DNA of 64,000 nucleotides from assembly GCA_002269645.1 (NCBI GenBank), contig NIVC01000185.1, forward strand, positions 1-64,000. The letters run 5' to 3'. Positions within the stretch are counted from its first letter, which is position 1. Every line of letters begins with the position of its first letter. Shown in pieces: positions 1 to 64,000 of this stretch. The DNA is from Macrostomum lignano. Its lineage: Eukaryota. The translations under genes and the position numbers were made by a program. The notes under the pieces were generated by a model that made no database searches, had not been told where the DNA came from, and was given only the letters and a program-made list of their open reading frames with translations.

Positions 1-339
1 CGAACTATCTCATATTTTTAATGCATTTGTGAACTTTGAAGATGACAAACTCTTTTACAACAGATACTTTTTAATATTACTAGTATACAATTCATGAGTT
101 TATATTGTAGTAAGAAAATTTACTTGCAAATAAATTCAAATCAATAAGTTTAATCTTCTCTATGTATAATTTTCGATTTCCGTTTGGCTAAATTTGTAAA
201 CAATGTAAAAATAGGTTATTCTGTGTATTAGGCTATTAGCATTAGAACTTTCAAACAATTTGCATTTAGAGTTTCTCCTAAACAACTATTAAAGTAGCAG
301 CCATATTTTACTATAAGAACGCCTTTTCTCTTGCATGCA

Positions 340-2417
340 ATGTCGGAAGAAAAGGAAGACAACGTCAAGGTGGTGGTGAGGTGCCGGCCACTCAGTCAAA
401 AAGAGATCACCGAAGGCAACAAGGTGACTGTGAAGATTGACGAGCTCAGAGGAACAGTTGAAATCACGGAGCCAAATGTTGTTCGCAAGAAGGGATGGCC
501 AGTCACGCGGGAGAGCCTAAGACATTTACATTCGATCACGTGTTCGGCATGCAGAGCAAGCAGGTGGACATTTATAACAAAGTGGCCAGACGAATTGTCG
601 ATTTCGTTCTGGAAGGCTACAATGGCACGATATTCGCGTATGGCCAGACCGGAACGGGCAAGACTTTCACGATGGAAGGCGTCAGGACCGTACCTGAGCT
701 CCGTGGCATCATCCCGAACTCGTTTGCTCACATCTTCGGCGCCATCAGCAAGGCGACAGCCAATGTGACCTTTCTTGTGCGGGTCTCGTATCTGGAGATC
801 TACAACGAGGAGGTGCGCGACCTGCTGGGCAAGGATCAGACAGCCAAACTAGATGTGAAAGAGCGGCCCGATGTGGGAGTGTACGTGAAGGATCTGTGCA
901 GCTTTGTGTGTCACAGTCCGGACGAAATGGACAAGCTGATGACCGTCGGAAACAAGAATCGTGTTGTAGGAGCCACGAACATGAACGAGCATAGCTCACG
1001 TTCTCATGCAATTTACACTGTGACGGTGGAATGTTCCGAAAAAGCAGTGACTGGTAAAACGATGCTCCGACAAGGCAAGCTGCATCTTGTAGACTTGGCT
1101 GGCAGCGAGCGTCAGGCAAAGACCGGAGCCACTGGTGTGAGACTGAAGGAAGCCACAAAGATCAACTTGTCGCTGAGTACCCTTGGCAACGTGATTTCTG
1201 CACTTGTCGATGGAAAGAGTACCCACATTCCATACCGCAACAGCAAGCTCACTCGCCTTCTTCAGGACTCACTTGGAGGCAACAGCAAGACCGTAATGTG
1301 CGCCAACTTTGGTCCAGCTGACTACAACTTTGACGAAACTATGAGCACGTTACGATACGCAAATCGGGCAAAGAACATCAAGAACAATGCTAAGATCAAT
1401 GAGGATCCGAAAGACGCAATGCTGAGACAGTTCCAGAAGGAGATTGAGGATCTGAAGAAGCAGTTGGAGGATGGTGGCGGCATTCCAGAGGGAGACGAAG
1501 ATGATGAAGATGACGAGGATGATGAAGACGTTGTCGTTGGAGAAGGCAAGGAGAGGAAAAAGCGCAATCAATTCCGTGGCTTGTCTGACGAAGAGATAAA
1601 AAAAATTGAGATTAATCTTCAGTCTGATTTGAAGAAACTCGAAAGCGACTCTCGCTTGTCAGAAAAAGAAAAGAATGACGCTCTTAAAAGACTTCAAGCG
1701 AAGCAACAGGAGCTGGACGAGCACATGAAGGATCGCCTTGCACTGCAGCGTAAGATGGAGAACCTCATGGGTCGGCTTATTGTTGGCGGTGAAAACTTGC
1801 TGGAGAAATCTGAGGCGCAGGAGAAGCTACTTGAAAAGACAAATCTGGAGCTGCAACAGCGCAAGAAGGAAGAGGAGCGACTCCGCGCTCAGCTGAAAGA
1901 GAAAGAGCAGGCCAAAGTTGAGATTGAGGATCGCTATCGCAGTCTTGGCGAAGAGGAAGAAGGAAAGACGCGTAAGCTGAAAAAGGTTTGGGAACTTTAC
2001 ACAAAGACGAAGGATGAGCTTGTAGAAATCAACGAGGTTCACCAACGCGAGATGGAAGGCCTGCTGGAAAATGTGCGCCAACTAAGCAAAGATCTGCGCC
2101 AGCAGTTGCTGATCATTGACCAATGCATTCCTCGGGAGTATCAGGAGCTCATTGAGCGGAACATTATTTGGAACGAATCCACAGGCGAGTGGCAGCTGAA
2201 GGGTATAGCCTACTCAGGCAACAACATGCGCAAGCGGGCCGCCGAAGCCGAGGAGAAAGAGAAGAAGGAGATGGAAGATAAGTTTGCAGAGCTGCCGCTG
2301 GAGTCGGTGTACCTGTCATATAGCGAGCAGTTGGATCATCAGGTGTTCAAGCAGAGTGGCGGAAAATCCAAAAAGTCGAGTAAGCGTAACAAGCGCAGAG
2401 CGGCGAACCATGATTAA
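340..2417 (+). CDS. KIF3A: Kinesin-II motor subunit (KIF3A-like), apparently intronless, with a reading-frame break at ~478-495
   Basis: Frame 1 from the ATG at 340 gives [18 protein letters not shown]...RGTVEI. Frame 3 (ORF 495-2417) continues with [13 protein letters not shown]-loop [19 protein letters not shown] and [23 protein letters not shown]. It then has the kinesin-2 stalk ([11 protein letters not shown]) and the KIF3A-type [22 protein letters not shown]. Confidence 0.92.
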
Positions 2418-2789
2418 CTCCGTTAGAGAAAAGATTTTCTTATTCACTCGAAACTTTTGCTTATTTTTACTTCATAATCATATTAATCGAAGCTCGAAGT
2501 GTCGAGCTTTTTTACGTCAGATATAATTTCCAGTTTTACTTGGAAGTAGATCTCCAAAACATTTTTCTTAAAATCTGGCACCTGCTGTTCTAGGGTTGCA
2601 TATATACGTGCTGCCAAGACCGGGAAACTTAAGCGTTTTTGTATATAGGATGCCAGATGAGACTACTCAATAATAACAGAAATTTTGGATTCCTGGAGTA
2701 GAAAGAACGGCTCTCTAGTGACTTTTCAGAAATTTAGCAGTACTGTAATCACTTCGTACCACTTTAGTCACCCTAGTAGCTCTGTAGTG

Positions 2790-3510
2790 ACTGCGGTACT
2801 GCTGTAGTGACTCTGGTAGCACTGTAGTGACTTCAATACCACTTAAGTGACTCTGGTACCACTTAAGTGACTCTGGTACCACTTAAGTGACTCTGGTACC
2901 ACTTAAGTGACTCTGGTACCACTTAAGTGACTCTGGTGCCACTTAAGTGACTCTGGTGCCACTTAAGTGACTCTGGTACCACTTAAGTGACTCTGGTACC
3001 ACTTTGATGACTCCGGTAGCACTGTAGTGACTTCAATACCACTTAAGTGACTCTGGTACCACTTAAGTGACTCTGGTACCACTTTGATGACTCCGGTAGC
3101 ACTGTAGTGACTTCAATACCACTTAAGTGACTCTGGTACCACTTAAGTGACTCTGGTACCACTTTGATGACTCCGGTAGCACTGTAGTGACTTCAATACC
3201 ACTTAAGTGACTCTGGTACCACTTAAGTGACTCTGGTACCACTTTGATGACTCCGGTAGCACTGTAGTGACTTCAATACCACTTAAGTGACTCTGGTACC
3301 ACTTAAGTGACTCTGGTACCACTTTGATGACTCCGGTAGCACTGTAGTGACTTCAATACCACTTAAGTGACTCTGGTACCACTTTGATGACTCCGGTAGC
3401 ACTGTAGTGACTTCAATACCACTTAAGTGACTCTGGTACCACTTAAGTGACTCTGGTACCACTTTGATGACTCTGGTACCACTTTGATGACTCCGGTAGC
3501 ACTGTAATTA
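2790..3510. repeat. Tandem repeat, 20-bp unit ACCACTTAAGTGACTCTGGT, with higher-order variant units
   Basis: Unit seen directly. It contains the palindromes CACTTAAGTG and GGTACC. The variants ACTTTGATGACTCCGGTAGC and ACTGTAGTGACTTCAATACC recur periodically. Confidence 0.95.
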
Positions 3511-6500
3511 CTCCGGTCCTTTTGTAGTGACCCTTAGAAATCCTGTTTACAAGGGGTTTTAAAGTTTGACTTTCTGTCGTATTTCAGTGAAAAAGTAATC
3601 ATCAATACATATATTAATTAGGTATACTGTTTTGTGTTTCCCCGAATTTTGTGTTGTTTGTGTCTTCCTATGCTTTTATTGGTTTATAATCGAATATTAA
3701 ACGATCGGTACGGATGGAAGTGAAGTAATTTTGTAAGCTTTTTATTTAGCTTCGCATATTATATTTGAAATTGAGATGCAAGCTACGCAAGTTTTTTAAT
3801 CTAGATCTGTAACAAATAACCATTGTACCATTGTGCATAAGTATTAAAAGCATTCCATTTTATTGATTATTCAGACATTTTGTAGCGACAGTGTAATTGT
3901 CTTAATTTTTTCTTAAGTTCTTCCATTCCGTCCACTGTGTTACCTGTTGTGGTTGGAAGCTTTTGACTTTAGTGCTTCGTAGTTTTTTAATCCAACAAAC
4001 AAATATTTTCCTGAACTTATTTTCCATTTATAATGAAACGTTTTTTGTTTTTCTACATCGCATTCACACAAAGCGAGGGGAATTTGTAAAAATTTTGCAA
4101 AATTACGGCAGATGTTTTAAAATACAGTTAAATACACGCTTTTCTACTTACGTAAGTAGACAGTATGGCATATGGAAATTGCCTATAATTATTGAACTTG
4201 TGAAATTTTCAAAAATAACTAAAGCCTCGATTTGAATCTAATGCTTTATTCTTATGATTTTTTTCTCTACCTGTACATAATTAATTGATAAAAATGTCAT
4301 TAAATGAAGTACTGCAACATGCTGGCTCTTAGTAATGTATACCATTTTGAAATTTCCCATCAAAACATTTTCCAATTTAAGCTACTCAGTCGTAGCATAT
4401 CAGGTAGACAATGCACTCTTAACATTTATTGACAGGCAGTCTGCAAATGGCAATACGAATTCCGGGGGGGGGGGCTTGATTAAGCGCGCGCATTTTGGAA
4501 CTGCTCTACGTGACACAAGCGGGCATTTCAAATGCAGGCGTCTGGAACAAGCGCACATTTTTAACACTGATTGACTCTGGTGCAAGAGCGCATTTCAAAT
4601 GTACCTTTCTGGCACAGGCCCGCATCTGAATGCCACTTGAGCTCGGTTGATTTATGGTGTGGATGTTTTACACTTTTAAGGTTATTTTGATGATTTGGCC
4701 CCTCCCCTCAAGTGAGTGCAGCTCAAGCGAAAAGGGGTGGAAAGTGTGATAGACAAAGAGGGGCGCTAGTCTGTCAGGTGATGTACATCTTTTGTGGTCC
4801 TAAATGTCAATCACAATGGATCACAGAATTATCTGTTGAGGTGACTGCCGTCAAAATTGTCTCCGCTCTTGTGTCACAGCCGCGTTTGCGCGCTTGTCGC
4901 GCTTATTCAGCCCTCCCCTTTGGTCTTTGTTTTTCAAACTGTCCTGCTCTGGCTTATCAGGCCGTGAATTCGGTTCGGAAAGGAAAGAAGGGCTTGTTTT
5001 GCTTAGCGTACAAACTATAAACCCCTGGTCCGTGGCCTGGCCTAGTGAGTCACCGAAATCGCTCACTCCCGCCCGTCTCTCACCCGACCCCAAACTCTCT
5101 TATTTGCCTGCCCTATCCTGCCTGCCCCCCCCATTCGCATCGGAATCGGAAATAAAGCGACGGTAGCGGTGGGCGGGTGCGGTTCCCCCCACACCCCACC
5201 CCCTTGAAGCTTGGCTAAGAAGTGCATTCGCATTTCCTTTATTCTTAATATCCACAAATTTGCTTCATCGTAACACTTAATTTTTTAAAAATCGTTTAAG
5301 ATATTCACATTCACAAAAAAACTTCAAAGATTTTTTAATATAATACTTATTTGGGTGGGAATCGTTCGACGACTTGGGAATTAGAATAAGGATTGTTAAA
5401 GCTCTGTAAGCTAGGAAGGAATCCCCTAGGATCTTTGGGGGCGCCAACGTAGTGGCGCCACCAAGCACCACGGGGAGCGGTGGCGCCAAGTCAGTTGTTC
5501 GTTGAGGAAAATTTGGGTTGGGATTTGGGAACAATGGTGTTTTTAAACCTAAACCTGCTGTGAGTGAAAGTGACCATTTTTGTCAGCCTGTTGATAAGGC
5601 CACGGCCCCCAGGCCCTGCCTGGACTGGACTGTGGACTATCGCTAGACGCCTAGACTTTAATTATTAAATAATTGTTTGGCTGACCCACTTTCGGCAATT
5701 AACTAATGCAGACACGGCAAAGCTATCAGTGTCATCGATCGTCTCGGGCCCTCGCCCGTGGTCACGTGATTCAGTCATTGTCGAGAATTGTAAAATTTGA
5801 CTCGACTTTATCTAGCCCTAAGCCCAGGTCTGTCTGTTAGCAATTAGCAAACCTGTGTATACTGTCAACTTCAGCTAATGCGGACGGTTATGCAGTGGAA
5901 TAAATTGTCAAATTGTAAATCGACAATTGTAAGTTGTAAATTGTAAAGTTGCTTAAATGCACTTTACACAACGGACACAACTTTACAGTACATAAGAAGG
6001 TCGTGGTGCCATGCCTTTCAAAGTCGATTTTATAACATGCAAAAATTGTTTCTTTTAACTTTGATGCCAAAAAAATGATTTTAAACTTTCTGCTCATTTT
6101 CCAATATGAAACTCGTGCCAGTTGTGTGAAGACTGAAGAGTGAAGATTGTCATAAAAATCGGTTTAGCTTTGCGCAGAAATTAAAGGGTTCTAGGCTCAT
6201 CTTGCAAAGCTATTTTTTTATACAAACTGGCCTCTGCATGGCCCCATTTTCGGGGGTGTTCATTTTCAATTTCAAGTCTCTCAGTGCTCCGGTGCTCCCT
6301 GCTCAAGGCCACTCCCTATTTTCTCGTCCCCGTTCCTCTCCAGACGGGGTCGTTAAGTTGATAAAACAAAGTTCAAATTCGAGACACACGCCAGACAAAA
6401 ACAAGCCCCAGTCCTCGTGTGATGCCGAGCGAGACAAAGACCTCCATTTACGTTACTGCTTACTTATTTTGTGTTTAGCAAGAAGATTCAGGAATTTGGT

Positions 6501-7529
6501 AGAGACTGTAAACAGCCGCCTTTATCTATATTTTTATGTTCGTCCTTTATGGAATCGTGCTTACTATATAATAAGTTCTTCCTGTCCTCACTCCCAGTCC
6601 ACAGTAGTCATATTGGGTATGTGGAATGGAATGTGTCGGGCCTGGCGTTCCCATCTATCCTCTTTATTTGTTTCTTAAAAGAATTCTTAAATCAAAGAAT
6701 GAAATATGGTTCAATCTTAATCTCAGTGTTTGAGATCTCAACAATTCAATGCTTTCTAGCAATGGGCATTAACAATATATTGAGCCAGAGTAAACTATAT
6801 AACCTATACTCGGCTATAGTAAATCTTGGCTCTCAAATTGGCATCAATTTTGGACATTTCCGCATGAAAATAAGTTAAATAACCAGTATAAAAGTACTGG
6901 TGCAATACTTGATACTAGCATTATGTTGTTGTCGTGTTGTGTACTTTAGTTAAAAATGCATATTAGCCTGTTAAATTATCAGTGCTGTACCTGTATGTCA
7001 ATATGCATGCATACGCAGAAATCGCTGACAAACGATACTTAACGTTAAACAAACAGGATACTTGAGCATTGTTGCACAATCGACTTTCGAGCAAGCTAGT
7101 GAGGTGCCCAGCAGATTTTGAGGAGCCATCATGCCACTGCATCCGTATTCTAATAATGAGCTACATAAAAGTAACTTACTATTAGAACGTATGATGCAGA
7201 GTTAGGGGGACACATTTGCTGCGTTCCGTTGCTGAACAACCCACTACCTCACCGGCTTAAGATAATGCTTTGTCGATTAACTCACTCAGTTTGAGGGTTT
7301 ATTACTTACCGCTGCATTACTATCAATTTAGAATTAGGTGGCAGAGTGGCTGTTAGGTAAAAGTGGTGAATGGAAAATGCGGCAAGAGCAAACTACAAGC
7401 GCATATATGGCAAAGGAACAAGCCAGAAAGGAAGGGCGCAGCTTTACCTAAATTGCTAAGGGCGCGCTTATTGAAGATTCTCTCGGGGCCGAGGGGGGTT
7501 GGGGTGGAGGCTTGACGAAGGGGTGGGAC

Positions 7530-7550
7530 TGACGTCAGTTGCTATAAATA
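7530..7550 (+). promoter_or_regulatory. CRE-like TGACGTCA followed by TATA-like TATAAATA
   Basis: TGACGTCA at 7530-7537 and TATAAATA at 7543-7550, preceded by G-rich boxes. No downstream gene was identified. Confidence 0.25.
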
Positions 7551-8164
7551 GGCCATGGATATAGGAAATTTACCCGAAACTTGCGGGGCTTGAACTGGGG
7601 GGGGGTGGGGTGGACCAAGCCAGCCAATAGAATTCAAGTAGGAAAGGCAAGCCTTGAGGAATGGACTGAGGGTTTGACAGTGAATTTTGTATTAAAAAAG
7701 TGACTCCCAAACTGAGGCCTGCTGGGGAAAAAGCTTTTTGTTGTTAAACAGCTATTGAAAAATTGGAATAAAATAATTTGGAAATTTGTCTTTCTTTCAC
7801 ATTAAAGTGCTATTGTATTAATGAGATTGCACTGTGGTCTTTGACTTTAGCCTTCTCAAAAATATAATGAGCCCTTGCCATCCCGGAAACAGCTTTTATC
7901 TGCTCCACGCGGCAGCTCCGGTCCGGTGGTCAATTAGAAATTATAATTCTATTGCTAAAATTTATATTAGTTGGTCATGCAGTTAGTCGGATCCATATTG
8001 ATTCTTACACATTATTCTTATTAGTAAACCGTATGCCCAACTAGCAGGCAATTAATGAGCATTTTCTGTCTGTGTATATCTTTGTTTCTACAAAGATAGA
8101 GTCGACAAAGTGAGGTGCAATCATTTCAATCTCGCATCTCGTGAACTCTGAACTCATCAACTTA

Positions 8165-8795
8165 TGAATATGAACTCACTCATCATCTCATGAACTCACT
8201 CATCATCTCATGAACTCACTCATCATCTCATGAACTCACTCATCATCTCATGAACTCACTCATCATCTCATGAACTCACTCATCATCTCATGAACTCACT
8301 CATCATCTCATGAACTCACTCATCATCTCATGAACTCACTCATCATCTCATGAACTCACTCATCATCTCATGAACTCACTCATCATCTCATGAACTCACT
8401 CATCATCTCATGAACTCACTCATCATCTCATGAACTCACTCATCATCTCATGAACTCACTCATGTATTCATGAACTCACTCATCATCTCATGAACTCACT
8501 CATCATCTCATGAACTCACTCATGTATTCATGAACTCAGGAACTCGAACTCAATAACTCATTAACTAATGAACCAATGAACTCATGAACCCAAAAACCCA
8601 GGATCAGGAACTTATGAACTCACTCATGAACTCACTCATGAACTCATGAACTCACTCATGAACTCACTCATGAACTCAATCATGAACTCATGAACTCACT
8701 CATGAACTCATGAACTCACTCATGAACTCATGAACTCACTCATGAACTCATGAACTCACTCATGAACTCATGAACTCATGAACTCATCATGAACT
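8165..8795. repeat. Tandem repeat, 20-bp unit CATGAACTCACTCATCATCT, decaying into shorter CATGAACT(CACT) units
   Basis: Seen directly. Confidence 0.95.
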
Positions 8796-9611
8796 CAGGG
8801 GGCAGGGGCCACGCGCCAGAGCCACAGCAGACAGCACCCAATACACAGTCGATGCCATTGTTGTAAAATAATCATCCAGGTCAGGTGCCACTTTTTGTCT
8901 GGGGATCTGCTTGATTATTTCAGCTCTCATATCTCACGACGAATGTCTTTTCTCTCACTCAATGCCGCTTCTCCACTCCTCTTGGTCTCGCCTCTTGGTC
9001 ACAAAATCATCCCAGGTGCACTTGGACTGGCAATGCATAAGAGACAAAGCAGGCAAATAAATGCGCTAGAGGGATGAAGTTAGTAACCCATTGACACGCT
9101 GGTGCAGGCACACTCTCGGTGAATTCTGACTCATTTACCTACAGTATGCACTCCGGCTGACCTGACATTTGACAGCTGCTGAATAAGGCTGGCCTGTGTG
9201 TGCGTGACTGCTACTCTCTCTCCTCACACAAATAAGTACTTGTACCTGAACCTCAATAGTGTATATTCTGAGCTAAAATAAAATGCGCAATATATGCTAC
9301 TCACAAGCAGTAGAAGTGCGACGGCATTTTCTGAAAACTTTCAGTAAAAAATTATATTTTTATAGTATTCCATAGAGTATAGTTTAATAGCTCTGCAATT
9401 ATATATTAGACTTGGACTCTTATATTCCTGTCGCGAACCCACCTGGTGATTAATTGGATGGAGGGAGGCTGGGGAGAGTTTCCTGGGAATAAATCTCGGT
9501 GCCTGGTCTGAGATCCGAGACTCAACCCTTGTGTATTTAGAACTAAAGCAAGTCACAGCTGGCCCGAGTCATGGGAGCCAGAATTAAGACTCAATTAAGA
9601 GTGCTAACGTT

Positions 9612-9698
<87 letters not shown>
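9612..9698. repeat. (GA)n microsatellite
   Basis: Seen directly. Confidence 0.97.
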
Positions 9699-9701
<3 letters not shown>

Positions 9702-10197
9702 CGTTGTCATTCCTCATGCTCGAGCACGCACCTCTTATTGGCCCATAAATAAATCAGAACTATTAAAATGCTATCCTACCATAACTTACCTAGAAAGAGA
9801 GAGAGAGAAAATAGCGCAAAAAATTCGGATCTCCATGGCAACCGAAATTGAGCCCAAAAGTCGAGTCCTGAGCGGGTGAGCCGACCAAGATAATAATGTG
9901 AGCACAACTCAAACCTTGACGCCATGCACGCAGGCTGCCTGGCCGAGCCATATGGCAGAGATGAGATAGCGAATAACGATATGCCGAAGATCAAGCCTTA
10001 ATCTAAAGGACTGTGCTTGCGCCTGTGCTTTTTGTGTATTTAAACCGCTCGTAAAGTTGACTTGGCCAAGGCGAGTGAAGCGCGAGAGGTAAGGGCAGCT
10101 CAAAAAAGACATGTTTGCGCTACTCATTTAATTAAGCTTAGCGAATTCACCCCGAGTCGTGACCCAACTGACTTGACCTGCCAAGAAGAAATCAGCA

Positions 10198-13100
10198 ATG
10201 AGTTTCACGGACCGCGTCATCAGCCTGTGCGAGACTGCGCCAGAGGGGCGCAACGAGGAGGAGATCGAGTTCTTGGCCAGGTGGATCGAATCCAGCAGCT
10301 CATATTTTCGGAAGCTGCGCAACAAAGGTACGCTGGTTCCTGAGTTCGGTGTTGTTGCTAGCCCATTGCGTTCAAGCGCTTGCTCTCGACCTATTAAAGT
10401 GAATCTCAATGAGACAGAAGTGAATCTCAATGAGACAGAAGTGAATCTCAATGAGACAGAAGTGAATCTCAGTGAGACAGAAGCGAATCTCAATGAGACA
10501 GAAGTGAATCTCAGTGAGACAGAAGTGAATCTCAGTGAGACAGAAGTGAATCTCAATGAGACAGAAGTGAATCTCAGTGAGACAGAAGCGAATCTCAATG
10601 AGACAGAAGTGAATCTCAGTGAGACAGAAGTGAATCTCAATGAGACAGAAGTGAATCTCAATGAGACAGAAGCGAATCTCAATGAGACAGAAGTGAATCT
10701 CAGTGAGACAGAAGTGAATCTCAATGAGACAGAAGTGAATCTCAATGAGACAGAAGTGAATCTCAATGAGACAGAAGTGAATCTCAATGAGACAGACGTG
10801 ATTCTCAATGAGACAGAAGTGAATCTCAGTGAGACAGAAGTGAATCTCAGTGAGACAGAAGTGAATCTCAATGAGACAGAAGTGAATCTCAGTGAGACAG
10901 AAGTGAATCTCAATGAGACAGAAGTGAATCTCAATGAGACAGAAGTGAATCTCAATGAGACAGAAGTGAATCTCAATGAGACAGAAGTGAATCTCAATGA
11001 GACAGAAGTGAATCTCAATGAGACAGAAGTGAATCTCAATGAGACAGAAGCGAATCTCAATGAGACAGAAGTGAATCTCAGTGAGACAGAAGTGAATCTC
11101 AATGAGACAGAAGTGAATCTCAATGAGACAGAAGTGAATCTCAATGAGACAGAAGTGAATCTCAATGAGACAGAAGTGAATCTCAATGCGACAGAAGTGA
11201 ATCTCAATGAGACAGAAGTGAATCTCAGTGAGACAGAAGTGAATCTCAATGAGACAGAAGTGAATCTCAATGAGACAGAAGTGATTGTCAATGAGACAGA
11301 AGTGAATCTCAATGAGACAGAAGTGAATCTCAGTTTGACAGAAGTGAATCTCAATGAGACAGAAGTGATTCTCAATGAGACAGAAGTGATTCTCAATGAG
11401 ACAGAAGTGAATCTCAATGAGACAGAAGTGAATCTCAATGAGACAGAAGTGAATCTCAATGAGACAGAAGTGAATCTCAATGAGACAGACGTGAATCTCA
11501 ATGAGACAGAAGTGAATCTCAATGAGACAGAAGTGAATCTCAATGAGACAGAAGTGAATCTCAATGAGACAGAAGTGAATCTTAATGAGACAGAAGTGAA
11601 TCTCAATGAGACAGAAGTGATTCTCAATGAGACAGAAGTGAATCTCAGTGAGACAGAAGTGATTCTCAATGAGACAGAAGTGAATCTCAGTGAGACAGAA
11701 GTGAATCTCAATGAGACAGAAGTGAATCTCAATGAGACAGAAGTGAATCTCAATGAGACAAAAGTTAATCTCAATGAGACAGACGTGAATCTCAATGAGA
11801 CAAAAGTGAATCTCAACGAGACAGAAGTGAATCTTAATGAGACAGAAGTGAATCTCAATGAGACAGAAGTGAATCTCAGTGAGACAGAAGTGAATCTTAA
11901 TGAGACAGAAGTGAATCTTAATGAGACAGAAGTGAATCTTAATGAGACAGAAGTGATTCTCAATGAGACAGAAGTGAATCTCAGTCAGACAGAAGCGAAT
12001 CTCAATGAGACAGAAGTGAATCTCAGTGAGACAGAAGTGAATCTCAGTCAGACAGAAGCGAATCTCAATGAGACAGAAGTGAATCTTAATGACAGAAGTG
12101 AATCTCAATGAGTTGGAAACTAATGTCAATGGGAGGGAAACTAATCTCAATGAGAGGGAAACTAATCTCACTGAGAGGAAACTAATCTCACTGAGAGGAA
12201 ACTAATTTCAGTGCAGGGGGAGCCCACTTGTGTTTCAAGAAGTCTGAGAGTTCATGTACCGACTGTGCAGGCATTGTAAAGAAAAGAAATCAGTGCGAAA
12301 AGTTTGCATTGTCGGTTGAAATCTATCGCCATGTAGAAAAAATACAGAGAGGCTTTGGTCATGTGCCGCAACTCAATGGCGAAAGTCGACAAGCAGCCAG
12401 CCAGGAGGCAAGCAGTCATTCCGAGTTTGCTGACCCTTTGAGCACGAACTCGGATATGTACGCAGGCACACGCTCACACAGGGTGGGTGTACGGCGGTCC
12501 TGCCTTTTTATGCGCACTTTCAGCTAGGCATGAGTGCCCGACGTGACAAACTCCAGCTATTGCGCATCTGAAAGCTGCGTACGGCTGTTCAGTCCAAGGA
12601 CTGGGGGGTCGCCACACACACTCCCAATTACCCCAGCTAATGCTGGCACCCATTTTACAGCTGGGTTGAACTGAAGCAATGCAGAGTTGAGTGTCTTGCT
12701 CAAGGACACAATTGTTCCGAGTGGGTCAAGAATCGAACCCCCGACCTTTCAGTCGCGAGTCCGACGCTCTGACCACTAGTCTGCAACCCCTTTTGAAAAG
12801 TAACTTCAAACAAAATCGACTGTAGCGTCCTACTTACTTCAGTTGTTTATGAATCGAACTCGGGGTCTCGAACTCAATTTCAACCTCAGATACTAGAATA
12901 TGACTCGATTGGCCACTCAGGCATAAATACCTAGCAAAACAGCTTTCTACTTTCAGTTCAGTAGCAATGAAGAATACCTAAGCTATTTTATAAGAATAAA
13001 GGCAGCTGAGATGACTTTGATAAGTTCAGAAGCCCAAGCTTGCAGACGTAAACAGCTTGCTGATTGGTTCAACCATAATGTACATGATAAGCCACTGAAA

Positions 13101-16100
13101 TGTACATGGCAGATTTAGGCTCGAACAACCGGGGAAAGTAATAAAAATTGGGTGGCGGGGCAGGGGTAGAGGTTCTGTTTGGAGTTTGAATGTTTAAAAT
13201 GGGGGGTATAGCCAATAACTCGTAAATACGCAGCCTGTAATCCTTGTCTTTAAAAATACATTAAAATGCTTCAGTTTAACTTGCTACTGAACTGAAAGTA
13301 GCTTACACGCAAATGTGTTGAGTGGCCCATCTAGTTATTCTAGCATTTGTGATTTCAACTCGTTAAAAAATCTTTCCAGACGCTATTCGAGAAATCGTTC
13401 GCGACTGCCACCTGCAGCGTTTCCATGCCAACGAGCTGATCATTCGGCAGGGCGAGAAGGGCCACAGTTTCTACCTGGTGATCACCGGACGCGTCTCCGT
13501 GTATGTCAACAGCGATGCCGAGCAGGCCTCGGAGCCTGTCACTGCTGCCGACGCCTCGGCTTCAGGCGCAGGGGGTCCCAACCAAGCAGATCGGGACCCA
13601 GAGGCGGATGCGGACGATGCCGACGAGGATGTGGACTTGGCCTTCCTCGATGATGCTAATAAATTAGCCAGTCACGGCGAGGACGCAGAAGAGTTGCGCA
13701 GCCGCTTGCTAGGCGCTCACGTGCTGCAGATGGGCGAGGGCTACGCATTCGGCGAGATCGCCCTCACCAGTCCTAACAGCATCCGTAAGGCGTCCGTCAT
13801 CTGCGATGAGGATGTCGCAGTGCTAGTAATTCACCAGGTGTCATTTACTAGAACTCTTAAAGCCTACCAGCTGCAGGAGTACCAGATGATCGAGAGCTTC
13901 ATAGACACCTGCCCCGTGTTCGTCAACTGGAGACCGAAGCAGCGGCAGAGCCTGCGCAACAGCCTGCACAAGGAGGTTTACGGATACGGCGAGCCGATTG
14001 TGCAGCAGGGCCAGAAGAGCGGAGGCCTGTTCTTTATTGTTGGGTGAGGAAGCGAGTCCATCCACTTAATAGCTATAATATTGTAACATATGATAATTTT
14101 AGCTCGTATGGCTGCGGGCACCTGGCGCAAAGCCTTCGGTGACATGACATCGTCCCATTTTCGAGGAGGGCGTTTCAAAATCTACAAAATTCACAAACCC
14201 GAATTACACCCGGCTTCACGTACGGTATACTCAAACTTTAAATACCCGGATATTAATTTTGAAGCATCTCCACTTAGGAACTGACAGCTGCGAGGCAGTT
14301 GAATTTCACAGAGTAATCATGCCAGGTTTAGGATGCAGAAGTGTGCTTCAATAAATGGACGTGAGAAACGTGAAGTTGTCACGTGTTTCCAATGCGTGCA
14401 TGGTTAGCAAGTGTATGTATATCCTCGTATCCCAAGCATTGCTGCTGCAAGACAATGCTTGCTCCGGTTGCTTCCACCACCTCAGCTGAAATTTCCCGGC
14501 TCCCAAAAACTGCCTCTACTGTTGCTGATACCTGGCTGCATGATCCCCAGTAAGGGGCGGGGGTGGTGGAGGCCGCACTGCTGACCACCCGACCATTCAG
14601 ACACTGCCATGGGTTTGGGGTGAGCCTCCCAGTGCATAGAGAAAGCCTGCTCCAGTTATTATAACATTTTTGGCCCAGACTCCCGGGACCTCTTCATCGA
14701 TCCAAGCAGGCTCAGAGGCAAGGGGTGAAAGAAAGCCAAGAGCGAGAGAGGGGAGAGAGGACAAATAGTAGACCTGTTGAATTTTTTCGTCTACGGGGGC
14801 CTTGATAGACAACCGGTAGTTGCCATGACAATAAGTCCAAATTCAGGTGCATAAGCTGCAACTTTGCCTTCAAGTCAAGTTCAAGTCTCGTTAAAATATG
14901 CTTCTATGTAGGGAAACAAACGTAAAAATAAAACTGAGAAATTTGCTTCTAGGAGCGAACCAGAATAAAGCAAAGTGCTTTCATTTCCCATCTGTCAAGA
15001 GGATCCGTGAAGCTGCTCGCCGATCCAATCAGGTGGCCGGCGAGCATCCAGAAGTCAGAGAAGGACGAACAGTCTTCAGCGGCGCCGGCAGCGACTCCGG
15101 CTCCGGCTGCAGCGGCCGTGCAGGCGGGACTGCTTCGACATCGTCAGGGCTACCAGGCTGCTGAGCAGAGGCAGCGCAGTCGTCAGGTCGAGATCGCCTT
15201 GCTAGGCGAGGGCGAGATTCTCGGGCAAGTGGAGCTGCTCGCAAGTTTAGGCGAGAGTCTCACAACTGCGATAAGCGTCGACAACACCTACGGCTACTGG
15301 CTGAATCGCGCCAATTGTCGCCGACTGCTGTCTCGCAACCGCGGCGCTCTGGCCCAGCTGCGCCAAACGATCCTGCTCCGTCTGCAGTCTCGTTCACGTC
15401 GGGCCCCTCTGATGCGTCGACTCGGCCAGGATCCTCGAATTGCGGGCGGTGCCGCGGCGGCAGCGGCAGTAGCCGCGGCTGCAGCCGCAGCAACCGCGGC
15501 TTCCACAGATCCCGTGGCAGCAGGCGAGGAGCAGCGCCAGCTGCAGCAGCAACAACGCCAGGCTTGGCTGATGCACACGCGCAAGCAGCCGCCGCCTGGC
15601 GACCTGCTCTGGCAGCACATGCTGGCCATGTACGTGGAGGGCCGCAGCCAGCTGGGTCCGGCTCCGGCCGATGCGTCGCTCTACTATCGCCACCTGTGCC
15701 GGGTGAATGCGGAGCGCAGGCGGCATCTTCGAGAGCGATCGAGGCCGGCTAAACTGGTCGCGTCGCTTCAGAACGAAGATGAGGAAGAGGCCAGGGAGTC
15801 TGAGCTGGACAGCGGGCAGCCGCAGTTGAAGATGTGGCAGCAGCAGCAGCAGCAGCGGCGGCGCACGGTCCCTAGGAGTCGCCGGCTGTTGCAACGCGAA
15901 CTGGAAGCATCCGAGAAAGGAATAGTCTCGGGTCTGGGTGAGCGGCCTGATTTTGGTTTCCGTTGAAAAATGGAGCTCTGAGTGGATAAAATATTTAGAT
16001 AAGATTCCTGGAAGGCTGACTGATCAACAGTTAGATGCTTTAAAAATCTTTTTCGACTGGCTTTCATCGCGTAACCCGGATGGAGCAAAGACGATACACT

Positions 16101-18334
16101 AAATCAGCACTATTTTTTTCGCAGTTAAGTAGAACTCATACCCAACTGGCCCGCAACATTTCCTACTCTTCAAACAAAAAGAAATGTCTTCTTTGTCTCG
16201 TCTAAGATAATGGGTGAACTTGAAAAGAAACAACTGTAAAGGTATCAAAGCATCAGTGATATGCTGTTTGGCTAGCGTAGCTTGTATTTTTTGGCAATTA
16301 ATTTTGGTGAAAAATCGGACGCTCAATTCCACAATTCTACAAAATTGTCTCGATTTTTGCGAGCAAGTTTTTTAACTCGGCGATATTCGAGGCCGTCGAG
16401 ATATTTAACAGTTTCTTAGTAGAAACATAAAACGCAAGATTTTTTGGCATCTTTGGCTCGCAAATATCCTGAAGGGGTGGAGAATTTTGGCAGCGAGACG
16501 TTTGCCCCGCCGACGTTTGTACACCGTAGTAGCTGAAAATTCATCTGGTCGGAGTGATTGGTGCAGCTTTTTGTACGCGTCTATCAGATGTAGCTTGTAG
16601 ATTCGCTTGTACTTGTATTGTTGTGGATCCTCTTAATGCAAGTGGGAATGATTATTCGCAATTTCAGCAGGTATAGTATCGAATTTCGTCTGTCTCATGC
16701 AGTAAATAGTTTCGTTTCAAGCTTCTTTGATGATTAAATCTTTCTAGAATCGTTTGAATCTTACACTGAGTTTAAAATTAAGAACAATTTTAAGTCGGTG
16801 TCAAACTTAAATTATTTGAATATTTATTTGCACAAAAGTGACTGTGTACTGAAAATCGCATAAAACATACAGTAAAAAATCTTCAAGAGCAAAGTATTCT
16901 CGTGTTAAGGAAGCAAATTAAGGGAAGGCTAGGCTGGGCTAAACTTGAACTATTGAAGAATATTGTAGCTGGGAAATGTGCGGCGGGCAAACATGCGATG
17001 GGCGAACACCCAACGGGAAAGCATCCGACGGGCGAACACCCAACGGGCAAACATCCGATGGGCGAACACCCAACGGGAAAGCAATCGACGGGCGAACACC
17101 CAACGGGAAAGCATCCGACGGGCGAACACCCAACGGGAAAGCATCCGACGGGCGAACACCCAACGGGCAAACATCCGATGGGCGAACACCCAACGGGAAA
17201 GCAATCGACGGGCGAACACCCAACGGGAAAGCATCCGACGGGCGAACACCCAACGGGAAAGCAATCGACGGGCGAACACCCAACGGGAAAGCATCCGACG
17301 GGCGAACACCCAACGGGAAAGCATCCGACGGGCGAACACCCAACGGGAAAGCATCCGCCGGGCAAAACATCTACATTTTTTAGAGAAACAAAAAAATTAA
17401 TTCCAAATTTTAAATTTTAAGATTGAATACTTGTCCTTGCCTCCACTCAGAATATCGACAGCCTGCTGCTGCTTTCGCTGCCAACGAGGCCAACAGAGCG
17501 GCCTTCCGCCCGACTGATGCTGGCAAAGGGCCTGGTGACTCAGCAGGCGCCGCCAATGCACCTCCGAGTGCCGCCTGGACAACCTCGAACTCTGGCGTGC
17601 CCCGACTGCTGACGGATTTCGAATTGTCCAAAGCGCACCTGCGCCTGATTGAGCGTCGCATTGAAGCCTTCTGCACGGATACAGCAGGTGTTGTTTATCG
17701 TAGACCCGGCGTCGGCGCGGTTGGCGGCGGCATTGGCGGCAACGTCAAAGGTCAAAAGCCGCATGTGGAGCCTCTTCTGCGACTGCCCGTAAGAAATGGA
17801 CAGTGCGTCTGATTGGACTGGGAACTTTTACTTTCGATAGCGGAAAACTCGAATTGAGTTGAGGGGAAGATACTGAGTATCACGGATTGAGTTGAGGGGA
17901 GATACTGAGTATCACGGATTGAGTTGAGGGGAGATACTGAGTATCACAGATTGAGTAGAGGGGAGATACTGAGTATCACGGTTTGAGTTGAGGGATAATT
18001 TTAAGTTAATTTCTATAAATTTATTGCACCAACTGAATTCCATTCTACCCGCCTGCTTCGAATCCGAAAGGACGTGGAGATACAGAAGCCGCGTCTCCGA
18101 GGCAGTCGCGTTCTCGTTAAAACCAAGCAGTGCCCCGCCAGCAACGCCAATGGCCAGATGGTCCTGGGGCACAGTCACGTGACCAACCACCTGGTGCAGA
18201 GTCTGCGACTGACCCTGGTCTTCCACGACGCATGGGCCGCGCTCGCCGACTCCGTCGACCTCGTCTACTCGAGGGAATCTGCCGAGCCACAGGTCTCAAC
18301 GATTGAAGTTTATAACTTTTTAGCAAAAGCTTAA
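10198..18334 (+). CDS. Protein with tandem cyclic-nucleotide-binding domains (CNBD-type), 5 exons: 10198-10327, 13380-14043, 15000-15937, 17451-17788, 18071-18334; about 777 aa
   Basis: All four introns are GT-AG with matching phases (1, 2, 1, 0), and the summed exon length of 2334 is divisible by 3. cNMP motifs: [22 protein letters not shown]...FGEIAL...RKASV and [20 protein letters not shown]...[13 protein letters not shown]...AISV. The 3' end of the last exon is uncertain (possible donor at ~18292). Confidence 0.82.
10398..12110. repeat. Intronic tandem repeat, 21-bp unit GTGAATCTCAATGAGACAGAA, about 80 copies
   Basis: Seen directly. It lies between the donor at 10328 and the acceptor at 13379 and explains the long NLNETEV, FTSVSLR and IHFCLIE ORFs. 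Confidence 0.97.
12554..12790. mobile_element. SINE-like dispersed repeat, copy 1
   Basis: About 230 bp, highly similar to 40829-41075: CAGCTATTGCGC...TTTTACAGCTGGG...GTCTTGCTCAAGGACACAA...GAATCGAACCCCCGACC (an inverted B-box-like end). Confidence 0.65.
12947..13301. mobile_element. MITE-like element with perfect 21-bp inverted repeats
   Basis: CTACTTTCAGTTCAGTAGCAA (12947-12967) is the exact reverse complement of TTGCTACTGAACTGAAAGTAG (13281-13301). A third copy of the arm lies at ~40571-40588. Confidence 0.5.
16990..17365. repeat. Intronic tandem repeat, 30-bp unit GGGCGAACACCCAACGGGAAAGCATCCGAC
   Basis: Seen directly. All six frames are open because the unit has no stop codon. Confidence 0.95.
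17853..17993. repeat. Intronic tandem repeat, ~32-bp unit ATTGAGTTGAGGGGAGATACTGAGTATCACGG, about 4 copies
   Basis: Seen directly. Confidence 0.9.
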
Positions 18335-18404
18335 AGAACAAACGTTACTGTGACGAAGTGTCTGCAATAATTGTCTCAGTCTATTGTTGAAAGCTACTTC
18401 AGCG

Positions 18405-19316
<912 letters not shown>

Positions 19317-19909
19317 GGTGAAAAATTATGTGCTTATTCAGATAAATTTAATATTAACGTTAATCGATAGTTTACGTGATAAAGACATAAAAATATAGTA
19401 TTAATACTTTATTAATAAAAAGTTCTGTAAAAATTTGCTTTCATTTCTTAGGTAAAGTCACGTTAGGGACGGTAATAAAGTAAGTACCGAACTACGGTCT
19501 GTTAAAGTTGACGCGTGAGGCATTTCTTTTCTGTTTTATTAAGTATTGGTAGGTTCTTATAAACAATTAGTCTAGTTACCAGTTTAATGGTATTCGGAAA
19601 CTAGTACAAGTTTAAATACGTTATATAGCTCTAAAACCTCTCGATATCTTTGGTTGTTAGAGGATCGTTGAGTTTGCGTGACATATAGTTTCCGCAAGCA
19701 GTGTCCGTGTTTTTTTAGGGAAACTGTTTTGAGATAACACTTATTAGTTGAGGAGTTTTGAAATCGCGGAGCAAGAATAGTTTTTTAAATCATGTGACGA
19801 AAACTAACGGACGACAACGACATTGACACCGACATATTTTCAGGGTGTATAAAGAGAACTAAGATGGATATCATCTCTTTATCCTTACGACATAAGGGGG
19901 ACTGCGACG

Positions 19910-20980
19910 AGTATAAGGGACTTCATTGGGTATAAGGGACTTCGATGGGCATTATGGGACTTCGATGGGCATTATGGGACTTCGATGGGAATAAGGGGAC
20001 TTCGATGGGTATAAAGGGATTTCGATGGGTATAAGGTGACTGTGATGGGTATAATGGGACTTCGATGGGTATCATGGGACTTTGATGGGCATAATGGGAC
20101 TTCGATAGGTATAAAGGGACTTCGATGGGCATTATGGGACTTCGATGGGCATTATGGGACTTCGATAGGTATAGTGGGACTTCGATGGGCATTATGGGAC
20201 TTCGATGGGCATTATGGGATTTCGATGGGTATCATGGGACTTCGATGGGCATTATGGGATTTCCATGGTATCATGGGACTTCGATGGGCATTATGGGATT
20301 TCGATGGGTATCATGGGACTTCGATGGGTATAATGAGACTTCGATGGGAACAATGGGGTTTCGATGGGTATAATGGGACTTCGATGGGTATAATGGGGCA
20401 TCGATAGGTATAATGGGACTTCGATGGGTATAAAGGGACTTCGATGGGTATAATGGGACTTCGATGGGTATAATGGGGCATCGATAGGTATAATGGGACT
20501 TCGATAGGTATAATGGGACTTCGATGGGTATAAAGGGACTTCGATGGGTATAATGGGACTTCGATGGGTATAATGGGGCATCGATAGGTATAATGGGACT
20601 TCGATAGGTATAATGGGACTTCGATGGGTATAAAGGGACTTCGATGGGTATAATGGGACTTCGATGGGTATAATGGGACTTCGATGGGTATAATGGACTT
20701 CGATGGGTATAATGGGACTTCGATGGGTATAATGGGACTTCGATGGGTATAATGGACTTCGATGGGTATAAAGGGACTTCGATGGGTATAAAGGGACTTC
20801 GATGGGTATAATGGGACTTCGATGGGTATAATGGGACTTCGATGGGTATAAAGGGACATCGATGGGTATAATGGGACTTCGATGGGTATAATGGGACTTC
20901 GATGGGTATAATGGGACTTCGATGGGTATAATGGGACTTCGATGGGTATAATGGGACTTCGATGGGTATAATGGGACTTG
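19910..20980. repeat. Tandem repeat, 20-bp unit GGGTATAATGGGACTTCGAT, inside the mirror block (complement reading CCCATATTACCCTGAAGCTA)
   Basis: Seen directly. Confidence 0.95.
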
Positions 20981-22032
20981 TTAAAGCGTAGCTCCATAAT
21001 CTTGAAATTCGAATCTATTCAAAGACGATTCAACTATAGGCTAGGGTCTGGTCTCCTAAGTCTCGTACGTACCGGACTCGAACGTTAGCATGTCAATTTT
21101 GTCCATTGATTCCGAAGAGAGCGGGAAGTTCAACTCGTCCCCCCACCGACTGACCGGTATCGTTGCCTGCACGGGCTGTCCGAAACTGAGTTGTTTCGTT
21201 GTTTGTTACGGGCAACGGCTCAGGAGTCGTCGGGCCGGTCGGTGGGGTAGCGAGAGGAGGAGGTTCACAACGGTTTTACTCGGCTTATTCGTCAAACTCA
21301 GGGAAATTCATGGTGGGGGACGAGACGCGACTGTGACCGTCAGCGAGGCGTAAGAGCATAAAAGATTAGTTTATAAGTCGGACGACCTTCAAGATTATTA
21401 ACTTACAGACTCAACGTCGCAGGCCGTCGCCTGTTTGGGAAGGATGAGTGGAATGCGACACAAAAAATTAAACGTCGGTACGACGAGAGGTCGAAGGGCA
21501 CAGCGAAGTACTGCTTCCTCCTTCTCTATCCCGTCTTTTAAAACCTTCCTTTATCTCCTCCAGGACGTCCGACTGCCTCCGTCTTCTTGTTACTTGTCCA
21601 ACGAATCACTCTCCCCACCGACAGGCCAGAGGGCGCCGGAAGTTTTGAGGTAGCGGGGGGGAAAACGCTGCACGTCGTTGGCGTCTCAACCGACCGGACG
21701 TCGTCGAGGCGGACAGCGAGGGTATCTCAGGACCCTCGAGGGAGGAGTTTCTGTTCCCCTGCGACCCTGCTACCCCTCTCAAAAAGGGGAAATTGGGGGA
21801 GGGCGGTACGGGCAGAGAGACGACGTACCCCTTCCTTTCGTTAAACGGACTCGTCTCACCTTAAGAGCCGAACCCCTTGCCACCGAACGACCACCCTGCG
21901 CCCCAACCGGATAAAGTTCAGCCACATCCGTCGGCGAGGGGTCAATTCAGTGCCTCTACACTCGTCTTTGGGCATCACTAAGCTATCGGGGAGAGCGAGT
22001 GCGAACAAAGAGTTAAGCCGTTAGCTCTTCCG

Positions 22033-22971
22033 TACCGCCTGTTCTTTTGACTGCGACGTTTCTTCTGGTTTCTTCTCCTGTCGTTCTTTTATCTCGGCGG
22101 CGGCGGTCACGTTTTTCTCCTTCTACTTCTTCTGCTGCTCCTGCTTCTCCTGCTTCTTCTTCTTCTTCTCGTCTTTTGCCTGCGATTCTTCGGGCGACGA
22201 CTGGTCCTACGACTACTCCTGCTACTCCTACTCCTTCTGCTGCTTCTACTTCTTCTCTTTGGCCGGCGACGGTGGCGGCGATTTTTCCTCCTTCTGCTTC
22301 TACTTCTTCTTCTACTTCTTCTACTCCTCCTACTTCGACTCGGTCGGTTCGGTCGCCGTCGCCGTCGACTACTGCTCCTACTCCTACTCCTACTCCTACT
22401 TCTACTACTTCTCCTTCTTCTCTTTCGACTCGGCCGGTTCGGTCGCCGTCGACTCCTACTACTACTTCTACTCCTACTTCTTCTACTTCTGCTTCTGCTT
22501 CTTCTCGGCCGATTCGGTCGTCGTCGTCGCCGACTCCTACTCCTGCTCCTACTTCTGCTTCTGCTTCTGCTTCTTCTTCTTCTTGTTCGCAGGCCCCACG
22601 GTCGTTTTCAGCTGCTCCTTCTACTTCTGCTTCTTCTTCTGCTCCTACTTCTTCTTCTTCTTCTTCTTCTCCTTCTTCTCTTCTTTCGCCTTCTCCTACC
22701 TCTGCTTCTACTCCTGCTTCTTCTTCTCCTTCTGCTACCGTACCTGTGTGACCTGTTTTACCGCCGCCTGTACTTCTTCACCGATCGCCTCAGGCCTCAC
22801 CTCGACCTGCGTCTCCTTTGCCTCCCGTACAACCGGCCTAGGTACCTGCAACTTTTCAAGTACCTTCCGTACAGCCTGCTTCTGTTTCGCAAGCATTTGG
22901 TCCTCTAGCTCCTATACTTCAGCTACAGCAACGTCGTCTAGTACCTGGCCGAACACAGACCCCGCCGCACT
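22033..22971. other. Hidden ORF readable only as the complement in left-to-right order: 312-aa highly acidic protein
   Basis: The complement of 22033-22035 (tac) is ATG. It translates without a stop as MADKKTDAAKKTKEEDSKKIEPPPPVQKEEDEEDDE...AEPAKPAAAA(D/E)n...GMDTLDKMAADMKKWLAESGVELDAEETEGMLAGSMDVEKFMEGMSDEDKAFVNQEIEDMKSMSLQQIMDRLVSGAA, with TGA at 22969-22971, followed by T-rich UTR-like sequence. Confidence 0.88.
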
Positions 22972-24359
22972 TGCGCCGATGACTCCAGACTTGCTACAAC
23001 CAGAAAGTCGGGCTGACCTCACATCGATATGTACACAAAAATATCCCTTACGTTTCGATTAAAATCCATCTACTTTACATCCAAATCAACCCTTTGCTTA
23101 ACAGCAAATAATCTACCCACAGTTCAAAACTAATTTAAACTAAAACAATTTTCCAGACAAACAGTCTAAACATAAAATCGCTGCGCAAAGTTGATTATGA
23201 AAATGCTCCTTATAAAAGAAAATTATGCTTCAATACATCTTCTAAATTGGACGAAAACAACCCCCCTTCCATAAACGTATTATCAAGCATATTCTATATA
23301 TCTGTTTGCTAAAGGGCCGTAATTGAGCGACAATATAACTTATATTGGCTTATTTTAGGGACTTACCTTGATTATGGGACCTTTAGTGTTGTGTCATGAG
23401 CATTCTAGGGTTCCAAACCGAGTCTGTCTTAAATCATCAATTCAGGTTTTATTTATTCGTCTTGACAGAGCGTGAGATAAAAGAACTAGGGCATAAAAGA
23501 TCTACTTCTTTTGTTACATGACAACTTAGCTTTGAAGCTACAGCTTTAAAAGAGTACAGCCATATCGCATAGAAATACGGAATATTCGAGGAGACTTGGA
23601 CTGTGACGACTTCCTGAGTTCACGCACAACTTTTGTAGAAAAAAACAAACATAGACACGTACATGATGCACGTGATTTAATAAGCGTGCGCGTGCGTAAA
23701 ATTGTTATCTACACTCACATTTTAAGTCTAAGTAATAAATTATATCGTTTTAAACATACTTAAAGACTAGTTACTTTGTTAACAACTGCTACAAAAAATA
23801 CGGAAATCAAAAAAAATAATTTGGCTAATAATATGCTCGCATGTGTGCACGTTTCCATACGAACGTGAACATGTGATCATAGAGCCTTTTAGCATAAACG
23901 GCAACTCTTTTCACGTACGTACCCGTTCCTTAAAAGCCACAAAGTAATTTTCACGTTAATCGTTAAAAATCTCGCCGGGAACAGTCTGTCTAATCTGATC
24001 TGATCTGACAGATCTCAGGGTACTGGTAAACGTTAATATATATTAAGAATGTACAAATTTTTGTCCTAAAAAAATAAAATAATCTCCGTCCCCCAACACA
24101 CGTGGGACCGCGTGAAATTCGCTGTAACCGTGCGTTGGCCGCTCTCCGTAATGACGGGTAAGGCGGCTGAGGGGACTCGTCCGTATGTTCGCGCGCCTAT
24201 GCATGCGTCCGTGTGTGAGTGTGTCCTCACATGTCGCCGCGATTGAAATATAATAACAATCCGTACATGTGAAGTGACGCGGAACCCCCAACCGGGAGTT
24301 CCGGCAATTAACGTGCTCGTCTCGGTTCGGCTCTAAGGTTAAGTCGGGGTTTAATTACA

Positions 24360-24430
24360 CTGACGTGAACCTTAGCTCGGACCCAGCGACCGTGTGGTCT
24401 CGTCGACGCGATGGCGACCCGATGCCGGGG
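24360..24430. mobile_element. tRNA-derived (Ala-like) SINE head in mirror orientation
   Basis: Reading 24430 to 24370 backwards without complementing gives GGGGCCGTAGCCCAGCGGTAGCGCAGCTGCTCTGGTGTGCCAGCGACCCAGGCTCGATTCC. The A box TAGCCCAGCGG fits TRGCNNAGYGG. The B box GGCTCGATTCC has one mismatch to GGTTCGANNCC. Confidence 0.65.
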
Positions 24431-25824
24431 TTGTCCTAAAACTAACAAAATTAAGAATATTATGATATGGAAGATTAACGCGAGATAAACCACTTTAGGC
24501 ACAACTTAAACCACGCTTAAGCGGTCGTCCGACTGCACAGTCGGTCAATCTCAAACCGCTATCTGAATCGTCTTTCGTCTTTCGTACGTTAAACCTTTAT
24601 CGACGCAAGTCAAACCAGACGGGTTCTTGTCGAGCATGTACATGTTCTCTTTAACTCTGTACCGTGAATAGCACTACTCTCTCCAGTCTCGTCGTAGTGC
24701 CGTCGCTTCATAGACGTCACCCACTAGGTGTGTGTCTACATGCAAGTCGCGACGGATTTAGACCTGCTTTAAGTGAAAATTATGTACATGTACGTCCACA
24801 TTGTTTAGTATAATTGTAACTATGACTGTGGCTAAATGACACGAAGCTGACAAAACAAATTACACCAAAAGTACAAACTCTCGCAAATACTGTCACGTAA
24901 CGAGCACCACTTTCATATACCTTTCGAAACTAAAAGGCAGAAAACTCAAATCGGGTACGTTTATCTTGCGCGTCAAATATGGTTTAACCAACGACCAAAA
25001 GACGTATACAGATACCGTTTAGTTAAAGAACTACCGAAGCCTGAAAAGTTCGGACATCGAAGCCTGGAGTCTTGAGTCTTTACTTAGAGATTCTCGAGAC
25101 CGGAGAGCGAGGACAGTCTACCAGTCAGGGCTCCACCGATCTAAAACCCGCTCGTCGTTCCAGGATATCGATTCTCTTCTGTCGCTCTCTGTTCGACCCT
25201 CTTAAACTTTCCATCTTCTTTAATCGATTGGCCGTCCGATTGAATTGGGCGACGGTGGTCAGGCACGCGGGGCCGAGTGGTTTGGCCTCGAAAGCTTTAG
25301 CCTGAAAGCTGATCTTCCCGTGACGTGAATGGACGGTAGATATCACTCACAGAAAATCGACAGATAGAGCTTCAGTATCGGCTTATCTTCCCTGTGACGA
25401 CCCTGATTTCAAGCGTAACCGGTACGAGGGACTGAGAGAGGACTTCTGCAGGGGGTTCTTGTGGTGGCGAGCTTTCAAGCACCGCCCAATGTACTACCTC
25501 ATTACCAAATTCCCAGAAGTACATGTACAAGTACACGTAACTGCACGCTTTTGGCACTAAATGTGTTAACACGTCGACAGATAGCGATAATGTAGGTGTA
25601 TTGTCACCTTTGGAGATCTTTAGACTAACATTTAACTCGTTTTAGCCGCTTAGCTGCCTGAGACTGCACGAAGGCACCAGTCTGGCCCTTATAGTTTGCA
25701 TGTTTATCATGATTGCTTAGATCGACTGGTTGACTGGGACCTGTGTCGCTTCCGGTCCACTGTGACCTCTGCCCCTAGATCTAGTCGCTCATCTCAGTTG
25801 GCATTGCGAAAAAGAAAGAAAACG

Positions 25825-26794
25825 TTAAGTATTTAACTTGTTGTTAAACGGGGATGGGAAGCTGGGCTTACCGCGGATCAGCCCTAAAGGGGGCTCTGCC
25901 GCTGCGGGGCACTTTCCAAGGGCACGGGGAATTCCGTGAACCCGAGATACCCTCCTCGGAAGTCCGAGGACCAATTTAGTTGGGCCCTGACTAAGGCCAG
26001 GGGAGGCGAGGGACTTCAAACCTATGGTACAAGGCACCGCCAACCCAAAAAGTGGAATCAGGGACGGTGCTAGGACCGAGTCCACCCAGGCTACCCCCAG
26101 CAGACAAGTCCTCGGGAGTGCGCTTCAGAAATAGAATTAAAAATCGAAAAGTTTTGGATATGCTACTTAAAGCGGTCCGAGAGCGGGGATACCCCGAAGT
26201 CAACGGAAATGGCTTATCAATTGGAGTGAGTCTGGAAGGCTTGTTTCCGAGTGGGAGACTCCAGGCGGGAAGACCGACCGCCTCTATTGCTACCAACCCA
26301 AGGGTATCGCAAAGGGATAAAACCGCGCTGGGATGCCAGCCCAGAAAAAAAGAAAGGCAGAAGGGAGGAGCACCTGAACCCTACAAGCAGGCGGGAGAGA
26401 GACCTGCAACCCGGGGCTCAGCCTCAGGGCTGGCATCAACTGGGCTCTACCGTACACTTTTGTGAATGGTCGTCTGTCTTTGCTGCAGGGCGGGTGCGAC
26501 CGGGGGCTCAAGTCCCGTTCTAGCCACACTGCAGTCCAGATCTCCAACTCAATCCAGGTACACCACCCCTAACCCAGGGCCGATGGCCAAATAATTGGAA
26601 TGTACGAAAAAAAGAATTGGGTTATTTTTAGAACAGGCACAGCCCCTCCGGGGCGAACCCTTAGTTAATTGGGCTAGCCGAAGCCAGGCCAATCGGATTG
26701 CGCACAACCCTTAGACAAGCTACCAGAGAGGCAGCCAGGGTAAAAACAGTCGGAGACCGTCTTTATTATTAATAAATTATTAAGTATTTAACTT
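25825..26794. mobile_element. ~940-bp GC-rich insertion flanked by a 15-bp direct repeat (possible target-site duplication), inside the mirror block
   Basis: TTAAGTATTTAACTT is identical at 25825-25839 and 26780-26794. In the complement reading the insert ends in an AAT-rich tail (GAAATAATAATTATTT) and carries AATAAA. Confidence 0.4.
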
Positions 26795-27146
26795 ACAGGT
26801 TAAACTTTCTAACTTAATTCACAATTCTAAACGCCTTAGATTGAGTCGGTGCGAATTGCTACTTTTAGTATTATACGGAACTTCTGCCTTGAGTTTGGCA
26901 CACAAAAACAAGTAAGCAAAAGTGCAAATCCTATCAGACTACCTAGGAAGGGGTCAGACAAGGGGCGCACCCAGTTAAGCAGGTCAAGAAAGTCTCTCAC
27001 CCTACCAATCAGAGGACCTAACCGCCGGTAGCCAAGGATTAAACAGAGACCGAAACGCTCGGGCGGGATGCTGCTGCTGATTTTAGTTGATGAGCGCCGC
27101 AGTTGTTCTCCACTGGCCGGTTGCTGTCGCTACTACTACTACTGCT

Positions 27147-27412
<266 letters not shown>

Positions 27413-28604
27413 ATAGTTTGGCTCAGGCAAATAGCTTGCTGTTTGGCCAGTATAAGCCAATGTTTAATAATAATTAAAAAATGAAGGGACTTTTTTGATG
27501 TGTAAGTATATGCATGTGTTACGATCGTTTTGTAAAAAATGTAAAAAAAATTTTTGAAAGAGTGCCAAACTTTTTTCTACGAATTATTCGAACTGTATAT
27601 CCTTTTAATAAGTTTCGAAATCCGAACTATCTTTGTGTATTTGTATCTTTGATTAGTTCGAGCGACCAGAGATCCCAACTTATGACTCGAAAAATATCAA
27701 AATCGTCATGCAATTGAAGTTATAACAGCCGCAGACTAATAATTAATGCGGCGATCGTATATTGATCCATAGTAGTTCAGACCGATAAGATGTGCTTGAC
27801 ACGAGGAGAATCGTATATTAAGCGTATATTAGTAGTGATAGCAACTCAACGCAGCAGTTATAGCTCTTAGAATTCCTGGTTTTTGCTACCGTACGTTTTG
27901 CATGGTGTTTCTAATAGACTCCGGGGTGTGCGGGAGAAGTGTCTATATTCATTGAACACCGTCATATCTGGAGAGAGCGTAGTATTACATTTATATTTAT
28001 GTACATGCACAATCAATTTTTAAGAATGCATATATCCGCGGCTGATACTTTAATCAATTTAGTCAATCTATTTTTTCTAGGATCCACGCCTAAGAGAAAA
28101 CAATATGCAATAAAAATGAAATGAAGTTCTCTTTGTTGCGCTTTTTTTATGGTCTGAAATGGTAAACTTACACATGCTGTTAAAATTAAGCTAAAATTCA
28201 AATTCAGACCGGACGCCAGAATCGTAATCTAAATATACTAAATCTTCCATATACTAAAAATGATGTTTGTTTGTACCAAATCGATTATTTGCTTGCTATA
28301 GTTTTGCTGTAGCTCCGCTGTATATGCAACAAACAAGCCTTATATATTATAGATGCATTGAAGCTTTTTTAGGGTTTTTTAGTAAGGAATAGATATTTTG
28401 TAAAGGACAATAAGATATTATACTGCCTTCGCTATTTAATTTTTATTTTGTCCCCTTATTCACTCAATATCATTAGGGCCTGGCCTACCCATCCCAGTTA
28501 GTCTATAGGGCGATCTTCCAGTTTGTTTCACGATATTATTCGCTTGTTTATTTTAGTTTGAAATTGTGCGTCAATGTAGTGAAACATCTGAAGACGATAC
28601 CTAC

Positions 28605-28821
28605 GGCCAAAAGGGATGTGAAATAGAAGCAGACGAGTAACAGTAACAGATGGGGGGGGGGCGGAAAACAGAGGAACTGTTTACAGAGGATAATAATGCA
28701 ACACCCAATACAGCACAGCGCCAAATGCTGTGCCAGGGTATATGCGGCGCCACAGAAATTCCTCAGACAGCCAGTGAAATCAGAATGTCTTTAACAGTGC
28801 TATTTTGCATCCCTTTTGGCC
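28605..28821. repeat. Inverted repeat pair (22-bp arms, 20/22 match), MITE-like
   Basis: GGCCAAAAGGGATGTGAAATAG (28605-28626) versus the reverse complement of 28800-28821, GGCCAAAAGGGATGCAAAATAG. There is an internal hairpin GCACAGC-n7-GCTGTGC. Confidence 0.45.
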
Positions 28822-30850
28822 ATAGAGATTATTTTCTGACGTGTCATTACGTTGCAGCACCAATTCAAACTTGAGAATAGACTCATAGACAGAGTACTCT
28901 ACTGAGTCTACTCTAGGCTTGCATGCAATGTGGTACCACTGGTATGGAGCTATTTCTACTGACACTTAGGGCCTAGTATCAGTATGTATAACAAATTGCA
29001 TGTTGCTACATAGCATACAAGATTGTGCAGCTCATAAAACATAACCAAATTGAAAATTCACTAAACCAAATGAACACTTTTGTTAATGAAAACAAGTTTC
29101 TGTTTTTTTAATAAAAGTAATATTTTTTATGTTTGAGCAAATTTATATCAATGTTTATAATGTAATAAACAAACAAATACTAGACCTAACAAGTATTTTT
29201 TTAATATATTAATCTTTTGACAAAGTTTTTTAAGTTTGTCAATCTTAACAAAACCATAGTTTGGATTGTGTATTAGTGTACACCAGGTCTAATAGGGGAA
29301 ATATGGGACTATATTTGTATGGTGAGACTAAAAAATATTTTTATTATATATACTATGTTGTACACTTTTTCATTTTTTAATTCATTATTCATGCAAATAA
29401 CAAACTTAAAATTATATACTTTTGAAATATGCACTGAGAAGAAATAATTAAAAAAATACTTGTAATACTTTTAATTTTCTAAAAATAAGAAAAAACATTT
29501 TTAGGGCATAAAGTTTAAATTTGTTTTATTATTATTCATAATTGTTCCATGTTGATGACATTGTATATAGCATATTTTATATAAAGTTGCTTCATATATA
29601 CATAAGTAATCCTAATATATGCAGTTATGTCATTATAATTATGTCATTATGTCATTATAATATGCATTATAAAATAACTACAAACTGATATTATAAAATG
29701 CTTCTTGTTTCAAATGATTATATTTACCTAATCTTTAATTTTTTTCACCAAAGGAATAGTGTGTCTATTGCAAAAGCAATTTGTTACCAAAACAACTGGC
29801 ATGCAACTGCAAAAAGGTCCTTTATTATTGCAATGCCTCTAGGCCATACATATAAAGTTGACTACTGCCTACACACCATGGACAACTTCTGTAGCAGTTA
29901 AAAGGTGTTCTGCATGGCTGGCATATCCACGAGACCATGGTATCTAGAATACCTAGAAGATAAAATAGATTTTATTTTAAATATTTTCAATAATTTCAAT
30001 ATTCTTAAGCAATTAAGGCAGAGAAGAATATCTGCTTAGTATTTTTATAAAGAGGCTTATAGAAAGGAACCAATCAGATACAATGTTTATTTTCCTTGCT
30101 AGTAGCTCATGTATTTAGGTTTATCATTTATAGTTTTTTGCATCAATCTAAATCTCCTAAAGTATACAAAAACATGTCTGAATTATTTTTGTCTTTTATT
30201 TCTAAAAAGCTTTCTTTCTAAATGCATTTTTGTAGGATATTAATTAATATATATATTGTTATTCTAATTTGTTACTAAAGTGGCTGTTACCAAAAATGGT
30301 TATCATTTTTTACCAAAGGGACTATTATTAAATTGGACTGTTTTTGTCATTTTCTAATCTTTTTTCCTTTATATAGTCTCCTAAGTTTTGCTATCTTGCT
30401 GTGGCTATATCTATCAAAAATAATCTTGTTTTTTAATTATTGTTGTTTTTATGCTTTTGAACTTTGATTAGACATTTAATAATAATATATTAGAGCATTT
30501 CAAGAAGATAAGTTTTGCAATAAGGCTTAAATTGTCAAAATGTTTAGATATTGCTTTGCATTCTTAGTAAATCGTAGTAATATCTTAGTAAAACAAAATT
30601 ATATAGTTTTGAGACTGCCTAGATAGAAATTTATTGCTTAAGACACTATTATGTAGAAGTTGTATGAAATGAATGAGCTTCATTATATGAATTATATGAA
30701 TTAGACTACAAGAAAATGTAGATATGGCTACAGATATAGATATGGGAAAATTTTGCTATTAATTTCAAGTTAATTATGCATGTATTAATCTTTCATATTC
30801 GATGCCATAAAATTTTGTCATACATTTCACTGGCTGCTGGCTCCACCAAA

Positions 30851-33165
30851 GCGCCAAGCAAAGCAGACAGCTCAGAACAGACTGGGCATTTCAGCAGCCA
30901 ATGGCGGCATTTCCAAGCCTGCTTCGTCGCCTCTAGCAGCAAAGGCTGATGTGCAAAACCGGCGACCACCATCAAGGCGACAGGCTGCGGTTCAGGCAAT
31001 TGCTGCGTTGCCTGGATTGGCTAGCCAGGACCGCAGAAGGCAGTCTGCTCCGCCTGTTGCCAAGTTCTCTGCTACCAAGGATGCTGCGACCAAGGGTGCT
31101 GCTACCAAGGATGCTGCCACCAAGAGTTCTGCTACCAAAGTTGATGCCACCAAGAGTTCTGTTACCAAGGATGCTGCCACCAAGAGTTCTGCTACCAAAG
31201 ATGCTGCCACCAAGAGTTCTGCCACCAAAGTTGATGCCACCAAGAGTTCTGTTACCAAGGATGCTGCCACCAAGAGTTCTGCTACCAAAGATGCTGCCAC
31301 CAAGAGTTCTGCCACCAAAGTTGATGGAGTTAAAAAGGCAGCACAGGTGTCGAACAAGGCTTCAGGTGAGTGACGTGCCATAATACACATTGGGAAGAGG
31401 TGCCTAACCTACACGGGGCGGGTAGTTGCTCAGCCTACAGTAGGGAGTGGGTAGGTGGCCAGCCTACAGTAGGGGGTGGGTAGGTGCCCAGCCTACAGTA
31501 GGGGTGGGTAGGTGCCCAGCCTACAGTAGGGGGTGGGTAGGTGCCCAGCCTACAGTAGGGGGTGGGTAGGTGCCCAGCCTACAGTAGGGGGTGGGTAGGT
31601 GCCCAGCCTACAGTAGGGGTGGGTAGGTGCCCAGCCTACAGTAGGGGTGGGTAGGTGCCCAGCCTACAGTAGGGAGTGGGTAGGTGGCCAGCCTACAGTA
31701 GGGAGTGGGTAGGTGGTCAGCCTACAGTAGGGAGTGGGTAGGTGCCCAGCCTACAGTAGGGGGTGGGTAGGTGCCCAGCCTACAGTAGGGAGTGGGTAGG
31801 TGCCCAGCCTACAGTAGGGAGTGGGTAGGTGGTCAGCCTACAGTAGGGAGTGTGTAGGTGGTCAGCCTACAGTAGGGAGTGGGTAGGTGCCCAGCCTACA
31901 GTAGGGGGTGGGTAGGTGCCCAGCCTACAGTAGGGAGTGGGTAGGTGGCCAGCCTACATTAGGGAGTGGGTAGGTGGCCAGCCTACAGTAGGGGGTGGGT
32001 AGGTGGCCAGCCTACAGTAGGGAGTGGGTAGGTGGTCAGCCTACAGTAGGGGGTGGGTAGGTGGCCAGCCTACAGTAGGGAGTGGGTAGGTGGCCAGCCT
32101 ACAGTAGGGGGTGGGTAGGTGGCCAGCCTACAGTAGGGGGTGGGTAGGTGCCCAGCCTACAGTAGGGAGTGGGTAGGTGCCCAGCCTACAGTAGGGAGTG
32201 GGTAGGTGCCCAGCCTACAGTAGGGAGTGGGTAGGTGGCCAGCCTACAGTAGGGAGTGGGTAGGTGCCCAGCCTACAGTAGGGAGTGGGTAGGTGGCCAG
32301 CCTACAGTAGGGAGTGGGTAGGTGGTCAGCCTACAGTAGGGGGTGGGTAGGTGCCCAGCCTACAGTAGGGGGTGGGTAGGTGGCCAGCCTACAGTAGGGG
32401 GTGGGTAGGTGGCCAGCCTACAGTAGGGGGTGGGTAGGTGCCCAGCCTACAGTAGGGAGTGTGTAGGTGGCCAGCCTACAGTAGGGAGTGTGTAGGTGCC
32501 CAGCCTACAGTAGGGGGTGGGTAGGTGGCCAGCCTACAGTAGGGGGTGGGTAGGTGCCCAGCCTACAGTACAGAGGGGGGTAGCGGCCCAGCCTGCAGAG
32601 CCTGACCTTCCTCCGTCTGATTTCTCAATATTCCACAGGCGCCAAGCGGCAGCCGAGGAAGCCAGAAGCGGAAAAGAAGCAGAGCAAAATGGCGCCAAAG
32701 CAGAAAAGAAGCGGCGCCGGCGGCGGCAGCAGGAAGTCGGCAGCGCCCCGAGACCCATTCGACATCAGCGGCCTGGATGTCGATGTCGACGAGGACGATA
32801 GTGTCGCGACCAGCGTTCGACCGAAGTCGAAAGGTCCCAAATCTTCAACAACGCCAGCTCCAGCGCCAGCATCGGCGCCAGCGACTAGCGCTGTCGGGCA
32901 TTCCCAGCGCCAACTGCTGCTGTGCCACAGGCACGCCTATCAGTTTTTTACACCGGGGCGCCGGCGCCAACAGAGCGGCGCTGGCAGACAGTTGGTCAAG
33001 TCGGCTAAGGAGAACCAATCCGCCGCGTCTGGCGCCAGCGGTAGCGGCGCCGATTCTGACGTAGACAGCGCCGAAGAGGAGGAGACCGCGCCGGCGTCGC
33101 CGCGTTTTGACCGACAACGACAGTCGGCGTCGGCAACTGCACCCGCGACGGATGCGTGGCGTTAG
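30851..33165 (+). CDS. Partial gene for a low-complexity basic/acidic protein with about 17 xxxTK pentapeptide repeats; exons ~30851-31365 and 32639-33165
   Basis: The frame is open from 30789. The donor TCAG|GTGAGT at 31366 (phase 1) joins the acceptor TTCCACAG| at 32638 in frame: ...NKASG-AKRQPRKPEAEKKQSKMAPKQKRSG...DPFDISGLDVDVDEDD. The 5' end is unresolved. Confidence 0.6.
31430..32570. repeat. Intronic G-rich tandem repeat, ~29-bp unit GGGTAGGTGCCCAGCCTACAGTAGGGGGT
   Basis: Seen directly. It fills almost the whole 31366-32638 intron. Confidence 0.96.
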
Positions 33166-33784
33166 GGGAGGAGGACATCTAATGCTTATCCAATAGGAAA
33201 GTACGTATCTGATGGGGAGAAAGTGCTTATCCAAGGCAAAAAAGTACATATCTGAGGGTAGAAAGTGCTTTTACAAGGGAAAGTACATAGCTAAGAGAAA
33301 AAAGTTCTTATCCAAAGGAAAAGTACATATCTAAGAGGAGAAAGTGCTTATCAAAGGTAAAAGTACACATCTAAGGGGGCAACTGCGTATCCAAGGTTGC
33401 ATTTTGCGGGTCATTTGTTCGGCTTATATTTTACCCATGGTGCTAAGAACCTTAATCCTTTGCCCAATAAAAAAGTGTTCTTCGTTTTTTACCCTGTAAT
33501 TCCAGTCTTTGTACATGCCAAAAATAATTTGTACATAAAAATTAGACTTTAAGTGTGGATATTAACAAATTTTACTATTTTTGCTTGACTCAGTCTAATA
33601 ATCAATGTAAGCTTTGTGCCATGTGTTTTAATTTCTAACAGTTTTATAAATATACGAGTGTGTACCTGTACTGTCAGGTCGGCCTGGCTAGATTACTAAC
33701 AATTTTGTTAAAATAATTGATGCTCATTTTTCACTTCTGTGTTTGCCGGATATTTGTTGGGGTTCAGACCTTCTCTAAGTATGT

Positions 33785-34415
33785 TAGATCAGTGGCATCA
33801 TGGGTTAGATCAGTGACATATCAGTGGGTTAGATCAGTGACATATCAGTGGGTTAGATCAGTGACATATCAGTGGGTTAGATCAGTGACATATCAGTGGG
33901 TTAGATCAGTGACATATCACTTGGGTTAGATCAGTGACATATCAGTGGGTTAGATCAGTGACACCAGTGGGTTAAATCAGTGACACCAGTGGGTTAGATC
34001 AGTGACATATCAGAGGGTTAGATCAGTGACATATCAGAGGGTTAGATCAGTGACATATCAGTGGGTTAGATCAGTGACATATCAGAGGGTTAGATCAGTG
34101 ACATATCAGAGGGTTAGATCAGTGACATATCAGAGGGTTAGATCAGTGACATATCAGTGGGTTAGATCAGTGACATATCAGAGGGTTAGATCAGTGGCAT
34201 ATCAGAGGGTTAGATCAGTGACATATCAGAGGGTTAGATCAGTGACATATCAGAGGGTTAGATCAGTGACATATCAGTGGGTTAGATCAGTGACATATCA
34301 GAGGGTTAGATCAGTGACATATCAGAGGGTTAGATCAGTGACATATCAGTGGGTTAGATCAGTGACATATCAGAGGGTTAGATCAGTGACATATCAGAGG
34401 GTTAGATAAGTGACA
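33785..34415. repeat. Tandem repeat, 24-bp unit GGGTTAGATCAGTGACATATCAG(T/A)
   Basis: Seen directly. Confidence 0.95.
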
Positions 34416-34858
34416 TAAATGCATTAGGTCAGTGTAAACTACCCACATGTATTTATAATGAACAACTACATGTGGTGCCTAACAGAGTTTGGATACTGGA
34501 GCATTGTGATTCGGTAACTTCGGAATTATTGTATAAAAGATCCTTGAAGTTTATTAATATTAGAAAGTCCAGTAGGAGTGTCAACTATCAAAGAAGAACA
34601 TGTATATTTGTATCCACTCAGGTAATGTTAAAATTCGTTTTGCGATTTGGTCGGTGTACAAGCGTACAAAATACATGTACACTAATAAGTATCAGAATAA
34701 TAATAGTAAAAGGAAAACTGATATTAACTAATTTGATTAACTGTAGGGCTTAGCGATAGTTTTCTGTTAGCAGCGTTATAACAATATCCATGTGATGAAG
34801 GTTGAAACTGGCATGTAATTTTTAGATAGAAAAGTCACCAGAGCACTCAGTAAACCTC

Positions 34859-36511
34859 CTACTCAGCGCTGTCGTCGTTGACAGCCTCTTCCACTGCCTC
34901 GGGCGACCGAGGCTCAGCCTCAATCGGAGCCGTTGAGTTCTTCCGCGGCAGCAGGAAGGGCTTCAGCCGGCGGGCCCAGCGGCCCAGACTGCGGCGCTGG
35001 CTCTCGTCGACGGTGCTGCAGCCGACGGTGGTCCGGTTCAGGCCGTCCAGCAGGTCTGCCAGACTGCGCAGACGGCGGATCAGCCGACCACGGAAGCGAC
35101 GTCCGCGGCGGCGACGCCACTCGGCGGCGGAGTCCGACATTGCAGTCGACTTGCTGCCGCTACCGCGGCGGCTTCTCCAGCTGGCGCGTCGAAAGAAGCT
35201 CAGGATGCGGCGCAAGCGACTCGACCTCACTCTGCGCTTCGGGCTGGCAGTCGGCTCTCGATCTGGGGCAGGACTCCGCTTGGTTTCGAGCTCCTCCGAT
35301 TCCTTCAAATACAAAAAATACTAGAAATACAAAAAGGCGCTTCGATTGTGGAAATCTTTCATTTGCAGTAGTAACGTTTGTGCATTCTATGAGAGATTGA
35401 CTACTGAAGAGTAGCAAGAAAAGAATTTCAAGCGAATCTCTTATAGGACACAAGTATAGCTCACAATTCCTATTTGTACATGATTTATTTGCCCAACAAT
35501 CCGTTCGCCCTCTACTCAAACACGCATACGAGCTACGTACGGGCGCGTATTCGCTCTTCTCCAGCTCATCGGGATTGTCGACGCTTTCAAGTTCGTTGGC
35601 GATCTCTTCTGTAGCTTCAGAATCCTCAACGGGAGCAGCTGGTGAGGCGGCCGAGTTACTCGGCTTCACTCTCCGCTGCGGGCGGGCGGTCGGCTCTCGA
35701 TCTGGAGCAGGACTCCGTTTGGCTTCGAGCTCCTCCGATTCCTTCAATAGAAACACAATAAGCGCTCCGATTGTGGAAATCTTGAAATTGCAATACTAAT
35801 TCGTGTGTGTGCATTCTATCGAAATCAACTACTGAAGAGTAGCATGACAAGACTCTCTCATGAAAGCGAATCTCTTATTGTACATGTGGAGGCTCACAAT
35901 TCATATTTGTACATGTATATAGCGTATTAAACACGCATACTTACGGGCGCGTACTCGCTCTCCTCCAGCTCATTGGGCTTATCGACGCTGCCAAGGTCGT
36001 TGCCGATCTCCTCCGTAGCTGCAGAGTCCTCAGCGGCAGCAGGTGAGGCGTCCAATATGCGTTGAAGGAATCGCCGGGTACGGCGCGATCGACTCGAACT
36101 CTCGATTCTGCGCTGCCGGCTGGCGGTCGGCTCTAGATCTGGAGCAGGACTCCGTTTGGTTTCGAGCTCCTCCTCCGATTCCTTCAATAGAAATCCAGAA
36201 GCGTCAACTTTGTTAGTTTTACAATTAGCTCGTAGTAAGTCACGTGTGTGCATTCTATAGGAGATTGGCTACTGAAGAAGAGTAGCAAGAAAAGAATACA
36301 CAACATGTATTAGCGTATTTCCCTAAAAATAATTGCTTACGGGCGCGTACTCGCTCTTCTCCAGCTCGTCGGGATTGTCAACGCTTTCAAGATCGTTGGC
36401 GATCTCCTCCGTAGCTGCAGAGCCCTCAGCGTCAGCAGGTGAGGCGGCGAATGCGGAGGCGGCCGCCGCGAGGCCCAGCAAGAGGAGCGCAGTCAGCAGC
36501 AGAGGTTTCAT
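34859..36511 (-). CDS. Secreted precursor, ~350 aa, 4 phase-0 exons (36511-36341, 36181-35945, 35741-35541, 35302-34859); acidic spacers alternate with Arg-rich segments
   Basis: Signal peptide MKPLLLTALLLLGLAAAASA. Exons 1-3 end in EYAP|GT(AAG/ACG). Exons 2-4 start after TTGAAG| with ESEE(E)LE(T/A)KRSPAPD(L/R)EPTA. Dibasic sites KR and RR are present. TATAAAG lies at 36594-36588 upstream. Confidence 0.8.
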
Positions 36512-37579
36512 GTTTGCAAGAACAGATTTTAGACCTTAGGCTTATATGGAGATACTGGATTCTGTAATAAGCTAATACTGACGCTGTCTTTATAGACGAT
36601 GGAATATCCTAGATAAGGCCTCTCAAATCCGGGCTAAGAGTTGCAATGCCATATCCGCAGCGGCGCAGCACAGGGCCGTAAGGCAGTTTTGAATAGAATG
36701 AAAACAATGCAGAATAGAGACACTTCATGGATTCTCGAGACACAGCGAGTCCGCGTCTTTGCCAGGGAGAACTAAAACGAGAGTCTGGATAGAGTTTCTT
36801 GGATGCGTGGCTTGCAAAGCTATGCATAGTCTTTTGGTTGAAGATCTCCTTGGCTTTGCTCGCTAATAAACAGGTCTATAAATACATTTGCACTGCCGTG
36901 GTTAAAGTTTAACAACAATAAGAGCGGAGAATGATAAATCCGGATTTCAACAAAATTCAAAGGCAAAACCTTTATAAAATATAGTTAATGGTAGGTAAAG
37001 ATGTGAATTATATTTTATAACATTGCACAAATATGTCCAATTTTGTTCTTTCGCGCTCGAAAATACTACTGAAGTTAGTCTATACGAAGAATTAGTATTG
37101 CAATTCATAGGAAATAGTAAATATATAGTAGTTCTGTGTAACATTATAGAGCATTGAATTGCAGGCAGTATCGAGGATTTGACCAGAACTTTATATACGA
37201 GTATAGCAAATCTAAAACTAGAAAAACGCACAACAAAGCAGGCAAGCGTGGATTTAATAAATACTTTGAAAAGTCTCGACATCTTGAACTAGATTTAAGC
37301 CTGATAAAGCCAGTTTAAGCCAGTTGACAGGTAAATATGGCGTCTCAATCATTAGTAAACTGAAAGCTATATAAAACGAATTTGCACATGCAGCAGAGTA
37401 TTGCGGTACAGGTGGGGACATGCAGAATGTTTGATGTCAAGGGTTTTTCAGACAAGGTTCTGAGATGTAGGAGAGAGCCAGTGGCGTACTCAGGGGGGGG
37501 GGCACCCCCCCCCCAATTGCCCATACATAAAAAAGGTGACTAAGCTCGACGAATGACAGGAGCTGACCAACTTTTGCCA

Positions 37580-38205
37580 AGGAGACAGGGCGCCTATATC
37601 TAGGAGACAGGGGCGCCTATATCTAGGAGACAGGGGCGCCTATATCTAGGAGACAGGGGCGCCTATATCTAGGAGACAGGGGCGCCTATATCTAGGAGAC
37701 AGGGGCGCCTATATCTAGGAGACAAGGGCGCCTATATCTAGGAGACAGGGGCGCCTATATCTAGGAGACAGGGGCGCCTATATCTAGGAGACAGGGGCGC
37801 CTATATCTAGGAGACAAGGGCGCCTATATCTAGGAGACAGGGGCACCTATATCTAGGAGACAGGGGCGCCTATATCTAGGAGACAAGGGCGCCTATATCT
37901 AGGAGACAGGGGCACCTATATCTAGGAGACAGGGGAACCTATATCTAGGAGACAGGGGCACCCATCTAGGAGACAGGGGCACCCATCTAGGAGACAGGGG
38001 CGCCTATATCTAGGAGACAGGGGCACCCATCTAGGAGACAGGGGCGCCTATATCTAGGAGACAGGGGCGCCTATATCTAGGAGACAGGGGCGCCTATATC
38101 TAGGAGACAGGGGCGCCTATATCTAGGAGACAGGGGCGCCTATATCTAGGAGACAGGGGCGCCTATATCTAGGAGACAGGGGCGCCCATCTAGAAGACAG
38201 AGGCG
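37580..38205. repeat. Tandem repeat, 23-bp unit TAGGAGACAGGGGCGCCTATATC
   Basis: Seen directly. Confidence 0.95.
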
Positions 38206-38739
38206 CCACCATTGGAGACAGCATTTAGGCCAGATACTAAGATAGACGCTAACACAGACAGAAGTGAAAAGAAAGACGATGATACTTAAAGCACACAAAA
38301 AACTACAAACAGTTGGATCGATAATACAAAACCACGAAGAGGTCCAAGAAAATGACTTTTTATGAGGAGGGTTGCTTGATAAAATCGCTTTACATTGCCA
38401 TATTATGAAGCGCTTATTAAAATAGGAGCAATAATTTTAACATTTATTAAGTAATAACAAACGCTTGCATTTGAAATACACCAGCTGCAGTTCGATAAAT
38501 TTTCACAAAACATAACTTAAAAATATAGAAACAATTTCCTAACACTATCCAATGACGAATGCAAAATGAGTAAAATGGCAAAACCTAAAAAATGACACGA
38601 AAAAAAATTGACATATTTACAGCAGAAAATAAATTTAAGTAACTGAAATATGGGGGAGTTAACTGCTTTTTGCAAGCGTTAAAAGTAATCTGAAAAAACC
38701 ACACGTTTGGAAGTAAAGTTAACTGGGTAGTTACCTACG

Positions 38740-39375
38740 GGCTACCCAGGTAGCTCAGGTTTCCAGGTAGCCCAGGTTCCCAGGTTTTCCCGGTAGCCCA
38801 GGTTCCCAGGTTTTTCTGGTAGCCCAGGTTAACAGGGTTTCCCGGTAGCCCAGGTTCCCAGGGTTTCCCGGTAGCCGAGGTTCCCAGGTTTTCCCGGTAG
38901 CCCAGGTTCCCAGGTTTTCCTGGTAGCCCAGGTTCCCAGGTTTTCCTGGTAGCCCAAGTTCCCTGGGTTTCCCGGTAGCCCAGGTTTCCTGGTAGCCCAA
39001 GTTCCCTGGGTTTCCCGGTAGCCCAGGTTTCCCGGTAGCCCAGGTTTCCCGGTAGCCCAGGTTTCCCGGTAGCCCAGGTTTCCCGGTAGCCCAGGTTTCC
39101 CGGTAGCCCAGGTTTCCCGGTAGCCCAGGTTTCCCGGTAGTCCAGGTTCCCAGGTTTTCCCGGTAGCCCAGGTTAACAGGGTTTCCCGGTAGCCCAAATT
39201 CCCAGGGTTTCCCGGTAGTCGAGGTTCCCAGGTTTTCCCGGTAGCCCAGGTTAACAGGGTTTCCCGGTAGCCCAAATTCCCAGGGTTTCCCGGTAGTCCA
39301 GGTTCCCAGGTTTTCCCGGTAGCCCAGGTTAACAGGGTTTCCCGGTAGCCCAGGTTTCCAGTTTTTCCCGGTAGC
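38740..39375. repeat. Tandem repeat, 17-bp core CCCGGTAGCCCAGGTTT with longer variants
   Basis: Seen directly. Confidence 0.93.
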
Positions 39376-39523
39376 ATTCAGGCTTCTTAGATCCTTAGAT
39401 ATCCCAGATTATCCATTTGGAAAATGATAAATTCAACCACTGTTATAGTTTGTCTCAGAGCAGCCAGGCCCAGCAACAGTTGTTCCCCTAACAGACTCAG
39501 CCGAAATAGGCCAGCTGCAGCCC

Positions 39524-42500
39524 TCAAAGCCGGGTCTCTTGGCCGCCAGCCGGAAATCCGTCGGGCAACGGCAGTGCTGAGTACTGGCTGCGCCGCCGCC
39601 TGTCGGCCCGGCCGCCGCCGACTCCGCACAGGCAGCAAATGCACAGCGACATCACTATTGTGAGCAGCTGCGGGCGCGGTCATTGGGGGGCGGGAAATCT
39701 GTCAGTACTTAAATTGTTACACTTTATTATACGCTATTAGATGTAGCAAAATCCTGATTTTTAAAAGCTTTTAAAGCAATCCAAATTAAAAGGGTGAATG
39801 TATGATAACAGTTGATTTCTGTCGCCTCAAAGACAGGGCTCAAAGACCCCCGTGCAAACTAAATCATGTAAACTAACTAAACCTTAAATATTCGTACTTT
39901 AGGGCAAAAGTCGTTTTATTAGCCCTCTTACACCTCCCCCAGCTGAACCCTCCGACCGCTTCTTGCCGCACAAAACCTCTACCCTGCCCGCCTCCATTTA
40001 ATTGCCTTTCTCGGTGTTCTATATCTAAAGCTGCTATGTACATTAAAAAGACTCATTTATTGGCCCTCTTAACTCCCCCCGGTTGAATTCCCCGACCGCG
40101 TCTTGCCGCACGAAACCTCTACCCCCCCGCTCGCCTCCATTTAATTGCCTTTCTCGGTGTTCTATATCTAAAGCTACTATGTACATTAAAAAGATTCATT
40201 TATTGACCCTCTTAACTCCCCCCGGTTGACTTCCCCGACCGCGTCTTGCCGCACGAAACGTCTACCCCCCCCCGCCCGCCTCCATTTAATTGCCTTTCTC
40301 GGTGTTCTATATCTAAAGCTGCTATGTACATTAAAAAGACTCATTTATTGGCCCTCTTAACTCCCCCCGGTTGACTTCCCCGACCGCGTCTTGCCGCACG
40401 AAACGTCTACCCCCCCGCCGCCCGCCTCCATTTAATTGCCTTTCTCGGTGTTTCAGCCAAATGCTGACTGCCATGTACATTATCAGTGGCGCTGGCAAAT
40501 GTACATTATGCCTTATAAGTCACTCTCAACTACCTTTCGTGTCGTGAAATAGCTTACGCATGCTTCCTTACTACTGAACTGAAAGTAGAAAAACTGTCAA
40601 GAAAACTGATAAAAAATCCACAGCCACAATTATTATGGTTCTGAGAACTGGCAGAGACTATTCAAATATGCTTTGCCAATTAGCCTACTTATTATATAGT
40701 AGCGTGAAATGTTGCTCATTATGTGATACCAGTTCTAATTAAAGTCGTCCCTGGATATGGCTAGTAATATTATAAATTAATTACAATCTGCCCTATTTGG
40801 GCCAGATGTGCAACCGACAGCTCAGCCGCAGCTATTGCGCGGCGCATCTGAAGGCTGCGTACGGCTGTTCAGTCCAAGGACTGGGGGGGGGGGTCGCCAC
40901 ACCCTCAATTACCCCCCATCTAATGCTGGCACCCATTTTACAGCTGGGTGAACTGAAGCAATGCAGAGTTAGGCGTCTTGCTCAAGGACACAAATTGTTC
41001 CGAGTGGGTCACGAATCAAACCCTCGACCTCGTCGTGAGTCTGACGCTCTAAGTCAAACCACTAGGCTACAACCCGCCCTTACTTGGCTATCAAACACAA
41101 CGCTAAAACATTTTACATTACTAATGTAAAAGTACTAGGATAAGTTAAGGATAAGTAAGGATAAGTAGATAAGAATCTACTAGGATAAGTAGAATAATCG
41201 GAAAACTAGCGAATTAATTCACCTCTAGCGCTGTCAGGCCAACAGAAACGAATAGGCCGATGCGGATCGCGCGCCAGGTAGTTTCCATGACAACGGAACG
41301 GCAGCCCTGGAATAAAGCGATTGAGGATAGCCATGTCGCATCTGAGCTTATATACTATTTAAGCTCGCGTCTACAACCCCATTTGAAGTTTAGCAATTGC
41401 CACTGGTTTTGGATAAAAAATCTACTATTAGCAACAAGTGGCGATTCACACCATGAGGGCCAACCCCCAAGGCACAGAGTGTACATGGCCTTACGATTAG
41501 AAAGTCAGGGGGCTGCTGTAAACCCTGTGGGAGCGAGTGCGCGCCTGCGTACAGCATTGGCGCGCTTGTGTGCCCAGGAGTCAGATGAGGAATAGGCAGA
41601 ATCAGCGCCAGTTGTGGGACAATGTCATCTACAGCACCTTAAGCTAATGCTCACCCTATCATAGGCCAGCTCAAACGGCAGCGAGTACGGCTTGGGCTCG
41701 CACTCTGTAGGGCCCAGCTTCTCTGAGTTGCAGCAGGACCAAGGAATCTGCAGGGTATCGCCGCCTGCGGCCCCTCTGTAGTCCCTGTAGGACTGACCGC
41801 CGCAGCAGTAAAACTGAAAAATAAGAGATTTTCTTGATTGTCAAACTTTTGACCCCGTGTGCAGAAATCAGAATAAGAAACAAGAAATAACAGAACCAAC
41901 CCGCTTGTGAAGGATGTCCATTAGGCCAGCATTGCCATCATTACTATACTGATAGTTGCGCTGCCAGGTATCGAAGGACTCGCCAATCGTCTCTTTAACC
42001 TGAATTTGTATTTTTAGTATGATAGAAATAAGCTACTTACACTGTTCAGTAGTATTTTCTGTGTGTTAAATTAAATAAAAACATTTGTCCAGAAAAAATA
42101 TGACCCGTAGAAGGGAGTTTTCTAACGTCAGATACTAGCATCCCCTTTGACCCTTGGCATCTCAGCAACTTCACCCGTGAGCATTGGCATCAGCAACTTC
42201 ACCCGTGAGCATTGGCATCGCAGTAACTCCAGCCGTGAGCCTTGGCATCAGCAACTTCACCCGTGAGCCTTGGCATCTCAGCAACTCCAGCCGTGAGCAT
42301 TGGCATCTCAGCAACTCCACCTGTGAGCATTGGCATCTCAGCAACTCCACCCGTGAGCCTTGGCATCTCAGCAACTCCACCTGTGAGCCTTGGCATCTCA
42401 GCAACTCCAGCCGTGAGCATTGGCATCTCAGCAACTCCACCTGTGAGCATTGGCATCTCAGCAACTCCAGCCGTGAGCATTGGCATCTCAGCAACTCCAC

Positions 42501-44035
42501 CCGTGAGCATTGGCATCTCAGCAACTCCAGCCGTGAGCATTGGCATCTCAGCAACTCCAGCCGTGAGCATTGGCATCTCGGCAACTCCACCTGTGAGCAT
42601 TGGCATCTCCCATCTCAGCAACTCCACCTGTGAGCAGTGTTAATAAAGCTCGGCAAGAAGCCACTGGGTAATGTCCCCAGCTATTTCCCTAGGCATAGAC
42701 AGAAAAGACAAATGCAAATAAATCAGTGAGGAGTTGCATTACCAGAGCAGAATTGACTATCAGGGAAGCGGCCAGTGCCAGGTGGCTGGCATAGGTGGCA
42801 ATCATGATTGGTACAAAGCTTGCCAGCAGGCATTTCTTAGGCCAGACAGCAGCGCAGACTCCCAACAGGCCAGCCAGTCCAAGGCACCCATGCAGGCCAA
42901 TGCACACATACTTGGCTATAGCTGGCACCTCTTTGCTGAATGGTGGTTCAGCCAGCACCACATAGATTGCTGCACCACATAGGCCACTGCCGATTACCTA
43001 TGAATAGAGGTTAGGGTTTAACAAATTAAAACCAATGATATTAAAGCAAATAAAAAACATACTTTCATTTTTAATTATGCTCATGTAATAAATAATGTAA
43101 AATTGTTTTACTATACAAGAATTTGTACTTATTATATTATATTTCCAATTTTTCTATGGGTTTCTACAACTTTTTATATAATATCCTAAAAAAATAAAGT
43201 ATAGAAATCATTAAAATAAAAAATATTAGATTTGTTATAATATAAAGTATAATATATAAATAGGTAGATAAAAATTTATTAAAAATAAACTATTTAAAAG
43301 TTTAAAATTAAAATGAAATGTTATATTTTGCATGACTATGAGGTTTCTTAATTACAAACTAATCGCATAATCTATATTCTAGCCTTTGACTTTTGCCAAT
43401 AATTTTATAGATTACAAAACTATAAATATAACCAAATATTAGGCATTTATCAATTTTTAAAACAAATTTATTTTTATTTTTAATTTATATTGAAGATAAA
43501 AATACTGTTTAATTAGCAACAGTTCCTAAGTCACTAAAATCTTTATAAATGTGTTGCAAATTTTTTGTAAAGAAAACATCAGAAAAAAGAAAATAATAAT
43601 TTTGAACTTTTATTTATTATATTAACTAGAAATGGCTAAAAATTGTAAATGGAAAAAAATAAAAAAACTAACTATTAAACAAATAAGTTTTTGTTTTTAT
43701 GCAATTATTTAGTAGCAAAATAACATTTCATATTATAAAAAATGAGTTAAAGTATAAACAAAAACTTAAATTTGTATACAAATTATTAAAATACACCCAA
43801 AAAGTATTTAATCAGTTAATGACTACCACTAGATCTCCTTTAAATAATTCCAGCCGTGAGCCTTGGCATCTCAGCAACAATTATGTAAAAAGATTCACAC
43901 ATTGGATCTTAAAACAAAACACTAGGAATAGTATAGGACAAGTTAAAGTTACAGGTTAAAATTGTTACTTACCACGAAAATTACATTGAAAATTACTAGA
44001 AGAATGCGAGTAAGCTTTAAACAACTTTCTTTCAT
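39524..44035 (-). CDS. Tetraspanin, 267 aa, 6 phase-0 exons: 44035-43973, 42997-42743, 41999-41901, 41813-41655, 41306-41223, 39667-39524
   Basis: N-terminus MKESCLKLTRILLVIFNVIFV, then TM1-TM3 (VIGSGLCGAAIY...GLAGLLGVCAAVWPKKCLLASF). The large extracellular loop has FYCCGGQSYRDY...PWSCC...EC...GC. TM4 is GLFVSVGLTALE|LLTIVMSLCICCLC. All introns are GT-AG and in frame. Confidence 0.92.
39920..40452. repeat. Intronic tandem repeat, ~144-bp unit, about 3.7 copies
   Basis: CCCTCTTAACTCCCCCCGG...CCTCCATTTAATTGCCTTTCTCGGTG recurs at ~39922, 40063, 40207 and 40352. Confidence 0.9.
40829..41075. mobile_element. SINE-like dispersed repeat, copy 2 (in a tetraspanin intron)
   Basis: Highly similar to 12554-12790. 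Confidence 0.65.
42165..42635. repeat. Intronic tandem repeat, 30-bp unit TGGCATCTCAGCAACTCCACCCGTGAGCAT
   Basis: Seen directly. An orphan unit lies at ~43848-43879. Confidence 0.95.
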
Positions 44036-47000
44036 TTTACTGCTGCTGTTACTGTTATAGCAGTAGCAGGCTAGAATTATTTGTTATTGTTACCTTGGGC
44101 TTGACTTATCACTTGCCACTTGCTTTCTATACACTTTATGAATAAAAAATATTATCTATATTTTCAATCGAAATCTAAGCAATATATGTAAGAAAAAGTC
44201 ATTCAGATTCAAGACTATATTTATCTGTTTGGCCTTATCAAAACTTCAAAACGATAAAAGCAATGGTGCTCAGAATGTATGATTTGCCGAAAGGGTCGAC
44301 CCGAGTCCAGCCGCGATTTCTAAATATTTTCATAAGTTAAATTGTTGCCATTTTATTACTGCAATGACGCCGGTGATATTACGCTTTTTGTTAAGGTTCA
44401 CTTATACCACTGCGAGGCTCTTTATATGATTAAGGCCGGGAGGCCCATTATGTGTGATCGACTTGCACATCTCTCTCTCTCTCTCACTTCCTTGTACTTC
44501 AGTTTGGGTTGGGAATTAGTGGCTGAGCCTTTACGGTGTTTTTTTAGAGAATAGACAAAAATAGAATTTAAAGGCAATTTTAAAACTGCGAACAAAATCC
44601 AAAGCCAAGTTCGACTCTAGCTGCTGGCCAGCGATCGCAGATCATGGTCCAAAAATAATACTAGCTGTAGCTGTCAAATGTTAAAACTCTTGCCTATTGT
44701 AATTAACAGCCAAGTTTTTTCCTGTTATAGATCTTCTGCTTGAGACTTACAAGCACATACTTGCCTCCAAAAGGCCCTGGCATGAGCGTAAGGCTCAAAT
44801 ATCAGAATTCTCCGTGCCGAATATTATTCAAGGCAGTGTATTTAATATTCAACGAGAACGCATAGACACAATGCAGAACAAAACCATAGCAGTGCAGTTT
44901 CTCTCCCCCCAAACCCCCCAAAGCATTTGCTGCGAGTCTTCTGTGCCACGCGCCCGCAGGCTGCTGGCGCGGCCCTCAAAACTTAGCTTCGCTATTGTCC
45001 CCCCTGGGCCTTGAGGCCAATTAACCAGTCTAGAGCTGATTTGCTCGGGCAGCCCCGGTCGAGACTCGACAGAGGTCGCAGGGTCGCTGCGATGTAAGCT
45101 GCACTTTTCCAGTGCTTACAATAAGTGTGGGTGGAGTGTTAGCATTCCTCTACTGACAAAGTAGAGAGTAGAGGAGGTAAACGCAAAAATAGCCCAGTGT
45201 CGCATTGGCGAAGCATCCAATAAAAAAGTAGGGGCTACTACTTCTTACGCATATAGTTCTGATCAGGGAATACAGCATGGAGGCGTCGTTTCTTGTACAG
45301 GTGTACGCGTACATGTAGATCTTTGATACCTGTAAAACGTTTATGGATTTCTGATCTGGCGCAATTGCTTTTGATGGGAAAGATTTAGCTCGATTTTTAG
45401 CAATTACACATGCATGTACATGTACAATGTATTATTTAGATACTGTATTTAGTTTTTAGTAAATAGCATTAAATTAGCTTTCAAAAAGAGAATTGAAAAG
45501 TAAAGTAAAACTCGAATGCCCATACATGTACTTCTGGATCAGGGGCATGTTGCTCTTATAGTTTTATTTGAATTCTGAAAATCAAATCCAGGTCCGAGGT
45601 AATTAGTAAGAAGCTGTTTTTATTTTCAAGCGTTTTTTTCCTTTTAATTAGATTGAGCTACTGCATGCGTTCCATTTTTGCGAAGAAAAAGGAATTGTAG
45701 CTGCATAAAGCCTTCTTATACTCAGAGTGCTGTAGTTAAGGCTAAGTCAGTGCATGTGCGTAAAAAAGCGAGTTAAATGCGGAAATGAAATAAAATTCTG
45801 TAAAAAACGTAAAGCAATTAAGATGATTAACATTGAAACAAACAAAATATTTTTCGCCCAATAACGGCGAATAATGCAAAGAAATGTTATATAAAACAAT
45901 AAAGTCTAATCCTTCCCTGATCAGGTGTCGGAACGTTTTAAAAGTGGCGGACCAGGTACCATGATGCCCCCCACTTGGCCATGGCCCCCGCCCCCCGTCT
46001 AGAATGTCCATCCAGATTGATAATTGAAATCGAAATCCAGCAAGGACAGGGTTGGTGACCTGGCCATACATAACCATACTGTACGAATGTATTTAAATCT
46101 GCTAAACTGCATGATCTGACTGGATTTGACGATCTGACGATGTTGAGAAAAAAATATTTTTTGTCCAGTATCAAATTATACTTTAAAACAAATCATAGAT
46201 TTAAATTTTAGCAATTTCATCCGCTTATAGCGGAATAGAACAAGCGAGAATTTCGTGTGTTTCTTGTTTCTATTTTTTACAGCTTCTATCTAGAAATACT
46301 GTACATGTGAATCTACTCCGGACAAAAAGACATCCTTGCAAAACGGACGGTTTTGGTGCAGAGAGAATGGTCAGTTAAAGTACTAAAAACTGAAAATTTC
46401 TTACCATGCAAATATCCTACATGTTGTATATATGTATGCCTAAGAAGTTTCCAGTTTTCTATACTGCCTTTAGTGACGGATTTTATTATTTGCTTTTTCT
46501 GAAAGCGCGCCCTACATCCAGGTGCAGGTGCGGGGTCCTGCATCTCTGCATGGCTTTACTAAGAACTACTCAGACCTACGAACCCCGTCGCACGCTGCTA
46601 CTGCCAATCAATAGCACGACCCGTCAGTGCAGCACTCCAGCGCCTCCTTTGGGTCCGGATTTAAATTGCTTTTATGTTTGTTTTAATCAAGCAGCATCCA
46701 TTCCTAACACGCGTGCCGCCGACTTCGAGATATCGCATGACGTCACACTGTGAGTACAAGAGCCTGCCAGGCGGCGGTGACTTTGGGTGAAATTGGACTA
46801 GCTCCAAGTGTTGAGCACGATTCGACCGTGCCGCAATTGAAATTGTAATTTGAGCCAGGGAGTCGCGTCTGTTTGCCAACACGCAGAGATGGAGGTTGCT
46901 TGACCCTTGGTCAGGTCGAGAGTATTTGGCGGCTGTTTTAAAATTTGGGCCGCAATCTCAGCCTTGGACTACTGAGAAATTACAATCAGAACTTGTAAGA

Positions 47001-48839
47001 TGAACCAACAAATAGTGTAATTCCCTGTTAAGTCTAAATTCCCATATACTTGCACAGGAGTCAGTCTCCACTCGTATATTGCATCGCAGTTCGGCAAGAC
47101 GTTTCTTTTACACATTCGCCACTGCTCAGACGCTTGAACGGTGCTTGCTTCCTTAGAAATTTATCAAAGGGCATGCACGGTCGGATGCAGACAGTGCCGT
47201 GTGCTTTTGCGCTGTTAGTTCAAAGACTCGAAAGACGAACGCGGCACAACACCGTATAAAGGACATGCGAGAAGACAGCAACACCAACACACAACGTAAA
47301 CCAGCAGAGACAACACAGGAGCTCAAAAATACAAAACCAAGAGAGCAGCAAGCGAGAACTGCGGCCGAGAACTATCGCGGCAATAAATATGGCGAGACAC
47401 AGAAGGTGCAAGTCACGATAATCACCAAGGTTCCACGCCTCGCGGAGACAAAAGGGAAGACAGGAAATTCAGTTCAAAGCTTGTTCGTATTTTTTATACG
47501 AACAAGCTTTATTCAGTTCAGACTTATGGCAGCTAGCTTGCACTGTAGACTAGAATGCTATGCTGAATGATTTTAGACAAGAAAAAATGGCTTGCTTTGA
47601 TGCAATCGGCAGCCCATATCTTGAAGCAATTTCGTTGAACGCGGTCTGTTAAATTACAAGCATCAGCCTTTGAAAATGCTATTCGTCAAGATCTTATTGC
47701 TTGATTTCTGCTTTATAAGGAGCCAAATCTGGACAGCAAACGATCCCCAATTATCTAATATATATTACTACTATAAAGATTGAGCTCTCTAGTTAAAGCC
47801 TCGTAATCCTGTAATCGGACCCTAAAGATCTCACGTACACAAGTTTGCGCGTGTCATTCTTAAGATCGAAGCGAATAGATGATAGACACCAAACTCACCG
47901 AGTAACATAAGTGGGCAAGATATAACGAAATGATATACCTGAGTGGCACACGGGAGGCAGGTACGATAAATTGAGTCCACTAAATTAATTTGCAAGCCAA
48001 TTAGTTGCTAAAGGAAGGAACTGCAGCAAAATACTCAACGACTAATGGCAAAGTGTCCCCCGTGTACTTTGCTTTGTTCTTACTGACAGTGCATGCTGGA
48101 GAATATCCACCGCTATTACTGTGGTAAATACGACGTGCACTTTTACAAGTAGAAGTGCGCGCAACCATAGACAAAACGGACAAACATTACATCAGACCCA
48201 ATGGGTCAAGGGAGGTCAGCTGCTGGCTGAGCCTGTTTACGCTTAGTCACCAACAAATCCAAATCCAAATCGTTTCCAGAATCAAAACTGCCTTGATGAG
48301 CTGCTGTTTCACTCTGTACTTTTACGCAACTGCCGTCGGCTTCGGGTCTTGAAATCTTATTCGCTCATTAACTCGTATTTTTGAAGCGCGATGACCTTGT
48401 GAACAATTTTTAGCTGATTATCGAAAATTTAAGCAGACTAGCGTTTTTTTAGGAAGCTTTCTAGTCGATTTCTGCTTCGTCTGCAGGGGAGAGTTATCGA
48501 TTTTTAGTTCATTTCCAGGCATTGGCGCAGAGAAGCTGACCCCTTCCCGCTAGCTGCTATGCCGACTCAGATGAATCGGACAGGCCGAGGAGAAACGAAA
48601 GGAGCATAGCGACCGAATAATTGAATGGCTGGAAAGACAGACAGAGGGACGGGCAGACGGACAGACAATAAGACATGCAGGTAGACATTGAAGACGGGTA
48701 GGTACTGAGAAAAACATACTCGAGGCAGCGAGACGGCATGTAATGAAATGACGCAGGGGATTGCAGCAAACGGACTTTCGACATGAAGTTAGTTACCATG
48801 AAGCTGTTGCAGATGCTGTTCAGAGGTTAACTGTAGCAG

Positions 48840-49151
48840 ACTCCACTGTTTGCACCATCGTTCTGGCTTAGCTTAAAGCACTACTGCGCCGAATCGAACC
48901 ACGCCGTTAAATTCTGTCTGCTGTACAGTGTTTTCAAGAGTCGCTTCTTTTCTACGAGCTATTCAGAATTTGCATCCGGCCTGGCCAAGCCAGACGAAAA
49001 AGGGATCGTATTTCACGCCGAAGAGGATTCTGTTCTGTCAGACTGCTTTCCCCTGGCCTCCCGTCGGCGCGCTGGGCAAGACAAGGACGCGGTTTGGAAT
49101 TCGTCTTACACGAAGCGTCGCCTTTCAACTCCTGTACTCAATAGTCGATGA
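48840..49151 (+). CDS. Possible terminal exon of a rhodopsin-like (peptide) GPCR: TM7/helix-8-like segment plus tail
   Basis: After CTGTAGCAG| there is a 103-codon open frame: TPLFAPSFWLSLKHYCAESNHAVKFCLLYSVFKSRFFS...RRLSTPVLNSR*. It resembles the N-x-A-x-NF-x-LY...K-x-FR pattern. No upstream exons were found. Confidence 0.3.
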   Translation, partial: TPLFAPSFWLSLKHYCAESNHAVKFCLLYSVFKSRFFSTSYSEFASGLAKPDEKGIVFHAEEDSVLSDCFPLASRRRAGQDKDAVWNSSYTKRRLSTPVLNSR

Positions 49152-49584
49152 CGAAGCGGCCCGAGGCGGATTCTGTTCTGAACTGCTTCTCAACAGCTCC
49201 GCTACATGTAGATGACTGTTTTTTCTTCACTTACTGCTGCTAGACCTCGGGTAGCGATTCGTGAACGGGTTTTAAGACAGTTTTTTTTAAAGTAAACCGC
49301 CTCCGCTGCACCAGTAAAAAGCTGCTGGTGAAAGAAATGAAAGGAAATATAAGTAAAAACTGCTTTGCCTGCGGCTCTGGGTTTACGGACTAACGAGCCA
49401 TTGTATATTTGCGAGTTGAAATGCCTGTCTCCAGGAAATTGTAACACTTTCTGGTACAGAATTTCCTTTTCATGCTTGGGGTGTCATCTCGGTTTCAATT
49501 TGCCATGCGAAAGTTACAATCGAATTGGGGTGACTTCTGTTTGATCAGCTGAGAATGCTTGACTGCGTGTTTTCAAACTGAAAG

Positions 49585-50279
49585 TCAGTCATCATTGCTG
49601 AAAAACCGCTTGCCCATGCGGATGTAGCTCGCTCGTTTGTCGGCTTCATCAAAGGGACGTTTGCCCATGCGGATGTAGCTTGCTCGCTTGCCCATGCGGA
49701 TGTAGCTTGCTCGTTTGTCGGCTTCATCAAAGGGACGCTTGCCCATGCGGATGTAGCTCGCTCGCTTGTCGGCTTCATCAAAGGAACGTTTGCCCATGCG
49801 GATGTAGCTTGCTCGCTTGCCCATGCGGATGTAGCTTGCTCGTTTGTCGGCTTCATCAAAGGGACGCTTGCCCATGCGGATGTAGCTCGCTCGCTTGTCA
49901 GCTTCATCAAAGGGACGTTTGCCCATGCGGATGTAGCTTGCTCGCTTGCCCATGCGGATGTAGCTTGCTCGCTTGTCGGCTTCATCAAAGGGACGTTTGC
50001 CCATGCGGATGTAGCTCGCTCGCTTGTCGGCTTCATCAAAGGGACGTTTGCCCATGCGGATGTAGCTCGCTCGCTTGTCTACATCCTGATTCGATGGCTT
50101 GTCGCAGTTATCACAGGCGAAACCGAAGCCCACCAAGGATGCGGCAATTAGTAGGAGAATCTTAGCCAGCTTTACCTGAAAGTTAACGATAGGTATTTGC
50201 GATTGGAACCTAGCCGAGACCAAAAAAGTCCCTGGTCACTATGTCAAATCTTATTGCACGATTGCGAGTTTCTTACCAT
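49585..50279 (-). CDS. Neuropeptide precursor, 197 aa, with 11 copies of ASYIRM-amide; exon 1 ends with ATG 50279-50277, intron 50276-50176, exon 2 50175-49585
   Basis: AAAATG|GTAAGA donor and TTAACTTTCAG| acceptor give M-VKLAKILLLIAASLVGFGFA (signal peptide). There are 11 KR-ASYIRMG-KR units and 7 (P/S)FDEAD acidic spacers. Confidence 0.93.
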
Positions 50280-51464
50280 TTTTGAGAGCTTCTCGCTGCG
50301 CTTTCCACCAGGTTCACTGGAAGTCTTGACTCTACAGAGAGCTGTGTCTTAAAGTTCCTTCGGGTGGGGGAAGACTGACATGGTACGGATAACCCCTGTT
50401 TCTCCCCATCGCTTCCAGCCAATCAGCATGCGAGCCAAGAAGCCAATCAACCGCGAGTGAAAATCTGGCTGACACGCACTCAGGTACTCCTCATAGCATT
50501 CCTAGCAACATACCTGGGTTCCCCTACCACCAAAACAGCTGGTGAAAAATAACTAGCCAAGACTTTCTTTGGAGCAAATATCCGTATTTAGAAACACTCA
50601 GTCTAACTGCAGCTGCAGTTTGTCAGCTGCCACTCCAGCAGCTCCTCGGGTTTTGTTCTCATCAATTTCTTGCTGCAGCCTTGAGTCTTCTTAAACAAAA
50701 GACCCTCTCACTGTTTACCTGCTAGCTAGAGAAGAGAGACAAATGTCGCCAAGTTTAGAGACACTTGGAGTAGCGACAAAATTATCTCATTGCGAACAGA
50801 AAAAATTTGATGGGAAAGGCAAACTAAAAGACAAATTAGCTTGCCTTTCCCGCACAGCAGAGCAGGTCCAGGCTTGAGTCATTATTCTCATAATAAAACT
50901 TCTAAATAAGGTAGGAAACAAAAGCCAAAATTTTTGAGAGCCAAGAAAATTCATGCAGAAAAATAAATTCGCTCTGAAAAGTTCTGCGAGAGAAAAGTTT
51001 CAGATTGAAGTTCTTCAACCGCAAGCCGATCTCCCTTTCTTCCCCTTTACTCCCCCCTTCATTCAAGCACAAATCCATCTTCTATCGCCGTCTTCGGTAT
51101 TTGGGCCAAAACTTGACAAGGCATGATGAATGCGGCTGCAAAACGCTGCGTGCCACCTCACTTCTGAGCGCTTTGCCCGAATATGCTGATCAAATTCTGA
51201 GCTTAGTCTCACTCTGCTGGCCTGGACGCTCCGATGAACTGGGCGCTTTAAGCGTGCGCCATATTTTTTAATTCAATACTAACGAAACCGCTAGTGAAGG
51301 AGTCGGAGTTTCACTCTTTAGTGCAGGCTCAGAACTGATCGGCTGTTGCAGGCAACAATAACAAAACTTGAATAAATTTTCCAATGCATTCTCCCGGCAT
51401 ACACAGTTGTGGCTGCAATAAATCATCAACGCAAATGATGCGATGTGAGCATCCCTCTTGCCAA

Positions 51465-53100
51465 TCAGTCAGTCCCAACCAAGCATCCCTCAGTCCCAAC
51501 CAAGCATCCCTCAGTCCCAACAAAGCATCCGTTAGTCCCAAACAATAATCCGTCAATCCCAAACAATAACCTGTCAGTCCCAAACAATAATCCGTCAGTC
51601 CCAACAATCCGTCAGTCCCAAACAATAATCCGTCAGTCCCAACAATCCGTCAGTCCCAACCAAGCATCCGTCAGTCCCAACAATCCGTCAGTCCCAACAA
51701 TCCGTCAGTCCCAACAATCCGTCAGTCCCAACAATCCGTCAGTCCCAACAATCCGTCAGTCCCAACAATCCGTCAGTCCCAACAATCCGTCAGTCCCAAC
51801 AATCCGTCAGTCCCAACAATCCGTCAGTCCCAACAATCCGTCAGTCCCAACAATCCGTCAGTCCCAAATAAGCATCCGTCAGTTCAAACAAAGTATCCGG
51901 CAGTCCCAAACAATAATCCGTCAGTCCCAACCAAGCATCCGTCAGTACCAAACAACAATCCGTCAGTCCCAACCAAGCATCCGTCAGTCCCAAACAATAA
52001 TCCGTCAGTCCCAACCAAGCATCCGTCAGTCCCAAACAATAATCCGTCAGTCCCAACCAAGCATCCGTCAGTCCCAACCAAGCATCCGTCAGTCCCAACC
52101 AAGCATCCGTCAGTCCCAACCAAGCATCCGTCAGTCCCAAAAAATAATCCGTCAGTCCCAACCAAGCCTCCGTCAGTCCCAAACAATAATCCGTCAGTCC
52201 CAACCAAGCATCCGTCAGTCCCAACCAAGCATCCGTCAGTCCCAAACAATAATCCGTCAGTCCCAACCAAGCATCCGTCAGTCCCAACAATCCGTCAGTC
52301 CCAACCAAGCATCCGTCAGTCCCAACAATCCGTCAGTCCCAACCAAGCATCCGTCAGTCCCAAACAATAATCCGTCAGTCCCAACCAAGCATCCGTCAGT
52401 CCCAACAATCCGTCAGTCCCAAACAATAATCCGTCAGTCCCAAACAATAATCCGTCAGTCCCAACAATCCGTCAGTCCCAAACAATAATCCGTCAGTCCC
52501 AACCAAGCATCCGTCAGTCGCAAACAATAATCCGTCAATCCCAAACAATAATCCGTCAGTCCCAACCAAGCATCCGTCAGTCCCAACCAAGCATCCGTCA
52601 GTCCCAAACAATAATCCGTCAGTCCCAACCAAGCATCCGTCAGTCCCAAACAATAATCCGTCAGTCCCAACCAAGAATCCGTCAGTCCCAAACAATAATC
52701 CGTCAGTCCCAACCAAGCATCCGTCAGTCCCAACAATCCGTCAGTCCCAACCAAGCATCCGTCAGTCCCAACAATCCGTCAGTCCCAACCAAGCATCCGT
52801 CAGTCCCAACCAAGCATCCGTCAGTCCCAACAATCCGTCAGTCCCAACAAAGCATCCGTCAGTCCCAACAATCCGTCAGTCCCAAACAATAATCCGTCAG
52901 TCCCAACCAAGCATCCGTCAGTACCAACAAAGCATCCGGCAGTCCCAACAAAGCATCCGTCAGTCATAAACAAGCATCCGTCAGTACCAACAAAGCATCC
53001 GGCAGTCCCAACAAAGCATCCGTCAATCATAAACAAGCATCCGTCAGTACCAACAAAGCATCCGGCAGTCCCAACAAAGCATCCGTCAGTCATAAACAAG
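51465..53100. repeat. Tandem repeat with a CCGTCAGTCCCAA core and 17/21-bp variant units
   Basis: Seen directly. It explains the IRQSQ, GLTD and GTDG ORFs. Confidence 0.96.
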
Positions 53101-54265
53101 CATATGCAAGAAGTTCCTCTGTCCCACTTTTCAGCTCAGTATTAGATACATTCAATGTATTCCAGTCGCAGCAGTTTATTGCGGCAGAGGCGAGAGGCTG
53201 GGCCAAGTTCAAATAAAGCTCATAATTATTCATTTCACTTGTTAGCGCAGTTGGTAGGCAGGGCACGATCACCGGAAAGAAACTCTCGATCTCGAGTGCT
53301 AAGAAGCAAAGGGAGCTTTGCATCTAAACTACTCTCATAAAATCCCCAGTGCCCGCCATTTTAGGCTTGCTCAGCCTTCTCCCATCTGGGTCAACTTGCC
53401 ACCGGAAAGACTTAAGCTTTGGCTTTAGGATAAGTTCCAGCCTCCGGGATGTCGCATTTTTGTGCAACTCCGCTGAGCGCAACTCTGAGCGCGAAGCTGC
53501 AGTAAAAGCATTAAAATTGCTACTTTTGCTCGTTGCTCATTGATTACTGGCAGCAGAGGCAACGCCCTGTCAGTCTTTGGGGCCGCTTTGTCCCGGCTTG
53601 AGGCTGCTGCTGCCAGTCAGACGAATTAGAAGAGAAATTTGGCTGAATTCGTCAAGCCTAGAAGGGCGGACAGCAGCAGCAGCTGCTGCAGAGTTTGGAG
53701 AGGCCCTCCGCAAGGCTAACAATGTGCAAACATCAGCGAACCTGCACCCCCCTCTCTAACCTGCTGCTGGCGCTCCCACAGGACTGTCTCCGTGGGATAA
53801 CTCCCGCCAGGCAGCATTCGGAAACAAAGGACTTGAAAAAAAAGTACGAAGATAAGCATGAAATTCTAAGAAACCAAAGGAAGTGAATACAACAGAGGCA
53901 AAAAGCTGCATGGGATGCAGCCCCCTGTTGTATACGCTGTATACTTAGCCTCCTTTATTATTTGCTAGAAAGAGTTGCAACAAAAATTCGTTTGCAAAGA
54001 AATGGGGTAGCGGGGAGAGTTTACCGACTGTGGGCCGACCAAATGGACGAAATCTTCTGGCGAAACTGCCGAAACGCATATTATCTACATGAATATTAAA
54101 CAGTAAATTAGATTATAGTATGCAGAAATGAAAATAATATACAAAATACGAGGCTATTCAGTAAATAGAGAGTTTTAAATACGGATTGAGAACCAGCCTT
54201 TATTTGATAGTCACTCTTTAGTCATTCATCGATCACTCTTTAGTTACTCGACCCGCGAGCTCAGG

Positions 54266-54751
54266 CTAGCAGTCCAGGCCAGCCAGGCCAAGCCGGTCGG
54301 TCACGCGGGCTCGCAGCAGGTTGCCGTCAACCAGGTAGACGCTGTGCAACCGACGCGGGTCCCCGCCATCTCGGGCCGTCCGTTGTCCGGCCGCATCGAG
54401 GACGTCGCGCAGTGCGGCGCCGAAGGCCGGGCACGGGCATGCCGCCGCCAGTGCGTCAAGCGGCGTGGGCAGCGGAGATTCGCGACCGGCCTGTCGAAAC
54501 AGCCGCCGACCGCATCGCCGGATGAATTTCTTGGCCAGTCGGATCGAGCTCAGGTACCGCCTCGGGTCGGTCCGGCGTCTGAGCTGGGCAAAGAATGGGC
54601 TCAGGGGGCCCACGGTGGCCAGGGTGACTCCCCGGTCTGGCACCTCGCACACGTAGGAATAGAAATATTTCTCGCTGTCGGGCACTGTGGCGCAATCGGT
54701 CGGGCCGAGGGCCAGGTACAGGCAGGTGTGCTCATAACCAGGCGGCTGCGG
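54266..54751 (-). CDS. Terminal exon beginning with a C-type-lectin-like C-terminal half
   Basis: Acceptor TTCATTTGCAG| at 54752, phase 0. It reads PQPPGYEHTCLYLALGPTDCATVPDSEKYFYSYVCEVP... with GC-rich codon use to the stop at 54266. The C...C...YVCE spacing is CTLD-like. Upstream exons were not found. Confidence 0.45.
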   Translation of the reverse strand, partial: PQPPGYEHTCLYLALGPTDCATVPDSEKYFYSYVCEVPDRGVTLATVGPLSPFFAQLRRRTDPRRYLSSIRLAKKFIRRCGRRLFRQAGRESPLPTPLDALAAACPCPAFGAALRDVLDAAGQRTARDGGDPRRLHSVYLVDGNLLRARVTDRLGLAGLDC

Positions 54752-56161
54752 CTGCAAATGAACTCTACAGTTGTCTGCACTGCTTCTGCGTCGATTGAGT
54801 AAGCGAAGGGTGGTTTGCATCAATCCTTGAAGATTACTCCTGTTTGGGATTATTAGCCTTGCAAGAAAATAACTGTTGCTCTGGCTACTGTGGCGCAATC
54901 TTGGTTGGAATATTCTGCTCAACACGGCTCTCTGATATATGAGATACTCCGGCCTGCATACATTCGTGTCCGATAAGATAACAGCAACCTTTGGCGGTTT
55001 AATAACTGCCCCAAGCATGACAGAGAGAGAGAGAGAGATAAACAACTGACGTCAATGGTTTGCAGAGAGAGCCGTTTGCATGGCTTACCTGTGCAGCTGT
55101 GAACTCTAGAAACGCTTGACAGACAAACCTTCGCTTTGTAGGTTCCAAGAAAATGCACAGTTTTTCTGCGTTTCTGTGTTTTGTTTTTGTTTCCGAGCAC
55201 TTTTATTCACAGATTTCAGAACTGACGTCAGCTGAATAGTTAATCAGCTGCAGGTAAAAATCTTAAAAAACAATCTGGAGGCCTCTGAGTAATGACATTG
55301 TTATCAACCCCATTTAAGGCGTTGAAGTATAGTCAAGACGTGATGTTTTCAAGGTATTGAAGTGGCTTGCTGAGTGACAAGGTGAGTCAGTATTTGAAAG
55401 TGGGTCAGCAGAGGTCATCTAGTTGACAAGGTGGGTCTTTAGGGTGATAAGTGTGCCATCAGTATGTGCTAAAACAATGTATAGCGAGTGCCACCAGCTA
55501 GAATAAAAAAAATGTAATTTAGTGATTTAAAACGAAAGTAACCGAACGCTTTGTATTAGGAATACCGGTTGGCTCAACTATCAGCTTGGCTGATAAAAGC
55601 AACATTATAGCTTTTTGCAGTCAGTTTGAGCTTAGGAGCAGTTGACTTAATCCAGAGTGGCAGAACGCTACTCTCAAGACAATTGCTGCGCCAAGTCTAT
55701 GGCCCAACCTATAAATCAGCAACAAGATGAGCTTGGAAGCTAAGATAGCGACACTATGAAACGGCCCCAGACGAGCAGGGTGACGGCCCGCAACCAAGAA
55801 CCTGGACAAAGATCAGTGATGGAAGTTTTGGACAGAGATGAGTGACCGATCGATATTGCGAAATGGACTAAGATTAATGTCTAGTTGCTATACGATAATA
55901 AAACAATGAAATCAAGATCCGAAGGGAGCAAAATAAACTAAGTTGAATGCTCCAAAGATGAAGTAGAAAACAGCCCCAGATTTGTTTCTTTGGCGTATAG
56001 AATAGCTGAGAATGGCGCAGTCCGAAGCCATTCTTTACGCCATAGACAGCAAATCTTGGGGTGTTATTATATTTGAACCTAAGTGTCACTCAGCCAGGCG
56101 ATCCCAAATCTCAAGCAGCTAATCAATTCGTAATCGTAATTTTTGGCAAGTCCAATTCGAC

Positions 56162-56500
56162 ATGGAAGACGCTTTACCTTCCGATCCTGGCGATTTTGAG
56201 ACCCCAGGTATGGAGGTTTCTCCGGATTTACTGGACTTTCTGATACAACCAGAAAATGCGTCACAGTTGGCGCGCTCTAAATATAATATAAGTGAAAATA
56301 AGGGCCGATTCCAGACACTGACAGAAGCAGACGTTCAGCGAGAGATTGAAGAGAGCTCGCCCTCGACAACAAGAAGGAAGGCAGAATGGTCAATCAGGTG
56401 GTGGCGGTGGTCCAGCTCTACTGGTTTTAAACGACGTGGACGAAATGTCAAAAAGTGAGCTGAACTTTCTATTGAAGCTCTGTGTCCTGTTGGACGAACT
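56162..56500 (+). mobile_element. Degenerate Crypton-like (DUF3504/KCTD1-type N-terminus) fragment
   Basis: RFQTLTEADVQREIEESSPSTTRRKAEWSIRWW continues, after a frameshift, into VDEMSKSELNFLLKL. This matches the RF..L.E...NT.K.T.W...W...M...ELN..L pattern of CryptonA-derived proteins. Confidence 0.5.
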
Positions 56501-57499
56501 GATTGGCTTTTTAATTTGTTATTTTTCTTCTCTTGTTCTAAATTTTTCGCTGTTCTGCACTAGCTGATTTCACGGCCCGGCCATTAAATAAAATGCGTTA
56601 CATACCATAGACACTGGACTGAGCCAGACTGGGGTTTAAGTTTTTTTCACCAGTCAAACTTCATCAGTCAAACCAGTCACCAAAGAATAATAGCTCAGTA
56701 TTCTTTGGGCGGCAGTTGTCTTGAGTGTAGCGCTCTGCCGCTCTGGATGCTCCTAAGCTCGCTAGGAGCCTCGGTAAAAGCAATAGAAGGCGGCGGAAAC
56801 GCCTCATAGCTACCTGGGAGCTTCAGCTTCTGATCGTGCACTTCTGAAAGGCACTTCTAGCTCTGCTGCTAAGAACAGCATTCCTAAATAGATAGAAGCT
56901 GCAGATGAGCTGATAGAATTGCTAATCAATCACGCTAACGTGTCTTCTCCAGCCAAGCATGGTCAGCATGCAGCTGCTGCGAGGGAAAATCGATAGAGTT
57001 ATTGCAGTCGATAATTGCATAATTAATTTATAGCCTATTTCATTCCGGAGAGATATACTAGAGAAAAAGGCCAATTGATTTTTCTCAGTTCCAGGCTAAA
57101 CTGTTGACATAAATATTGTCGCATACCACTCGGGTGCAAACAACCTGGGCAAGGATTATCTTGTCAGCAGATGACATTAAGCTATTTCATTAATACAATT
57201 CTGCTAGTATACTTAAAGTGTAGTTGTCATAGCCAACAGCCCCAAGATATTAATTTGAAATATTGGATTGCAGTAGTCGAAATACTTCGTATAATTGGGA
57301 GGCTGAGTTTGGCGTGGGATCTGTAGTGAAGTCGTCGGGCAGCTGTTGCATTTCGGGTGAGCAGATTGGCCTTCTGCTCGCTAGACGGCCAGTAGAGATT
57401 GATGAAGTGAAGGCCACTGGATGGGCAAGAAAACATTTGGGGCAGTGAGGGCAGTAAAGAATGCTGAGACACCGTGTGGGTGTGGGAATTCTGAGACTA

Positions 57500-58195
57500 C
57501 ACGGGGGACGCTGACACTACACGGGGGAAGCTGAGACTACATGGGGGAAGCTGAGATATCATGGAGGAAGCTGAGACTACACGGAGGAAGCTGAGATAAC
57601 ACGATGGAAGCTGAGATATCACGGGGGAAGCTGAGACTACACGGGGGAAGCTGAGACTACACGGGGAAGCTGAGATATCACGGAGGAAGCTGAGATATCA
57701 CGGAGGAAGCTGAGATATCACGGAGGAAGCTGAGATATCACGGAGGAAGCTGAGATATCACGGAGGAAGCTGAGATATCACGGAGGAAGCTGAGATATCA
57801 CGGAGGAAGCTGAGATACCACGGAGGAAGCTGAGATATCACGGAGGAAGCTGAGATATCACGGAGGAAGCTGAGATAACACGATGGAAGCTGAGATATCA
57901 CGGAGGAAGCTGAGATATCACGGAGGAAGCTGAGATATCACGGAGGAAGCTGAGACTACACGGAGGAAGCTGAGATAACACGATGGAAGCTGAGATATCA
58001 CGGAGGAAGCTGAGATATCACGGAGGAAGCTGAGACATCACGGAGGAAGCTGAAATATCACGGAGGAAGCTGAGATATCACGGAGGAAGCTGAGATATCA
58101 CGGAGGAAGCTGAAATATCACGGAGGAAGCTGAGACTGCACGGGGGAAGCTGAGATATCACGGAGGAAGCTGAGACTGCACGGGGGAAGCTGAGG
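57500..58195. repeat. Tandem repeat, 20-bp unit CACGGAGGAAGCTGAGATAT
   Basis: Seen directly. Confidence 0.96.
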
Positions 58196-58389
58196 CAGCA
58201 TGGATGGAGCTGAGAAGTTGAGACAGCTTGTGATGCAGAAATTTTCAAGCGTCACAATCTAAAAAACGCTCACTACTACCCAAAACTCACTTACTACTGA
58301 TGGTGTCTTACTACTGACAAAAGTAATATCGTGCCAAAACATTTCTGATGAACTTGTCCGCAATTCGGCTGAGCCTGCGACGCAATATA

Positions 58390-59639
58390 TTGGGTTGTTA
58401 GGAAAGTTCTGTCCGTTTTTTTATTTTTCTATGCAGAGGATCATGAAGCTGTGTTGGATCCAATACTTGTGTATGCATATACAGCCAGAGTTGTGGTCAT
58501 TCTAACCAAGTCATTTGCTTTTCAGCGCCCAATTATGGCCAGATATTTTGAATTAAACAGCATCGCTCTAAGGCAGTGCATGCTATATGATTTTCTAGCA
58601 GGTATTACAGCAGCCGAATCGACTCGACGCCTGTGCAGTGCATTTGGCCAGGATGCTGTCTCTGACCGCACAGCCCGTCGTTGGTTTGATCGCTTTCGCA
58701 GCGGCGACTACAGCCTTGCTGACGAACCTCGCCCTGGACGCCCATCTGAGATAGACACTGAGCTGCTGCGGACACTTGTGGAGGCCAATCCGCACCAGAC
58801 TACACGAGAGCTGGCAGCCACTCTTGGGTGCTCCCATGTGCAAGTCGCTGAACACCTGGCTGCCATGGGCAAGAAAAGCAAGCTCGGACAGTGGACCCCC
58901 ATGACCTGACTGACAGGGACCGTCAAAGCCGAGCAGACATTTGCACCTCACTGCTCTCCTACAAGAGAACAACAGACTGGCTGGCCTCAATACTCACTGG
59001 CGATGAGAAGTGGGTGATGTACGTTAATATACACCGCAAGTGCCAGTGGGTTGATGCCGGCAAACCGCCACAGCCAGAGCCAAAGGCCCCACTGCACCCT
59101 AAGAAGGTGATGCTCTGCTGTTGGTGGGACAGTGAAGGAGTTGTATACTTCGAGCTGCTGCCGCCCAACACCAGCATCACCGCCGAGCTCTACTGTAACC
59201 AGCTGCAGAATGTGGCCGACTGCCTCCGCACACAGCGTCCAGGGCGTCAGCATGTTTGCTTCCTTCATGACAACGCTCGGCCGCACACCGCCAATTTGAC
59301 CCGACAAAAGCTGCTGGATCTGGGCTGGGAAGTGCTGCCCCACCCACCGTACAGCCCCGATCTGGCCCCTACAGACTACCATCTTTTTCGAGCGCTGCAC
59401 CATCATCTGAAAGAGAAAACGTTTGAAGATGACAAAGGGGTCAAGGACTGCATTACTAACTTTTTTGAATCACAGCCCAAGGATTTCTACAGAGCTGGCA
59501 TCCAAAGTCTGCCCTCTCGTTGGCAGAGGGTCATCGATTGCGATGGCAATTATTTTACTGAGTAACACTGCTGCATTCCTATAAAAACTCGCTCCAACAT
59601 ATTTTAGTCAAAACGGACAGAACTTTCCTAACAGCCCAA
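58390..59639 (+). mobile_element. Mariner DNA transposon (D,D34D), 1250 bp, full length
   Basis: 30-bp TIRs at 58390-58419 and 59610-59639 (1 mismatch) with TA on both sides. Transposase runs from ATG 58535 to stop 59565, with an HTH region, TGDEKW, HDNARPH and YSPDLAPTD (34 residues between the 2nd and 3rd Asp). Confidence 0.96.
58535..59565 (+). CDS. Mariner transposase with one frameshift at the WTPH motif (~58897-58901)
   Basis: TGG ACC CCC ATG ACC TGA would read TGG ACC CCC CAT GAC CTG (WTPHDL) if one C were added to the C5 run. Confidence 0.88.
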
Positions 59640-62329
59640 TAAATTGGCGAATATTTATAAAGAGCACCAGATCCCGTCTGGTCTGTTTGGCTCGGCCAGT
59701 GCGCAGTGTGTAATGCGACTCGACTAAAACGGACAGACAGACAGCTGCTGCGCAAGACAGATGGCGGACGGTTGCAGACGGCTGGGGCTTCAAAGCTCTT
59801 TTTGATCTGGAGGGTTTGCCCCCGCTATTCCCCGTCCTGCAGGCGGAAATGCAGACAGGGGAGAGAGCTAGAATGATGGGGGCAGATGCAACGCCAGATG
59901 GTAGTTGCAGACGCGGCTGTGGGTTGTGCTTGGGCCATGATGATTTCGAGTTCTAGAATCTGGAATGAGAAACATCCCCTGTTCTAATACTAGGGCTAGG
60001 GAGATTGGAGCAAAAAATCTGCCTTACGATTTTTGACGTACATGCCTGAAGATTAGAAAGTCAGGGCTTTCTAACGTGCCCTATTATCATTATTACATTA
60101 TAAGGTGGCATGGGTTCTTCGCGTGTATTTAGAAAGTATTAATTACTATCAACTGAACAAACACTAAGTCAAACTTAGTGAAATTCCATGTTCTAGCTAT
60201 ATCGATCTCCTTGGCCGGCTGGGCCGCCGTTGTGTGCGAGACCGAGCGTGTGTGCGTGTGCAGTGTAGCCGATGCCAGACCCCTCCGTGGCTCTCCCGCA
60301 CCACCCTTGCACCCACCCCGGCCCGCTTTGGGTCTTCTTTCCAGTTTCCCGGAGCCAACTGGAGGCGGCAGCAGCAAACTGGGGCGATGCAGAGACAGCT
60401 GCAGCTACAGAGAGGAGAGAGCGGTACACTGCGGGTCAGGAAAGCAGTGCTTGCGCTTTGGTTCCGCTGGCCTGTTGGCGGGCTGAGCGCAGGCAGATAC
60501 GCAATACTGCACGATAGGCATTATAAAGATTCGGCCGCTGTCTGGCATGGAATCTGCACTGTCATTTAGCTGCTAGTTGCTCCGCTGTCTCCTCTCCCTC
60601 TTCCCCTTTCCTCTCTCAGCGATCATCGGCATTAACGAGCCTGGCAGAGCGGCAATGGTCTCTCAGTTCGACCAGCCAGCTTCATCAGCACTCTATTAAC
60701 GCAGCTATCTATAGCTTAAGCTACCAGAATAGAACTAGTTGATCGCTAGATTAGAATCCGACAAGCTAAATTTTTTTCTAAATTGGTAAGTTGTATTTTT
60801 TAACATCTTGGTTAAAAATATTGTCAAGCCAACTTGGTTTTGAGGCTGAATTTATTTTCCTTGTTACAGTTACGAAAGCAACACGAAATTTCATCGCTTT
60901 TAGACCAGAGATCGAAGGCTGATTTTGAGATAGAGGGGGAGAGGAGAGGGGAAGGAGAGGATAGAGGAAGGGAGATGAGTCGAGAGGGGAGAGAGACAGA
61001 AGGGGAGAGATGAGAAGAGACACAAACCTTGAGCGGGCCGGATTGCTATAATTCTGAAGTTTCAAAAGACCCGAGGGCCGGATAGAGTGACGTCGCGGGC
61101 TGCATGTTGCCCGCGGGCCGGAGTTCGCTTCAGACTATAGATATCAAAATGTTTTGATGCAGAGAAACTGAATACTTGGCAGTCAGACTTATTGTATGAA
61201 GATGAGGATTTGGAGAGAGATATTACTTCAGATTCTGGTTCAGAATCACCTAGTATAAGGTCAAGAGGAGGGTTCACTAGATCAGACAAGCAGGTGCAGG
61301 TTACGCCAGTTGACTGTTTTGCCAAAGCAATCCATTAGCATTTCTCCTGCAGTGCCACCCCTGGAGCCTTCAATCGTTTAATGTATACAAACAGGTGAAA
61401 CCTGACCCAGGGTTGAAGATACACGGAAAGAAACCCTGCTGCATAGACAGAAAAAAATCTTTGGCCTTAGACACGGGATGCGCTGTGGAGGGATGCGCGC
61501 ACCAAATTTGAAAAGATTGGACGGGTCAGCGAAAATGATGCGCTTAAGCAGTGTCGGTACTGGAGTAACTAGGCCGAATCTTTGAAACCTGGTGTTTGTG
61601 TACGAAAATTAGCCTTGAGGCTTGTGGTCTGCATGGGGGATTCACACCCGTGGCCGTGAGGGCCAACCCCCAAGGCACAGTTTAATTACTTGTAGAAAGT
61701 CAGGACTACTTCTTTAATAAGTTTCTAAATTCTTTTGGAACTCGAAATAAGCATATTGGATAAGAGCAGTGTGGAGCAGAACACCCTGGAATCGTTCATA
61801 ACTTTTTAATTGTTTCTTTAACCCGATGGCTAAACTCTGAGGCTAGTAATAAACAGGGTGGAAAGCTAGTCCATCAAGTGACCATAATTTAAGCTCGATA
61901 AGAACTAGGTGCCCCCCCCACGCATTTAACAGCACCTCCTCTCTACTCGCGCCTATTACGTGAGAATTTGCTTTTAAAACGCAGTTCTCGTTTCTATAGC
62001 TTTGGCTTAAATAGTGACTCACGCTATCACAAAGCCTTTTGCTCTCGCTCTTTTCCTCCGCCCCCCTCTGTTTACTTCTTCAATACTCGACCTACTTGTG
62101 CGCCCAGTCACATGCCAACTAGCGAGCCCGGTCAGCTCGGAAAGATAAAGCAGCACTTTGAAACACGCAGTGACGCAACAGTTGGCTGCGTGTTGCCCAG
62201 GCCATTCTTAAGCTTGAAACCTGTCAGTCAGCTCACTGCAGTGATATAATAATTAGCTCGTATTTACTGTGCTCACAAGCCAGCCACTCGTTGAGGTAGG
62301 ATAATCTAAGGCTAAATTCCTTCCTAACC

Positions 62330-62400
62330 TTCCCTTCCTTCCTCCCTTCCATCCTTCCTTCCTTCCTTCCTTCCATCCTTCCTTCCTTCCTTCCTTCGCT

Positions 62401-62431
<31 letters not shown>

Positions 62432-62583
62432 TCGTTCGTTCGTTCGTTCGTTCGTTCGTTCGTTCGTTCGTTCGTTCGTTCGTTCGTTCGTTCGTTCGTT
62501 CGTTCATTCGTTCGTTCGTTCGTTCGTTCGTTCATTCGTTCGTTCGTTCGTTCGTTCGTTCGTTCGTTCGTTCGTTCGTTCGT
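62330..62583. repeat. Compound (TTCC)n-(TTCG)n microsatellite
   Basis: Seen directly. Confidence 0.96.
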
Positions 62584-62664
62584 CCCTCCCTTTAATCATT
62601 CAGCCATTAATTAATTCATTTCATCACTCCTTCAGGGGCTCACTGCACAGCCTAGATCGCAGCA

Positions 62665-63544
62665 ATGCCCCAGCAGCAGCATCAACAGCAGCACCTGCAC
62701 CCTCACCTGCCGGCTCGCATCAAGTGCGTAGTGGTCGGCGACGGAGGCGCCGGCAAGACCTGCCTCCTGTCCTCTTACTCACGCGGAGTCTTCCCAACTG
62801 ACTACATACCCACGGTGTTCGACAACTACGACGCAGCCGTGATGGTGTGCGGGGCCCAGGTGCATCTCAGCCTGTGGGACAGCGCCGGCCAAGAGGACTA
62901 CGACAAGCTGCGGCCGCTGTCCTACCCAGAAACCGACGTCTTTCTCGTCTGCTTCAGCGTCGGCAACAAGCCGTCGTTTGCCAACGTGCTGGACAAATGG
63001 AGCCCCGAGCTGAGGCAGCACGCACCGCAGGCCCCACTGCTCCTAGTCGGCACCAAGGCCGACCTGCGCGATGACGCCGAGTTCACGGCGCACCTGGCGC
63101 TGCACAACGACTGCCCGATCGGGCGCGATGAGGCCGCCGATATGGCGCGCGAAATTGGCGCCGTCAAGTACATCGAGTGCTCGGCGCTCAAGGGGATCAA
63201 CGTGTCGCTGGTAATTCGCATGGCAACTAATTGGTTTTTGCAAATCTGTTTTGAGACTAGCTCGTTTCACACCGCCATCAAGTAAGGCCAAAGGGCCTGT
63301 CAACTTAAGCTCATAAAGTAGAGTCCCTAATTATCCTCTTGCTTGTTTTCCCCCATCCTAAGTCCGATTCTCGTCAATTTTTTTGCTAAACCCTGCTTTC
63401 TGGTGTTTCTCAGAACCTCTTGTTTCACCAACAATCCAGGTGTTCGAGGAGGCGGTGAAGTCCGTGCTCTGGCCCGAGTGCAGCGCCAGTGGCAAGCGCA
63501 CGACCAGCAAGAAGCACCGGAAGCGGTCGTGCGCACTTCAGTGA
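62665..63544 (+). CDS. Rho-family small GTPase, 216 aa; exons 62665-63210 and 63440-63544
   Basis: Motifs [42 protein letters not shown] and ECSA. The donor CTG|GTAATT and acceptor AATCCAG| join in phase 0 to [34 protein letters not shown] (polybasic region plus CaaX). Confidence 0.93.
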
Positions 63545-63744
63545 AGCGAGGTGGCAGCAGTCAGATGCGCTAACGAAGCCACGCTAGTCCGCAAGGGTGC
63601 AGGGGCGAGAGAAAATAATTACTTTGTATGGTTGTGCCACTTGGACTTGAACCATATAGCCGACACCCGGGCATAAAGACGGACGTTCTCATCCCCCCAG
63701 CTTTCAAATTTTGTTACTCGTCAATTTGTCACCTCAAATACACA

Positions 63745-64000
63745 CCCTGACGATCTGAGCTGCTCACCTCCACGCCCTGACGATCTGAGCTGCTCACCTC
63801 CACACCCTGACGATCTCAGCTGCTCACCTCCACACCCTGACGATCTGAGCTGCTCACCTCCACACCCTGACGATCTGAACTGCTCACCTCCACACCCTGA
63901 CGATCTGAACTGCTCACCTCCACACCCTGGCGATCTCAGCTGCTCACCTCCACACCCTGGCGATCTCAGCTGCTCACCTCCACACCCTGACGATCTCAGC
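63745..64000. repeat. Tandem repeat, 30-bp unit CGATCTGAGCTGCTCACCTCCACACCCTGA, running off the window end
   Basis: Seen directly. Confidence 0.95.

Follow-up and report, generated by a model that had tools for sequence, protein, structure and literature searches.

A 6-kb segment of a Macrostomum lignano contig that resembles the surrounding genome only in mirror form

Symmetry of the kind in which one strand carries the same letters in reversed order is discussed in a single natural context, namely mirror repeats and H-DNA tracts, which are short, usually homopurine-homopyrimidine, and composed of two adjacent arms. True inversions and mis-oriented contigs are contiguous, kilobase-scale segments that differ in orientation from their flanks, and the reverse complement keeps strand-symmetrised k-mers, open reading frames (ORFs) and homology. 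Reversal without complementing has been used deliberately. In one account, reversed, non-complemented sequence serves as the null model against which false discoveries of repeat HMMs are calibrated, following Wheeler et al. 2012 (10.64898/2026.04.14.718546), and a second account cites the synthetic "backwards" locus SynHPRT1R of Camellato et al. 2024 (10.1101/2025.02.04.636130). Our literature search for mirrored segments in assemblies retrieved deliberate uses only and no report of such a segment.

We analysed a window of 64,000 nucleotides, in which positions 19317 to about 25440 are, with strong support, the host's own ordinary genomic DNA, written with its letters complemented but not reversed. 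Reverse-only and complement-only readings of this block represent the same duplex. The transformation is exactly that of a reversed decoy, keeping base composition, homopolymers and reversal-symmetric repeats while destroying genes, motifs and homology; decoys, however, are held in separate files, whereas the block lies seamlessly between normal flanks of the same locus. SynHPRT1R resembles the block in being a long, gene-bearing stretch that is reversed but not complemented within a normal chromosome, and differs in its origin by chemical synthesis and intended integration into engineered mouse cells, while no signs of engineering were seen here. With a mis-oriented contig the block shares its contiguity, its kilobase scale, its deviating orientation and one edge at a long microsatellite, a typical contig end. 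Unlike a reverse complement, it regains normal k-mers, ORFs and homology only after the mirror operation. A biological inversion or a contig mis-oriented by reverse complement was rejected, because the strand-symmetrised log-likelihood ratio (LLR) for reversal was strongly negative and the native strands gave no repeat or domain matches. A natural mirror repeat of the H-DNA type was also rejected: the block comprises 6 kb of complex sequence, a partner arm is absent from the window, and junction symmetry at its right border is at control level.

A preliminary description of this DNA had placed the block at 19320-27060 and had reported, by eye, a switch of 4-mer preference against the flanks. 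The counts bear this out: within those limits ACGT/TCGA/GTAC occur 38/78/40 times and TGCA/AGCT/CATG 16/19/23 times, and the flanks show the opposite preference. The accompanying switch of dinucleotide ratios is also real (CG/GC 1.34 within the same limits against 0.63-0.73 in the flanks), although its right limit is not at 27060. Karlin odds ratios, computed with tandem repeats masked, were 1.25 for CG and 0.85 for GC in the block versus 0.86-0.89 and 1.29-1.41 in the flanks, 0.92 for TA and 0.71 for AT versus 0.72-0.85 and 0.89-0.92, and 0.76 for CA and 1.06 for AC versus 1.07-1.10 and 0.81-0.83. The odds that reversal leaves invariant were unchanged (AA, 1.18 versus 1.17-1.21; CC, 0.93 versus 0.93-0.96). 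Block and flanks thus agree in AA/TT and CC/GG, while the pairs CG/GC, TA/AT and CA-TG/AC-GT are swapped and the AG/GA pair is swapped only partially.

The block contains a 20-bp minisatellite of 54 units (TRF; 19898-20979; unit GGGACTTCGATGGGTATAAT as written), whose TCGA and CG content inflated the counts made by eye; most of the 78 TCGA come from this array. The 4-mer counts might accordingly have come from this array and a TC-rich low-complexity stretch alone, and single repeat units elsewhere, for example at 2756-3517, show "mirror-like" ratios too. A single minisatellite unit contributes -0.34 bits on orientation and is uninformative, so the array was masked in all tests; single units of (GACA)n, of the minisatellite and of (TAG)n each give less than 1 bit or no information at all. 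After masking of every tandem array, sub-regions of the block still scored -28, -62, -17, -61 and -18 bits, while none of the 104 normal 650-bp windows scored at or below 0. The masked analyses refute a chance or repeat-driven bias, to which we assign a negligible probability.

The leave-one-out k-mer reversal LLR was negative only in 1-kb windows starting at 19001-25001, with the exception of the window at 22501, an acidic low-complexity stretch that scored about +10 at k = 3-5; outside the block it was zero or positive in all scored 1-kb windows. In a strand-symmetric Markov test, "reversed" was favored over "normal" by 178-221 bits for models of order 2 to order 4. We also ranked all 48 transforms given by 24 base permutations in 2 directions. 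For the block, the top two were reverse-only and complement-only (+190 and +189 bits over identity), the next reaching +105, while identity and reverse-complement won in control regions. In sliding windows, identity ranked 6-32 inside the core of the block and 1-2 in nearly all windows elsewhere.

A dispersed repeat of the host gave a test of another kind. When the complement-only window was compared with the native window by BLAST, matches other than microsatellites were confined to the block, where complement-only 24122-24313 aligned with native 41626-41441 (72% over 203 nt, E = 7e-20). The matched copy lies in normal orientation on the minus strand at 41441-41626. A second normal copy on the plus strand (12451-12511) is 80% identical to the block copy, and a third on the minus strand (61619-61681) has a core with 28/30 identical positions. 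As written, the best match of the block anywhere in the window has E = 0.002. The block's copy, which is transposon-like, is therefore seen only in mirror form. The odds-ratio swap, the Markov likelihood ratio, the ranking of 48 transforms and this mirror-only repeat are four independent internal tests, and on them rests the strong support for the reading of the core.

These results also bear on the possibility that the written sequence is correct and belongs to foreign or compositionally distinct DNA, such as a horizontally transferred, viral or contaminant sequence or a young transposon, whose signature resembles reversed host DNA by chance. Genomic islands may have different dinucleotide signatures, and the block as written shows no CpG depletion. 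A pair-for-pair swap of XY to YX with identical AA/TT and CC/GG would not be expected of such DNA, however, nor would a mirror transform that is the best of 48 by 85 bits, and the host's dispersed repeat is present in mirror form only. Homologues from other lineages did not appear in the normal reading: the native ORFs had no Pfam match, Rfam gave no family for the native window, and similarity to vectors and plasmids was limited to a low-complexity stretch. We consider foreign origin very improbable.

The preliminary description had stated that the complement read left to right gives a full ORF, and we found one at 22033-22971, which appears only in the left-to-right reading of the complemented plus strand. 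It encodes 312 aa of acidic character and ends in a TGA that is the complement of ACT at 22969-22971. The product (MADKKTDAAKK...QQIMDRLVSGAA) starts with MADKKTDAAKK, continues with acidic E/D repeats and PAKPAAA spacers, and has a unique C-terminus of 77 aa. By host codon-usage LLR, the mirror frame 22033-22968 came first of 12 (+243; best native frame, +81), and for the unique C-terminus the values were +34 versus +12. A gene for an acidic 312-aa protein hidden in the block is therefore a plausible candidate. The earlier claim that real genes are hidden here depends on this one acidic ORF, which has good codon usage but no homologue.

No Pfam family was found for the mirror ORF and no related locus in metagenomes, and a word search of 5.8 billion proteins gave no homologue of its 77-aa C-terminus. 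Pfam also gave no family for the other mirror ORFs (10 of 15 scanned) or for 10 native ORFs, and for the kinesin no near-identical entry was present in the searched collections. The homology result for the mirror ORF is uninformative, since a genuine cNMP-binding exon and a control ORF, both from the normal flanks, were also without matches, the collections not containing the species or close relatives. As it has neither a homologue nor a domain, the ORF offers no external confirmation that the mirror reading is correct.

Other gene signals did not separate the two readings. It had been stated that the normal strands contain no convincing ORFs, which our counts contradict: 25 frames of at least 70 aa are open in the native reading and 25 in the mirror reading, including a native frame of 345 aa across the same low-complexity stretch as the mirror ORF, so that counting ORFs has no discriminating power. 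The splice acceptor and donor strings that had been listed for the mirror reading are present at their positions but at chance level, and are thus uninformative. In the normal flanks, splice-like motifs are equally frequent whichever way the sequence is read, native or mirror, and counting splice and poly(A) motifs did not discriminate even there.

On the left, the block adjoins a (GACA)n microsatellite of about 229 units (TRF; 912 bp, 18405-19316). This repeat is reversal-symmetric and its LLR per unit is exactly 0, so the left breakpoint falls in the interval 18.2-19.35 kb with no finer placement within the array, which may or may not be part of the mirrored piece. If the block was complemented in place, the array would lie outside it and the block would start at or after 19317, since no (CTGT)n was seen. 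Junction symmetry at this border comes only from the self-symmetry of (GACA)n.

On the right, mirror statistics end at 25430-25650 (about 25.4-25.65 kb as a point estimate, within a bracket of 25.2-26.3 kb). The cumulative LLR has its minimum at 25428-25442, 4-mers of mirror type are last seen at 25574, and the first run of normal-type 4-mers begins at 25652. The core of the preliminary block, from 19317 to about 25440, was thus correctly recognised, but its right end was drawn about 1.5 kb too far. The segment 26301-27151 is normally oriented and outside the block: identity exceeds mirror by +31.8 bits for 26300-27150, where normal 800-bp windows span +16 to +65, and from 26251 onward identity or reverse-complement ranks first or second in sliding windows.

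The right border lies in a transition zone (25441-26300) whose composition gives no orientation call. Every 200-bp window in 25201-26300 scores near 0, and 25.2-26.3 kb fits neither orientation; the host model fits the zone no better than it fits shuffles, though the zone itself is not shuffle-like. A second manipulation of 25.2-26.8 kb, by another letter permutation or by shuffling, was considered and rejected, because no transform was convincingly better, the differences among transforms reflecting base composition, and the internal structure is normal. We treat 25.2-26.8 kb as an atypical element. At the right border no repeat, gap or N-run marking a contig end coincides, which is less tidy than a mis-oriented contig would predict, and no junction sought there, whether mirror-symmetric or inverted, and no overlap or other landmark rose above control level.

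The block as written carries the composition, k-mer signature, repeat family and codon usage of the host in mirror form only. Template-directed synthesis yields antiparallel complements, so a true inversion does not alter strand-symmetric k-mer statistics and could not give rise to the signal of the block. We know of no polymerase, recombinase or transposase that reverses polarity without complementing, and with no copying enzyme known to write DNA backwards, a data-handling error is almost certain. We consider it very probable that the block is an informatic mirror artefact of genuine host DNA and not a biological feature, and we reasonably infer an error of handling rather than biology. On this account, a real stretch of the animal's own DNA would have been given only half of a reverse-complement operation, either reversal without complementing or complementing without reversal. 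Its length would be about 6.1 kb; should the (GACA)n array and the neutral zone belong to it as well, it could reach about 7.9 kb. The error would have arisen in software, in the orienting of contigs during assembly or scaffolding, in manual editing, in format conversion, or by deliberate insertion of a reversed decoy. The physical DNA would then presumably be the un-mirrored sequence, with nothing biological about the arrangement.

The last of these routes, a deliberately planted or leaked decoy or benchmark spike-in, is a special case of the artefact, set apart by nothing but intent and stage. Repeat models are routinely checked against genome segments reversed without complementing, as false-positive controls (10.64898/2026.04.14.718546); the right border is at no natural assembly landmark, and the block is one clean contiguous piece under a single transform. 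The left border, by contrast, is inside or at the end of a 912-bp reversal-symmetric microsatellite, which random placement would give in about 1-2% of cases, whereas contig ends commonly lie at such arrays. We regard a decoy as rather unlikely.

It is also conceivable that the block is physically present as written, through an unprecedented polarity-reversing or non-templated process or as undisclosed synthetic "backwards" DNA. Such DNA is chemically ordinary: reversed, non-complemented loci of about 100 kb have been made synthetically and placed as controls in the genome of mouse cells (10.1101/2025.02.04.636130). The locus here is wild-type-looking and invertebrate-like, with no engineering landmarks. 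As an unaided event, moreover, it would demand the very polarity reversal for which we know of no enzyme, and we hold physical presence to be exceedingly improbable. If it were true, the chromosome would contain a polarity-reversed copy of host DNA.

Since the block is almost certainly an error, its importance is for data quality and not for biology. BLAST, gene finders and repeat maskers all pass over a mirrored segment, whose contents are then lost from annotation; here at least one repeat copy and the candidate gene for an acidic protein would be hidden. An error made during assembly may have left further contigs of that assembly mirrored, because a script bug rarely acts only once. The strand-symmetric reversal likelihood test, which takes the sequence as its sole input, could be a cheap screen for mirror errors: across the window analysed, the scores of mirrored and normal 650-bp windows did not overlap.

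A switch of composition had been described for 19320-27060, and the counts bear it out: ACGT, TCGA and GTAC occur 38, 78 and 40 times against 16, 19 and 23 for TGCA, AGCT and CATG, with the opposite preference in both flanks, and CG/GC is 1.34 within this interval versus 0.63-0.73 outside. Since a 20-bp minisatellite of 54 units (19898-20979, found by TRF) supplies much of the TCGA excess, all tandem arrays were masked and the analysis was repeated with strand-symmetrised Karlin odds ratios. The ratios of the block (core 19317-25440) and of the flanks swapped within each reversal pair: CG was 1.25 in the block versus 0.86-0.89 in the flanks and GC 0.85 versus 1.29-1.41; TA was 0.92 versus 0.72-0.85 and AT 0.71 versus 0.89-0.92; CA/TG was 0.76 versus 1.07-1.10 and AC/GT 1.06 versus 0.81-0.83. 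Pairs that reversal does not change were the same in both (AA/TT 1.18 versus 1.17-1.21; CC/GG 0.93 versus 0.93-0.96). Such a swap is expected of reversed host DNA, whereas DNA with a foreign signature would not be expected to show it. A bias driven by repeats fails as an explanation, since the signal was still present with the arrays masked.

Reverse complementation leaves strand-symmetrised k-mer counts unchanged, and only reversal without complementation, which equals complementation without reversal, alters them. A real inversion therefore cannot produce the signal, and is excluded by a test built on such counts. Models of k-mers were trained on the window outside the region, leave-one-out, and 1-kb windows were scored by log P(k-mer)/P(reversed k-mer). 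For k = 3-6, all scored windows outside the block were positive or about zero (33001, largely repetitive), and those starting at 19001-25001 were negative except for 22501, near zero over an acidic low-complexity stretch. The cumulative Markov log-likelihood ratio (LLR) of normal versus reversed orientation dropped by 178, 193 and 221 bits (order 2, 3 and 4) from the left edge to about 25430. Sub-regions of the block taken one by one gave -28, -62, -3 (acidic low complexity), -17, -61 and -18 bits; normal windows of 800 bp gave +16 to +65 bits (n = 26), and those of 650 bp, leave-one-out, a mean of +28.1 (SD 10.6, minimum +6.5, n = 104).

The likelihood of each segment under the host model was also ranked over 48 transforms (24 base permutations in two directions). 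For 19317-25440, reverse-only and complement-only were the top two, at +190.1 and +189.0 bits over identity, and the next reached +105. In control segments, identity and reverse complement ranked first, with all others at least 70 bits worse. In 1.5-kb windows outside the block (leave-one-out) these two held ranks 1-2, apart from two windows with rank 3-4 and margins of at most 1.5 bits, whereas between 20251 and 25500 identity ranked 6-32. The mirror-type signal of the block is real and statistically overwhelming.

When the window, complemented without reversal, was compared with the native window by BLAST, matches were confined to the block, apart from reversal-symmetric (GACA)n arrays. Mirror 24122-24313 matched native 41626-41441 (72% over 203 nt, E = 7e-20), 12451-12511 (80%) and 61681-61619 (a 30-nt core with 28/30 identical), and all four sequences, the block copy and the three native ones, were aligned. 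In the normal self-comparison of the window, the native loci adjoin a dispersed-repeat family (12451-13024, 40512-41626, 61619-61681). The copies of this family are rearranged: 12554-12789 is similar to 40829-41075 (83%), and 12944-13024 to 40591-40512. Both strands of the native block, searched against the rest of the window, gave no match better than E = 0.002, and that match lies at 26762-26830, beyond the mirrored part. The block therefore contains a diverged host-repeat copy, recognisable only after complementation without reversal. Foreign DNA in normal orientation consequently fails as an explanation: the odds ratios are swapped pair by pair relative to the host, the mirror operation tops the transform ranking, a host repeat is present in mirror form only, and the native reading of the block gave no match to a protein domain, RNA family or vector.

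The mirror observation of the preliminary description was therefore real, although corrections were needed to the stated extent and to some of the arguments. On the left, the mirror signal begins directly at 19317, next to a 912-bp (GACA)n array that reads the same reversed (each unit contributes exactly 0 to the LLR), so the border could lie anywhere in about 18.2-19.32 kb; the array would be outside the block if complementation occurred in place, because no (CTGT)n is present. On the right, the mirrored part stops not at 27060 but at about 25.4-25.65 kb (outer bracket 25.2-26.3 kb). The cumulative LLR reaches its lowest value at 25428-25442, mirror-type 4-mers last to 25574 and normal-type ones are back from 25652, and CG equals or outnumbers GC until about 25600, beyond which GC is the commoner. 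All 200-bp windows over 25201-26300 are near zero; 25651-26300 scores +8.5, a value that no mirrored window attains and that places it among the lowest 1% of normal windows; and 26300-27150 is in normal orientation (+31.8 bits). In the border zone, the fit to the host model is at the level of shuffled sequence (z = 1.1-1.9 versus 5.4-6.8 in controls) but the internal structure is normal, so the zone probably represents an element of distinct composition. A search for landmarks at this border, including mirror-symmetric junctions and inverted repeats, gave none. The segment 25200-26760, which blurs the border, has a shuffle-level fit in either orientation, is rich in GGG/CCC (CC/GG odds 1.20 versus 0.93-0.96), and may be a separate transposable element or an insert resembling a SINE. 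The earlier extension was probably drawn out by the (TAG)n array at 27152-27417 (about 89 units), which has normal flanks on both sides; if mirrored, it would read (ATC)n, or poly-His, poly-Ile or poly-Ser.

The argument that neither normal strand gives convincing genes did not hold for open frames, whose length and number do not separate the two readings: 25 frames of at least 70 aa are open in the native and 25 in the mirror reading, and several native frames also run open through the TC-rich sequence of 22.0-23.0 kb. A full mirror ORF does exist: the "+" frame 22033-22971 encodes 312 aa from a Kozak-like start, with acidic E/D runs, PAKPAAA-like spacers between them and a unique 77-aa C-terminus. 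By a codon-usage score trained on Pfam-supported flank genes, this frame was first of 12 (+243 versus +81 for the best native frame over the whole ORF; +34 versus +12 for the C-terminus; +29 versus +21 for the N-terminus). It matched no Pfam family, no homologue in a word-indexed protein search and no related locus in a metagenome search. These homology negatives say little, because the normal-flank controls, a cNMP-binding exon and a flank ORF, likewise had no match in the collections searched. The remaining mirror ORFs resemble random open frames, with no Pfam match among the ten scanned. Hidden genes are thus unproven, and codon usage makes one plausible, the candidate at 22033-22971. The cited splice motifs are present, the acceptor as the complement of 21462-21476 (TTTTTTAATTTGCAG) and the donors within reversed 21441-21456 (AAGGTGAGT) and reversed 25318-25340 (CAGGTAAGT); the acceptor lies on one mirror strand and the donors on the other. 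Over 43 kb of normal flank, the native reading has 3 AGGTRAGT and 32 GTRAGT, and the mirror reading 4 and 41; these motifs carry no orientation information here.

With the rivals tested on the sequence, a handling error, already proposed as the most likely cause, is the best explanation of the mirror-written DNA, and an informatic origin of some kind is very probable. In software, one contiguous piece would have gone through just one of the two steps of reverse complementation. The position of the left edge, at a long microsatellite or within it, is compatible with a contig end; given the reversal symmetry of (GACA)n, a contig that ends in this repeat would presumably keep its overlap with a normal one after mirroring. 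The unmarked right edge fits a mis-oriented contig less well, and leaves room for a planted decoy or a later editing step. Reverse-non-complement sequence is in standard use as a null model (10.64898/2026.04.14.718546), and within an informatic origin a deliberate or leaked decoy is a minority possibility of some weight. DNA of truly reversed polarity in the organism is, on the sequence alone, a remote possibility. We know of no mechanism for a polarity reversal, and deliberate syntheses are the only real-world examples (10.1101/2025.02.04.636130). The mirror block is almost certainly no feature of the organism's biology. It is useful as a data-quality flag, and it demonstrates that such errors can be detected without anything beyond the sequence.

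The flanks are ordinary animal genomic DNA in normal reading direction. They include a KIF3A-type kinesin (495-2417; Pfam Kinesin, E = 3e-116), an exon for a cyclic-nucleotide-binding domain (13367-14044), a mariner element in decay (58373-59562) and an ORF for a Rho-family GTPase (62665-63285). The kinesin shares 62-66% identity with KIF3A of annelids, molluscs and vertebrates, and the protein collection searched had no near-identical entry; close relatives of the species appear to be absent from the protein and metagenome collections searched. The kinesin-like sequence (340-2417) is intronless, yet its frame shifts: annelid KIF3A residues 4-47 align to frame +1 (346-477), and from residue 48 the alignment continues in frame +3, beginning at 498; about 20 nt between the two parts (478-497) have no place in either. 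The shift could reflect an indel from the assembly, an unconventional intron of very small size, or a processed pseudogene or retrocopy. In the mariner/Mos1-type element, HTH_48 (58373-58906) and Transposase_1/DDE_3 (58852-59562) lie in two overlapping frames, which makes it a frameshifted and probably dead copy. The GTPase ORF is intronless with poly-Q/H at its N-terminus, and at its C-terminus homology gives out and a CAAX box is not obvious; the ORF could be a retrocopy or could continue in a downstream exon.

Mini- and microsatellites make up about 22% of the window (about 14 kb, TRF intervals summed). Minisatellites with 20-30-bp units are unusually dense, with more than 20 arrays (for example 2756-3517, 8170-8797, 10397-12112, 31420-32598, 51464-53103 and 57491-58194), and several sit within long open frames, among them the array of 21-bp units at 10397-12112, which adjoins the cNMP-binding gene. 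In the AT-rich stretches 29000-31000 and 42000-44000 (GC 28-35%), CpG depletion is extreme, with CG/GC of 0.03-0.2, far beyond the rest of the window.

What the first reader, a model, noticed from the sequence alone, without database searches (positions are those of the whole stretch)
22033..22971. Cryptic 312-aa hyper-acidic protein encoded in the complement-only reading
Seen in the sequence: ATG to TGA with no internal stop over 939 nt. Synonymous codon variation (GAT/GAC, GAA/GAG) runs through the D/E tracts. The architecture is a short basic N-terminus, repeated (A/E)EPAKPAAAA linkers between long D/E runs, and a non-repetitive ~77-aa Met-rich, probably helical C-terminal domain. The ordinary ORFs here (Ser/Thr/Pro-rich 22047-22751 and Phe/Cys/Tyr-rich 22259-23062) are shadows of it. 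Inference: a low-affinity Ca2+-binding, histone-chaperone-like or biomineral/adhesive-type acidic protein. I do not recognise the family.
Basis: partly seen in the sequence, partly recalled or inferred. Interest (0 to 1): 0.85.

Follow-up and report, generated by a model that had tools for sequence, protein, structure and literature searches.

The report
Real gene inside mirrored sequence block
The 312-codon hyper-acidic ORF is a genuine gene of the flatworm Macrostomum lignano, but it is readable only as a "complement" because about 7 kb of this window is written complemented without being reversed, which is a sequence-handling artefact and not a hidden way of encoding proteins.

Summary
Complementing 22033-22971 without reversing it gives ATG...TGA, 312 aa, 170 of them D/E. 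It is not a chance ORF. A public M. lignano gene model (UniRef A0A1I8F9I8, P0001) is tiled by exact matches in two complement-only frames for 137 of its 138 residues, and it shares at most 5 residues with any natural or reverse-only frame.

The window itself is in natural orientation. Kinesin, cNMP-binding, mariner transposase and Ras/Rho domains all lie in ordinary frames on both sides. Only a block from about 18.2 kb to about 25.4 kb is mirrored:
- Held-out direction-sensitive k-mer scores flip sign there.
- Four dinucleotide reversal ratios in its non-coding DNA are almost exactly the reciprocals of the outside values.
- Its one dispersed repeat matches three outside copies only after un-mirroring.

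No polymerase or ribosome reads DNA this way, and no rearrangement produces complement without reversal. The "cryptic encoding" is therefore a data artefact laid over an ordinary gene.

The gene encodes an orphan, signal-peptide-less polyanion (net charge -142) with a roughly 77-aa helical C-terminus. It has no Pfam, PDB or HMMER relatives. The function is unknown. A cytosolic or nuclear binder of basic proteins is a weak guess, and secreted or lumenal roles are disfavoured.

The parts
18200..25430 (.). Mirrored text block (complement without reversal, which is the same as reversal without complement of the other strand). Junctions are statistical estimates: left 18.04-18.40 kb, right 25.25-25.68 kb.
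   Evidence: Held-out direction-sensitive k-mer score: outside windows +76 +/- 37 (4% below 0, n=102); windows in 18-25.5 kb average -62 (93% below 0). Cumulative change-points at 18215 and 25428, stable for k=3-6. Dinucleotide reversal ratios are reciprocal to the outside values.
22033..22971 (.). The finding: 312-codon ORF plus TGA, readable only in the complement-only sense. It is the coding sequence of a real M. lignano gene.
   Evidence: P0001 is tiled by exact matches in complement frames. First ATG after an in-frame TAG at 21985-21987, with context GGCATGG (purine at -3, G at +4).
22033..22116 (.). Basic, hydrophilic N-terminus (residues 1-28, MADKKTDAAKKTKEEDSKKIEPPPPVQK). No signal-peptide-like hydrophobic core.
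   Evidence: Maximum 9-residue hydropathy in the first 48 aa is -0.91.
22117..22737 (.). Acidic repeat region (residues 29-235): eight D/E runs separated by (A/E)EPAKPAAA-type linkers. On the + strand this is (CTN)n with a degenerate repeat of about 75-90 nt.
   Evidence: (TRF periods 75-90 nt over 22286-22670).
22738..22968 (.). Non-repetitive, Met-rich C-terminal domain (residues 236-312), predicted helical. An orphan by sequence.
   Evidence: 81 aa hit only P0001, E=1.7e-22, as the single candidate in 5.8 billion proteins. Helices with pLDDT 70-83 in the P0001 model. No Pfam, PDB or HMMER relatives.
24150..24304 (.). Copy of a dispersed repeat lying inside the block. It matches its relatives only after un-mirroring.
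   Evidence: The block as written gives 0 blastn HSPs to the rest of the window. Complemented, it gives 3 HSPs from this element. 20-nt exact core TGAGGGCCAACCCCCAAGGC.
41451..41600 (+). Naturally oriented copy of the same dispersed repeat. Shorter copies lie at 12451-12511 and 61652-61681.
18405..19316 (.). (GACA)n array at the left edge of the block. It is its own reversal, so it carries no direction information and blurs the left junction.
   Evidence: period 4, 229 copies. The cumulative score is flat over it.
19898..20979 (.). 20-nt tandem array (54 copies) inside the mirrored block.
13367..15963 (+). Nearest verified natural-frame gene to the left of the block: a cyclic-nucleotide-binding protein that matches M. 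lignano P0004.
   Evidence: PF00027 E=1e-15. P0004 E=1.4e-76, with long 100%-identical blocks.

Best explanation
Window positions from about 18.2 kb to about 25.4 kb are a mirror image of real Macrostomum lignano DNA. The block was complemented without being reversed, or equivalently reversed without being complemented. The rest of the window is written normally. Inside the block lies an ordinary, intron-less protein-coding gene. The protein is real. It is a 312-aa, signal-peptide-less polyanion with a small helical C-terminal domain, and it is an orphan restricted, as far as can be seen, to this species. The 'cryptic encoding' is not biology: the DNA as written would not produce this protein. 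Shown: the ORF, its identity to a public gene model, the natural orientation of the flanks, and the mirrored state of the block including its non-coding DNA. Inferred: that the cause is a sequence-handling step. I judge it more likely to have arisen downstream of assembly, for example when the window was prepared or as a deliberate control, than from an assembler, because assemblers reverse-complement. The protein's function is also inferred, from composition only: probably a cytosolic or nuclear polyanionic binder or chaperone of basic proteins, at low confidence (about 0.25).
For: (1) P0001 (UniRef A0A1I8F9I8, M. lignano) is the only hit of the C-terminal 81 aa among 5.8 billion proteins, E=1.7e-22. 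137 of its 138 residues are tiled colinearly by exact matches in two complement-only frames (22247-22981), with longest exact peptides of 43 and 32 aa. The longest exact peptide shared with any natural or reverse-only frame is 5 aa. tblastn gives E=7e-44 on the complemented window against >=0.004 on natural frames. (3) The flanks are natural. In ordinary + frames: Kinesin 3e-116, cNMP_binding 1e-15, Transposase_1 1e-30 and Ras 1e-43. The cNMP gene matches M. lignano P0004 in 100%-identical blocks. (4) Held-out k-mer reversal score: +76 +/- 37 outside, -62 inside. Change-points at about 18.2 and 25.43 kb are stable for k=3-6. (5) With the ORF and tandem arrays excluded, the block's dinucleotide reversal ratios are 0.768, 0.855, 0.919 and 0.591. 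The reciprocals of the outside values are 0.767, 0.868, 0.900 and 0.632. Three of the four lie outside the range of all 20 equal-sized outside chunks. (6) The block as written has no blastn match to the rest of the window. Un-mirrored, its repeat at 24181-24304 matches three outside copies. (7) Coding signature in the mirror frame: variation is concentrated at codon position 3, the ORF starts at the first ATG after an in-frame stop in a GGCATGG context, and an ATTAAA lies 160 nt after the stop. (8) The kinesin's natural D/E-coding stretch at 1488-1528 aligns with the complemented tract in the same direction.
Against: The reference locus could not be fetched: three natural ORFs and P0001 are not on record in the contig collection. 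The junctions are therefore statistical, not base-exact, and I cannot say whether the deposited record carries the same block. The k-mer score is near zero between about 22.5 and 23.5 kb, so mirroring there rests on the ORF itself, which extends to 22971, and on the repeat at 24.2 kb. Synonymous codon usage did not discriminate between readings. No other recognisable gene lies in the block to give a second protein-level confirmation. I know of no standard assembler that emits complement-without-reverse, so the origin of the artefact is unexplained.
Confidence: 0.9

Rival explanations
1. Chance ORF: the complement-only ORF is a by-product of A-poor, low-complexity (CTN)n DNA and encodes nothing.
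For: Three of the 12 readings have no internal stop over the span, because A is only 9.6%. For the C-terminal 76 codons alone, 16% of dinucleotide shuffles are fully open in some complement frame. No Pfam family.
Against: The non-repetitive C-terminus matches an independent public gene model exactly (E=1.7e-22 in 5.8 billion proteins; exact 43-aa block). Variation is concentrated at codon position 3. 0/2000 shuffles reach the full length.
Confidence: 0.01
2. Genuine cryptic biology: the DNA physically exists as written, and the protein is produced by an unknown process that reads the complement in the same direction, or the block is a physically real 'mirror copy' of a gene.
For: Nothing positive. 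It is simply not excluded without reads spanning the junctions.
Against: From established knowledge, all known polymerases copy antiparallel, and inversions give the reverse complement, never the plain complement. The mirror signature covers about 7 kb of mostly non-coding DNA and a dispersed repeat, not just the gene. A gene-specific code would not do that. Peptide identity to P0001 is 100% in the matched blocks, as expected for the same locus and not for a decaying odd copy.
Confidence: 0.01
3. A natural-frame gene is the real one (a mucin-like S/T/P/A ORF at 22047-22751 on +, or an E/G/V/A stretch at 22016-22777 on -), and the acidic reading is its shadow.
For: Both stretches are open. S/T/P-rich proteins exist.
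Against: In those frames the variable base falls at codon position 1 or 2, so every change alters the amino acid. Neither has an ATG start: the ORF listing gives TTG starts on + and nothing on the - strand. No Pfam hit. P0001 shares at most 5 residues with natural frames. The surrounding non-coding DNA is mirrored too.
Confidence: 0.02
4. The block is natural and the rest of the window is mirrored.
For: The k-mer and dinucleotide tests show only that the block and the flanks are opposite, not which one is natural.
Against: Four conserved Pfam domains (3e-116 to 1e-15) and M. lignano P0004 lie in ordinary frames of the flanks on both sides. The gene in the block is readable only in the complement-only sense.
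Confidence: 0
5. Sub-variant of the best explanation: the mirrored block is already present in a deposited public assembly (a scaffolding or patching bug) and was not introduced when this window was produced.
For: M. lignano assemblies are error-prone. REAPR scored 31.9% of ML2 bases and 64% of Mlig_3_7 bases as error-free (PMC5730564). The window contains no N gaps.
Against: From my own knowledge, assemblers and scaffolders reverse-complement, so a clean 7-kb complement-only block inside a contig is not a known failure mode. The gene caller behind P0001 saw this locus un-mirrored.
Confidence: 0.25

Closest known systems
UniRef A0A1I8F9I8_9PLAT, 'CHM2A protein', Macrostomum lignano (P0001, 138 aa)
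   Same: Same locus. 137 of 138 residues are exact matches to complement-only frames of 22247-22981, including the C-terminal domain.
   Different: P0001 is a fragmentary, frame-hopping model. It has 1-nt frame switches at 22342, 22549 and 22967 and skips three segments, including 15 aa of the C-terminal domain. The window's mirror ORF is an intact 312 aa with its own ATG. The name CHM2A (CHMP2A) is unsupported: no Snf7 domain was found.
Polyanionic, intrinsically disordered nuclear or cytosolic proteins (prothymosin-alpha, ANP32 acidic tails, nucleoplasmin/nucleolin acidic tracts). Resemblance recalled from general knowledge.
   Same: Very long D/E tracts (54% D+E, net charge -142), a short basic N-terminus, and no signal peptide or membrane segment.
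   Different: No shared domain. Pfam finds no nucleoplasmin core, NAP, LRR or prothymosin family at E<=1. The helical Met-rich C-terminus has no detectable relatives. The likeness is in composition only, not family membership.
Calsequestrin-type or secreted acidic proteins (Ca2+ buffers, biomineral or adhesive proteins)
   Same: High density of carboxylates.
   Different: No signal peptide or any hydrophobic stretch (maximum 19-residue hydropathy -0.02). No calsequestrin/thioredoxin-like domain.
'Complement instead of reverse-complement' sequence-handling error. Named from my own knowledge, with no citation.
   Same: It produces exactly this signature. Genes are readable only in the complement-only sense, reversal-asymmetric k-mer statistics are inverted, and repeats match only after un-mirroring.
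   Different: Here it affects an internal block of about 7.2 kb and not a whole record, and its origin could not be traced.

Membership tests
Mirrored-text artefact (complement without reversal) | A known protein maps to complement-only frames and to no natural frame | tested here: met
   Exact blocks of 43 and 32 aa in complement frames against at most 5 aa in plus, reverse-complement or reverse-only frames. tblastn E=7e-44 against >=0.004.
Mirrored-text artefact (complement without reversal) | Reversal-asymmetric sequence statistics are inverted in the block, including its non-coding DNA | tested here: met
   Held-out k-mer score -62 inside against +76 outside. Dinucleotide ratios are reciprocals of the outside values.
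Mirrored-text artefact (complement without reversal) | Dispersed repeats in the block match outside copies only after un-mirroring | tested here: met
   0 HSPs as written, 3 HSPs after complementing, all from 24181-24304.
Mirrored-text artefact (complement without reversal) | Flanking sequence is in natural orientation | tested here: met
   Kinesin, cNMP_binding, Transposase_1 and Ras in natural + frames. P0004 matches.
Mirrored-text artefact (complement without reversal) | Base-exact junctions confirmed against a reference assembly or raw reads | not testable with these tools
   The source contig is not retrievable, and no eukaryotic genome or read collection was available.
Bona fide protein-coding gene of M. 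lignano | ATG-to-stop ORF with variation concentrated at codon position 3, and an independent gene model | tested here: met
Bona fide protein-coding gene of M. lignano | Readable 5'->3' on one of the two natural strands of the DNA as given | tested here: not met
Bona fide protein-coding gene of M. lignano | Transcript or peptide evidence | not testable with these tools
   No transcriptome or proteome collection for this species was available.
Snf7 / CHMP2A (the name carried by the UniRef entry) | Snf7 domain (PF03357) | tested here: not met
   No Pfam family at E<=1 for the full protein or the C-terminus. No precomputed Pfam domain for P0001.
Calsequestrin-type lumenal Ca2+ buffer, or secreted acidic adhesive/biomineral protein | N-terminal signal peptide; calsequestrin/thioredoxin-like fold | tested here: not met
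   No hydrophobic segment. No Pfam hit.
Histone chaperones with acidic tracts (nucleoplasmin, NAP/SET, ANP32) | The family's folded core domain (nucleoplasmin core, NAP domain, LRR cap) | tested here: not met
   No Pfam hit at E<=1, no PDB sequence hit, no fold hit (low-confidence model).
Histone chaperones with acidic tracts (nucleoplasmin, NAP/SET, ANP32) | Long D/E tracts in a non-secreted protein (shared but non-specific) | tested here: met
   170 of 312 residues are D/E, and there is no signal peptide.

The most novel reading that the evidence does not exclude
The block from about 18.2 to 25.4 kb exists physically in the worm's genome exactly as written, as a same-direction complementary copy of a gene-bearing segment made by an unknown parallel-strand copying process. 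Alternatively, the protein is produced from it by an unknown reading mechanism.
Probability: 0.01. Interest if true: 0.95.

Novelty: not a real feature. Interest (0 to 1): 0.1.

Why it matters
As biology it matters little. Un-mirrored, this is an ordinary single-exon gene for an orphan, extremely acidic protein that is already present, in fragmentary and misnamed form, in the public M. lignano proteome. As data quality it matters more. A block of about 7 kb written as complement-without-reverse hides a real gene from every standard gene caller and creates spurious 'shadow' ORFs, such as poly-Leu, S/T/P-rich and F/C/Y-rich stretches. It could also be mistaken for exotic biology. If the block is present in a deposited record, it should be corrected. 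If it was introduced downstream or planted as a control, the correct call is 'artefact'. Two by-products may be useful. The window's mirror reading gives an intact 312-aa sequence for a gene whose public model is broken. The reciprocal-dinucleotide test is a quick, reference-free way to detect mirrored text.

Tried and rejected
- Whole-window mirroring: rejected. The kinesin and three further domains lie in natural frames, and non-repetitive natural ORFs outnumber mirror ORFs 94 to 55.
- ORF length as evidence: weak, because three of 12 readings are fully open.
- Synonymous codon usage against the window's real genes: not discriminating.
- Pfam on the mirror protein, its C-terminus and the natural-frame ORFs over the same DNA: nothing at E<=1.
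- Pfam on all other mirror ORFs in the block: nothing.
- Full-length homology search: swamped by acidic low-complexity candidates. It gave two marginal hits at E about 6e-4 with 3-8% coverage, which I disregard.
- Exhaustive HMMER search with P0001: only itself.
- PDB sequence search: best E=0.37.
- AF2 single-sequence model of P0001: pLDDT 64. Its Foldseek search against the PDB gave best E=8.3. This is uninformative, and P0001 lacks 15 aa of the domain.
- Retrieving the source contig through exact products of three natural ORFs and P0001: nothing on record.
- A second mirrored patch elsewhere in the window: none found. The remaining mirror HSPs are the self-symmetric (GACA)n and the kinesin's D/E tract.
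- Deciding between 'complemented in place' and 'reversed in place' (gene order kept or flipped): not possible without the reference.

Full report
OBSERVATION

I complemented window 22033-22971 base by base, without reversing it, and translated left to right. The result is MADKK...VSGAA followed by TGA: 312 codons with no internal stop, composed of E 105, D 65, A 41 and K 27.
- a basic N-terminus;
- eight D/E runs of 12-23 residues;
- (A/E)EPAKPAAA(AA) linkers;
- a non-repetitive 77-aa C-terminus with 10 Met.

On the + strand the acidic part is (CTN)n. Position 1 is C in 178/206 codons, position 2 is T in 159/206, and position 3 is spread over all four bases. The S/T/P-rich ORF (22047-22751) and the F/C/Y-rich ORF (22259-23062) are simply the other phases of the same DNA.

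IS IT MORE THAN CHANCE?

ORF length alone is weak evidence. A makes up only 9.6% of the bases, and three of the twelve possible readings (six natural, six mirror) have no internal stop over the whole span. On the other hand, 0 of 2000 dinucleotide shuffles reached 311 open codons, and position-preserving shuffles averaged 5.4 in-frame stops. Codon-usage comparison with the window's real genes did not discriminate between readings.

Homology settles the question. The C-terminal 81 aa retrieved exactly one candidate from 5.8 billion proteins: UniRef A0A1I8F9I8 of Macrostomum lignano (P0001, 138 aa), at E=1.7e-22. Of P0001's 138 residues, 137 are tiled, colinearly and with exact matches, by two complement-only frames of 22247-22981. 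The longest exact blocks are 43 and 32 aa. The longest peptide P0001 shares with any natural or reverse-only frame is 5 aa. P0001 switches frame by 1 nt at three points and skips three segments. That is what a gene caller does on an indel-rich assembly of this same locus. The ML2 assembly is documented as having low base accuracy and fewer intact ORFs than Mlig_3_7 (PMC5730564). So the mirror reading is a real coding sequence, and the window gives it intact. It starts at the first ATG after an in-frame TAG, in a GGCATGG context, and an ATTAAA lies 160 nt after the stop.

WHY 'COMPLEMENT-ONLY'?

The window as a whole is not mirrored. Ordinary + frames encode the following:
- a kinesin motor (PF00225, 3e-116);
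- a cNMP-binding domain (1e-15);
- a mariner Transposase_1 (1e-30);
- a Ras/Rho GTPase (1e-43).

These lie on both sides of the finding. The cNMP gene matches M. lignano P0004 in long 100%-identical blocks interrupted by frame-shifted stretches, the same pattern as P0001. The flanks and the finding are therefore DNA of the same organism in opposite textual orientation.

Three independent tests map a mirrored block.
1. K-mer score. I scored each k-mer against its reversal, training only on sequence outside 16-28 kb and more than 2 kb from the scored window. Outside windows score +76 +/- 37 (4% below zero, n=102). Windows between 18 and 25.5 kb average -62 (93% below zero). Cumulative change-points fall at about 18.2 kb (support 18.04-18.40) and about 25.43 kb (support 25.25-25.68), and they are stable for k=3-6. 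The left edge is blurred by a (GACA)n array that is its own reversal.
2. Dinucleotide ratios. With the ORF and tandem arrays excluded, the block's ratios (CA+TG)/(AC+GT), (AG+CT)/(GA+TC), AT/TA and GC/CG are 0.768, 0.855, 0.919 and 0.591. The outside values are 1.303, 1.151, 1.111 and 1.582, whose reciprocals are 0.767, 0.868, 0.900 and 0.632. Three of the four block values lie beyond the range of all 20 equal-sized outside chunks.
3. Dispersed repeats. As written, the block has no blastn match to the rest of the window. After complementing, a dispersed repeat at 24181-24304 (20-nt exact core TGAGGGCCAACCCCCAAGGC) matches copies at 41451-41574, 12451-12511 and 61652-61681.

The only other mirror matches in the window are the self-symmetric (GACA)n and the kinesin's own D/E-coding stretch, which aligns with the complemented tract in the same direction. 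No second mirrored patch was seen.

MECHANISM

From established knowledge, every known polymerase copies antiparallel, and inversions give the reverse complement. No biological process turns a segment into its plain complement, and no ribosome or RNA polymerase reads one. The mirror signature also extends over about 7 kb of mostly non-coding DNA. The best explanation is therefore a sequence-handling artefact: a block written as complement-without-reverse (equivalently reverse-without-complement) inside an otherwise correct sequence. My confidence is 0.9.

I could not determine where the artefact arose. The source contig is not retrievable with these tools. By inference, assemblers reverse-complement, and the gene caller behind P0001 saw the locus un-mirrored. 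A step downstream of assembly, or a deliberate control, therefore seems likelier (about 0.65) than an error in a deposited assembly (about 0.25). I also could not tell whether the block was complemented in place or reversed in place.

THE GENE ITSELF

The protein is 312 aa and about 35 kDa, with net charge -142 and GRAVY -1.93. It has no hydrophobic segment anywhere (maximum 19-residue hydropathy -0.02), so it has no signal peptide or membrane anchor. Searches for relatives all came back empty:
- Pfam gives nothing at E<=1.
- The PDB sequence search gives nothing (best E=0.37).
- HMMER over 1.84 billion representatives finds only P0001.
- A single-sequence AF2 model of P0001 predicts four helices in the C-terminal part at pLDDT 70-83, but the model is low-confidence overall (pLDDT 64) and lacks 15 residues of the domain. 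Its fold search is empty.

The UniRef name 'CHM2A' has no Snf7 domain behind it. This is an orphan polyanion. Secreted adhesive or biomineral roles and a calsequestrin-type lumenal Ca2+ store are disfavoured by the lack of a signal peptide. The remaining guess, a cytosolic or nuclear binder or chaperone of basic proteins with the helical C-terminus as a docking module, rests on composition only (about 0.25).

COMPARISON, NOVELTY AND VERDICT

The closest known object is the public model P0001, which is the same locus in fragmentary form. In composition the protein resembles prothymosin, ANP32 and nucleoplasmin-type acidic tracts, but it fails every domain-level membership test I could run. The claimed feature, a protein cryptically encoded in the complement-only reading, is not a real feature of the DNA. 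It is an ordinary, already catalogued gene seen through mirrored text. The biological interest is low (0.1). The practical value is as a data-integrity flag and as an intact sequence for a gene whose public model is broken. The only exotic reading left, that the mirrored DNA is physically real, has about 1% probability. It would be refuted by aligning the block to any reference assembly or by reads across the two junctions.

Noticed in passing
window 49585-50223, - strand (natural frame): An ORF with a hydrophobic leader (KLAKILLLIAASLVGFGFA) followed by 11 copies of ASYIRMG. Each copy is flanked by KR dibasic sites, with PFDEAD spacers. It looks like a neuropeptide prohormone that would yield ASYIRM-amide, reminiscent (from memory) of the flatworm (G)YIRFamide FLPs. 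The listed start is TTG, so the true ATG or first exon may lie upstream.
   Followed up: partly
window 298-2414, + strand: Kinesin-2-like motor gene (PF00225, 3e-116) with a coiled-coil tail and its own natural D/E stretch at 1488-1528. The N-terminal piece (298-765) is in a different frame from the main ORF (462-2414), which implies a short intron or a frameshift.
   Followed up: partly
window 13367-15963, + strand: Cyclic-nucleotide-binding-domain protein gene matching M. lignano UniRef model P0004. That model has 100%-identical blocks broken by frame-shifted stretches, so the public model looks damaged by assembly indels and the window's ORFs look cleaner.
   Followed up: partly
window 58852-59562 (+) and 62656-63282 (+): A mariner-type transposase remnant (Transposase_1, 1e-30) and a Rho/Ras-family small GTPase exon (Ras, 1e-43).
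   Followed up: partly
window 10177-12213; 18405-19316; 19898-20979; 27152-27417; 30.8-32.8 kb; 37.4-39.4 kb; 51.4-53.1 kb: Very large tandem arrays: a 21/63-nt unit reading NETEVNL, (GACA)n with 229 copies, a 20-mer with 54 copies, (TAG)n with 89 copies, and others. They keep many frames open for hundreds of codons. This is consistent with the roughly 15% simple and tandem repeat content reported for M. lignano (PMC5730564).
   Followed up: partly
window 12451-12511, 24150-24304, 41451-41600, 61652-61681: A short dispersed repeat family (core TGAGGGCCAACCCCCAAGGC) with at least four copies in the window. It was not classified.
   Followed up: partly
P0001 (UniRef A0A1I8F9I8): The public entry is named 'CHM2A protein', but it has no Snf7/CHMP domain and its first 32 residues come from the wrong reading frame. 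The name and the model both look unreliable.
   Followed up: yes

What the first reader, a model, noticed from the sequence alone, without database searches (positions are those of the whole stretch)
24195..24299. Internal controls: repeats found normally elsewhere in the window occur here as complement or mirror copies
Seen in the sequence: the complement of 24195-24226 (CGGATACGTACGCAGGCACACACTCACACAGG) matches 12451-12482 at 30/32. Positions 24281-24299 (GGAACCCCCAACCGGGAGT) are the exact mirror image of TGAGGGCCAACCCCCAAGG at 41454-41472 and 61657-61675. These matches do not depend on any database and show that the block is ordinary genomic DNA of the same organism in a non-biological orientation.
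Basis: seen in the sequence. Interest (0 to 1): 0.75.

Follow-up and report, generated by a model that had tools for sequence, protein, structure and literature searches.

The report
Complemented-but-not-reversed block: a computational artefact
A 7,220-base stretch of this flatworm (Macrostomum lignano) genome window has had every base swapped for its complement without being reversed, which no biological process can do, so the odd "mirror" and "complement" repeat matches are a data artefact or planted control and not biology.

Summary
They are two halves of one copy (24181-24304) of a ~125-bp interspersed repeat, not two independent repeats. The core interpretation, ordinary DNA of the same organism in a non-biological orientation, is correct. 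A native Macrostomum lignano contig (GCA_002269645.1, NIVC01004342.1) is collinear with the window. Window 361-18206 matches it as is. Window 18207-25426 matches only after base-wise complementation in the same left-to-right order. Window 25427-28206 matches as is again. Both junctions are exact to the base (45/45 on each side). So the block is 18207-25426 (7,220 bp), not 19320-27060, and it is complemented in place, not flipped end to end. Restoring it recovers a 312-aa ORF 100% identical to the native gene, completes the last exon of a cNMP-binding gene cut at 18206/18207, and returns the repeat copy to ordinary orientations. Dinucleotide and Markov orientation statistics flip only inside this block and independently placed its edges at about 18.2 and 25.4 kb. 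This is not a biological feature. Interest is low. Whether the deposited source record carries the block could not be tested.

The parts
18207..25426 (.). The anomalous block: 7,220 bp of genuine M. lignano sequence in which every base has been replaced by its complement while the order is unchanged (equivalently, the opposite strand written backwards).
   Evidence: the complemented, non-reversed window 18207-25426 aligns on the plus strand to native L001 16590-23868 (93-98% identity), while as-is alignments stop at 18206 and resume at 25427; both junctions are base-exact, 45/45 as is outside the block and 45/45 after complementation inside it; reversal-sensitive dinucleotide and Markov statistics flip only here.
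24181..24304 (.). The single copy of a ~125-bp interspersed repeat inside the block.
   Evidence: After restoration it matches the 41k and 61k copies as a reverse complement and the 12k copy directly.
41451..41574 (+). Normal copy of the same repeat family, the longest one.
61652..61681 (+). Normal partial copy of the same repeat family.
12451..12511 (-). Normal copy of the same repeat family, inverted relative to the 41k copy.
22033..22971 (.). Gene for a 312-aa highly acidic protein. It can be read only from the complement of the + strand taken left to right, so it is a + strand gene in the native genome.
   Evidence: ORF appears only after un-reversing. (M. lignano homologue P0001, E=2e-22). 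(tblastn E=7e-44 against the reversed window, 0.004 against the window as given). (100% identical to the gene annotated at L001 20476-21414).
18041..18274 (+). Last coding exon of the cyclic-nucleotide-binding-domain gene. The left junction at 18206/18207 cuts through it, leaving the last ~23 codons inside the block.
   Evidence: the C-terminus of P0002 aligns to 18041-18205 in the window as given and to 18041-18274 after restoration; the native gene ends 74 nt beyond the junction.
18405..19316 (.). (GACA)n microsatellite as given, which is (CTGT)n in the native sequence. It lies inside the block.

Best explanation
Window 18207-25426 is authentic Macrostomum lignano genomic DNA that was altered in silico: each base was replaced by its Watson-Crick complement without reversing the order. 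The result is neither strand of the real locus. Repeats that lie on the same strand as a normal copy then appear as 'complement' copies, and repeats that lie inverted appear as 'mirror' copies. Shown here: the transformation, its exact extent, and its effects (genes destroyed, k-mer asymmetries flipped). Inferred: the origin. The cut points are arbitrary (one lies inside a coding exon), the block has the same identity to the native contig as its flanks, and no sequencing or assembly chemistry yields such a string. So it is most likely a deliberately planted control or decoy, or otherwise a scripting error (complement used instead of reverse-complement), introduced after assembly. It has no biological mechanism or function.
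For:: three collinear alignments to native contig NIVC01004342.1, as is (361-18206), complement-only (18207-25426) and as is (25427-28206), with abutting coordinates on both sequences; base-exact junctions, and a restored ORF 100% identical to the native 312-aa gene. P0001 hits only the transformed window (E=7e-44 against 0.004); the cNMP gene's last exon continues across 18206/18207 only after restoration; the repeat copy returns to normal modes; the remaining abnormal hits are simple sequence. CG>GC and GT+AC>TG+CA only in this region; the counts swap back on restoration (CG/GC 403/250 becomes 250/403); 0 of 74 cross-validated normal 1-kb windows are negative (mean +28, sd 10 per kb), while all windows from 18.5 to 25.5 kb are negative; model-only best estimates of the edges, 18205-18217 (orders 1-4) and 25432-25446 (orders 3-4), agree with the homology-defined 18207 and 25426.
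Against: The native comparator is not the window's own source record. It is 96-99.5% identical and its tandem-array lengths differ, so it is a paralogue, haplotype or another assembly. I therefore could not show directly that the source record lacks the complemented block. Nothing in the data argues for a biological origin.
Confidence: 0.97

Rival explanations
1. The segment was reversed end to end without complementing (flipped in place), as the reader's 'mirror' wording and my first tests suggested.
For: Reversal and complementation give the same k-mer statistics and the same mirror/complement repeat matches, so internal evidence alone cannot tell them apart.
Against:: the complemented window aligns to the native contig on the plus strand in the same left-to-right order and abuts the as-is flanks at both ends. 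An end-to-end reversal would put L001 23868 next to window 18206; the acidic-protein gene lies downstream of the cNMP gene and in the same direction on the native contig, as in the complement reading.
Confidence: 0.01
2. A genuine chromosomal inversion or an inverted duplication.
For: None beyond the presence of an orientation anomaly.
Against: An inversion produces the reverse complement. One search shows no minus-strand alignment of the as-given block to the native contig. Reverse-complement-symmetric Markov models would not flip for an inversion, yet they do flip. Genes inside an inversion remain readable, and here they are not.
Confidence: 0
3. The mirror and complement matches are chance, or ordinary mirror-symmetric simple sequence.
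For: Many raw mirror k-mer hits in the window do come from microsatellites such as (GACA)n, which are their own mirror image. The 16-nt complement match 5574-5589 vs 26739-26754 is at chance level (about 0.5 expected) and lies outside the true block.
Against: The quoted matches are complex sequence with E=2e-6 to 4e-9, and they belong to a four-copy repeat family that becomes collinear after one transformation.
Confidence: 0
4. The complemented block is present in a deposited public assembly (a bug in an assembly, polishing or scaffolding script) and was not added by the scan as a control.
For: The window's own source record could not be retrieved, so this is not excluded. The window differs from the one native contig found.
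Against: The cut points are arbitrary, with one inside an exon and neither at a gap or contig join. Mainstream assemblers do not emit complement-only strings (my own knowledge). Gene models from two independent public annotations (P0001 from UniProt; the L001 gene) read the native orientation.
Confidence: 0.05

Closest known systems
Decoy or negative-control sequence made by reversing or complementing real sequence (as in reversed-sequence decoys in proteomics and genomics benchmarking)
   Same: Base composition, repeat content and complexity are preserved. All directional signals (genes, splice sites, CpG/TpG asymmetry) are destroyed. Boundaries are arbitrary and base-exact.
   Different: Nothing here states the intent. 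It could equally be a complement-versus-reverse-complement scripting slip.
Chromosomal inversion
   Same: A bounded block whose orientation differs from that of its flanks.
   Different: An inversion yields the reverse complement and keeps genes readable. This block is complement-only and unreadable.
Biological mirror repeats (H-DNA / triplex-forming homopurine-homopyrimidine mirror repeats)
   Same: The matches have mirror symmetry.
   Different: Biological mirror repeats are local and adjacent, and usually purine- or pyrimidine-rich. Here the partners are 17-37 kb apart, are of mixed sequence, and are copies of a dispersed repeat.

Membership tests
In-silico complement-only (non-reversed) sequence artefact | The block aligns to the native sequence only after base-wise complementation, in unchanged order | tested here: met
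   complemented window 18207-25426 matches L001 16590-23868 on the plus strand, and the as-is window has no alignment there.
In-silico complement-only (non-reversed) sequence artefact | Base-exact junctions with unaltered flanks, collinear on the native sequence | tested here: met
   45/45 matches on each side of 18206/18207 and of 25426/25427, with adjacent native coordinates (16589/16590 and 23868/23869).
In-silico complement-only (non-reversed) sequence artefact | Strand-symmetric but reversal-sensitive k-mer statistics flip inside the block only | tested here: met
In-silico complement-only (non-reversed) sequence artefact | Coding sequences become readable only after the transformation is undone | tested here: met
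In-silico complement-only (non-reversed) sequence artefact | Absent from the raw reads and from the source record | not testable with these tools
   Neither the source record nor reads were reachable.
Chromosomal inversion | The block equals the reverse complement of the native sequence | tested here: not met
   no minus-strand alignment of the as-given block to L001.
End-to-end reversed (mirror) segment | The order of the block is inverted relative to the flanks on the native sequence | tested here: not met
   the order is unchanged.
Interspersed repeat family (the ~125-bp element) | Several dispersed copies in both orientations with collinear similarity | tested here: met
   four copies (12.45, 24.2, 41.45 and 61.65 kb).
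Interspersed repeat family (the ~125-bp element) | Terminal inverted repeats or target-site duplications that would class it as a MITE or SINE | not tested
   Not pursued, as it is peripheral to the finding.

The most novel reading that the evidence does not exclude
The complement-only block sits in a deposited public assembly of the neopolyploid M. lignano genome. That would reveal a class of silent assembly or curation error that breaks gene models (here two genes) and that standard QC does not flag, because composition and repeat content look normal.
Probability: 0.05. Interest if true: 0.25.

Novelty: not a real feature. Interest (0 to 1): 0.04.

Why it matters
Biologically it does not matter, because the block has no function and cannot exist in a cell. 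Practically it shows three things. A sequence-only reader can detect non-biological orientation from repeat symmetry. That symmetry evidence alone misplaced both edges by more than 1 kb, because a mirror-symmetric microsatellite hid one of them. Simple reversal-sensitive statistics (CG vs GC, TG+CA vs GT+AC, and Markov forward-versus-mirror log-odds) locate such blocks to within a few tens of bases without any database. If such a block ever sits in a public record, it would silently destroy gene models.

Tried and rejected
(1) A raw 14-mer dot plot and a leave-out order-4 Markov scan that included tandem repeats were both swamped by microsatellites and minisatellites. I replaced them with repeat-masked versions.
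(2) I suspected that 'RERGY' at ~26.19 kb (as-is + strand) was the last exon of P0001 and so crossed the right junction. This was rejected: 'RERGY' maps at 22967-22981 inside the block, directly after VSGAA with a frameshift.
(3) I tried to use the directional interruption GAATCACA in the (GACA)n array to orient the array against a similar array at 48.6 kb. There is no related array there, so the test was uninformative.
(4) A Pfam scan of all ORFs >=50 aa in both the as-is and reversed readings of 19.3-27.15 kb found nothing, as did Pfam on the 327-aa acidic ORF.
(5) A Rfam scan of the window found no family.
A 1.1k-aa version worked, gave the flank control hit, and gave no hit for 25.4-27.15 kb in either reading.
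(7) The look-up of encoding contigs for P0001 and for the Ras ORF found nothing on record. So the window's own source record was never reached.
(8) The 16-nt complement match 5574-5589 vs 26739-26754 first looked like support for a block reaching 27 kb. It is at chance level and lies in normal DNA.

Full report
OBSERVATION. The complement of 24195-24226 equals 12451-12482 at 30/32. The mirror image of 24281-24299 equals 41454-41472 and 61657-61675, and the exact match is in fact 20 nt (24280-24299). Raw k-mer dot plots are dominated by microsatellites that are their own mirror image. After a low-complexity filter, five exact mirror/complement matches of >=16 nt remain. Two are the 20-nt mirror matches at 24280-24299. 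One is a 16-nt complement match (5574-5589 vs 26739-26754) that is at chance level and lies outside the true block. Two are sequences that are their own mirror image. Gapped BLAST of the window against its reversed version extends the mirror match to 24181-24302 vs 41451-41574 (128 columns, E=3.9e-9) and the complement match to 24195-24252 vs 12451-12511 (E=2.7e-6). Between normal parts of the window the only significant abnormal-mode hit is a trinucleotide-repeat coincidence (1494-1533 vs 27372-27411). A multiple alignment shows that the two matches are the two ends of one copy of a ~125-bp interspersed repeat. The 41k and 61k copies are direct and the 12k copy is inverted, so a single transformation of the block explains both matches.

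WHAT THE WINDOW IS. Outside the block the window encodes ordinary eukaryotic genes in the normal way: a kinesin motor (495-2417), a cNMP-binding protein, a Mos1-type mariner transposase and a Ras-family GTPase. The window is very rich in mini- and microsatellites. Protein hits identify the organism as the flatworm Macrostomum lignano. Its Mlig_3_7 assembly and its neopolyploid genome are described in PMC5730564 and PMC10733133 (titles and abstracts seen).

DATABASE-FREE EVIDENCE FOR A NON-BIOLOGICAL ORIENTATION. Reversal, or equivalently complementation, swaps CG with GC and TG/CA with GT/AC. Almost everywhere in the window GC>CG and TG+CA>GT+AC, and both inequalities flip across roughly 18-26 kb. 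A repeat-masked, strand-symmetric Markov model trained on the rest of the window gives a forward-versus-mirror log-odds that is positive in all 74 cross-validated normal 1-kb windows (mean +28, sd 10 per kb) and negative in every window from 18.5 to 25.5 kb. Window 26001-27000 scores +22, which is typical of normal DNA. They put the left edge at 18205-18217 (orders 1-4), before the (GACA)n array.

GENE-LEVEL EVIDENCE. Un-reversing the region produces a 327-codon open frame for a highly acidic protein. Its non-repetitive C-terminus hits an M. lignano protein (P0001, 81% identity, E=2e-22). In a controlled tblastn, P0001 matches the reversed window at E=7e-44 with segments that are 100% identical (window 22247-22968), but matches the window as given only at noise level (E=0.004). 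P0001 is a frame-hopping gene model that lies wholly inside 22247-22981.

THE DECISIVE COMPARISON. A flank ORF used as a positive control hit M. lignano BOX15_Mlig021539g2 (P0002, E=1.5e-96). P0002 led to a native genomic locus, L001 = GCA_002269645.1 NIVC01004342.1:8056-34718. BLASTN shows three pieces. Window 361-18206 matches L001 1-16589 as is (96-99%). Window 18207-25426 matches L001 16590-23868 only when the window is complemented without reversal, on the plus strand and in the same order (93-98%). Window 25427-28206 matches L001 23869-26663 as is (99.5%). At base level both junctions are exact: 45/45 positions match as is outside the block and 45/45 match after complementation inside it. 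The block is therefore 18207-25426 (7,220 bp) and is a complement in place, not an end-to-end reversal and not an inversion. After restoration:
- The ORF 22033-22971 is 100% identical to the 312-aa gene annotated at L001 20476-21414.
- The C-terminus of the cNMP protein, which stops aligning at 18205 in the window as given, continues to 18274. The left cut therefore lies inside a coding exon.
- The dinucleotide counts swap back.
- The repeat copy matches its relatives in ordinary modes: reverse complement to the 41k and 61k copies and direct to the 12k copy.
- The only abnormal-mode hits left are simple sequence.

INTERPRETATION. No polymerase, recombinase or sequencing chemistry produces a complement-only string (established knowledge: DNA strands are antiparallel, and inversions give reverse complements). 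The cut points are arbitrary, and the block is as similar to the native contig as its flanks are. It is therefore a computational artefact, most probably a planted control or decoy, or otherwise a complement-for-reverse-complement scripting error. It has no biological mechanism. Its block coordinates (19320-27060) are wrong at both ends: the nearly mirror-symmetric (GACA)n array at 18405-19316 hid the true left edge, and 25427-27060 is normal DNA. Its two 'controls' are one repeat copy.

LIMITS. L001 is not the window's own source, since it is 96-99.5% identical and its tandem arrays differ in length. It is a paralogue, haplotype or other assembly of this neopolyploid genome. I could not reach the source record, so whether the deposited record carries the block is untested. 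I put that at about 5%.

VERDICT. This is not a real biological feature, and interest is very low.

Noticed in passing
window 58390-59639: A complete-looking Mos1/mariner-type DNA transposon of 1,250 bp. It has ~30-bp terminal inverted repeats (TTGGGyTGTTAGGAAAGTTCTGTCCGTTTT, 29/30) flanked by TA on both sides. The transposase is split into two overlapping ORFs, 58451-58909 (HTH_48) and 58891-59565 (Transposase_1/DDE_3), so it probably carries a frameshift and is inactive.
   Followed up: partly
window 22247-22981 (complement reading) vs P0001: UniProt A0A1I8F9I8, named 'CHM2A protein', is a 138-aa gene model whose segments hop between three reading frames of what is really a single 312-aa acidic-protein ORF. 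Both the model and its name look wrong. The 312-aa protein has no Pfam domain.
   Followed up: partly
window 10397-12112 vs L001 10194-10644; also other arrays: The 21-bp minisatellite has ~82 copies in the window but only about 450 bp (~21 copies) in the native comparator contig. Overall identity is 96-99.5%. The window is therefore a different haplotype, subgenome copy or assembly of the same locus in this neopolyploid genome.
   Followed up: partly
whole window: The tandem-repeat load is very high: 48 TRF rows, many 20-30-bp minisatellites of 0.3-1.7 kb, and about 28% of bases lie in 12-mers that recur in the window.
   Followed up: no
window 40842-41050 vs L001 10990-11197 (equivalent to window ~12.5-12.8 kb): The ~125-bp repeat seems to be part of a longer dispersed element, since the 12.2-12.8 kb and 40.6-41.6 kb regions share several hundred bases in normal-mode hits. 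I did not examine its class (MITE, SINE or other).
   Followed up: no
window 27152-27417: A (TAG)n array of ~89 copies lies just outside the block. Its mirror image, (GAT)n, resembles Asp-rich coding sequence in the kinesin gene (1494-1533), which gives a spurious 'mirror' hit between two normal regions.
   Followed up: yes
window 12.5-18.3 kb: A multi-exon cyclic-nucleotide-binding-domain gene, orthologous or paralogous to BOX15_Mlig021539g2 (759 aa). Its large exons are visible as ORFs 13478-14047 and 15007-15966, and its last exon ends at about 18274.
   Followed up: partly
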